A stretch of 33,027 nt of DNA from Eubacteriales bacterium (lineage in GTDB: Bacteria; Bacillota; Clostridia; Oscillospirales; CAG-272), in NCBI GenBank assembly GCA_045638405.1, contig JAZUBG010000036.1:1-33027 (forward strand). Direction: 5' to 3'. Positions within the stretch are counted from its first letter, which is position 1; the number at the start of each line of letters is the position of its first letter. A model generated the notes under the pieces. The model had not been told where the DNA came from, ran no database searches, and worked only from the letters and a program-made list of their open reading frames with translations. The position numbers and the translations under genes are program-made. Positions 1 through 33,027 of the stretch are shown one piece after another.

Positions 1-17
1 GCAAGCCCCTCCCCTAC
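1..17 (-). repeat. Partial GTAG-type REP-like sequence inside the transposase gene
   Basis: Reverse complement is GTAGGGGAGGGGCTTGC; truncated by the window edge. Confidence 0.55.
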
Positions 18-195
18 CTTGGATGATGTAATCTGTGCATTCAAATCATTAACATCACGCATTTGTAAGCAAAGATACGGAATTGAAAAAATGTTTCAAC
101 GCTCGTATGCCGAGCATATCGTTCGTGACATGGAAGATTACGAAACACGCAGAAAATACATTTACGAGAACCCCAAAAGATGGTATTATAAATAA
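1..195 (+). CDS. 3' part of a REP-associated tyrosine transposase (RAYT, IS200-like Y1); begins before the window
   Basis: Not in the ORF track. Frame 1 reads ASPSPTLDDVICAFKSLTSR...FQRSYAEHIVRD...RKYIYENPKRWYYK* (TAA 193-195). FKS..SR, QRSY..HI.R and YI..NP..W are the RAYT C-terminal motifs. Confidence 0.85.
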   Translation, partial: ASPSPTLDDVICAFKSLTSRICKQRYGIEKMFQRSYAEHIVRDMEDYETRRKYIYENPKRWYYK

Positions 196-304
196 ATATA
201 AAAGAATAGGCGTTTGATTTAATCCGACGCGTTTGTAATCCTAAAGCGAAACTAACGATACACAAAAACGATAAATGTAAATTTTACAAGGTAAAACATC
301 TCAT

Positions 305-934
305 ATGAAGAACAATCAACAAAAGTATATTGACTATGTTATGCGATTTGCGGAAGAAAACAAAAGACATATTTGGTTAAGCGGGTCTTTTTTGCGTGGA
401 ACCGCTACAGTGTTTTCCGATGTAGATATAAGTGCCTTTTGTAACTATGATAATTTGAAAAAACTGATTTACGGTTACGGAAAACCTTTGTATATATCAT
501 TTACACATAATCCGCTCGGCATACTTATCGTTATCTATGAAGATGGCGTGGCTGTAGATTTGGAAATAATCGAAAACATAGATATTCTTGATAATAAATT
601 CTTCCATACTGATGATATTAAGTTATACAATTACAGTAGGAACGAAAAACTATGTAAGGAGTTATCTCTAAAAGATGATGTATACTATCAAATATCTCGT
701 TTGTTTCATCGCAGTTTGATTAAGTTCTTATCTGGCAAACAAGATATAGGTGTAAGTATAGCAAACGAGGTAGCTATGTTTAATAATCACAACATTGTTA
801 TTGACAAAGCAAATTACAGTAATAGCATTATTGAACTATTAAAACTCTTTAATAAACAATATCAATTGCCCTTAGAATACTTCTCCCTTTTGTGCGAATT
901 GATAGGAAAGTTGGATGAAGTAAAATGTCCGTAA
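305..934 (+). CDS. Pol-beta-superfamily nucleotidyltransferase domain protein
   Basis: LSGSFLRG...SDVD (GS..DxD) plus a later VDL strand. Helical C-terminal half; visibly AT-rich compared with neighbouring genes. Confidence 0.75.
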   Translation: MKNNQQKYIDYVMRFAEENKRHIWLSGSFLRGTATVFSDVDISAFCNYDNLKKLIYGYGKPLYISFTHNPLGILIVIYEDGVAVDLEIIENIDILDNKFFHTDDIKLYNYSRNEKLCKELSLKDDVYYQISRLFHRSLIKFLSGKQDIGVSIANEVAMFNNHNIVIDKANYSNSIIELLKLFNKQYQLPLEYFSLLCELIGKLDEVKCP

Positions 935-973
935 ACCAAGTATACACATTGGAGTTTATCAAACAGAAAACTA

Positions 974-1003
974 CCCCCGACAGACATACAAATCTGTCGG
1001 GGG
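974..1003. terminator. Hairpin between convergent genes
   Basis: CCCCCGACAGA / TCTGTCGGGGG 11-bp stem. Confidence 0.65.
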
Positions 1004-1059
1004 AGATTATAATCCTTACGAGAAGTAGCTTTTCGGAGGATTTATTTTTATGCTAAAAC

Positions 1060-1914
1060 TTACTTGTGACCTAAGATCTCCTGCTTTGCGGGAGAATTTC
1101 TACTTTTTATATCGGGCATACGTCTCTCAAGAATCGCAAGAGACATTTCCACATCCTCTATAACCTCGTCAGCGCTTCCCGCTCCCACCGTGATCATGTC
1201 GCAGTCGCGTATAGCATTCCAGCTGAAGGTAAGTCCAACAAAAGGAGTGCATCTTCCTGCCGCGAAAGGCTTGATCGTCATAACGGGCTTCTTCGCGTAT
1301 TTGATTATCTCAGCCACGTACTCTACTTCGATCTGCATCAAAAATCCCATGCAGTTGAAGATCTGAATATACGTTTCAACGTCGTATTCGTTTGCATCGC
1401 TGTACAAAACAAGCTCAGGCATATGTGCGGAAAGACCGGGGATAAGTCCGTTATCGGTAATCATGGAAAGATAATCGGGAAGACGGTCGATGGTACGCTT
1501 GTTTTTGTTCACAAGCTGTTCCGCACATCCGTGATGAACGAGGCAGAACGTGCTTCCGATCTCCCTGCTCTTTTTGATTGCCGCCTCAGCCTCGCGGCGT
1601 CCCTCCGGTGTATCGTCTACGTTAAAATAAGGTGTGTCGATTATAGTGATCTTCTTGCCAGTCTTATCTTCGGCATGCTTGATCGCCGCCGTTGCGAGAG
1701 GATCACCGCTGAAGGGACCCATAATAGCATCAATTCCATATCTCAGGTACGCTTCAAGCACGGGAAAATAGGCCTCGGGTGTGGAATATCTGTCTTTTAT
1801 ACCCTTATCTGCGGCAGGGGTTCTGTGGCTATATCCCATGAGCCAGTTCGTACCCATCAAAAGTCTCGGCAGAGACACTCCGCCAACGGTAGTTCTCGGA
1901 AACATAACGGACAT
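1060..1914 (-). CDS. Conserved hypothetical protein, aldo/keto-reductase-like TIM barrel
   Basis: N-terminal GGVSLPRLLMGTN, internal GLSAH and KPVMTIKPFAAGR resemble AKR-like barrels. Confidence 0.6.
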   Translation of the reverse strand: MSVMFPRTTVGGVSLPRLLMGTNWLMGYSHRTPAADKGIKDRYSTPEAYFPVLEAYLRYGIDAIMGPFSGDPLATAAIKHAEDKTGKKITIIDTPYFNVDDTPEGRREAEAAIKKSREIGSTFCLVHHGCAEQLVNKNKRTIDRLPDYLSMITDNGLIPGLSAHMPELVLYSDANEYDVETYIQIFNCMGFLMQIEVEYVAEIIKYAKKPVMTIKPFAAGRCTPFVGLTFSWNAIRDCDMITVGAGSADEVIEDVEMSLAILERRMPDIKSRNSPAKQEILGHK

Positions 1915-2050
1915 TTTGAAATCCTCACTTTCGATCCATCTTTGTTCCTATCATATCACACACAGGATACCTTGTCAATACGGTATCCCGTCATCGCGTT
2001 ATATTTTTTGTAAAAAACGATATTTTAAGCAATAAAATCGGACGCAACAG

Positions 2051-2079
2051 TTGCAAAAAGCACAAAAGTATGATATAAA
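2051..2079 (+). promoter_or_regulatory. Putative sigma-A promoter of the DUF4838 pair
   Basis: TTGCAA-17 bp-TATAAA with an upstream TG. Confidence 0.45.
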
Positions 2080-2133
2080 TATCTTGTGTAAAAATGTTCG
2101 GATAACTACATATCAACGAAAGGAACGACAACA

Positions 2134-4275
2134 ATGAAACTAAAGAAACTTCTCTCCCTCATTCTTGCCGCAGTAATGCTCATTTCCGTAACAGCCTGCG
2201 GAAGCACAGACACAAAAGAGACAACCGCAACCACCGCCGCCAAAACCGAAGCCGGTACTGAAGAAAAACCGATTCCCGAAACGCCCAACGAAGAATACGT
2301 TATCGTCATCGACAAGGCTGACGAAGGCGCAGTATCTGCCGCTGAACGCATGACCTGGCAGATGAAAGAAGTCTTCGGCACCGACATCAAGGTCATCGAT
2401 CAGGCGGAAGGCCGATTTGTCCGTGAGATCGTCCTCGGCAAGACGAACCGCGGTGAAAAGATCGACACATCAAAAATGATCCGTGACGAATTCGAGATCA
2501 AAGCTGTTGGCGAAAAGGTATTCATAGGCGGCGCATCTGCCGACGGCCTTTACGGCGGTGCCGTTAAGTTCCTCAGCGACTGTACCGACGAAAACGGTCT
2601 AAAGATCACAGAAAACTTCTCATATAAGGACACCTTCGAGTACCCTGTTAAGAAGCTCACCATCGAGGGTAACGATATTTCAAAGTATACCGTTTACTAC
2701 CCCGAAGGTGCTTTAGACAGTGTTAAATCTGCCGCATCAAATATCTCGCTTTACGTTGCAGAGGCGACCGGTATTACTATCCCGGTAAAAGAGGGTAGGT
2801 CTGATGAATTTGGTATCATTCTTGAAACTGCAAATTCAGACAAAAAATTCGACGACAGCTATAAAGTCAAGACTGTGGGTTCTAACGTTGTCATCAGTGG
2901 TCACGAAAACGCAGGTGTCATTTACGGTGCCATTGATTTTATCGAGAATTGTATTGGTTGGAGACTTAATTCAGATACAGTTGACTATATTGAACCGGTC
3001 GATCAGCTTGATATAAGCGGACTTGATTATAGTGTAACGCCCGAGATTTTATATCGATACAGAGGTTGGGATGAACTTGTACCGGCACGTATTCCCGTAT
3101 GGGCGGGCAGTAGTAACCATACCTTTGAAGCGCTTGCTCCCGGATACTCAGTGATGAATGAAAGTCAGCCTTGTCTTACAGATGAAAAGGTATATGAAAT
3201 AATGCTCGAATCAGCACTTGCTCAACTCGAAGCAAATCCCGATGCTGACATGATATCTATTTCCCAAAACGATAATTCATACTATTGTAAATGTGATAAT
3301 TGTGCCGCAAGTGATGCTAAATACGGTGCTCCCTCAGGAACACTTCTCGCATTTGTAAACAGAATTGCTGAGGTTATCGAAGAGAAATATCCCGACGTAT
3401 TGGTACACACCTTTGCATACGATTACACAGTAGAAGCTCCTGACGGTATCAAAGCCAGAGACAATGTGTTCGTACAGATATGCAATATTTTTGAGTGTCA
3501 GTCTCATCCTTTGACAGCTAAGTGTAATTCAGACTCATATGCTGAATTCAAGAAGTGGAGCGAAATAGCAAAATATGTGGGTATATGGGATTATCCCGGA
3601 AACTGGGCATGCCACTATATTCCGAATCCTATCTACACCTACGAAAACCTTTACGGACTCTACAGTAATTTCGCCGACCTTGACCCCATTCTTTACTACA
3701 GCAACAGCTATATGGGTAACGTTTCAGGCGAATTTGCGGAAATGCGCTACCACCTTGCAGGACGTTTCATGTGGAACCCTTACTTTACTGAGGAAGAATA
3801 TAACGATTATGTTGAATCCTTTATTAAGGCGTATTACGGTCCCGGTTACAAAGAGATATGCGATACTATCGCACTGATGCAGGAAAAGACTCAAACTATC
3901 CACGTTAAATATGCAGACGTTTACCACTCGTCACCAAGCGGAATGTTTGGTATGTATTTTTACAGAGTAATAGACGATTTGATTGAAGGAATGAATTCCG
4001 CAAGAATCAAAACCGTAACAAAGGCTCAGTGGGAACACGTTGATCGTGCGATGATACAGTACGAATTTATTAAGCTTAATTTTGTGTTTGATAAACTCTA
4101 CGAAAGTGATGATCCCGCAGAAAAACAGCTTTCTCAGGATATGAGCCGCGCACTTTTCGAAAAGTTCGAAAAGTACAGAATGGATCTTGGAAATATTATG
4201 CCCGACAGTTCAAAGGTAAAAGAATTTACCGTGAAACCAGATCTTTGGGAAGAGCTTGTTGCAAGCTTACAGTGA
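2134..4275 (+). CDS. DUF4838-type lipoprotein (putative glycoside hydrolase with GH20/GH67-like N-terminal domains), paralog 1
   Basis: Lipobox VTAC; HTF, QPCLTD, ISISQND..YCKCDNC, HTFAY, IWDY and MWNPY motifs typical of DUF4838. Confidence 0.85.
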   Translation: MKLKKLLSLILAAVMLISVTACGSTDTKETTATTAAKTEAGTEEKPIPETPNEEYVIVIDKADEGAVSAAERMTWQMKEVFGTDIKVIDQAEGRFVREIVLGKTNRGEKIDTSKMIRDEFEIKAVGEKVFIGGASADGLYGGAVKFLSDCTDENGLKITENFSYKDTFEYPVKKLTIEGNDISKYTVYYPEGALDSVKSAASNISLYVAEATGITIPVKEGRSDEFGIILETANSDKKFDDSYKVKTVGSNVVISGHENAGVIYGAIDFIENCIGWRLNSDTVDYIEPVDQLDISGLDYSVTPEILYRYRGWDELVPARIPVWAGSSNHTFEALAPGYSVMNESQPCLTDEKVYEIMLESALAQLEANPDADMISISQNDNSYYCKCDNCAASDAKYGAPSGTLLAFVNRIAEVIEEKYPDVLVHTFAYDYTVEAPDGIKARDNVFVQICNIFECQSHPLTAKCNSDSYAEFKKWSEIAKYVGIWDYPGNWACHYIPNPIYTYENLYGLYSNFADLDPILYYSNSYMGNVSGEFAEMRYHLAGRFMWNPYFTEEEYNDYVESFIKAYYGPGYKEICDTIALMQEKTQTIHVKYADVYHSSPSGMFGMYFYRVIDDLIEGMNSARIKTVTKAQWEHVDRAMIQYEFIKLNFVFDKLYESDDPAEKQLSQDMSRALFEKFEKYRMDLGNIMPDSSKVKEFTVKPDLWEELVASLQ

Positions 4276-4276
4276 T

Positions 4277-4417
4277 CCGTATATATTCAGTTTGTGTATC
4301 AATTCATCAGGGTACTCCGACTTCAAGATCAACCCACTTGAATGGAAGAACAACGAGGACACCTGTATCGTACATTCATTGGAAGAAGTCACAGTTGACT
4401 ATCCCGGTAAAAAATAA
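4277..4417 (+). pseudogene. Probable relic 3' end of another DUF4838 paralog
   Basis: Start-less frame ...SDFKINPLEWKNNED...YPGKK* (TAA 4415-4417). F...P..W matches the C-termini of both neighbours; codons look coding-like. Confidence 0.5.
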
Positions 4418-4438
4418 TTATAACGAAAGGACATCAAA

Positions 4439-6643
4439 ATGAAATCAAGAAAACTTCTCTCCCTCCTTCTCGCCGCAGTGATGCTCATTTCCGTCACCGC
4501 CTGCGCGAGCAACGAAGGCTCGACCGAAACTAACGCCAAGACCGAAGCCGTAACGGAAGAAAAGCCAATTCCCGAAACACCCAACGAAGAATACGTTATC
4601 GTAATCGACAAGACCGACGAAGGCGCAGTATCTGCCGCTGAACGTATGACCTGGCAGATGAAAGAAGTCTTCGGCACCGACATCAAGGTCATTGACCAGT
4701 CGGAAGGCCGCTTTGTCCGCGAGATCGTCCTCGGTAAAACCAACCGTGGCGAAAAAGTTGACACATCAAAGCTTATCCGCGACGAGTTTGAGATAAAAGC
4801 CGTTGGTGAAAAAGTATTCATCGACGGTGCGAGTGCCGACGGACTTTACGGCGGTGCTGTAAAGTTTCTCAGCGACTGCACCGACGAAAACGGTCTGAAG
4901 ATCACAGAAAACTTCTCATACAAGGACACCTTCGAATACCCCGTTAAGAAGCTCACAATCGAGGGTAACGATATTTCAGAGTACACCGTTTACTATCCCG
5001 ACGGTGCCGACGATTTCGTAAAAGCGGCAGCTGAGGATATCTCCTACTACATTGCTGAGGCAACAGGCGTAAAGCTTCCCGTTAAGGCCGGTACACCCGA
5101 GGGACTTTACATCGCAATCGTGACCGTAAAGTCTGACAAGGAGTTCGACGACAGCTTTGAGATCAAGACCGAAAACGGCTCCGTTACCATCAGCGGTCAC
5201 GCCAACCTCGGTGCGGTTTACGGCGCGTACGACTTCCTTGAACAGTACGTTGGTGTCAGATACATCACAAACGATCTTGACTACATCAAGCCCGCCGATG
5301 CTATTGACATCACAGATGCAAACTACAGTGAGTCTCCCTACATCACCTACCGCATACTCTATCATATAGGCTACAGCGAAGCTGTGCCTTCAGGAATTTC
5401 CGTCAAAAACAAATCTCTCCGTGACATAAGATGGGCAGGAAACCATTGTCACACCTTCGACGAGCTTGACGGAGACTACAGTGTACAGTACGAAAACCAG
5501 CCCTGTCTCACAGATCCGGAAGTATTTGAGCTTATGCTCACCAACGCCAAGAAAAAGCTTGAGGAGTATCCCGATGCAGAGATAATTTCCATCTCTCAAA
5601 ATGATAACGAAAATTTCTGTTCCTGTGACAACTGTCTTGCAGCAATAGAAAAGTACGGCGGATTCAAATCGGGACTTATGCTTGATTTCGTAAACAGAAT
5701 GTCCGACGAGCTGGTAAAGGATTATCCGAACATTAAGATTCATACTTTTGCATACCAAGGTACTGAAACCCCTCCGGAAGGAATCATCGCAAGAGATAAC
5801 ATCGTAGTTCAGTTCTGTCCTATCTACAACTGCTTCAATCATCCCTTCACACATGAATGTCCCGCAAATGGAAATTTCAGCGATAGAGTTGAAAAGTGGT
5901 CAAAGATCACAAAAGAAATTCAGATCTGGGACTACTCTTATCAGTGGGATCTCGATGGTACACCTTACCCCACAATGGGATATAACGAAGTTGTAAGCAA
6001 CTATCAGCTATTCGTTGATAACAACGTAAGCTACGTGTTCAACAACAACGATTTCCAGCTTAACAATGGAGAATTCATCGCTCTTCACTCATATCTTCTC
6101 ACCAAGGTAATGTGGAATCCTTATATTACCGAAGAAGAGTATTACGGATATATGCAGGATTTCCTTGCAGGCTTCTACGGTGACGGCTGGGAGAGCATTT
6201 ACGACGCTATCATGACGGTTGAAAATAACTATGACCGCTGTGTAATAGTTGACAACAAAACTCCCGCTGAGAACATGATGCATATGTACATGAAGTCGTA
6301 TATCGACGACGTGATCGCTAAGATGGCTGACGGAAGACTCAAGACAGATACCGCATTCAAGTTCGCCAATGCAGACTGTGTAATGGCACAGTACGAGTGG
6401 GTAAAGCTTGACCTGGTATTCACCAAACTATACCAGAGTGAAGATCCTGCAGATAACGAAAAAGTGCAGGAAATGTGCCGCGCTCTCTACAATAAGTTCG
6501 GCAAGTACGGACTGAAGTTCATTGACTCTCTTGATCATCTCGACATCTCCGAGATCGAAGAATTCGACAGAAGCCCGAGTAAGTGGATGACTCTTATCAG
6601 CGAGATATACGATGCAAAGGCAAACGCTGCCGCTCAGGAGTAA
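4439..6643 (+). CDS. DUF4838-type lipoprotein, paralog 2
   Basis: Lipobox VTAC; same motifs (CHTF, QPCLTD, ISQND..FCSCDNC, HTFAY, IWDY, MWNPY). N-terminal ~190 aa nearly identical to paralog 1. Confidence 0.85.
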   Translation: MKSRKLLSLLLAAVMLISVTACASNEGSTETNAKTEAVTEEKPIPETPNEEYVIVIDKTDEGAVSAAERMTWQMKEVFGTDIKVIDQSEGRFVREIVLGKTNRGEKVDTSKLIRDEFEIKAVGEKVFIDGASADGLYGGAVKFLSDCTDENGLKITENFSYKDTFEYPVKKLTIEGNDISEYTVYYPDGADDFVKAAAEDISYYIAEATGVKLPVKAGTPEGLYIAIVTVKSDKEFDDSFEIKTENGSVTISGHANLGAVYGAYDFLEQYVGVRYITNDLDYIKPADAIDITDANYSESPYITYRILYHIGYSEAVPSGISVKNKSLRDIRWAGNHCHTFDELDGDYSVQYENQPCLTDPEVFELMLTNAKKKLEEYPDAEIISISQNDNENFCSCDNCLAAIEKYGGFKSGLMLDFVNRMSDELVKDYPNIKIHTFAYQGTETPPEGIIARDNIVVQFCPIYNCFNHPFTHECPANGNFSDRVEKWSKITKEIQIWDYSYQWDLDGTPYPTMGYNEVVSNYQLFVDNNVSYVFNNNDFQLNNGEFIALHSYLLTKVMWNPYITEEEYYGYMQDFLAGFYGDGWESIYDAIMTVENNYDRCVIVDNKTPAENMMHMYMKSYIDDVIAKMADGRLKTDTAFKFANADCVMAQYEWVKLDLVFTKLYQSEDPADNEKVQEMCRALYNKFGKYGLKFIDSLDHLDISEIEEFDRSPSKWMTLISEIYDAKANAAAQE

Positions 6644-6681
6644 GACAATCGAAAATCGTAACGCCGACTATGTAAAATGGT

Positions 6682-6724
6682 AAAAATAAGGTCTCACGCC
6701 TTCATGACGTGAGACCTTGTTTTT
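6682..6724. terminator. Bidirectional intrinsic terminator
   Basis: AAAAATAAGGTCTCACG / CGTGAGACCTTGTTTTT between convergent genes. Confidence 0.8.
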
Positions 6725-8123
6725 ATCGCTGTATTACACTTTTCTTTTTCCCGTTCATAGGGTTCCATCTTCCCGAGATAAAGTATACCATGAACATTGT
6801 GAAGAGAAGGAGATTGTGTGAGATCATGCATGCCCACGCGGAAACGAGACCGAGGGAGAAGATCTGCGTGCAAATGAAAGTACCGACAATTCGCACGCCC
6901 CACATACCGATGATGTTACTGATAAAGGGCATGGTAGTCTTACCCATTCCCTGCATCATGCCCTCAACCACGATGGTAACACCGTAGAAGGGTTCGGAGA
7001 GAGCAACCATGCGAAGCACCGTAGCGCCAAGCTTAATTACTTCGGGGTCTTTAGAGAATATTGTCATCATCTGAGGCGCAAAGGCGAAGAGCAGACCGCC
7101 CGAGATGATCATCAGTGTCAGTTCCACTGCGATTATCATTCGGGAAAGATCCCTTAGTCTTTCCTTGTCCCCTGCACCGAGACAGTTGCCTGCAAGAGTT
7201 GCGGAGGCTGACTGCATACCGTAACCGGGAATGTAGAACGCAGACTCAACAGTGTTTGCGATGGTGTGTGCGGTTGTTGCAACCGAGCCGATGGAGTTAA
7301 CCATAGACGCAAACGCAACGTAACCGAATGATGTACCGAATCTCTGAAGAGCATTGGGGAAAGCCACCTTGAGACAAGGTCTGAGGACACTGAAATCGGG
7401 CTTCACAGAGTATCCGCGGGGTGTTATTTCGGGATGTCTCCACACAGCCACGGCAATAGCTATACCGCCCACCGCAAATGACACCGCACTTGCAGTAGCA
7501 GCACCAATGACACCAAGTCCCGCACCGGGCATGGTGAATGAGAAAGAAGCGAACAATTTAATAACTCTCGTGGGATAAATGAGAAGGAAATTCAGAACAA
7601 CGTTGATGATATTCACCGCAAAACCCACTCTCATAGGCGTTTTGGTGTCTCCCGCCGCGCGAAGCACCGTACCAAAGATTATACTTGACGCTCTGAACAA
7701 CATGGGAGTGTAGAGAATGAAGAAATATTTCGACGCCATGGGACGAATCTCTTTGTCAACCTGCATCCACGTGGGAATAAAGGAACTGAGAGAGAGAGTA
7801 ATGACGGTAAAAAGACCGCCGAGCACAAGAACGGCAAGTGCCGCCTGGGAAACGGCTTTTTTTGCTCTTTCCGTCTCACCTGCACCACGCGCCTGAGAGA
7901 TATATGAAAGAAAACCGACTCCTGCGGCGGAAATGGTACTTCCCACAAGCCAGTTTACTGTTGTAGTCGATCCTACTGCCGCAGTAGCCGCCGTACCGAG
8001 GGAGCCTACCATAGCGGTATCTATATACTGAACAGCCGTCATGAGAAGCTCTTCAAGCATGGTTGGCCATGCGAGAGCAAATATGACGGGGAGCATATGT
8101 AGCGGAAGCTTATGTTTTTTCAT
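6723..8123 (-). CDS. MATE family efflux transporter
   Basis: LAWP..IDTAMVGSLG..A.AAVG and LRAAGDTKTPM motifs; two-fold repeat with many hydrophobic helices. Confidence 0.95.
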   Translation of the reverse strand: MKKHKLPLHMLPVIFALAWPTMLEELLMTAVQYIDTAMVGSLGTAATAAVGSTTTVNWLVGSTISAAGVGFLSYISQARGAGETERAKKAVSQAALAVLVLGGLFTVITLSLSSFIPTWMQVDKEIRPMASKYFFILYTPMLFRASSIIFGTVLRAAGDTKTPMRVGFAVNIINVVLNFLLIYPTRVIKLFASFSFTMPGAGLGVIGAATASAVSFAVGGIAIAVAVWRHPEITPRGYSVKPDFSVLRPCLKVAFPNALQRFGTSFGYVAFASMVNSIGSVATTAHTIANTVESAFYIPGYGMQSASATLAGNCLGAGDKERLRDLSRMIIAVELTLMIISGGLLFAFAPQMMTIFSKDPEVIKLGATVLRMVALSEPFYGVTIVVEGMMQGMGKTTMPFISNIIGMWGVRIVGTFICTQIFSLGLVSAWACMISHNLLLFTMFMVYFISGRWNPMNGKKKSVIQR

Positions 8124-8233
8124 ATAGATGAAGATCTCCTGTTACTGTCAAATTTACATTTTTCACCGATTATATCTTACCACATTTCACGACATTTGAC
8201 AAGGACAAGTTCCAAAAAAAATCTCCCCTAACC

Positions 8234-8263
8234 TTGACCCGATCCATTAAAGTATGCTATAAT
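8234..8263 (+). promoter_or_regulatory. Putative sigma-A promoter of msrC
   Basis: TTGACC-18 bp-TATAAT with extended -10 TG. Confidence 0.6.
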
Positions 8264-8292
8264 TAACCAACGAAAAGTTTAAGGAGACTGTT

Positions 8293-8739
8293 ATGACCGA
8301 TTACAGAGAACTTTGCGCCACTCTTTCCGCGCTGACCGACGATATACCGTATAAAATCGCAAATCTGGCAAACGCCTCAGCACTTCTGTGGGAACGCCTT
8401 GAAAATATAAACTGGGCAGGATTTTACCTCCTTGAGGGCGAAAAGCTGATCCTCGGACCCTTCCAGGGCAAACCCGCTTGTATTGAGATCCCACTGGGAC
8501 GCGGAGTGTGCGGTACCGCCGCTTTGTCCCGTAAAACTCAGAGAGTCCCCGACGTGCATAAGTTTCCGGGGCATATCGCCTGCGACGGCGCGTCTAACTC
8601 GGAGATAGTAGTACCGCTGATACGCGACGGTGAGCTTTTCGGTGTCCTCGACATTGACAGTCCCGTGTTTGACAGGTTCTCTGCGGAAGATCAGACGGGA
8701 CTTGAAGATTTTTCAGCGATAGTCTCACAGTTACTTTAA
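8293..8739 (+). CDS. msrC: GAF-domain free methionine-(R)-sulfoxide reductase
   Basis: NWAGFY, LGPFQGKPAC, GRGVCGTA, HIACD..SNSEIVVP, GVLDIDSP. Confidence 0.92.
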   Translation: MTDYRELCATLSALTDDIPYKIANLANASALLWERLENINWAGFYLLEGEKLILGPFQGKPACIEIPLGRGVCGTAALSRKTQRVPDVHKFPGHIACDGASNSEIVVPLIRDGELFGVLDIDSPVFDRFSAEDQTGLEDFSAIVSQLL

Positions 8740-8747
8740 CCAAACAT

Positions 8748-8784
8748 AAAAAGAGCAAAGTACCGACAATACTTTGCTCTTTTT
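8748..8784. terminator. Bidirectional intrinsic terminator
   Basis: AAAAAGAGCAAAGTA / TACTTTGCTCTTTTT. Confidence 0.85.
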
Positions 8785-8792
8785 GTGATGTT

Positions 8793-11384
8793 TCAGTCTC
8801 TTACACGAATGATTTTCACCGGATCAACACGGCATATCCTGATCATGGGTATAATAAAGGAAATAAACGCCAGTATCACCGTAAAAGCCGCGTTTTTCAG
8901 CATGATCGTACTGTCAAAGGAAATAAAATCAAGCTTTAATATCACTCTGCCCGACACAAACGTCTGTAATGACTCGGTCAGAATTCCGTTCACCGTACTA
9001 ACAAACGCCGAATATCCCACACACGTGAGTATCACCGTTAAAGCAGCAATCAGTACAACCTGAAAAACAAACACAAATCCTACCGTAGGATTTTTCATAC
9101 CTAAAGCTTTCAAGATTCCGATCTCATGCCGTTTTTCCGTTACCGTCTTCGATGCAAAGTTCATAAGCACGAATATCACACCGGCACACAGTATCAGAGC
9201 CATAAGCCTGAAAACAGGTACAAATACCTCAACCGCCTTTGACATAGTACCGAGACTGTCCGTAACGGCAAGATTTTTCTCAAAACCTTGCTCTGTTGCA
9301 ACATTGATCACACGATCAAGACCGTCTTTACCGTTAAAATACAACCCAATGGGATAAACGTGATCAGCAAGAAAGGCACTGTAAATCCCCTCACCCACAA
9401 TAAAGGTTCCGCACATATCTCGAGATCCATCTTTGAAGAGTCCAACGACCTTTACTTCCTTCTCAAACAGAGGCTCACCGTTCTGCTCAGAATACAGATA
9501 ATGTCTCAATGTAAAGGTGTGTCCCTCGAAACTGTCAAAATTCTCAACGCTATAATCCGTACCGAAAACGCGGTTATAAGTCACACAGTCCATTAGAAGT
9601 TCGTCTTCCCCAAGACTGATTCCGTAAACATCGTCGCGTCTGACCTGAGGAATATCCGTTGTAAACTTTTCTCCTCCGTCAATGCTGAGTGCATAATGCC
9701 ACACCGTATCCCATGCAGGTGAATTTTCAGCATCAGTCCTGAAATCGGGATTAAGTGAATAGCAAAAACCGTAAGAGGAGTGAACGTCATCAATAAAATC
9801 AAGAACAGATTCACTTTCAAGTAACTTTTCAGCTTCACCGAAATCAAGCTTCTCGGCAATATCAAAGTATTTCTTATACTTATCGCGATACCCCGTGTCA
9901 ATTACCGCGTTTATATATCCGCGGGTGACACAGCTGTACTCGCTTTTCGTACCCCATCTGTACTCACCGATAAGACTATCATAGTCGTGAGCATAGGATA
10001 CCTGACCGCTGTTGATTATAATATCCGCAATATAATCTGTGATTATCACCCCTGTGGGGTGGAACTCTTCCGCTTTTGCCAGATATTTGACTTTTCCAAA
10101 CTTATCTTCAAGGAACTTTTCGTCAACCACCATCGTTCCGAGTGGTTCCAGAATACCAAAGGAATCATCGAAAAAACTTGTTTTCATCCCCGCAGAGCTC
10201 TGGCTTCCGCTTATACTCGGAGCATATTTCAAAACCTCGTAAACTTCTCCGCTGTATCCTGCGTCTCTGAAAGCTCTGATGTCGTCTTCATATATCCGCG
10301 GAAAAGTATTCGCTACCTTTTTCAGTTTTTCAAGCTCACGCCTCTGACCCGCGGTGAGAGTCTTCGTCACATAGATCGAATCCGAGTCCGTCGCCGCAAG
10401 CTCGCGTCGCATAACGTCCGAAGCATCAAATTCCGCAACGGTCTGCGAAAGTGCCATGACCACCATTACCGCCGCGACCATAATACTGTATAAAACAGCT
10501 TTCATGAGATTTCCTCGCAGCATTCTGCCGCAAAGGCGTATCTTACGTGTAAAGGGCATACCTGATTTGCGAAAGGTGTGATCAGAAAGAACAGTTTCGG
10601 TCTCTCCGGTGGGAATATATTTGTTCTGCTTTTCTACCGTACTGTCTCCGTCTGACAGTTCTTCTCCTTCAAAACAGAGAAAATCACCGTCATTACCCGG
10701 ATTTTTATATTTCGGATTAATTGAACTATCAGACAGAACCTTACCTCCTGAGAGCTCAATTATACGGTCTGCAAAACGCTGTGCCGCCACGGCGTTATGA
10801 GATACCACAAAAACAAGACTTCGACGCGAGATCTCTCTCAGCAGCTCGAAAACAGCGTCTGAAGCGTCAGAATCAAGATTTCCCGTGGGCTCATCGGCAA
10901 GTATCACACCGGGGGATTTTACCAGTGCCCTGGCCACACACACTCTCTGTCTTTCTCCTCCCGATATTTCGGAAGGGTATCTGTCAGAAAGCTCCGCAAT
11001 TCCCACAGTCTCCAATGCTTCGCGTATTTTTTGAGTGTCACAGTCCCCTGCAAGTTCAAGGGCGAGTGATACGTTTTCCCACACCGTCAAGTTGTCGATA
11101 AGATGGTAATCCTGAAAAACGAATCCCACTTCTCTGTTTCTGTAGTCAGCAAGTTCGGCAGAATTATACGCTGAAATATCTCGTCCGTTGAAACAGACCT
11201 TTCCTTCACTCGGACTATCGAGACCGCCGATAATATTAAGCAGCGTGGATTTACCGCTGCCGCTTTTTCCGAGAAGAAAAACGAGTCCCGTACTCGGAAG
11301 GGTCAGACTTATTCCTTTTATTGCACCGTAACATTTTCTTTTTTTCGATCTGTAAGTTTTGGACAGATCTTTAATTTCAATCAT
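8793..11384 (-). CDS. MacB-like ABC transporter, fused ATPase and FtsX-type permease
   Basis: GKSGSGKS, ISGGERQR, ILADEPTGNLD, VSH; large extracellular loop; C-terminal EIGILKALG FtsX motif. Confidence 0.92.
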   Translation of the reverse strand: MIEIKDLSKTYRSKKRKCYGAIKGISLTLPSTGLVFLLGKSGSGKSTLLNIIGGLDSPSEGKVCFNGRDISAYNSAELADYRNREVGFVFQDYHLIDNLTVWENVSLALELAGDCDTQKIREALETVGIAELSDRYPSEISGGERQRVCVARALVKSPGVILADEPTGNLDSDASDAVFELLREISRRSLVFVVSHNAVAAQRFADRIIELSGGKVLSDSSINPKYKNPGNDGDFLCFEGEELSDGDSTVEKQNKYIPTGETETVLSDHTFRKSGMPFTRKIRLCGRMLRGNLMKAVLYSIMVAAVMVVMALSQTVAEFDASDVMRRELAATDSDSIYVTKTLTAGQRRELEKLKKVANTFPRIYEDDIRAFRDAGYSGEVYEVLKYAPSISGSQSSAGMKTSFFDDSFGILEPLGTMVVDEKFLEDKFGKVKYLAKAEEFHPTGVIITDYIADIIINSGQVSYAHDYDSLIGEYRWGTKSEYSCVTRGYINAVIDTGYRDKYKKYFDIAEKLDFGEAEKLLESESVLDFIDDVHSSYGFCYSLNPDFRTDAENSPAWDTVWHYALSIDGGEKFTTDIPQVRRDDVYGISLGEDELLMDCVTYNRVFGTDYSVENFDSFEGHTFTLRHYLYSEQNGEPLFEKEVKVVGLFKDGSRDMCGTFIVGEGIYSAFLADHVYPIGLYFNGKDGLDRVINVATEQGFEKNLAVTDSLGTMSKAVEVFVPVFRLMALILCAGVIFVLMNFASKTVTEKRHEIGILKALGMKNPTVGFVFVFQVVLIAALTVILTCVGYSAFVSTVNGILTESLQTFVSGRVILKLDFISFDSTIMLKNAAFTVILAFISFIIPMIRICRVDPVKIIRVRD

Positions 11385-11504
11385 AAAAGCAGCCTTTCCT
11401 TTCCGCGATGTAAATATCCCACCGACAAATTTATATACCCGTCACCGAATAACACAATATAATTAATTATACACCATTCGACTTAAAATTACAAGATTGC
11501 TCAC

Positions 11505-11533
11505 AAAAAACCTCACGGTCACCCGTGAGGTTT
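11505..11533 (-). terminator. Intrinsic terminator of the acyltransferase operon
   Basis: AAACCTCACGG / CCGTGAGGTTT with a T-run on the minus strand. Confidence 0.8.
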
Positions 11534-11541
11534 CGCCATTC

Positions 11542-12462
11542 TTACTTTTCTTTTCTTGTGAGGATCTTTTCACCGTCGAATACCAGGTATCCGATACCCT
11601 CTCCGGACTTTCCGCCCTCAAGGAAGTATTTTTTGAAGCTGCGTCTCATAGAGTTGTCTTCGTACCACTCCTCGAGAGGCTTCTGATAGCTCTTGCCGAA
11701 GAGTCTCCATGCATCACCGAAGTCATCTTCTTCCTCTACTTTTATAATATCCCAGTCGTCCATGAAGTCAATTGAGTTGGAGCCTTCGGGGAACGCATTC
11801 TTATACCCGGGATAGAGGAGCCATGAACCGCAGCCGCATACGAGAGCGTCTGTGCGACCGTGTTCCTTGGAGTAGAAGTCATACGCCATCTTGTAGGACT
11901 TCATTCTTGACTCATAGTCAACGGGACCGAAGTTGGAGGGAATATGGATTCCGAGACAGGGTCTGCCCACTTCGATGGTAAATCCACCGCATACACGGTT
12001 GAAGTCGTTGTCATATGTGCCGTCCTGATACTCAAAACGTCCGAATTTGATGAGCTTACACTTCATGAAAAGTCCAAACCAGAAGCCAACGAAGGTACCC
12101 CAATAACCGTAGATCTCATAGCACTCGTACGCTTTACTGCGAAGGTCAGTGAAGGTGTCCCAAATCACTTCTTCCGGAACACCGCGCTTTTCGTAAAGGT
12201 GCTTTGCTCTCTCAAGAGCAAAGAACAGCATGAGCATCCAATATGAATAAGAGTGGTTTCCTGCTCTGTCCTTGAATTCAAGGAAGATCTCGTCCATCTT
12301 GTCTGAATTGAATCTGCATTCGAAATATATGTCAACGAAAGAGTCGAACTCTTCTTCAAAGCCCTGCGCAATAACGCTGTCCGCAAGATCTCTGAAATAA
12401 ACTTTTGCGTCATCGGGGAACTCGCACTTGTCAAGGACAAGGTTCATAAACTCTAAATTCAT
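11542..12462 (-). CDS. Acyltransferase domain protein (NAT_N + GNAT-like C-terminal, DUF5596-type), paralog A
   Basis: RGVPEEVIWDTFTDL, KFGRFEY, IHIP, CGSWLL, NSMRR motifs. Confidence 0.75.
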   Translation of the reverse strand: MNLEFMNLVLDKCEFPDDAKVYFRDLADSVIAQGFEEEFDSFVDIYFECRFNSDKMDEIFLEFKDRAGNHSYSYWMLMLFFALERAKHLYEKRGVPEEVIWDTFTDLRSKAYECYEIYGYWGTFVGFWFGLFMKCKLIKFGRFEYQDGTYDNDFNRVCGGFTIEVGRPCLGIHIPSNFGPVDYESRMKSYKMAYDFYSKEHGRTDALVCGCGSWLLYPGYKNAFPEGSNSIDFMDDWDIIKVEEEDDFGDAWRLFGKSYQKPLEEWYEDNSMRRSFKKYFLEGGKSGEGIGYLVFDGEKILTRKEK

Positions 12463-12508
12463 AAAAATGCTCCTTTATGGGTAAATATGTTATAAAATTA
12501 TCGTGATA

Positions 12509-13222
12509 TTACTTTTCGGGAACAACGTCACCCTTGAGGAAGAAGGCGCTTCTTTCGGGAGCGTCCTTGGCACCGTTCCACGGCTCGTCTGTGTAACGGT
12601 AGTCGAACTTCTTACAGAACCAGCTTACGTCGTCTCTGAGAGAAGCAACGTACTCCTCCTCAGCCGCGCCTACGGTCTTATAGAATTCGGCAAACTCCTT
12701 CTTTGACATTCTCTCCTGAGCCGCCGCAAGAAAACGCACGTAATGGTCAAGGCAGAAGTGGTGCTGCGCCGCTGTCTTTTCGCGGAAAGAGGGATCGTTT
12801 TGCCAGAGGAGAGCCGCCGCTTCAACTCTCAGGTTGAAGTTGTGCTCGATCCTGTCGCATATGTAGCATCCGTCGGAAATCGCTCTTAGGCTTTTTGCCG
12901 CAGACGCGCCTGATTTTGCGGGGAAAAGTCCGCATTTCATCTCGGAGACAATGTGGTCGAGGTGACTTTCAAGCATCAAAGCGAGAGGGAGGCGTTTGCC
13001 CATGGTGAAGAGCTTTGCAAGGTGGTCGGGGCAAAATCCTGCTTCATTGGTCTTGATACGCGTATCGGGCTCCATCATGGAAGCACCGAGAATAAGGTCA
13101 AGCTCTTCCTTTTCAAGACTGTCGTACATACGGCAGAAGGGACAGATATGTACTCCTTCCTTCGATGCTTCGATAGATTCTTCAAACGCCATATTGACGG
13201 GTATTGTATAGATCTGTTCCAT
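12509..13222 (-). CDS. DUF6062-like putative zinc-binding protein
   Basis: IYTIPV start; CPFC, GFCPDH, CYIC, FCLDH; KFDYR. Confidence 0.7.
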   Translation of the reverse strand: MEQIYTIPVNMAFEESIEASKEGVHICPFCRMYDSLEKEELDLILGASMMEPDTRIKTNEAGFCPDHLAKLFTMGKRLPLALMLESHLDHIVSEMKCGLFPAKSGASAAKSLRAISDGCYICDRIEHNFNLRVEAAALLWQNDPSFREKTAAQHHFCLDHYVRFLAAAQERMSKKEFAEFYKTVGAAEEEYVASLRDDVSWFCKKFDYRYTDEPWNGAKDAPERSAFFLKGDVVPEK

Positions 13223-13318
13223 ATATTAAGTACCTTTCAGTTGTTTTTTATGATCTTGCTCAAACAGCTATTACGGTAATTCTGTCTTTATCAAATGCTA
13301 AACAGGGTAAGCGTTTTT

Positions 13319-14251
13319 TTACTTTTCACTCCAGGTGAGAACCTTCTCACCGTCAAATATCAAATATCCGTTTGCACTGCCGGGACAACCGCCGTCAAGG
13401 AAGTATTTCTTGAATCCGCGACGCATTGACGTGTCCTCGGGAAGCTCCGCGAGAGGCTTCTCTGAATCTTTTCCGAACACTCTCCAACGGTCACCGAACT
13501 CATGATATGCACCGGGTTCCTTGCTGTGAATGTTAGCGTATTCAAAATCATCCATAAAGCTGCGGGAATTGGAACCTGCGGGGAACGCTGCCTTATAGGG
13601 TGGGTACATAAGCCATGAACCGCAGTAGCAGGGAAGATAATCAGTACCGAGCTCCTTGGTGTAGAAGTCGTATGCCATCTTATATGACTTCAGTCTTGCT
13701 TCTCTGTCGAAGGGCTCACCGCTTGAGGGAATGTGCAAGCTGAGCATCTTCTTACCCTTTGTGAACGTCACGCCGCCGTAGGTTTTAGCTTCGTCTTCCC
13801 AATATTCCGCATCCTGATACTCAAGGCGTCCGAATTTAATGATACGGCAGAGATAAAAGAGTCCGTACCATCCTGCAACGAAGGTACCCCACACACCCTT
13901 GATCTCTTTACATTCAAGTGCTTTGCATCTGAGATCTGAAAACGTATCCCAGAACACCTCTTCGGGAACACCGCGCTTGTCGTAAAGGGGCTTTGCCTGC
14001 TCTACCGCAAGAATGAGCAGAAGCATCCAGTATTCATACGCTGTGTTACCTGCCTTTGCAGCAAATTCCTTCAGCTTTCCGTCTATCATGTCGCAGTGAC
14101 ACTTTGATGTGATGTATTCGTCAACGATGGAATCAAATTCAGCTTCGTAGCCTTCTGCGATGAGGCGGTCTGCAAGCTCTCTGAAAAATATACAAGCTTC
14201 CTCGGGGAAGGTGCATTTTTCGAGAACAAGATTCATAAACTTAAGATTCAC
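13319..14251 (-). CDS. Acyltransferase domain protein, paralog B (GTG start)
   Basis: Colinear and highly similar to 11542-12462 (MNL.FMNLVL.KC.FP, HIPS, CGSWL). Confidence 0.75.
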   Translation of the reverse strand: MNLKFMNLVLEKCTFPEEACIFFRELADRLIAEGYEAEFDSIVDEYITSKCHCDMIDGKLKEFAAKAGNTAYEYWMLLLILAVEQAKPLYDKRGVPEEVFWDTFSDLRCKALECKEIKGVWGTFVAGWYGLFYLCRIIKFGRLEYQDAEYWEDEAKTYGGVTFTKGKKMLSLHIPSSGEPFDREARLKSYKMAYDFYTKELGTDYLPCYCGSWLMYPPYKAAFPAGSNSRSFMDDFEYANIHSKEPGAYHEFGDRWRVFGKDSEKPLAELPEDTSMRRGFKKYFLDGGCPGSANGYLIFDGEKVLTWSEK

Positions 14252-14320
14252 GGTAAGTTCTCCTTTGAGTATTATATGTAAATTTTAAATATTCGGTTTC
14301 AATATCCCTTTCAAAGACCT

Positions 14321-14349
14321 TTGACTGCGAGGGAGTTTTGTGGTATAAT
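14321..14349 (+). promoter_or_regulatory. Sigma-A promoter of the glycosylase gene
   Basis: TTGACT-17 bp-TATAAT with TG. Confidence 0.7.
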
Positions 14350-14380
14350 AATGTCGAAAGCTTGAAACATGAGGTCTGTT

Positions 14381-15277
14381 ATGGATAAAGTATATATCGT
14401 TGACACGGGAAGAGTTGGCGGTGTGCCTTACGTTCGTCTGGGAGGCACGGGAAACTTCTCCGTATTTAAAACCTTTGACTGCGGGCAATGCTTCCGCTTT
14501 GATCCCGTCTCTGACACTGCCGACGGTGCTTACTCCGTTTCGGGAGTAGCCTTTGGACGTCACGTTACCTTCACGGAGGACAAGGACGGTATCGTGATTC
14601 TCGGCTCAGACGAAAATGATTACAAAAACATTTGGGAAAAGTATCTTTCCCTTGATGCTGACTATGGTGAGATTGACCGTATCGTTACAACCGCTCTCGA
14701 CGAAGACGGCTGCGCCGTCATGCTTCGCGCCGCTGAGGCGGGACGTGGTATCAGGATTCTCCGTCAGGAGCCGTGGGAAGCACTCTGTTCCTTTATTATA
14801 TCACAAAATAACAACATTCCGCGCATAAAAAAGATAATTTTTTCACTTTCTGAAAAATTTGGTGAAAAAACTGCGGACGGAAGAGGATTTTCCTTCCCCA
14901 CGGCACGCGCTTTGGCTGATGCGGGGGAAGAAGAACTGTTCGCGCTTAAGACGGGATTCCGCGCAAAGTACATTTACGACGCGGCGAGACGTGTCGCTGA
15001 CGGGGAGATAGATCTTGAAAGGGTAGTGAAGATGGAAAACTACGCTGATGCAGAAGCCTCTCTGATGCAGATAAAGGGCGTGGGACCGAAGGTCGCCGCC
15101 TGCGCGCTTCTCTTCGGCTTTGGCAAGACCGAGGCTTACCCCATCGACACATGGATGAAGAAGGTGACCGCCCGCCATTTCAGCACCGCTCCCGATCCGA
15201 AGCTTTTCGGCAAGGCGGCAGGTATCGCACAGCAGTACCTTTTCTACATGGAGAGATACATAAACGAGGGAAAATAA
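14381..15277 (+). CDS. ogg: 8-oxoguanine DNA glycosylase / HhH-GPD glycosylase
   Basis: TFDCGQCFRF, GIRILRQEPWE, SQNNNIPRI, HhH IKGVGPKVA, YPIDTW, AQQYLF. Alternative start at 14369. Confidence 0.88.
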   Translation: MDKVYIVDTGRVGGVPYVRLGGTGNFSVFKTFDCGQCFRFDPVSDTADGAYSVSGVAFGRHVTFTEDKDGIVILGSDENDYKNIWEKYLSLDADYGEIDRIVTTALDEDGCAVMLRAAEAGRGIRILRQEPWEALCSFIISQNNNIPRIKKIIFSLSEKFGEKTADGRGFSFPTARALADAGEEELFALKTGFRAKYIYDAARRVADGEIDLERVVKMENYADAEASLMQIKGVGPKVAACALLFGFGKTEAYPIDTWMKKVTARHFSTAPDPKLFGKAAGIAQQYLFYMERYINEGK

Positions 15278-15384
15278 AATGAAAAAAGTTCTATCATGAG
15301 CGTGACTTTTTGTGTCCGAAATGCGTCTATATTGGTAGAGATGAAAATGACCGATTTGATAAAAACGAAAGGAGAAAGACTCAA

Positions 15385-16863
15385 ATGAAGAAAACGAAAA
15401 TACTTAAACTGGCGTGCACGGTTTTAGCCGCATTGACGGTGATGCTCCCCGTATGCACCGCAGTAAACCTTCCCGATATGACAGACCCCATCGAAAGCGT
15501 GGTAAGGCTCGGCAAGTTTTCGTCAAAGATCGATCCTACCATTCCATTTGACGAAGGATGTGTGGTAGTGTACCTCGCCAAACCCGTAAGTGAGAAGTCA
15601 CCCTACAACAAGCTCACTGTAAAGGATCTTCCGTTCCTCGAACTTGAGAGTGTTGAGTACGTCCCCACACATACAGATTACAGAGCGCCGGATATATACC
15701 TTCTCAACCTAAAAAATCCCGGCAGACGCGAGGTCGCCGAGGCTATCGTTGCTCTTGAAAACAACTACGAAAACATAGCGGCAATGGACAATCTTATCGT
15801 AAACATGGTAGTCCCTTGCCCGGCTATATCTCCGAAGTACGATTATCTTGATGTCGGAGGTAAGTTTACCCGCAACGAATACAAAACAAGATATGATTTT
15901 ATTTGTCCGGAATTCGATATTAATGAGTTTTCCGTTGAGTTTTCAAAAGAGCCTGATGTCCCCCTCTCAGAATTTCCCGAAATCGTATTCCCTGAGATCA
16001 CAGCGGAAATAGACAAGGTAGCAAAATACGGAAATAACTACTACACTGTATATCTGAAATCCATGGAAGAAGTTCTTCCGTACCACGAAACGATGGAAGA
16101 ACAGCTGATGAGAGTTTATAAAGCAGTTGCTGCACTTAATCACAGGGCAGAAGACGATATTAAAAAAATCCATTTTCCTAATTTTGAATTTAACGAAGGT
16201 CAGCTTCCGTACTCGGAATGTAACGTTTATGATTATACCTGGGAAGATTGGTTCGCTTCTGCAGTCAATTACGTCATAAATTGGAATTTAATGCAGCCCG
16301 AGGTATTCCGTATCAAAGGGCCGGTCACGATAAAGAATACTTGGAACGGAGAAGAAGTGGTCTACGTAGAGAGCGATGACCTGAAGATCTATCAGCACAA
16401 CTTCTATCCCGAAATGGGCATGACGAGAGCTATGCTTGTGACAGTACTTTTCCGTATCTCAAATTACCCTTACGTAAATGCGGGTAACGTGTTCTCCGAC
16501 GTACCCGACGATCAGTGGTACTCGGAAGCTGTAAAATGGGCGTATGAGAACGACATCATCGAGGGCGTCGGTGACGAAAAATTCGCTCCCGACCGTGAGA
16601 TCACCCGAGAGGAATTCGTCACTATCATATACCGTTACCACACCGAATGGAACGACTCTCCCGTCAGATACAGGACGGATTTCACGAGATTTTCCGATTC
16701 GTCCGCAGTGTCCGACTGGGCTCACGAGGGTATGGCTTGGGCGGTAGGAAATCACCTTATCGAAGGACGTGACGGAAACCTTATCGCATCCTCATCCACT
16801 ATCACCAGAGCAGAAGCGGCAAAGATCATCATGCGCTACGACGATTACACACCTAAGGCGTGA
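15385..16863 (+). CDS. Secreted S-layer homology (SLH) domain protein
   Basis: RBS AAGGAG before ATG 15385; signal peptide; three C-terminal SLH repeats (MTRAM, ITREE, ITRAE). Confidence 0.88.
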   Translation: MKKTKILKLACTVLAALTVMLPVCTAVNLPDMTDPIESVVRLGKFSSKIDPTIPFDEGCVVVYLAKPVSEKSPYNKLTVKDLPFLELESVEYVPTHTDYRAPDIYLLNLKNPGRREVAEAIVALENNYENIAAMDNLIVNMVVPCPAISPKYDYLDVGGKFTRNEYKTRYDFICPEFDINEFSVEFSKEPDVPLSEFPEIVFPEITAEIDKVAKYGNNYYTVYLKSMEEVLPYHETMEEQLMRVYKAVAALNHRAEDDIKKIHFPNFEFNEGQLPYSECNVYDYTWEDWFASAVNYVINWNLMQPEVFRIKGPVTIKNTWNGEEVVYVESDDLKIYQHNFYPEMGMTRAMLVTVLFRISNYPYVNAGNVFSDVPDDQWYSEAVKWAYENDIIEGVGDEKFAPDREITREEFVTIIYRYHTEWNDSPVRYRTDFTRFSDSSAVSDWAHEGMAWAVGNHLIEGRDGNLIASSSTITRAEAAKIIMRYDDYTPKA

Positions 16864-16881
16864 TACTTCAGTAAAACAGCA

Positions 16882-16923
16882 AAGGCTGACCAAGTTTGAT
16901 ACACTTGGCCAGCCTTCTTTTTT
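16882..16923. terminator. Intrinsic terminator between convergent genes
   Basis: AAGGCTGACCAAGT / ACTTGGCCAGCCTT followed by a T-run. Confidence 0.75.
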
Positions 16924-17815
16924 AGTCGATGTCCTCAACCACAGTTTCGGGAGGATTGTCAAGCTGCCACGGGTCGCGGAGATAACGTCTTAGCTTTTTG
17001 AGAGCTGCAGCATAGTAAAAACCGTCACAGATTCGTTCGTCCATGTTAACGGTATACTCAACGTACTCTTTTTTCTCAGTCTCTCCCTCAGCATTCAGTT
17101 CATAGCACCTCTGTTTTGCACCGAAAGCGATGAACACGGGACAGGTACCGAAATCGTAAAGGTGATGATGCACGGGGGGAATACCGAGAGATCCCATAGA
17201 AGTTATGTACAGCGAGCAGTGGAAAGGACTTACGTTGGTAAGAAAACGGGGAAGAAGTCCCATATAATCAAGGAATCTGATGAAGTTTATAGTTCCGCGG
17301 AGTAAAATCCCGGGAATGTAATTAAGCACTTTTACTACTTTGTCAAGACCGCCCGTTTTCTGTTCACGGTAAGTGTCGATCTCGTGCTGAAGGGCGTTAT
17401 AGATGTCACCGGCAGTAGCTGTGGGATCGGTAGTTAATTTAATGACGGTATCGGGAGACTCAAGAGTCATCTCCTTCTTTATGGTGAGAGCTATCTGAAT
17501 GTCGTTGCGTGCAAAAACCTTGTACCCTGCAATAAAACGGTTTAGAGCAGGCATCTGCGATACGGTACGGACGTACGCCGCAAGCAGAACGTGCATGGTG
17601 GTGAAGTTTTTCATTCCTTCCGCTTTTTTCTCTCTCACGTACCTGTCAACTGCACTTACGTCAAATTTGTCCCTCATCTGATTGGTGGCACCTGTTCTCG
17701 TGGGCATGATACAGCAAGCAACTCTTGTGATGGGAGCTATGGAACGAAGTCGTCTTCCTTCTTTTCTGTCGCCGAGTCTGCGACGACGCCTTTTTTCTTT
17801 TATTTTTTTTGACAT
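16922..17815 (-). CDS. Stand-alone 2-oxo-acid dehydrogenase E2-like (CAT-fold) acyltransferase domain
   Basis: PALNRF, ITSMGSLG, DERICDG at the position of DHRxxDG; no lipoyl domain. ATG 17815 follows a GAGAGG RBS. Confidence 0.75.
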   Translation of the reverse strand: MSKKIKEKRRRRRLGDRKEGRRLRSIAPITRVACCIMPTRTGATNQMRDKFDVSAVDRYVREKKAEGMKNFTTMHVLLAAYVRTVSQMPALNRFIAGYKVFARNDIQIALTIKKEMTLESPDTVIKLTTDPTATAGDIYNALQHEIDTYREQKTGGLDKVVKVLNYIPGILLRGTINFIRFLDYMGLLPRFLTNVSPFHCSLYITSMGSLGIPPVHHHLYDFGTCPVFIAFGAKQRCYELNAEGETEKKEYVEYTVNMDERICDGFYYAAALKKLRRYLRDPWQLDNPPETVVEDID

Positions 17816-17948
17816 TGTGTGTCCTCTCAAACATTGAATTCTCAATAATTCATTTTAACATATATACGGCTTATTGTAAACAAATTTTGACGAAAAAAAG
17901 CGAAATTTATTTCTGAATTTTTATTTCCCACAAAAACCGTGAATGTTA

Positions 17949-17977
17949 TTGACAAAGACGGCACGAGGGGGTATAAT
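17949..17977 (+). promoter_or_regulatory. Consensus sigma-A promoter of tRNA-Leu
   Basis: TTGACA-17 bp-TATAAT. Confidence 0.85.
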
Positions 17978-18012
17978 ATATGAGTGCTTTTGAAAAGCAT
18001 TTGGGAAAATAC

Positions 18013-18097
18013 GCGGGTGTGGCGGAACTGGCAGACGCGCCAGATTTAGGATCTGGTATCCACCGCTGTGCAGGTTCAAGTCCTGTCACCCGCACCA
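18013..18097 (+). tRNA. tRNA-Leu (anticodon TAG)
   Basis: GCGGGTG/CACCCGC acceptor stem, CCAGA-TTTAGGA-TCTGG anticodon arm, long variable arm, GGTTCAAGTCC T arm, ends ACCA. Confidence 0.96.
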
Positions 18098-18194
18098 AGT
18101 CTTAATAGCTTGAACCTCTTTGCCGTTGGTAAGATGTTCGGGCTATTTTGCTTTATGGATGAGTATGAAAAATTCGACGGTTAATAAGCGCACG

Positions 18195-18223
18195 AAAGCC
18201 GCAGGCAACTCGCCTGCGGCTTT
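18195..18223. terminator. Bidirectional terminator at the island left end
   Basis: AAAGCCGCAGGC / GCCTGCGGCTTT perfect 12-bp stem. Confidence 0.8.
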
Positions 18224-18241
18224 GTGTATTCAGGTATTCCC

Positions 18242-18463
18242 TTATGCTTCTATTTCATCAAGTTTGTTTTCTTGGTTGCTTCCTCTTTTCTCGGTACTGT
18301 CAGCACCCTGTTTTTTACGAGCTTTCCATTCTGCATAGTCTCGTTTTCCTTCTTCGGATGCAAGATACTCCTGCATAATCGGCAGCAGTATCCGTGCCAA
18401 AGATTCCATTTCATATTCGGGGATACCTAAATCATTGCGAGGAATTTTCTTCTTTCTCGGCAT
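18242..18463 (-). CDS. Small helical protein (73 aa), candidate recombination directionality factor
   Basis: RBS GAAAGGA before ATG 18463 (MPRKKK...LARILLPIMQEYLASEEGKRDYAEWK); directly downstream of the tyrosine recombinase gene. Function is inferred from position. Confidence 0.65.
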   Translation of the reverse strand: MPRKKKIPRNDLGIPEYEMESLARILLPIMQEYLASEEGKRDYAEWKARKKQGADSTEKRGSNQENKLDEIEA

Positions 18464-18495
18464 GATATAGTTATCCTTTCGTTTTTTAGTTATGA

Positions 18496-19458
18496 TTACT
18501 CTTCGTAAATCTTCGTAATTCCGGAGCGATGATGACCGAGTCGCTCTGAGACCTCTCGTCTTGCTTGTTCCGCATTCATTCCACGGGTAATAAGTCTTTC
18601 TTCGGCTTTTTGCGCGTAGGTGTGCCGTATTGAATGCCAACCGTATCCACTATCTGCTCTCTCTTTCTTGCCTTCTTTGATTTGACTCTTCCGATCGGGA
18701 TCCAAAATTTCGTCAATATGATTGCTCATCCAATTGGTCAAAGCGGTTTTCACCCTCTTTACGCTGTTCTTGTGATTATCGCAGAACAAATAATTGCTTG
18801 ACTTTTTCCCGTCCGCCTTGGCAATATTTAAAATCTTTTGCAGCACTATGACTTGCTCTTCCGTATCAAGCGGAATATCTCTTGCCTGACCGCCTTTTCC
18901 GTTGGGAATGTGTAACTGTTTTGATTCAAGAGCTTCTTCCAATTGATAGATTCTTAATGTGACAAGCTCATTTTTTCGCAGACCAAAATGGTAAACGATA
19001 TATGCACCAAACACTACGCCACGTCTGTCTCCGCTATTTGCGATATCTACCATTTTCGTCATTTCACTGTCAAGGAAGCCCTTGTTGTACTTGCCGACCT
19101 CTCTCTTCTCCAAATCCAGCTTCTTGTTCTCCGGCAGCTTGTTCTTACACTTTGAATGTTTGTGCCAAAATCGAATGGCGGACAGCTCGGTCATAATATA
19201 CGATGCACTTTTCCCATTTGCCTTAAGAAAATCAACGTAGGCAAAAATATGCTTGGCAGAAACATTGTTAACATTCTCAAGACGAAAATCTCTTGCGAGG
19301 AATTTTGCAAAGCGGTCTTCAAGCGCAGGGTGATAACGCCTTCTTGTTTCAATTGATCCATTGTTGCAGTTATCAATATCACGCTTGAACTGAACGGCAA
19401 GGTTGTTCGCCATATTCACCTGGGTCTCGGTCAATTCATACTTAATCTGAACGCCCAT
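18496..19458 (-). CDS. Tyrosine recombinase-superfamily protein (SAM-like core-binding + catalytic domain)
   Basis: Intact R (FGLR), K (GKGG), HSIRH, LGH and C-terminal Y (TKIY). RBS AAGGAGG before ATG 19458. Confidence 0.9.
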   Translation of the reverse strand: MGVQIKYELTETQVNMANNLAVQFKRDIDNCNNGSIETRRRYHPALEDRFAKFLARDFRLENVNNVSAKHIFAYVDFLKANGKSASYIMTELSAIRFWHKHSKCKNKLPENKKLDLEKREVGKYNKGFLDSEMTKMVDIANSGDRRGVVFGAYIVYHFGLRKNELVTLRIYQLEEALESKQLHIPNGKGGQARDIPLDTEEQVIVLQKILNIAKADGKKSSNYLFCDNHKNSVKRVKTALTNWMSNHIDEILDPDRKSQIKEGKKERADSGYGWHSIRHTYAQKAEERLITRGMNAEQARREVSERLGHHRSGITKIYEE

Positions 19459-19488
19459 AGGCCTTTCACCTCCTTTCTGTAAATCTTT

Positions 19489-19516
19489 CAAACGAAAATT
19501 CCAATATTTTCGTTTG
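19489..19516. promoter_or_regulatory. Inverted-repeat operator candidate upstream of the tyrosine recombinase
   Basis: CAAACGAAAAT-6 bp-ATTTTCGTTTG. Confidence 0.55.
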
Positions 19517-19749
19517 TACTGTAGTAATGCATTACAAAAAGGGGGGCTTTCAAGAAAAATAGAAAATAATTTTGAGTAAAAAACGCAGGGACGAAAGATT
19601 TATCTTCTATCTCTGCATTTTGCTGACCAAAATCTATTTTAGTTGTTTTGATGACGAAAATTTTTGCGCCGTCATATCGATACGACAATCATATATCATT
19701 TCAATAGGACAGCATACTTTCGAACTTTACGTGACTCATTTTCAGCCGA

Positions 19750-19809
19750 CTGTTTTGTGTGTGATACGGCTTGTACCTATCCCGCTTATCCGTATTACAC
19801 ATAAAACAG
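19750..19809 (+). other. 20-bp hairpin with an oriT/nic-like motif in the loop
   Basis: CTGTTTTGTGTGTGATACGG / CCGTATTACACATAAAACAG (two G-T pairs); loop contains ACCTATCCCGC. Confidence 0.5.
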
Positions 19810-20046
19810 CCGGAACGCCGCAGGCGAAAAAACGCTTCTCTATAATAAATCTACGGGCATCATTTCGAAGGGACAGTCATTCTTTATCATTTCAAAATTA
19901 TAGGTTATCATTTTTCATTTCAAAAAGACAGCGGCAAGGCATAGCTATCCCATTGGCACGGAGATGAATTTTTCGTGTCATTTCTTCTGTTTTCTTTTTC
20001 TATGCTCCGAAAATGCCTTGCCGTTCGGCGACTTCAACGGAGTTTT

Positions 20047-20087
20047 CGTCGCCGTTTCTATTTTCTTCGCTAATAGAAACGGCGACG
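20047..20087. repeat. Perfect 16-bp inverted repeat
   Basis: CGTCGCCGTTTCTATT-9 bp-AATAGAAACGGCGACG. Confidence 0.85.
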
Positions 20088-20247
20088 CTTTCGAAAAGAC
20101 AATCATAAATCATTTCAAATTGAGTCGTCCCGCTTATCACAAAACAGTTATTGGGGAAGTTAACTGCTACGCGAGACTTTTCATATATCATCTCGAAGCG
20201 ATAATCATAGAGCATGTCGAAAAGTGTATCATATTTGATTGTGTAAC

Positions 20248-20602
20248 AATGAAGGTGAGTACAGCGGATATAATCCGGCGCATACCTGCCACGTGACAGG
20301 CGTCAGATACTCGCGTACTGACAGCGCAGTGCCGTATACTGTAACTGTTTACAGCGCCTCCTTAATTCGGTCGACGGCAAGGATTTCATTTACCGTTGGA
20401 AATCCGGGAAACCTCGGCTGTGCCCTTTGTCGCACAGAGACAGCGGTTAAATTGACCGTGCCGCACACGGTTGACTGCTTGGCAGATCTTTTGCTTTGGA
20501 TGTGGGAGTACCTCTGTAATCCACCTTTTCATTCACAAGCCGCAGTCTGCTGTGAACCGTCATGTTGCCGTGTTACTTGGATTTGAACATTGCAGGCAAC
20601 AT
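20248..20602 (+). other. Multi-hairpin structured non-coding element (ncRNA or ssDNA origin candidate)
   Basis: A run of short stems; possible closing helix AATGAAGGTG / CACCTTTTCATT. Read by eye, not folded computationally. Confidence 0.4.
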
Positions 20603-20625
20603 TTTCTTGGGATTTGTCCTTTCAT
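20560..20625 (-). CDS. Possible 21-aa Cys-rich small ORF
   Basis: GAAGGAGG RBS then MKGQIPRKCCLQCSNPSNTAT*. Confidence 0.3.
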   Translation of the reverse strand: MKGQIPRKCCLQCSNPSNTAT

Positions 20626-21020
20626 TTGAATTCCTCCTTCATTGTCATAAATATATTTTGACCCCGTAACAAGCTCCTTGCTTGTCGGAGAACAAAAACA
20701 AGGTACAAAAAAGCACTTACCCGAAGATAAGTGCTGCTGTTGCTGTATGCGGAAGGAAACACATAACTTCGAAAGTTCTACTAAGTTTTGTTTTTGAATG
20801 CTTCCTTCATATTTTTAAGCTCATATATAATATGATCGATTTTGAGGCAATCGTCAAGGGTGGATACAAATTTTTCTAAGAAATTTTAAAACGTGGCTTG
20901 TTCAATAATTGATTGCTTTTTTAGCTAGTAGAAAATATCGCTAACTAAATTTGATAGCACCCGTCAATGAGAAGATGATACAATACTCGCCACTTTTCAA
21001 TATCTTTTTACAATTTACTA

Positions 21021-21059
21021 TTGAAATATTGTTATAAATATGTTATAATGATGTTATAA
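21021..21059 (+). promoter_or_regulatory. Promoter of the R-M operon overlapped by three phased TGTTATAA repeats
   Basis: TTGAAA-17 bp-TATAAT; TGTTATAA at 21030, 21041 and 21052 (11-bp period). Confidence 0.7.
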
Positions 21060-21083
21060 TCAATCGCGCTGAGAGGTGTAACA

Positions 21084-21287
21084 ATGACATTTGCCGAAAA
21101 GATGCAGGCTGTTAGAAAACAGTTGTTCTTAAGCCAAGAAGCTATAGCAAAAGAACTTGGTGTTTCTTTTGCAACGGTGAACCGTTGGGAAAAAGGAAAA
21201 TGTGAGCCGAGTTATAAGGCACAAAAAGCCTTTAACGACTTATGTGAGAAACATAATATAGACGTTACTTCACTTGTCGATAACTAA
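21084..21287 (+). CDS. Xre-family HTH regulator (controller-like)
   Basis: LSQEAIAKELGVSFATVNRWEKGK..P; first gene of the R-M operon. Confidence 0.9.
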   Translation: MTFAEKMQAVRKQLFLSQEAIAKELGVSFATVNRWEKGKCEPSYKAQKAFNDLCEKHNIDVTSLVDN

Positions 21288-21288
21288 T

Positions 21289-21699
21289 ATGGAAAAGACA
21301 AAAGAACAAATCAGCTACAATATGCAACAAGTTAAAAATAAAGATTCAAAGATCGAAGTCTTGTTGCGTAAAGAATTATGGTCACGCGGTATTCGTTACA
21401 GAAAGAACGTAAACCACATATACGGTAAGCCTGATATTGTATTCATAGGCAAAAAGGTTGCCGTCTTTTGTGACAGCGAATTTTGGCACGGATACAATTG
21501 GGAACAACGAAAGAACGATTTCAAATCGCACCAAGAATTTTGGATACCGAAGATCGAACGTAACATAAAGCGAGACGCCGAAGTAACGGCAAAACTCGAA
21601 TCCGAAGGATGGACGGTACTCCGTTTTTGGGGCAATGATATCAAAAAGAACACGGCGCAATGCGCAGATATAATTGAAAAGGCGGTATATTCAAAATGA
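21289..21699 (+). CDS. vsr: Very short patch repair endonuclease
   Basis: SYNMQQVK.KDSKIE, GKPDIVF, FCDSEFWHG, FWIPKIERN..RD, GWTVLRFW. Confidence 0.93.
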   Translation: MEKTKEQISYNMQQVKNKDSKIEVLLRKELWSRGIRYRKNVNHIYGKPDIVFIGKKVAVFCDSEFWHGYNWEQRKNDFKSHQEFWIPKIERNIKRDAEVTAKLESEGWTVLRFWGNDIKKNTAQCADIIEKAVYSK

Positions 21700-23408
21700 A
21701 TCAGTTGAAATCTGTAGATTTATTCGCCGGTATTGGTGGGATCCGGCTCGGCTTTGACAGAGCCTTCGGTGACAGTATTGACACTGTGTTTGTATGCGAA
21801 TGGGATGAAAACGCACAGAAAACCTACAAAGCAAACTTTAACGATAATTTTGCAATCGCAGGTGATATAACCAAAATTGACGAGAAGGATGTCCCCGAGT
21901 TTGACATCTGTCTCGCAGGATTCCCTTGTCAGGCGTTCAGCCTTGCAGGACAGCGTATGGGCTTCGAAGACAACTATAAAGGTATGTGCCGCGGTACGCT
22001 ATTTATGGACGTGGCTCGTATCTGTGAGTACCACAAACCAAAAGTAATCTTCTGCGAAAATGTAAAGGGGCTCGTTATCCACGATAGAGGAAGAACCTTC
22101 AATATTATTTGCAAAACCTTTGAAGATCTTGGATACAGGGTGTTCCATAAAGTTTTAAACAGCAAGAATTTCGGAGTTCCACAGAACAGGGAAAGAATTT
22201 ATATCGTGGCTTTCAGAAATGATATTGCTCCCGAAAACTTTGTATTTCCCGAAATTACCGATGACACCAAGCGATTGCGTGATATTCGCGAAGAAAATTC
22301 TGTCCCCGCAAAATATTATTTGAGTGATGTGTACGTAGAAACGCTGCGTAAGCACAAAGCACGTCACGAATCTAAGGGCAATGGTTTCGGTTACGAAATC
22401 CGTGATTGGAGTGATATAGCAGGTGCTATAGTGTGCGGAGGCATGGGGAGAGAGAGAAACCTTGTGATTGATAAGCGCCAACAGGATCTTACACCTACCA
22501 CCCACATTAAAGGAAATATCAACAAGGAAGGCATCCGAAAAATGACTCCCCGTGAATGGGCACGTTTGCAGGGGTTCCCGGATAGTTTTGACTTACCTCT
22601 TGCCGATACACATCTATATAAACAATTTGGCAATAGTGTAACTGTAAATGTAATAGAAGCTATCGCCAAAGAGATAAAAAAAGTGCTTGATGCACATTCG
22701 AAAAATGGTACTCCCCCAGCTACCAAAAAACGAACTTCGGGGACGAGCATTTTGAAGAAGTATCTTGAAGAACATGTTGGTGAAGAGATACCGTTGGATA
22801 CTTTAAATACCATTTGCGGTGATGCCGGATTGCACCATTGGGACAGAGTTATTCGAAATCTTATACAGCAAGAAGGCTACGATATTGAGAACAAAAAAGG
22901 TGAATGGTATAAATTGCGCTCTTTAACCAAAAATCCCGTCAAAAGCAAACGTTCGTATATAAGCAAAAAGCTGAAATATATGGTGTTTGAAAGAGATAAC
23001 TTTACTTGTCAAGCCTGCGGTAAAAATATACGAGACGACAAGATTAAACTAAGCCCTGACCATATCATTCCTGTTGATTGGGGCGGAGACACAACCCTTG
23101 ACAATCTTCAGGCACTATGTACCGAATGTAATGAAGGTAAACAAGCTTGGGTCGACGGCGAAGATAACGCTATTATGAAAAAAGTAAGTTTGCAAACAAG
23201 TGCAAAAATGAGGTTGAAGGTGTATTTTGAATCACACCCCAATGAAGAAATTCCCGTGGATCGGTTATCGGTTGTTGCCAAAACGCGGGAATGGACACGT
23301 TCTATCAGGTATTTACGCTCTGAATATGGACTAAATATCGAATACAGACCTGCAAATAAAAATTCAAACAGATTGACAGATACTTACATCTTTTTGAAGG
23401 AGGAATAG
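21696..23408 (+). CDS. C5 cytosine methyltransferase (M.HpaII-like) fused to a wHTH-HNH-wHTH endonuclease module
   Basis: FAGIGG, FPCQ, ENV, QNRER, YKQFGNSV. TRD (LRKHKARHESKGNGFGY..GGMGRERNLVID) closely matches M.HpaII as recalled. After a short linker: CQACG..PDHIIP..GG..DNLQALCTECN. Confidence 0.88.
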   Translation: MNQLKSVDLFAGIGGIRLGFDRAFGDSIDTVFVCEWDENAQKTYKANFNDNFAIAGDITKIDEKDVPEFDICLAGFPCQAFSLAGQRMGFEDNYKGMCRGTLFMDVARICEYHKPKVIFCENVKGLVIHDRGRTFNIICKTFEDLGYRVFHKVLNSKNFGVPQNRERIYIVAFRNDIAPENFVFPEITDDTKRLRDIREENSVPAKYYLSDVYVETLRKHKARHESKGNGFGYEIRDWSDIAGAIVCGGMGRERNLVIDKRQQDLTPTTHIKGNINKEGIRKMTPREWARLQGFPDSFDLPLADTHLYKQFGNSVTVNVIEAIAKEIKKVLDAHSKNGTPPATKKRTSGTSILKKYLEEHVGEEIPLDTLNTICGDAGLHHWDRVIRNLIQQEGYDIENKKGEWYKLRSLTKNPVKSKRSYISKKLKYMVFERDNFTCQACGKNIRDDKIKLSPDHIIPVDWGGDTTLDNLQALCTECNEGKQAWVDGEDNAIMKKVSLQTSAKMRLKVYFESHPNEEIPVDRLSVVAKTREWTRSIRYLRSEYGLNIEYRPANKNSNRLTDTYIFLKEE

Positions 23409-23410
23409 TT

Positions 23411-24070
23411 ATGGCCAGTGCAAAAGAAAAAATGAAGATATATTTACTTAATCATGTTGGAGAGGATGTTTCAAGAGAAACTCTTCGTGAAGTAGCAGGA
23501 AATATCCAAGATTGGCAACGTTCGTTAAGACAGTTGCGTCAGGAAACGGGACTTGACATCGTTCCAACACGAACAGGATATATTTTGACGTCAGATGTTC
23601 CCGTTAATGAACCGCAAATTCGCAGACCGATAGATGCAAGATTAAAATATGCCGTACTGCAAAAAGATAACAGTACTTGTCAAAGATGCGGTGCCAATAT
23701 TCAAAACACCCCTAACGTGAAGTTGGTAATTGACCACAAAGTGCCGGTTGATCTCGGTGGAGCAACAACGATAGATAACTTGTGGACTCTGTGCGAAGAC
23801 TGCAACGGCGGCAAGAAGGCTTTCTTTACCGATGAAAACGCTGATGCGGTTAAAGAGATTATGCGAATGGACAGTGCTGCCAAACGTCTTAAAGCATATT
23901 TCGAATTGTATCCAAATGTCGTCATTGAACCGATAAAACTTTCCACAATAGCTAATGTTCGAGATTGGGAAAGAACTTTGAGATTGGTTCGTGCTAAATA
24001 CAACATGCAAATTGATTGGATCAGACCTAACGAGGAATATCGTATGGGCGGATATATTTACAGAGAATGA
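23411..24070 (+). CDS. HNH endonuclease, wHTH-HNH-wHTH, paralog of the fused module
   Basis: CQRCG..IDHKVP..GG..DNLWTLCEDCN flanked by two SA..L..Y......W.R.LR repeats resembling the R.KpnI N-terminal domain. Confidence 0.88.
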   Translation: MASAKEKMKIYLLNHVGEDVSRETLREVAGNIQDWQRSLRQLRQETGLDIVPTRTGYILTSDVPVNEPQIRRPIDARLKYAVLQKDNSTCQRCGANIQNTPNVKLVIDHKVPVDLGGATTIDNLWTLCEDCNGGKKAFFTDENADAVKEIMRMDSAAKRLKAYFELYPNVVIEPIKLSTIANVRDWERTLRLVRAKYNMQIDWIRPNEEYRMGGYIYRE

Positions 24071-25002
24071 TTGTGGGCAGTCTTTTTTCGGGTATTGGTG
24101 GCATTGAACTTGGATTTGAACAGGCTGGATTCGAAATTGCTTGGGCTAACGATATTGATTCGGAGGCATGCAAAACTTACCGCCATAACTTTCCGAAAAC
24201 ACATCTCATAGAGGGGGATGTGCTTGACGTCAATCCTCATACACTCCCTGATATAGATGTACTTGTTGCGGGATTTCCGTGTCAGCCGTTCTCAATTATG
24301 GGATATCGGCGCGGATTCAAAGATCCTCGCGGAAATTTGTTTTTTGAGATTTCTCGTTTCATTGACATTAAGCGTCCGCGAGTAGTATTCCTCGAAAACG
24401 TGCAAAACCTTATGGAACACGATAACGGCAAGACGTTCCTTGTTATTTACAATACTTTGGCACAGTTCGGTTACTCCGTCAAGTACAAGGTTATAAATGC
24501 TACCGACATTAATATTCCTCAAAATCGTGCGCGTATTTTCATCGTTGCGTTTCTTAATATAGAGGATTGTGACCACTTTTCCTTCCCCGAAACAATACCG
24601 CTTGAAGCGACAATTGAGGATATTATTGACCGCAGCATAAAGCACGACGATATTTATTATTACGACTATAGTAGCCGATATTTTAAGGAGCTTGATTCGA
24701 AAATTGTCGATAAGACGGGTATTTACAGAATTGACGATAGCGGTGTCGCAATGCGCAAATGGGAAATCTGCCCCACGTTGAAAGCCAATATGGGAACTTA
24801 CCCTGACCGTATTCCAATCATCCGTGACGATTTCGGTATCCGCAAGCTTACACCTATGGAATGCCTTGCATTCCAAGGCTATCCAAAGACCTATTCTTTC
24901 AAGGGGATTTCTCTTGAAAGTGCATACAAACAATGCGGAAATACGGTGTGTGTTCCTGTTATAAAAGGAATTGCAAAAGCAATATATCTAAGCATTAAGT
25001 AG
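24067..25002 (+). CDS. Second C5 cytosine methyltransferase
   Basis: FSGIGG, FPCQ, ENV, QNRAR, RKLTP.EC..FQG, YKQCGN; ATGA overlap with the HNH gene. Confidence 0.92.
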   Translation: MIVGSLFSGIGGIELGFEQAGFEIAWANDIDSEACKTYRHNFPKTHLIEGDVLDVNPHTLPDIDVLVAGFPCQPFSIMGYRRGFKDPRGNLFFEISRFIDIKRPRVVFLENVQNLMEHDNGKTFLVIYNTLAQFGYSVKYKVINATDINIPQNRARIFIVAFLNIEDCDHFSFPETIPLEATIEDIIDRSIKHDDIYYYDYSSRYFKELDSKIVDKTGIYRIDDSGVAMRKWEICPTLKANMGTYPDRIPIIRDDFGIRKLTPMECLAFQGYPKTYSFKGISLESAYKQCGNTVCVPVIKGIAKAIYLSIK

Positions 25003-25033
25003 GACTATTAGTTTAATTTAGGAGGCATTGAAA

Positions 25034-26428
25034 ATGGAGCGACGTACAATTCCAATTGATACGCTATTACTATCTGATGGTAACCCAAGGTTGGATCCTT
25101 CGTTGGGAGAAGATGAAGCGATCCGTAATATGGTATTAGACCAAAATGATAAATTGTTTGAACTCGCTTCAGATATCGTAGAGCACGGATTAAATCCATT
25201 GGATACGATAGGTGTATTTCCTTCGGAAACATACGACGGATTTTATGAGGTTGGCGAAGGCAACCGTCGTATGTGTGCTCTGAAACTCCTTATTACTCCG
25301 GAACGTATTCGTGAAATCAATCCCAATTTGCACTCTAAATTTTCCACATTATCGCAATCCTTTAAAGCTCCCGATTCTATTGAGGTCGGAGTTTTTAACG
25401 ATGAAAAGTCTATGCGCCATTGGATGGAAATACGCCATATGGGTGAGCAAGGAGGAAAGGGATTATCCAAGTGGAATTCTGTTCAAAAAGCTCGGTTCAA
25501 CAGAATGCAAACAGGATCAGATGCTCTATTGGATTTTTGGGATTGGATGATTGCAAACAATATACTTTCTAACGAAAAAATATTCCGTGTGACCAAAACA
25601 AATTGGCAGCGTATTCTTCGTGAAAAATATTTTCCTTTTTTGAAAATTCAGTATAATGGGGTGTATTCTGTTTTACCAACCGATATTGACATTTTTAAAG
25701 AACGAATACAAGCAGTTCAGCAAGCGTTAGATGGGCAAACTGTAGCTATCGTTTATGATCAAGAAAGAATAGAAAACTTTTTTAATTTGATTTCCAATAC
25801 GCTATATGGAAAGCCATATCAAGATGTAGTAAAGGATGAATCCGAACAAATATCCATTTCCCCGGCTGTAACGCCAATTGAAGACGGTAGAAAAGAAACC
25901 GGATCAAACTTAATCAATCATAGTTTTGAAGGTGTTTCTGATCAGATGGAGGTTTATCCTTCAACTGATAACACAACAAGTACGATTCCTACACAAACAA
26001 TGGGTCGAGATGTTTTTAATGGTTGTTCTACAATAATTCCTTACCAATATTCAATTCGCACGAGTAATATGCGATTAAATAAGATTATCAACGAACTCAA
26101 ACGTCTTGATGCCAGTGTTTATCCCAATGCTTGCGGTACTCTTTTGAGAACTTTATTCGAATTGTCAGCCAAAGTTTATTTGGAAAAGCAGGATGGCAGA
26201 GATCACACCAGTGATGAATTCCAACAGGTGATTAGGCAAGCGGCAAATGAGCTGCGAAACAAAGGATGTATTGATAACAGCCAACATTCAGCTATATTTA
26301 GTGATATTGATAATTTAAGAAAGATATTTAATGGATATATGCATAATACGGAATCGTATCCGAGTAGCGAAGCACTCAAAAACTTCTTTAAGTGTCATCG
26401 CCATTTTATTCAAGAGTGTTTAAAGTAA
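25034..26428 (+). CDS. ParB/sulfiredoxin-like N-terminal domain + C-terminal HEPN-like domain protein
   Basis: L...NPR and EGNRR..ALKLL; low-complexity linker; NACGTLLRTLFE ... RKIFNGYMHN. AGGAGG RBS favours ATG 25034. Confidence 0.7.
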   Translation: MERRTIPIDTLLLSDGNPRLDPSLGEDEAIRNMVLDQNDKLFELASDIVEHGLNPLDTIGVFPSETYDGFYEVGEGNRRMCALKLLITPERIREINPNLHSKFSTLSQSFKAPDSIEVGVFNDEKSMRHWMEIRHMGEQGGKGLSKWNSVQKARFNRMQTGSDALLDFWDWMIANNILSNEKIFRVTKTNWQRILREKYFPFLKIQYNGVYSVLPTDIDIFKERIQAVQQALDGQTVAIVYDQERIENFFNLISNTLYGKPYQDVVKDESEQISISPAVTPIEDGRKETGSNLINHSFEGVSDQMEVYPSTDNTTSTIPTQTMGRDVFNGCSTIIPYQYSIRTSNMRLNKIINELKRLDASVYPNACGTLLRTLFELSAKVYLEKQDGRDHTSDEFQQVIRQAANELRNKGCIDNSQHSAIFSDIDNLRKIFNGYMHNTESYPSSEALKNFFKCHRHFIQECLK

Positions 26429-26443
26429 AAGGAAGGACATATC

Positions 26444-28093
26444 GTGGTTAAGAGTATAAATATTGTTCAGTATCGAAAGTTGAAAGACTTGTCATTAAAT
26501 TTTTCTAAAAAGATTAATGCTATTTCTGGAACCAATGGTACGTGCAAAACGTCTTTGTTGCATTTGTTGGGAAATTCTCTGCAAGCACCAACTAAGGGGT
26601 GTTCTTGGATAACCGATGATAAATGTTTGCCTATTATTAAATCGGTGAATAATGTAACAAATCCCAAGGTTGAAAGTCTTACGCGAGGGGATCAAACCTA
26701 TAATGATCCTGCACACGGTATAAAAGGTTCGCTGTTTTCGGTTGATTATTATGGCGCAGAAACCTTGGACTTCAGACGTCACAATTCAACCCAAATGACA
26801 CGCTATGCTGTTAAGCCGAAGTATCAGCCCGGAACAAAAGATACATTACCGCATTGCCCTGTGATTTACTTAGGTCTTTCGAGATTAGTACCCTTCGGGG
26901 AATTTCAAAATGATGATGCTTTGTCGACTATCAAAAAGAAATTACCCCAAACTTACCAAGATGAAATCGCGTCACTGTATAAGAAGTTTACCAATTACAC
27001 CATCGCATTCAATGACACAAAACAAATGGGTGACATTAAGGTGAGAAGTGAATTTTCCAGCAATATAGAAGGTATTGATTCCAATACTATTTCTGCCGGA
27101 GAAGACAACCTAAGTATAATACTAACGGCATTGATCTCGTTGAAATATTACTATCAATCAATTAACTCTACAAAAGAGGTGGAAAGTGTTCTCTTAATAG
27201 ATGAAATGGATGCAACCTTGCACCCAGCTTTTCAAATTAAGCTGTTGAATCTCTTTCGCGAAATGTCGGATTTGTACAAGATTCAGATTGTATTTACAAC
27301 GCATAGTATGTCTTTGCTTGAAGAGATGCTTTCTAAAAAAGACAACGTATTGTATTTGGTCGATAATTTAACTTCGGTATTCCTTATGGAAGAACCCGAT
27401 ATCTATAAAATCAAAATGCACTTGCAATCTCTAACGCAGGAAGATATTTATGAAGACAAGGTAATTCCTTTATTCACCGAAGATGATGAAGCACGTTGCT
27501 TGCTTGATTTGCTATTTGATTACTATCAAAAAACGTATCCCGAATTTAGGAATATAAGTGGATTGTTTCATAAAGTTCTTACAAATATCAGTGCGGAAAA
27601 TTTAACAGGTATATTCACAGACGGGAAACTGTTACATACGACAATGCGTTCCATTTGTCTTTTGGATGGAGATCATAAATCCGATATAACTAATTTCATC
27701 GTTGCACTTCCCGGTAAAGCTTCACCTGAAACGGTTTTGATTGGTTATGCAGAAAAACTCTATAGTGAAGATGATGCTTTCTGGAGAGAGAGAACCATTG
27801 TCAATAAAGGCTATACCAAAACTTATTATATAAACAATATCAAGAATGCGGTTGATGAATTTGAAGCACAAATTGTTAGCTTACACGAAAATGGAGAATC
27901 GGCAAAGGGCAAAAGACGTAAATTTTATAAAGAGTTGTTTAACGATAATAAAACCTTTTTCACACTACTGTTTAAGCATTGGATTCATAATCCAATAAAT
28001 AAATCAGAAGTAGATAGGTTTTATAATGAGTTGCACATTGTATTTTTGAAAGTGGCTCCGTATCACGAGATTAATCCGAAAGAATGGGCATGA
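26444..28093 (+). CDS. ABC-type ATPase with C-terminal TOPRIM-like domain (OLD/AriA-like clade)
   Basis: Walker A GTNGTCKT, signature ISAGE, Walker B LIDEMDATLHP, FTTHS; then FTED and LDGD acidic motifs. Confidence 0.8.
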   Translation: MVKSINIVQYRKLKDLSLNFSKKINAISGTNGTCKTSLLHLLGNSLQAPTKGCSWITDDKCLPIIKSVNNVTNPKVESLTRGDQTYNDPAHGIKGSLFSVDYYGAETLDFRRHNSTQMTRYAVKPKYQPGTKDTLPHCPVIYLGLSRLVPFGEFQNDDALSTIKKKLPQTYQDEIASLYKKFTNYTIAFNDTKQMGDIKVRSEFSSNIEGIDSNTISAGEDNLSIILTALISLKYYYQSINSTKEVESVLLIDEMDATLHPAFQIKLLNLFREMSDLYKIQIVFTTHSMSLLEEMLSKKDNVLYLVDNLTSVFLMEEPDIYKIKMHLQSLTQEDIYEDKVIPLFTEDDEARCLLDLLFDYYQKTYPEFRNISGLFHKVLTNISAENLTGIFTDGKLLHTTMRSICLLDGDHKSDITNFIVALPGKASPETVLIGYAEKLYSEDDAFWRERTIVNKGYTKTYYINNIKNAVDEFEAQIVSLHENGESAKGKRRKFYKELFNDNKTFFTLLFKHWIHNPINKSEVDRFYNELHIVFLKVAPYHEINPKEWA

Positions 28094-28113
28094 ATATGAG
28101 AGGAGGGATTGAT

Positions 28114-28944
28114 TTGCCAATAACACCATCACCATTGAGATATCCCGGTGGTAAAACCAAATTGTATGAGTATGTTAAGTCTATTATAAAGGCAAACAAT
28201 CTAATAGGAGAAACTTACATTGAACCTTTTGCGGGTGGCGCAGGTCTTGCTTTGAAACTTCTATTGAACGGAGATGTTAAGAAGATTGTTATAAACGATT
28301 TGGATCCTGCAATATATGCATTTTGGTATGTTGTGTTAAACCAAACAGACGATATTTGCAACTTTATAACGACCGTTCCCGTAACATTAGATGAATGGGA
28401 TAAGCAACACGATATCTATGTCAATCAAGCCGCACATACTCAATTGGAACTTGCCCAAGCGACATTTTTCCTTAATCGAACCAATATTTCTGGTGTGATT
28501 ACCGGAGGTATGATTGGCGGAAGAAAACAAGAGGGAAAATATAAGATAGACGCTCGTTTCAATAGAACGCAACTCGTTGAGAGAATACGAAAAATAGCAA
28601 ATTATTCTGATAAAATTGACCTTTATAATTTAGATGCGATTGATTTTATAAAACCCGAGGTCTTAGGACATTACTACAAAGTTTTTATTAATTTTGATCC
28701 ACCTTATGTCGATAAGGGCGGTGAATTATACAAGAACTCGTTCACCGAAGAAGATCATCGAATTTTAAGAGATCATATCGCTCAATGCAATCGCAAATGG
28801 ATTGTAACATATGATATATGTGACTTGGTTGCAGAGCTATATTCTTCATATCGTGGTGGTACAGTGGATATTTATTATAGTGCCAACAAAGCTAAAAAAG
28901 CTCAAGAATATATTTTCTTTAGTGACAACTTGATTTTACCGTAA
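28114..28944 (+). CDS. D12-class (Dam-like) N6-adenine DNA methyltransferase
   Basis: SPLRYPGGK, YIEPFAGGAG, INDLD, DPPY. TTG start at 28114 after AGGAGG; alternatives at 28084 and 28096. Confidence 0.9.
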   Translation: MPITPSPLRYPGGKTKLYEYVKSIIKANNLIGETYIEPFAGGAGLALKLLLNGDVKKIVINDLDPAIYAFWYVVLNQTDDICNFITTVPVTLDEWDKQHDIYVNQAAHTQLELAQATFFLNRTNISGVITGGMIGGRKQEGKYKIDARFNRTQLVERIRKIANYSDKIDLYNLDAIDFIKPEVLGHYYKVFINFDPPYVDKGGELYKNSFTEEDHRILRDHIAQCNRKWIVTYDICDLVAELYSSYRGGTVDIYYSANKAKKAQEYIFFSDNLILP

Positions 28945-28978
28945 TGTGAATTGGTTGATCGAAATAAATCTAATATAT

Positions 28979-29022
28979 AGCCACCATCAAACGCTTCATT
29001 ATATGATGGTGGCTTTTGTTTT
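28979..29022 (+). terminator. Intrinsic terminator closing the defence gene run
   Basis: AGCCACCATCA / TGATGGTGGCT then TTTGTTTT. Confidence 0.8.
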
Positions 29023-29088
29023 TAGTTTAACAAAACGTTTCGTCACGAAAATTCTATGCATATTTCGTTTATATAATCTTCTTCCGTA

Positions 29089-29117
29089 TTGACTTTACGC
29101 TGATTTTGTGTTATAAT
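29089..29117 (+). promoter_or_regulatory. Sigma-A promoter of Xre-SWIM-integrase
   Basis: TTGACT-17 bp-TATAAT with TG. Confidence 0.72.
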
Positions 29118-29147
29118 ATCTATATACGAAAAGCGAGGTGCATTTTA

Positions 29148-29516
29148 ATGACGAAAATTATTGGCAAACGACTGAGAGAACTGCGTGTAGAAAACCGTTA
29201 CTCCCAGCAGCAGATTGCAGAAATGTGTGGATCGACCCAGGCAACTATCGGAAGATACGAGCAGGGACTTGTTGACGTTGCTCTGGACAAGCTATTTTGG
29301 TACGCAGAAACCTTTGAGGTGTCCTTGGATTATATTTTTGGAAGAACAGATGATCCCAAGGGGCATCTGTACGAAAAAGACGAGCCGTCCTTGCCTTCCG
29401 ATGCAAGTATTAATGACTTTATAGAGTTCTGCTTTGATCCTGCATCTCCCGCCAACGCCAAGCTAAAAAAGATGCTTGTGCAGTTGATGCAAGATAGCAC
29501 AAAGCAACCCGATTAA
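29148..29516 (+). CDS. Xre-family HTH repressor
   Basis: IGKRLRELR..YSQQQIAE..GSTQATIGRYEQG...VSLDYIFGRTD; GAGGTG RBS before ATG 29148. Confidence 0.9.
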   Translation: MTKIIGKRLRELRVENRYSQQQIAEMCGSTQATIGRYEQGLVDVALDKLFWYAETFEVSLDYIFGRTDDPKGHLYEKDEPSLPSDASINDFIEFCFDPASPANAKLKKMLVQLMQDSTKQPD

Positions 29517-29543
29517 TTTTAGAACACAGTGAGAGGTAAAGAT

Positions 29544-30011
29544 ATGGGACTGATTGAATGTACAAGCGGTGCATCTCTTTGGCGCGGATATGATTATTAC
29601 AAAGGGAACAAGGTAAAGAATTTTCAAAAAATCAACGATACTCAGTATGCTGCCGATGTTGTCGGCACAATGAGCGAACCATATAAGGTACTTATTGATG
29701 TTGCACATCCAAGAACGTCAAAATGCAACTGCCCTCATGCAGATGGTAAACGCATCGTGTGTAAGCATATGATGGCGGTATATTTCACTGCCTTTCCGGA
29801 AGAAGCTCAGAGAATCTATGATGAAATGATTGCCTATCAAGAAGAGGAAGAAAAACGCGAAGAAGAATTAACGGATAGGATCTGCCAATACGTTTGGAAA
29901 ATGAAGAAAAGCGAAGCCCAACAAGCTTTACTTGAATTGCTATTTGATGGACCCGAATGGCAATTTGATAGATTTGTAAGAGAACACGATTTGGAGGACG
30001 ATTATTATTAA
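29544..30011 (+). CDS. SWIM zinc-finger protein
   Basis: RGYDYY, V.G...Y.V, CNCP...CKHMMA (CxC..CxH). Confidence 0.85.
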   Translation: MGLIECTSGASLWRGYDYYKGNKVKNFQKINDTQYAADVVGTMSEPYKVLIDVAHPRTSKCNCPHADGKRIVCKHMMAVYFTAFPEEAQRIYDEMIAYQEEEEKREEELTDRICQYVWKMKKSEAQQALLELLFDGPEWQFDRFVREHDLEDDYY

Positions 30012-30033
30012 AACACAGAAGGGAGAAAGCACA

Positions 30034-31536
30034 TTGAAAGCCGTAATTTACGCTCGATATTCATCGGACAGTCAGCGTGAAGAAAGTATAGATGGTCAGC
30101 TCCGTGAGTGTATGGAATTTGCCAAATACAACGAAATGACCGTTGTTAACACCTATATTGACCGCGCACTGTCTGCAAAAACAGATAATCGTCCTGAGTT
30201 TCAGCGAATGATTAAAGATAGCTACAAATGCAACTTTGATGTGGTGATCGTATGGAAGTTAGACCGTTTTGCACGTAATCGCTATGACTCAGCGCACTAC
30301 AAGGCACTTCTTAAAAAGAACCGTGTGCGTGTGGTATCTGCTAAAGAAACCATTTCTGAAGGCGCAGAAGGCATTCTGCTCGAATCCTTGCTTGAAGGCT
30401 ATGCAGAATACTACTCCGTAGAACTTGCCGAGAAAGTCAAACGAGGACTTACAGAGAACGCTCTGAAAGGTGTTTGGAACGGCGGGACCGTTCCTTTCGG
30501 ATATATAGTTAACAAGCAAACTCAGAAGTTGGAAATCGATCCACTTGCAGAAGATGTTGTTCGTGAAATCTTTGATATGGCTTATGACGGTAAGACCGTC
30601 AAAGAGATTCATCGTTATTTAGAAGAAAAGAACATCACGCGTTCCAACGGGAAACCGCTCCGCTATAATGCAGTACGCTATATTCTCTCCAATCGTACGT
30701 ACATAGGCGAATACAATCATTCGGGTGTATTGATTGAAGATGGTGTTCCCGCAATCATTGATAAAGCTTGTTTTGAAAGAGTTCAAGGCGAATTAAAAAA
30801 GAACTCCAAAGCACCGGCACGTCACACAGCAGACGATGATTATCTTCTCACAACGAAATTGTTCTGCGGTAAATGCGGGGCAATGATGGTAGCACAGGCA
30901 GGCACAAGCCACACAGGAAAAGTCCACCGCTATTATGCTTGTGTTCGTCAGAAAAAGCATAAGTGTGATAAAAAGATGATGCACAAGGAAAAGCTTGAAA
31001 ACTTTATCGTGTACAAAACGATGGAGATTTTGAATAACGACTCTGTAATTGAAGAACTCTCGGCTCTGCTCTATAATCTGCAGTACAACGAAAGCACCAT
31101 TCTTCCACAGTTGGAGCAACAGTTGAAAGAACGCGAAAAAGAGATCGAAAACATTGTAAATGTTATTCAGCAAGGAATTGCTTCTCAGGCGTTGGTAAAA
31201 CGGCTCGGAGAACTTGAAGCATCAAAGAACGAAATCAGCGACGCCATTATCAAAGAGCAAATTCAGTCACCGACCTACACTCAGGACGAATACAGAATGG
31301 CTCTTACAAACTATCGAAAGATAGACCTTACTCAGCAAGACGGCAAAAGAAAAATCATCGACACATTCATCAATGCGATTTATGTATACGATGATCATTT
31401 CAAAATCGTATATAACGGTAATAACAAAGAGGAAACAGTTAGTCTTGAAGCACTCGAAAACAGTTCAACCTTGTTTTCATCCGGTGCAAAAAACGAAAAA
31501 GACCGTGTTAGCGGTCTTTTTCGTTTTTACGGGTGA
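30034..31536 (+). CDS. Large serine recombinase (integrase)
   Basis: YARYSS catalytic motif, RPEFQRM, KLDRFARN, GG.VPFGY, zinc ribbon LFCGKCG..YYAC..C, coiled coil; TTG start. Its 3' end spans attR. Confidence 0.95.
   Translation: MKAVIYARYSSDSQREESIDGQLRECMEFAKYNEMTVVNTYIDRALSAKTDNRPEFQRMIKDSYKCNFDVVIVWKLDRFARNRYDSAHYKALLKKNRVRVVSAKETISEGAEGILLESLLEGYAEYYSVELAEKVKRGLTENALKGVWNGGTVPFGYIVNKQTQKLEIDPLAEDVVREIFDMAYDGKTVKEIHRYLEEKNITRSNGKPLRYNAVRYILSNRTYIGEYNHSGVLIEDGVPAIIDKACFERVQGELKKNSKAPARHTADDDYLLTTKLFCGKCGAMMVAQAGTSHTGKVHRYYACVRQKKHKCDKKMMHKEKLENFIVYKTMEILNNDSVIEELSALLYNLQYNESTILPQLEQQLKEREKEIENIVNVIQQGIASQALVKRLGELEASKNEISDAIIKEQIQSPTYTQDEYRMALTNYRKIDLTQQDGKRKIIDTFINAIYVYDDHFKIVYNGNNKEETVSLEALENSSTLFSSGAKNEKDRVSGLFRFYG
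31489..31528. terminator. Original tRNA-Leu terminator hairpin, now at the island right end
   Basis: AAAAACGAAAAAGACCG / CGGTCTTTTTCGTTTTT, followed by CGGGTGACAGG, the reverse complement of tRNA bases 18082-18092. Confidence 0.8.
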
Positions 31537-31931
31537 CAGGCTCGAAGACACCTCCCAAGATGCACAGCGTCTGTTGAGTTTCACTCCGCAAGACGCAACT
31601 TGTGTTTCGCGTAACGAAACAGTCACTTCAAGTCCTTTTCGCCGATGGCGAAACAAGAGTTTTAGCGAATTTGTTTTACGAATGCCGGACACGCAAATAT
31701 CTCCACCTCTCCCGACAATTATCCTCAATATTTCTTACTTTTCTCACCGTTACATGATATAATGTTCCCAACAAGAACACATTCCAAGAGAACAGAATAA
31801 AAAAGATTTATTTAATATTTTTGTCAAAATATCTCATACTTTGTATCTTTTTGTGGTATAATTGTCTCAGCAAAGCATTCGATCGCAAAAAAACATATGC
31901 AAAAACACTAAAACGCCAAGGAGATATAATT

Positions 31932-33027
31932 ATGAAAAGGATTTTTAGCTTTATTATTATGCTGGCACTGCTTTTGCCGTCAGTTACGGGAATTCTTTCG
32001 TCCATTGAGATAAATGCGAAAGTAAAAGATGAAACAGTAAGGTATACCGTTCTCATTCTCGATACTATGGGGGAGTATACCATCAATTCCAGCAACTACG
32101 ATACGGTTGTCGTCGGTTCGTCTCTTGATAATGTAAAGAATGCAAGTGTCAGTTTTGTTGAAAAGCTGGCAAACATCGGTGGTGAAAACTATGTTGCAGT
32201 AGTTCACTGCGGAAACGAATCCTTTATCGAATCCGACTTCACCGCCAATGCAAATGATCTGGAAGATACTATCTATGCTATGGAAGAAAATCCTGACGGA
32301 TTTTCCGACGTTAATTATGCCTTTGAACTTGCTGACAGTCTTATGTCACTTGTCCCTGATAATGCAGTCCGAAACATAGTTTATTTCTCCGGATGTACGC
32401 CTGCGGGAGGAGATTACGAATATGACGGAGTATATACGGAAGATGACTGTTCTTATTACGTTTCACTCACCGAAATACCACTCTATGCACATGCAAACAC
32501 TGTCTATAACACCACTCGTTCTCTTTTCTCGAAAGGTTATAACGTTTACACTCTCGGATGCGTAACCAATCTGGAAGAACAACCGGAAAACTATAATTTT
32601 TTCATAAAAGTCATGAGTGATATTGCCAATGCGGGTTACTACGACGCTGCAAACCCCGAAGATCTTGAATTCGTATTCGGTGAAGTCGCAGAAGTAATCA
32701 TGAGCAGTGTCACGGGAACTTTCAAATACAGACCGGGAAAAGATACCGAAGATTACAGAGACGTCGAAGCAACGTATTTTTACAGCGACAGCTATTTTTG
32801 TGATTATGCTTACAACTACAATCCTCATCTTGCCACGATGTCACTTTGTCTGGAGTTATCTGCGTTTGCCAGCTTGGAAGCAACTTCAAAGAAAGACTAT
32901 AAAAATCAGGCTCAGAACGCAAGAACACTTCTCTATGACATTGGTTTCGAAAAAATAATGACCAATGACGATTTCGGAGAAAAGATGACTACCGAATCAA
33001 TGGGAGTCATTGCCGCACAGAAGCAGA
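31932..33027 (+). CDS. Secreted vWA-domain protein followed by a lipase-class-3-like region; runs off the window end
   Basis: Not in the ORF track. AAGGAG RBS, MKRIFSFIIMLALLLP signal, YTVLILDT, RNIVYFS, VYTLG (vWA); YSDSYF..YNPHLATMSL.LELSAF. Open to the window end. Confidence 0.75.
   Translation, partial: MKRIFSFIIMLALLLPSVTGILSSIEINAKVKDETVRYTVLILDTMGEYTINSSNYDTVVVGSSLDNVKNASVSFVEKLANIGGENYVAVVHCGNESFIESDFTANANDLEDTIYAMEENPDGFSDVNYAFELADSLMSLVPDNAVRNIVYFSGCTPAGGDYEYDGVYTEDDCSYYVSLTEIPLYAHANTVYNTTRSLFSKGYNVYTLGCVTNLEEQPENYNFFIKVMSDIANAGYYDAANPEDLEFVFGEVAEVIMSSVTGTFKYRPGKDTEDYRDVEATYFYSDSYFCDYAYNYNPHLATMSLCLELSAFASLEATSKKDYKNQAQNARTLLYDIGFEKIMTNDDFGEKMTTESMGVIAAQKQ

Follow-up and report, generated by a model that had tools for sequence, protein, structure and literature searches.

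The window, as we call the whole 33,027-nucleotide stretch of DNA analysed here, carries an island that begins beside a tRNA-Leu gene. Homology to genomes of the same genus ceases at the 3' end of this tRNA, and we therefore place the left edge of the island there. A small ORF and a tyrosine recombinase gene, both on the minus strand, are followed by a partner region of about 1.6 kb (19459-21083) that holds short ORFs with implausible translations only, and then by cargo genes and a large serine recombinase. The individual features are as follows.

18013..18097, plus strand: tRNA-Leu, left edge of the island
18242..18463, minus strand: small ORF of 73 aa, directly downstream of the recombinase gene, without family match
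18496..19458, minus strand: tyrosine recombinase gene, two domains (core-binding and catalytic), 320 aa, full set of catalytic residues
19489..19516, no strand: perfect 11-6-11 inverted repeat with ACGAAAAT-type arms, 25-30 bases ahead of the start codon, beside the ribosome-binding site of the gene
19640..20240, minus strand: array of direct repeats, sense TTCGAAATGAT/ATATGA, spacing often 24-28 bases, all copies oriented like the recombinase gene
19746..19813, no strand: long hairpin, 24-base arms, 88% complementary, 20-base loop
20047..20087, no strand: palindrome with 16-bp perfect arms, inner GTTTCTAT/ATAGAAAC invariant across clades, outer stem covarying
20221..20416, minus strand: 3' domain of the structured element (model R1), eight helices with multi-helix junctions
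20417..20640, minus strand: 5' half of the structured block, starting with a conserved AAGGAGGAAUU motif and holding a GUUCAC/GUGAAC hairpin
20705..20857, minus strand: candidate small RNA, promoter-like TTGACG-17-CATATT, about 110 bases, then an intrinsic terminator
21084..28944, plus strand: cargo (HTH protein, Vsr, Dcm-HNH, HNH, Dcm, PD-Lambda-5 A, AAA ATPase, PD-Lambda-5 B/Dam)
29106..31536, plus strand: HTH protein, SWIM protein and large serine recombinase, far end of the island

The recombinase and its island

The recombinase ORF (18496-19491, minus strand) is real, and its translation probably begins at ATG 19458, preceded by GGAGG; this gives a protein of 320 aa, the length also of 8 of the 19 relatives found. 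Pfam recovers the Phage_integrase domain (E 4.8e-11) and the SAM-like core-binding domain (PF02899, residues 34-110, E 6e-6), and the RKHRH-Y residues (R161, K188, H275, R278, H309 and Y318) are unchanged among 12 aligned relatives, in accord with the claim of an earlier, sequence-only reading that the island keeps an intact tyrosine recombinase. With two domains, a complete catalytic set and, by Pfam, no arm-binding domain, the protein has the make-up of a simple recombinase of the Cre/Xer type. Its nearest curated or solved relatives are XerC/D, XerA, IntI and Cre, the last among the PDB matches at E about 2e-4. However, the scores are far under the cut-offs of the NCBIfam XerD equivalog (57.1 against 329.6 bits), the XerC equivalog (50.8 against 335 bits) and the integron integrase IntI family (25.6 against 265 bits), and genes of the window type are element-borne and multi-copy rather than housekeeping. 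The cargo genes of the island are packed tightly, and no repeated sites, such as the attC sites of an integron cassette array, lie between them. The 73-aa ORF, which has relatives in the corresponding place at 14 of the 80 homolog loci, gave no match to a SAM-like domain.

In the main island ORFs, from 18242 to 33026, no Rep, relaxase or T4SS domain was detected, as the sequence-only reading had stated. Within the window the tRNA 3' end is repeated over no more than 11 bases, and the match of 10 bases found at 31627 is at chance level. In an empty-site comparison within the genus the right flank of the island was not conserved. The DNA of positions 18100-21100 had no match in phage and plasmid collections. 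A family-wide DNA search scored in 29 of 201 genomes, mostly through short AT-rich promoter-like matches, with substantive matches in three genomes only (G051, G160 and G193).

The non-coding region and its structured element

Substitutions among relatives have 3-base periodicity ratios of 3-30 in the recombinase gene; this periodicity is missing from the 2 kb upstream (ratios mostly 1.1-1.7, with two windows at 2.7-2.8), and overall variability is alike in the two. The upstream region is non-coding yet selected. The repeats and hairpins noticed there by the sequence-only reading include direct repeats of the ATCATTTC type, the hairpin with 24-bp arms, the palindrome and the inverted repeat. 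The last, limited to the nearest clade (the window, L022 and L023 only), which tells against the reading preferred below, has the geometry of dif, and its shape makes it a candidate core site of the dif/lox type or a candidate operator.

Of 53 loci, 37 have the palindrome; among 87 sources, 46 carry exactly one copy and none carries more; its counterpart in L082 falls within the least variable stretch of the module. The spacer between the invariant cores is 11-15 bases, which exceeds the 6-8 bases of textbook tyrosine recombinase core sites, a point against resolution, and the covarying outer stem would suit an extruded hairpin better than a duplex site. Further upstream, the terminator of the candidate small RNA (20735-20712 plus a T run) and its promoter recur in the same layout in a distant clade (L082, 4004-4205); the two clades that have this sense-strand promoter followed by a terminator carry recombinases that are about 40% identical. 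The intrinsic terminator separates the structured block from the upstream promoter, a consideration against the preferred reading. The small ORF that follows an AAGGAGG motif encodes peptides of 1-40 aa that are unconserved and missing from some loci.

In the window the structured element covers 0.4 kb or more, and in the largest clade it reaches about 0.85 kb. When pairs were counted on alignment A4, in which helices 3, 6 and 8 are under-aligned, 84.3% of the cells were paired, compared with 71.7% in shuffled and 41-55% in slid controls, and double changes were present at 29 of the 39 pairs. The covariation score of 0.402, against 0.191, was attained in none of 500 shuffles. Three more hairpins fold in nearly all clades, from differing sequences. 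Model R1 matches 44 of the 80 sources, once in each, lies on the strand of the recombinase gene in all 40 matches with the gene in the source, and is present in 32 of the 36 loci having at least 2.5 kb of upstream sequence; under strict filters 2 of 151 family genomes matched, and two plasmids with recombinase relatives gave noise only. The element is strand-specific and shows covariation. The lack of a conserved, covarying region upstream of homologs was the first finding that the sequence-only reading had named as fatal to its proposal; such a region exists, and this objection therefore falls.

Rfam searches matched the tRNA alone at the gathering score; with E relaxed to 1, on L001 and L065, they yielded nothing credible. 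G-U is the most frequent pair at several positions of the element, which fits RNA better, and we prefer RNA to single-stranded DNA as the form in which the element works. Contigs from RNA libraries (X18 and X20) partly cover the region at low depth, similar to the depths of DNA runs, and this coverage does not show transcription of the region. A block-closing helix between 5' CAAUGAAGG and 3' CCUUCAUUG was rejected, being perfect in the window clade and inconsistently supported, by eye, elsewhere. The element is large, supported by covariation, of no catalogued family and in tight association with a single recombinase lineage. Should it prove to be an RNA, it would be one of the few large non-coding RNAs of bacteria, and the first of these tied to a tyrosine recombinase.

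The module in related genomes

A set of 80 homolog loci was fetched from Oscillospirales genomes, and the pair of recombinase and non-coding region recurs in them as a conserved unit of 3.2 kb in varied contexts. On its left side the unit has no sharp boundary, and no terminal repeats were found. In seven loci, a single motif about 100 bases ahead of the recombinase gene is the insertion point of differing cargo genes, and contig ends lie upstream of the gene in 52 of the 80 loci and downstream in 22. Whichever its function, the module is a recognisable backbone by which islands can be found in metagenomes, and its recombinase lineage is spread across many gut Firmicute islands with defence genes.

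Another recombinase is located 0.5-1.7 kb downstream in 32 of the 58 distant-clade loci (L044-L101). These downstream enzymes are integrases of four unrelated types or one small serine resolvase, an excisionase adjoins one of them, and integrases are swapped between relatives while the recombinase and the non-coding region stay. The conserved module thus behaves as separate from integration and, judging from these neighbourhoods, the conserved recombinase of the 32 loci is not the integrase. In the clades of the window (L022-L045), the recombinase gene is followed, 0.3-2.4 kb downstream, by an opposite-strand tRNA or tmRNA gene in 15 of the 20 scanned loci, a layout shared by the window; the tRNA type follows the recombinase subclade, and a second recombinase beside the gene was seen in L042 and the L044/L045 subclade only. 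At the far end, the window, L023 and L036 have a large serine recombinase. The separateness of the module in the distant loci fits the modular logic of the sequence-only reading; its premise that a serine integrase performs the integration is not secure in the clades of the window, given the adjoining tRNA and tmRNA genes. The gene in these clades stands at the usual place of an integrase, an observation against a non-integrase role.

Relatives of the recombinase are also found in 35 PLSDB plasmid records, 33 of which are typed 'non-mobilizable', that is, with no recognised relaxase. Long palindromes precede the relative in two plasmids, and a ParA gene is near it in 2 of the 3 plasmids inspected. 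These neighbours favour Cre/lox-like action and keep alive dimer resolution, which the sequence-only reading had mentioned as the mundane alternative.

Possible functions of the module

Short ORFs can be drawn across the upstream region, as would be expected if it were decayed coding sequence or a neutral spacer with repeats arisen by chance. However, this reading, to which we give practically no credence, is already contradicted by the persistence of the region between clades with recombinases of about 40% identity, by the compensatory changes and by a variability that is as low as in the gene and lacks codon periodicity. Mobilisation is a possible, if rather unlikely, role: the recombinase would be a relaxase of the TcpM/MpsA/MobK kind that nicks the conserved hairpin as an oriT, the repeats would hold accessory protomers, and the structured element would be single-stranded DNA, serving as a lagging-strand origin after transfer. 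Retention of a module while integrases are swapped is usual for mobilisation modules, and the single hairpin with its invariant core and covarying outer stem, the strand specificity of the structure, the lack of another relaxase or Rep domain in the island and the 'non-mobilizable' typing of nearly all plasmid records with relatives are compatible with such a role. The recombinase-like relaxases TcpM (pCW3), MpsA (SGI1) and MobK (pIGRK), described in PMC8152469 as lacking core-binding and arm-binding domains, share with the window protein, which falls under DNA_BRE_C, the catalytic fold and the tyrosine nucleophile. Their genes likewise lie beside a repeat-rich non-coding region on host elements without a classical relaxase (PMC6414798 and PMC8152469), and a small ORF follows the gene here as mpsB follows mpsA (PMC6414798). 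However, the window protein has the core-binding domain that is missing from all three (PMC8152469), a point on which the likeness drawn by the sequence-only reading is not supported; the small ORF has no SAM-like match, unlike MpsB (PMC6414798); and the oriT of the known systems spans 125-151 bp, as opposed to 1.5-2 kb of conserved sequence with a large structure here. The ssoA-type single-strand origin of rolling-circle plasmids, characterised by an RSB motif and by CS-6 (TAGCGT) in a terminal loop, is likewise folded, strand-specific and carried by a mobile replicon, and the largest clade has TAGCGT about 50 bases after GCCGA (motifs from PMC4598088). Nevertheless, a search allowing up to 3 mismatches gave no RSB motif, the TAGCGT-like bases belong to a helix (99% paired) where ssoA has a loop, and the element is larger, with multi-helix junctions. 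The prevalence of G-U at several positions likewise tells against single-stranded DNA, and the plasmid relatives near ParA resemble maintenance genes. What the sequence-only reading observed, apart from its nic-like motif, is confirmed and strengthened, and its interpretation is supported in part, by the conserved, covarying upstream region and by the separateness of the module from integration. If the element were single-stranded DNA and the protein a nickase, the three-member class of recombinase-like relaxases would be extended to full-length enzymes and the spread of minimal islands explained.

It is also conceivable, although unlikely, that in the clades of the window the recombinase is the island integrase, acting at tRNA/tmRNA 3' ends, with the upstream sequence as a regulatory or backbone region. 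The adjoining tRNA and tmRNA genes, the correspondence of tRNA type and recombinase subclade, the end of same-genus homology at the tRNA-Leu 3' end and the rarity of a second recombinase next to the gene all agree with this role. It fits poorly with the lack of a direct repeat of the tRNA 3' end in the window, with the ACGAAAAT-type motif not being seen at the junction, with the missing arm-binding domain, with the large serine recombinase at the far end and with the terminal position being held by other recombinases in more than half of the distant loci. Structured non-coding RNAs of mobile elements include the IS110 bridge RNA, GOLLD and ROOL; the element described here is similarly placed upstream of, and co-oriented with, a recombinase gene, and its size of 0.4-0.9 kb is in the range of large non-coding RNAs. 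Like the bridge RNA, it might be a scaffold, activator or guide/site selector of the recombinase, the 3.2-kb unit being self-mobile or cargo-capturing, a scheme that we consider improbable. The strict co-occurrence and co-orientation of element and recombinase, the varied contexts of the unit, the varied cargo at one motif and the excess of contig ends upstream would accord with it, but IS110 employs another enzyme family, and guide-like complementarity was not found, that to the adjacent tRNA/tmRNA junction being at background (own mean 9.6 vs 8.9). Moreover, the element has no Rfam match at E up to 1, the unit has a ragged left boundary and no terminal repeats that we could find, and the literature searched contained no RNA-dependent tyrosine recombinase; if true, this would be the first such system.

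The reading that we tentatively prefer is that of a conserved backbone module of small integrative plasmid-like islands in gut Oscillospirales, composed of a resolving recombinase and a co-inherited structured RNA; the binding sites and chemistry of the protein, the RNA or DNA nature of the structure and the biological role are what we infer from the comparisons above. Cre/loxP of phage P1 and TnpI/IRS of Tn4430 and Tn5401 combine a two-domain simple recombinase with a site just upstream of its own gene, in which inverted core repeats are accompanied by extra direct half-sites; these sites measure 34-116 bp and are not known to have a structured RNA-like partner. A resolution system leaves 1.5-2 kb of selected sequence unexplained. 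The window protein, also a two-domain simple recombinase, similarly has inverted and direct repeats upstream, whereas its candidate core differs in the longer spacer and the covarying outer stem. Under the resolution model, the Cre/Xer-like 'simple' recombinase would most likely bind three kinds of site: the single palindrome with its GTTTCTAT/ATAGAAAC core, the TTTTCG-type repeats and, at its own promoter, the inverted repeat. Acting on the excised circle, it would resolve multimers or cointegrates much as Cre/lox or TnpI/IRS does, and would not integrate the island. The structured element, with its 0.4-0.9 kb on the strand of the gene, most likely acts as a non-coding RNA that, with its own promoter-like element and the small RNA upstream, could control or prime copying of the circle.

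Layout and recurrence of the module

The whole 33-kb contig is part of a 74%-complete genome bin, and the 3' end of a tRNA-Leu gene marks the limit of homology with same-genus genomes. The features from this gene onward are as follows.

18013-18097: tRNA-Leu gene, end of the host-gene stretch
18242-18463, minus strand: 73-aa ORF, the first feature past tRNA-Leu
18496-19458, minus strand: tyrosine recombinase gene
19459-21083: 1.6-kb stretch without a credible ORF
21084-28944, plus strand: cargo, in order HTH protein, Vsr, Dcm-HNH fusion, HNH protein, second Dcm, PD-Lambda-5 A, AAA ATPase, PD-Lambda-5 B/Dam
Past the cargo: HTH protein, SWIM protein, then a large serine recombinase at 30034-31536

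The cargo is a defence cluster, in which an AAA ATPase of the PtuA/AriA/GajA type sits between PD-Lambda-5 A (E 5e-79) and PD-Lambda-5 B (E 1e-112). A domain search of the island ORFs detected no Rep, relaxase or T4SS domains, in accord with the sequence-only reading, which had described an element without a recognisable gene of these kinds. In the host part (11542-14251), a DUF6062 gene lies between two paralogous NAT_N/GNAT_C acyltransferase genes.

A word-based protein search yielded 19 relatives of the recombinase, 12 of them on contigs of at most 2.5 kb, and a scan of species-representative genomes yielded 134, the best 80 of which were fetched as homolog loci (L022-L101), nearly all from Acutalibacteraceae, Oscillospiraceae and other Clostridia bins. 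In 52 of these 80 loci the contig ends within 6 kb on the upstream side of the gene, compared with 22 on the downstream side, a bias suggestive of repeated or variable upstream DNA in those samples. Several bins (e.g. the records behind L058, L064 and L067) carry at least three copies. The module is sparse in the window's own family, where substantive DNA matches were found only in G051, G160 and G193 among the 201 genomes searched.

The conserved upstream region

In an alignment of 15 loci of the largest clade, 3-base periodicity of substitutions was absent over 2 kb upstream (ratios mostly 1.1-1.7, with two windows at 2.7-2.8), compared with ratios of 3-30 in the recombinase gene, and the two regions were alike in mean variability (0.04-0.15). 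By these sequence measures, the upstream region is non-coding yet selected.

An iterative nhmmer search seeded with window 20225-20640 (minus strand) found a structured block in 47 places, on the gene's strand in every source that includes the recombinase gene; Rfam gave no match for the block, even at E up to 1. A covariance model of its 3' domain (R1; window 20221-20416, minus strand), built from 26 block sequences, was searched against 80 sources. These comprised 74 of the 80 homolog loci (the other six had hardly any upstream DNA and were excluded), five additional loci and the window itself. R1 matched 44 of the 80, once each, as well as 2 of 151 genomes of the window's family. Of the 36 loci that reach 2.5 kb or more upstream, 32 contain the element; L030, L040, L046 and L096 lack it. 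RNAalifold predicted 23 pairs from a plain MAFFT alignment, 16 with double changes, and the pair counts below were obtained with a hand-written structure.

Pairing in the eight-helix structure (39 pairs, 44-row alignment)
Measure; observed; control
Cells paired; 84.3%; 71.7% shuffled, 41-55% with partners slid
Pairs changed on both sides; 29/39; no control
Covariation score; 0.402; 0.191, observed value reached by 0/500 shuffles

The sequence-only reading had proposed a search for homologs with a conserved, covarying upstream region, and both properties were found. Pairing reaches 94-99% in five of the eight helices; the remaining three are misaligned in the 44-row alignment, yet in nearly every clade their segments, though unrelated in sequence, each form a single hairpin. 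G-U pairs are frequent and at several positions the commonest, which points to a fold of the gene-sense strand, in the form of either RNA or single-stranded DNA. In the window the block measures ~415 bases; an extra 5' portion brings it to ~850 bases in the largest clade. A conserved AAGGAGGAAUU motif opens it, at 20622-20640 (minus strand) in the window and at the corresponding position in other clades. A start codon usually follows 7-9 bases on; the ensuing peptides (1-40 aa) are mutually unrelated and in some loci absent. This site possibly mimics a ribosome-binding site or serves as a leader.

At the distal end of the region lies a candidate small RNA, with ~110-140 bases between a promoter-like site and a strong intrinsic terminator.

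Window 20857-20705, sense (minus) strand: candidate small RNA
L082 (distant clade) 4004-4205, sense strand: candidate small RNA

Its layout and terminator stem are similar in the window and the L082 clade, the recombinases of which are ~40% identical. The interval between block and gene contains direct repeats of the sense form TTCGAAATGAT/ATATGA, nearly all of which share one orientation. The module's least variable stretch contains a single palindrome. Its inner part (GTTTCTAT/ATAGAAAC) is invariant, its centre spans 11-15 bases, and its outer stem shows covariation from clade to clade. By our reading, 37 of the 53 loci that extend at least 900 bases upstream contain the palindrome (a script flagged 39, two of which were other sequence and hence not counted); a whole-locus scan found it exactly once in 46 of 87 sources and never twice. 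Adjoining the gene start in the window is a perfect 11-6-11 inverted repeat with ACGAAAAT-type arms; in the largest clade, identical ACGAAAAT-type arms are spaced 13-15 bases apart and overlap the -35 and -10 of the predicted promoter.

The recombinase and its relatives

The description of the tyrosine recombinase as intact held up: Pfam detected both the catalytic and the SAM-like core-binding domain, and R161, K188, H275, R278, H309 and Y318 are unchanged across 12 aligned relatives. Among curated families and solved structures it is closest to XerD/XerC/XerA, IntI and Cre, and it scores far under all these family cut-offs (e.g. 57 bits vs 330), which marks it as a divergent 'simple' recombinase without an arm-binding domain.

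The homolog loci show two architectures. In 32 of the 58 loci L044-L101, a second recombinase gene follows 0.5-1.7 kb downstream; only in L078 is it on the other strand. Its product is a tyrosine integrase of one of three unrelated types (444, ~390 or 414 aa; an excisionase adjoins the 414-aa type), a large serine recombinase or, in one locus, a small serine resolvase. In these 32 loci the conserved recombinase is not the terminal integrase, as the earlier supposition of integration by another enzyme implied. In L078, the large serine recombinase gene (7805-9274) has the opposite orientation to its counterparts in eight other loci, and the resulting gene order is that of the window's island if circular. 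At 15 of 20 scanned loci in the clades within L022-L045, a gene for tRNA-Leu, tRNA-Trp, tRNA-Ala or tmRNA lies 0.3-2.4 kb downstream and is encoded on the opposite strand; the window shares this layout. The intervening gap, where roomy, holds cargo, not an integrase; in the window, as in L023 and L036, the far island end carries a large serine recombinase. A repeat of the tRNA end was looked for within the window and not found. Between module and tRNA gene, L024 (1598-3079) and L038 (3976-5466) carry ORFs that look TIR-like by eye only and may be further defence cargo.

Relatives with 24-31% identity occur in 35 PLSDB records, 33 of them typed non-mobilizable. Three plasmids were inspected (Paenibacillus pSb31s, a Brevibacillus plasmid and a C. 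perfringens plasmid). In the first two, ~1.5 kb upstream of the recombinase gene holds no listed gene, a soft observation given that PLSDB gene tables are incomplete. Both carry long upstream palindromes, with 25-base arms in one and a perfect 54 bp in the other, that share by eye a TCTCTAT-like core with the window's palindrome. The 54-bp palindrome has zero spacer (L111, a Brevibacillus laterosporus plasmid, 7678-7731); the recombinase encoded 130 bases downstream of it shares 31% identity with that of the window. ParA is encoded near the recombinase gene on the Brevibacillus and C. perfringens plasmids; R1 had no match on the two plasmids searched.

Possible roles of the module and cargo insertion

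Taken together, the data fit a module that unites a Cre/Xer-like recombinase, its own candidate DNA sites and a co-inherited structured element as the backbone of small integrative, plasmid-like islands. We tentatively favour a role in which the recombinase would act at the single palindrome on the excised circle, leading to resolution, and the structured element would act as RNA, because the recombinase has its complete architecture and an affinity to Xer/Cre, relatives occur on plasmids and near ParA, the sense strand carries promoter and terminator signals, and G-U pairs abound. An attractive but rather unlikely alternative is that the module comprises a relaxase with an oriT or single-strand origin, for which PMC6414798 (MpsA/MpsB and the SGI1 oriT) and PMC8152469 (MobK) provide the background. 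Retention of the module while integrases change, and covariation of the palindrome's outer stem as in an extruded hairpin, speak for this role; however, the protein fails one defining trait of known recombinase-like relaxases, as given in PMC8152469, and the element does not match the ssoA motifs described in PMC4598088. That the recombinase serves as integrase in the window's clades is improbable, albeit compatible with the other readings. The boldest proposal, an improbable one, is an RNA-cofactor role of the structured element; a simple check of whether it pairs in guide-like fashion with the tRNA junction was negative. In the literature searched, we found no description of a large structured non-coding element partnered with a tyrosine recombinase, which is not proof of absence.

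Seven loci (L050, L052, L055, L067, L086, L091 and L095) have various cargo genes, including a MetRS-like gene and an HTH-TPR regulator, inserted at one TTTTCGTACAC-type motif. The insertion point falls between the repeat region and the gene, ~100 bases ahead of the recombinase start. The insertion in L052 and L055 is bounded by direct copies of this motif, which may be a cargo-capture site.

Follow-up and report, generated by a model that had tools for sequence, protein, structure and literature searches.

A probable mobile Type II restriction-modification cassette in which a C5 methylase is fused to one of two paralogous HNH modules

A contig of a Eubacteriales bacterium (the window, by which we mean the whole analyzed stretch of 33,027 nucleotides) encodes two homologous HNH modules and two cytosine C5 methylases in close succession, with one of the modules joined to a methylase in a single polypeptide. 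This raises the question of what kind of restriction-modification (R-M) system might need such a set of components. The initial annotation had seen in it a natural C5 methylase-HNH fusion with a paralogous free HNH protein in an R-M operon, and had interpreted the pair as a heterodimeric nuclease directed at an asymmetric or degenerate site for which two methylases are needed. The R-M operon, the fusion and the free paralog are all supported by Pfam matches and the open reading frames, while the postulated site with two methylases is not supported by comparison with related loci (see below). The 21,021-25,002 region is best explained as a mobile Type II R-M cassette whose genes run HTH - Vsr - M1::alpha - beta - M2, and that it is a classical R-M cassette is very probable. 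Its features are:

21021..21049, + strand: candidate promoter, TTGAAA-17-TATAAT with an upstream TG (11 of 12 matches; among the two best in 20300-29300), to be taken as a candidate only because the site total is not above shuffled expectation
21084..21287, + strand: small HTH protein of 67 aa, candidate controller (C) protein (PF01381 HTH_3, E 7.7e-09)
21274..21699, + strand: Vsr very-short-patch repair endonuclease, 141 aa (PF03852, E 6.3e-25; TIGR00632, 133 bits, cut-off 97.85)
21696..23408, + strand: M1::alpha fusion, 570 aa, a C5 methylase with a wHTH-HNH-wHTH module (one uninterrupted ORF)
23411..24070, + strand: beta, free wHTH-HNH-wHTH protein, a predicted nuclease of 219 aa (ORF, Pfam HNH, AlphaFold2 fold)
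24067..25002, + strand: M2, second C5 cytosine methylase, 311 aa (PF00145, E 2.6e-89)

The genes of the cassette overlap or abut, with an internal ribosome-binding site, and all are translationally coupled behind the HTH and Vsr genes. The Vsr stop and the M1 start overlap by 4 nt, a Shine-Dalgarno-like AAGGAGG ahead of beta sits within the 3' end of alpha, and the ATG of M2 overlaps the beta stop (ATGA). An HTH gene is also found 5' of the cassette at two related loci (L070, PF13443; L006, PF01381). Both in the window and in its relatives the methylase and nuclease genes are adjacent and co-oriented or co-regulated, an arrangement typical of Type II R-M systems.

Within the fusion and the free paralog the following elements could be delineated:

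21708..22682, + strand: M1 methylase domain, aa 5-329 (PF00145, E 5.9e-99)
22692..22733, + strand: fusion linker AHSKNGTPPATKKR, aa 333-346 (comparison with free M1 and free alpha proteins)
22839..22862, + strand: recognition helix WDRVIRNL of the alpha N-terminal winged helix (alignment; kept among alpha orthologs)
23007..23159, + strand: alpha HNH catalytic core, aa 438-488, CxxC...DH...N...CxxCN (Pfam and family alignment)
23292..23315, + strand: recognition helix WTRSIRYL of the alpha C-terminal winged helix (alignment; kept among its own orthologs)
23513..23536, + strand: beta N-terminal recognition helix WQRSLRQL (alignment; kept among its own orthologs)
23678..23818, + strand: beta HNH catalytic core, aa 90-136 (Pfam, E 2.1e-12, and family alignment)
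23966..23989, + strand: beta C-terminal recognition helix WERTLRLV (alignment; kept among its own orthologs)

Beta is 39% identical to the alpha module of the fusion over 208 aa (E 2e-49). An AlphaFold2 model of beta, built on a 27-sequence alignment (pLDDT 93.0), has a winged helix, a beta-beta-alpha HNH and a further winged helix. Each protomer of alpha and beta is thus predicted to comprise an HNH domain between two mutually homologous winged helices. In beta numbering, C90, C93, H109, C128, C131, N132 and K135 are invariant in all 27 family members, at least 90% of which also have D108 and N123; alpha and beta of the window carry every one of the conserved catalytic and zinc residues. The catalytic His and Asn residues, the two CxxC pairs and the matches of both modules to PF01844 and PF14279 (for alpha E 1.4e-10 and 6e-12, respectively) place them in the HNH/beta-beta-alpha-metal superfamily. 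The W-x-R-x-x-R core of the recognition helix is invariant across the family. These comparisons uphold the earlier reading of the gene following the fusion as a second such module, of intact DH..N..CxxCN sites in both, and of four differing recognition helices, each at its proposed place. A Foldseek search recovered no solved structure matching the whole wHTH-HNH-wHTH fold, the best hit being McrA (E 4.1e-3, TM 0.24).

The Pro/Lys linker that had been proposed at about 22692-22736 to join M1 to the wHTH-HNH-wHTH module is recovered at nearly the same place, inside one reading frame. Free-standing M1 homologs (83-91% identity) are 332-349 aa long and end 3-8 residues past the KKVLD motif, 3-8 residues short of the linker, and in the fusion about 10 linker residues are followed by a resumption at approximately residue 4 of the free alpha protein P0021. 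The conserved core of M1, which the initial annotation had labeled M.HpaII-like, finds its best PDB match in M.HhaI, which leaves the target-recognition region of M1 unaligned. An assembly or sequencing artefact, or a recent functionless stop-codon loss, might produce such an architecture, and it is the case that the fusion is seen in none of 18 other alpha-clade loci and that no protein of about 570 aa occurs among the best 150 representatives. Against this, the same fusion is present in two more protein clusters, namely P0001 (570 aa; M1 part 97% and alpha part 94% identical) and P0002 (573 aa; 86% identity over the full length), the latter keeping the motifs and, despite a 3-aa indel elsewhere, the reading frame over this 14% divergence. 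Moreover, a 1361-nt contig of the independent metagenome run X5 crosses the M1-alpha junction (21794-23153) without gaps at about 91% identity. The artefact reading, which the initial annotation had named as a way in which its proposal might fail, is thus largely refuted and has a very low probability, and we consider it highly likely that the fusion is real and functional. Its known range is one shallow lineage, composed of the two protein clusters (86-97% identity) and bridging contigs of an independent metagenome; being so limited, the fusion could be nearly neutral.

The pairing of alpha with beta is far more widespread than the fusion. Beta lies directly 3' of an unfused alpha at 16 of the 18 other alpha-clade loci (L005, L006, L069-L075, L077-L081, L083, L166). 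At the remaining two, the contig ends just past alpha (L076) or only a truncated remnant of alpha is left, beta being absent (L082). One of the 16 lies in Blautia phage NatCom_27009, whose genome is complete and in which the order is Vsr-alpha-beta-M1. The recurrence of gene order and fusion that the initial annotation left to be established is accordingly seen in these 16 loci for the pair and in P0001 and P0002 for the fusion, and since both have been found again in other clusters, contigs and loci they can be regarded as real and recurrent. Alpha and beta form distinct clades in the phylogenetic tree (support 100/98 and 100/100, respectively), each with single-gene sisters, suggesting that the ancestor of each was self-sufficient. 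In the L073/L077/L078 comparison dN/dS is 0.049 for alpha and 0.033-0.034 for beta, pointing to purifying selection on both; most of the deeper pairs show saturation at synonymous sites. Beta also occurs without alpha in two genomes (L003/G401 and L004/G402), with a Vsr-M1 pair on a different contig. These alpha-less versions have a dN/dS of 0.044, again indicative of purifying selection, and as beta is maintained there without alpha it is probably active alone. Alpha is damaged at three loci, by a nonsense codon (L071), a 1.6-kb insertion (L083) and a truncation (L082), with beta being either intact or absent at each.

Alpha and beta belong to a rare family of HNH proteins of about 215 aa that adjoin methylase genes in many phyla. 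None of 400 further genomes drawn from the taxonomic family of the window had a full-length match to the HNH family, nor did any of 398 drawn from its class. Depending on the clade, the neighbors are a C5 methylase and Vsr or an N6/N4 methylase. Single-gene members adjoin an M1-like C5 methylase with Vsr (L007, L008, L009, L011, L084-L086), a methylase alone (L012, L013, L088, L113) or, at a contig end, Vsr alone (L010), and in other clades a PF01555 N6/N4 methylase is the neighbor in 4 of 4 tested cases. All 10 family members that were scanned, alpha and beta included, match the PADLOC Type II restriction endonuclease model PDLC03478, which may have been seeded with KpnI, as their best or only hit. 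These matches (E 1e-7 to 1.6e-16) span the N-terminal winged helix and the HNH domain, with the C-terminal winged helix lying outside. The initial annotation had offered as an alternative that the modules are modification-dependent, Type IV-like nucleases attacking foreign methylated DNA, in which case the methylases would serve another purpose. That the closest solved structure, McrA, is methyl-dependent speaks for this, but the match covers the HNH core only, and the remaining parts of these proteins are winged helices rather than an SRA or McrA-type N-terminal domain. Methylase linkage in many phyla, with the class of methylase differing by clade, is instead a signature of cognate R-M pairs, and the gene context resembles that of classical Type II restriction enzymes rather than that of methyl-dependent ones. 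The covalent fusion of one member to a methylase and the uniform preference for a Type II model argue in the same direction, making modification dependence extremely improbable.

The second C5 methylase noted in the initial annotation is indeed present at 24067-25002, and its occurrence could suggest that a heterodimeric HNH nuclease acts on an asymmetric or degenerate site, with M1 and M2 each protecting one strand or half-site. M2 is 34% identical to M1 and the target-recognition regions of the two differ; it is translationally coupled to beta, and the beta-M2 junction is bridged by contigs of three independent runs (X1, X2 and X5, from three studies). Type IIT heterodimers, according to PMC4081073, are generally accompanied by two methylases, and the four differing recognition helices would also accord with such a site. 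Nevertheless, tblastn detected a second C5 methylase gene at none of the 16 unfused alpha-beta loci, an M2 ortholog being found in none and the M1 ortholog being the only C5 methylase detected in any. Six of these with long flanks (L005, L070, L071, L077, L078 and L166) have exactly one C5 methylase each, the M1 ortholog. Recognition helices identical to those of the window also occur at loci lacking M2: in L071 this holds for the two helices of beta, in L073 for the N-terminal one of alpha. Furthermore, free-standing M2 homologs number in the thousands, and one homolog in run X6 has a different upstream neighbor. Hence, going by the gene content of these loci, M2 is part of the cassette of this lineage and not of the alpha-beta system generally; it is likely that alpha-beta does not require it, and the two-methylase reading is quite improbable.

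What remains to be weighed is whether alpha and beta act together. In the explanation that we prefer, M1 would methylate the target site at cytosine C5, Vsr would repair the T:G mismatches created by deamination of 5-methylcytosine, and the two paralogs would cleave this same site in its unmethylated state. Beta would be the core nuclease, as in the single-gene relatives, and alpha a co-inherited second catalytic subunit that may assemble with beta into a mixed enzyme, which would combine two active sites with four different reading heads. In this lineage M1 and alpha are no longer separated by a stop codon and spacer, so that alpha would be made only as a methylase tail; the fusion might thereby couple the nuclease to the methylase supply and tether the methylase to the nuclease. 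M2 would be a later addition whose target-recognition domain differs from that of M1, dispensable for the alpha-beta nuclease. Two paralogs with intact sites encoded together resemble the two-subunit organization of Type IIT enzymes, and their adjacency in every assessable alpha-clade locus together with purifying selection on both is consistent with a heterodimer, but the selection on beta alone in two genomes and the single-gene sister clades speak against an obligate pair. An alpha-beta hetero-oligomer is therefore proposed only tentatively, at somewhat less than even chances, and the explanation as a whole, including the fused M1::alpha and the added M2, is held with similar reserve. Alternatively, alpha and beta could each form a homodimeric restriction enzyme of its own, with identical or overlapping specificities, both being rendered harmless by M1 methylation and forming no heterodimer. 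Such redundant nucleases might be kept together because they counter phage inhibitors, for example, or broaden the context in which cleavage occurs. The single-gene sisters are R-M systems with M1-type methylases, each module has a full catalytic set and two winged helices, and besides the persistence of beta on its own it is alpha that decays where the pair is damaged, all of which would fit two independent enzymes. However, the pair is tightly coupled at all but the loci with a contig end or a remnant, it holds at synonymous saturation, a depth at which one of two purely redundant copies should have disappeared more frequently, and the stem branch of the beta clade is long (0.56) compared with its single-gene sisters. 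We regard independent homodimers as a serious though rather unlikely alternative. About equally doubtful is a bolder extension of the mixed enzyme, in which M1::alpha and beta would form one methylase-tethered hetero-oligomeric HNH complex with four reading heads, with methylation and cleavage competing in one particle as in Type I and III systems and with gut phages and integrative islands disseminating the cassette.

Among known systems, the HNH Type IIP enzymes KpnI, Hpy99I and PacI are alike in having an HNH core with a Cys4 zinc site and in being small proteins encoded beside the cognate methylase; they differ in being single genes rather than two paralogs, and the whole fold seen here has no solved match. 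BslI and the Type IIT heterodimers BbvCI and Bpu10I likewise have two different subunit genes of similar size side by side, though none of them is known to be an HNH enzyme. In PMC4081073, Type IIT enzymes are described as having two catalytic sites and usually two methylases, and BslI as a heteromeric alpha2beta2 enzyme on a palindromic site that is best regarded as Type IIP. With its one C5 methylase the general, putatively heteromeric alpha-beta cassette is nearer to BslI than to BbvCI or Bpu10I. Like the Type IIC enzymes and the engineered RM.Eco29kI, M1::alpha has methylase and nuclease domains in a single chain, but it is a natural fusion with an N-terminal m5C methylase and an HNH nuclease, and a second free nuclease paralog is retained. 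RM.Eco29kI was obtained by fusing head-to-tail R and m5C M genes through removal of the stop and start codons and is active; in the accessible sections of that source its methylase is m5C, while 'others contain m6A type MTases', with m6A in the rows of Table 2 (PMC3039593). Dcm-Vsr type modules also have Vsr directly adjoining a C5 methylase, but most M1 homologs are without such an HNH partner.

If the methylase-tethered hetero-oligomeric complex exists, it would be, as far as we could find, the first HNH enzyme among heteromeric Type II systems and also the first m5C methylase-nuclease fusion enzyme of natural origin, although a characterized relative of the system may exist. The cassette can be viewed as a natural experiment in which two homologous restriction enzymes of separate descent came to share one methylase. 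One of them was then covalently joined to this methylase, the presumed route to bifunctional R-M enzymes, which for an m5C methylase has been modeled only by engineering (PMC3039593). Were the pair to work as a hetero-oligomer, the heteromeric enzymes would gain an HNH member, and single His mutations in it could give strand-specific nickases; as to structure, the duplicated winged helix - HNH - winged helix architecture is without a solved counterpart. As the cassette is carried by a Blautia phage and by an integrative defence island, it is relevant to exclusion among phages and between phage and host in gut communities. Finally, among close M1 homologs Vsr::M1 fusions are also encountered (P0176, P0207 and P0233, and a 457-aa ORF of L071).

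The segment 21084-25002 contains five consecutive plus-strand ORFs, each overlapping the next or separated from it by no more than 2 nt, which together define a Type II restriction-modification (R-M) system with an HNH nuclease, a Vsr endonuclease and a C5 methylase, components that are all known. In its third gene, M1::alpha, a C5 methylase (M1) is fused to a winged helix-HNH-winged helix module (alpha); beta is a free paralogue of this module and M2 is a second C5 methylase. An AAGGAGG sequence occurs within the 3' end of the M1::alpha ORF ahead of the beta ATG, the start of M2 overlaps the stop of beta (ATGA), and the best promoter-like site of the region, a candidate by consensus match only, is situated just upstream of the HTH gene. 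The cassette and its surroundings comprise:

18496-19491, minus strand: tyrosine integrase, flanking the cassette stretch on one side
First cassette ORF, plus strand: HTH protein of 67 aa (PF01381)
Second cassette ORF, plus strand: Vsr mismatch endonuclease (PF03852; TIGR00632 above its cut-off)
21696-23408, plus strand: M1::alpha, 570-aa ORF (PF00145 at aa 5-329, E 5.9e-99; HNH at aa 438-488)
Fourth cassette ORF, plus strand: beta, 219-aa HNH protein
Fifth cassette ORF, plus strand: M2, second C5 methylase of 311 aa (PF00145, E 2.6e-89)
29106-29516: XRE-type HTH gene, within the low-G+C stretch
29529-30011: SWIM zinc-finger gene, within the low-G+C stretch
30034-31536, plus strand: large serine recombinase, flanking the cassette stretch on the other side

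G+C content drops around the cassette (0.35-0.43 vs 0.45-0.50), and this stretch, with both of its defence systems between two recombinases, looks like an integrative defence island. The second of these systems, directly after M2 (25028-28944, plus strand), is PD-Lambda-5-like, with an A protein (E 5.2e-79) of 466 aa without a Pfam match and a D12 methylase-like B protein (E 1e-112), the two being split by an extra gene for a 549-aa AAA_15/PtuA-like ATPase.

Alpha shares 39% identity with beta over 208 residues (E 2e-49), which bears out the paralogous free HNH subunit of the initial annotation. An AlphaFold2 model of beta built on an alignment of 27 family sequences (pLDDT 93.0, as against an unusable 40.9 from the single sequence) predicts the order winged helix, beta-beta-alpha HNH, winged helix. 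BLASTP found no alignment between the N- and C-terminal winged helices of beta; profile-profile comparison with HHalign recovered them as homologous (probability 99.2%, E 1.7e-19, 48 columns), and each protomer is therefore an internal duplication around one active site. A W-x-R-x-x-R core in both recognition helices, the four zinc cysteines, the catalytic histidine and the final asparagine are invariant in all 27 sequences, and the four recognition helices quoted in the initial annotation are all present, each being kept among its own orthologues. Foldseek searches of the PDB recovered no solved structure fitting the whole fold, only partial matches to the HNH core (McrA, E 4.1e-3, TM 0.24) and to the winged-helix domains separately; the internally duplicated protomer is thus without a solved counterpart.

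A profile-free search, run exhaustively over 1.84 billion representatives, recovered 28 proteins at E <=1e-30, nearly all of 200-235 aa. The PADLOC Type II restriction enzyme model PDLC03478 was the best or sole match of all ten members scanned, alpha and beta included, spanning the first winged helix and the HNH core (E 1e-7 to 1.6e-16). Reference genomes supplied 35 loci and metagenomes 80, onto which the window's proteins were mapped. Single-gene members adjoin an M1-like C5 methylase and Vsr in Azovibrio, Flavobacterium, Bacillus and Salinimicrobium records (L007, L008, L009 and L011) and in L084-L086, or a methylase only (L012, L013, L088, L113), and in L010 Vsr alone stands beside the HNH gene, where the contig ends. 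In environmental clades (e.g. Dehalococcoidaceae and Brocadia MAGs) the neighbor is an N6/N4 methylase, with PF01555 in all four neighbors tested. Such exchange of methylase partners between clades is typical of classical restriction enzymes rather than methyl-dependent ones, and it speaks against the modification-dependent nuclease that had been raised as an alternative. Two of the four PF01555 methylases carry an N-terminal MerR/HTH_17 domain; in these environmental clades the HNH gene is followed by a gene of about 307 aa (L016, L096) or of 355-373 aa (L018, L111).

No full-length member turned up in a sample of 400 other genomes of the same taxonomic family, 27 of which matched the HNH core only (one of the 27 also matching the N-terminal winged helix), or in a sample of 398 scored genomes of the same class. 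Annotation searches for the family and the methylases returned generic names only ('HNH endonuclease', 'DNA cytosine methyltransferase'), and in annotated collections members occur on one Priestia plasmid and one Blautia phage. The Priestia megaterium plasmid (L168; NZ_CP018877.1, 73459-82759) carries a single member, which shares 45% identity with beta; a gene annotated as an MspI-family restriction enzyme lies about 3.3 kb away, and also nearby are a Vsr gene, a further HNH gene and a C5 methylase of 452 aa with only 25% identity to M1.

In a maximum-likelihood tree of 52 family sequences alpha and beta form separate clades (support 100/98 and 100/100, respectively). In the sister group of alpha (P0009, L084-L088) only one HNH gene is present, the order is Vsr-M1-HNH and the M1 orthologue shows 70-76% identity; beta is nested among the single-gene systems L007-L010 (support 98/95), in which the methylase shares about 55% identity with M1. 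Hence the pair is not a recent tandem duplication but unites two lineages, each of which was already working with an M1-type methylase. Beta directly follows alpha in 16 of the 18 other alpha-clade loci (L005, L006, L069-L075, L077-L081, L083 and L166), the remaining two being L076, whose contig ends 46 nt past alpha, and L082, with a truncated alpha and no beta. L166 is the complete genome of Blautia phage NatCom_27009 (PV036437.1, 726-3605), which bears at its left end an unfused cassette in the order Vsr-alpha-beta-M1 (alpha 67%, beta 75% and M1 75% identical), annotated generically as 'endonuclease', two 'HNH endonuclease' and 'DNA methyltransferase'. Strong purifying selection acts on both genes, with dN/dS among L073, L077 and L078 of 0.049 (alpha) and 0.033-0.034 (beta); in deeper comparisons synonymous sites are mostly saturated and omega, where computable (6 of 36 alpha pairs and 9 of 55 beta pairs), is about 0.06-0.08. 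Directly upstream of alpha, L070 (4714-6987) and L071 (4568-6943) have an ORF of 757-791 aa, which may be another defence gene; that of L070 is an AAA_13 ATPase (PF13166, E 2.5e-119).

These observations bear on whether alpha and beta form one mixed enzyme or act as two independent enzymes under one methylase. The constant adjacency and coupling of the two genes, the intact sites of both, the selection on both and the long stem (0.56) of the beta clade point to a mixed alpha-beta enzyme, which we tentatively regard as the most likely single model. Predictions of the alpha-beta complex scored 0.47, 0.48 and 0.45, with a single unrelated-protein control at 0.35, and are counted on neither side of the binding question. 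An obligate pair, however, is difficult to reconcile with the Lachnospiraceae MAG L003 and the Roseburia MAG L004, in which beta occurs alone beside ordinary chromosomal genes (6001-6660 and 6001-6678, respectively; a chemotaxis receptor gene is nearby in L003) and is under purifying selection (dN 0.060, dS 1.35). Both genomes lack alpha and carry a Vsr-M1 pair (75-76% identity) on another contig. Likewise, alpha has a stop codon inside its C-terminal recognition helix in L071 (6995-7681), is broken by a 1.6-kb insertion in L083 (1334-3601) and is truncated after the HNH core in L082 (134-541), continuing into unrelated sequence, whereas beta is damaged only in L079, by a frameshift on a short low-coverage contig, which is left out of the count as a possible assembly error. 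Two independent enzymes are the main rival, a less probable one, and the evidence on the heterodimer of the initial annotation is mixed, adjacency, coupling and selection favoring joint action and the solitary betas and the three damaged alphas telling against an obligate pair. On this reading beta is probably a self-sufficient core nuclease and alpha a dependent or auxiliary partner. Passages of the review PMC4081073 offer a precedent in BslI, a heteromeric enzyme acting on a palindromic site, and give the Type IIT enzymes BbvCI and Bpu10I as heterodimers with two methylases.

The central proposal of the initial annotation, an asymmetric or degenerate site needing two methylases, fares less well. 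When M1 and M2 were run as tblastn queries (E <=1e-5), none of the 16 loci with an unfused alpha-beta pair yielded a second C5 methylase, and none has an M2 orthologue. Long flanking sequence is available for six of them (L005, L070, L071, L077, L078, L166), and in each the M1 orthologue (68-81% identity) is the sole C5 methylase; two ORFs scanned downstream of M1 in L077 are not methylases, and in L069 only a 42-residue M1 fragment remains after beta. Because recognition helices identical to the window's also occur in such M2-less loci (L071 for the two beta helices, L073 for the N-terminal one of alpha), the proposal is not supported. The second methylase itself was correctly recognized, and within the window's own lineage M2 is stably present: contigs of three runs from three studies (X1, X2, X5) bridge the beta-M2 junction at 88-97% identity. 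Free-standing methylases of the M2 type are very common (at least 120 clusters at 81-90% identity among 7825 matches), and run X6 has an M2 homologue with a different upstream neighbor. M1 shares 34% identity with M2, and the two diverge most in the stretch separating the conserved blocks, which in C5 methylases is the part that reads the target. In a PDB sequence search M.HhaI matched their conserved core, with the recognition domain poorly or not aligned, and no target site was assignable to either from these matches.

Free-standing M1 homologues are abundant (332-349 aa, 83-91% identity) and end 3-8 residues past a KKVLD motif; in the window about 10 residues join M1 to a stretch matching the free alpha P0021 from about residue 4 on. 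The fusion thus looks like a loss of the M1 stop plus a short spacer, starting from a Vsr-M1-alpha arrangement; the M1-HNH junction is tight in the sister clade too, with the two matches 1 nt apart in L086. A search with the alpha part against proteins of 313-998 aa (320 candidates scored) left four at E 1e-3, two of which are the same fusion: P0001 (570 aa; 94% identity in the alpha part and 97% in the M1 part) and P0002 (573 aa; 492/573 or 86% identical overall, with a 3-residue indel in the methylase half), which retains the reading frame and most of the linker. A 1361-nt contig of X5 spans 21794-23153 with 116 substitutions and no gap, which together with P0002 argues against a one-off or an assembly error, and other contigs in X1, X2 and X5 bridge the alpha-beta junction. 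None of the sequencing runs contained more than 0.25 of the sampled words, and uncovered parts in X2 and X6 are not counted as evidence. None of the 18 other alpha-clade loci has the fusion, nor do the best 150 representatives include a protein of about 570 aa. The fusion noted in the initial annotation is accordingly real and has outlasted appreciable divergence, being limited to one shallow lineage; of the architecture proposed there, the pair, the fusion and the second methylase stand, while the two-methylase inference fails and the fusion proves a shallow event.

The full-text literature yielded no paper on this HNH family (REBASE lies outside that search, and a characterised relative may exist), no heteromeric HNH restriction enzyme and no natural m5C-methylase-HNH fusion. 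Compared with known Type II R-M components, this system differs in the internally duplicated protomer, in two paralogous HNH nucleases conserved as a pair under one methylase, and in one of these nucleases being naturally joined to an m5C methylase. RM.Eco29kI, described in a passage of PMC3039593 as having an m5C methylase unlike regular Type IIC enzymes, 'while others contain m6A type MTases', is by contrast engineered; the rows examined of Table 2 in that paper all have m6A methylases. Both pair and fusion are real and recur, are phage-borne and lend themselves to experiment. Close M1 homologues show another kind of gene fusion within the same module, namely Vsr::M1 proteins of 457-475 aa (P0176, P0207, P0233 and L071:8400-9773, minus strand).
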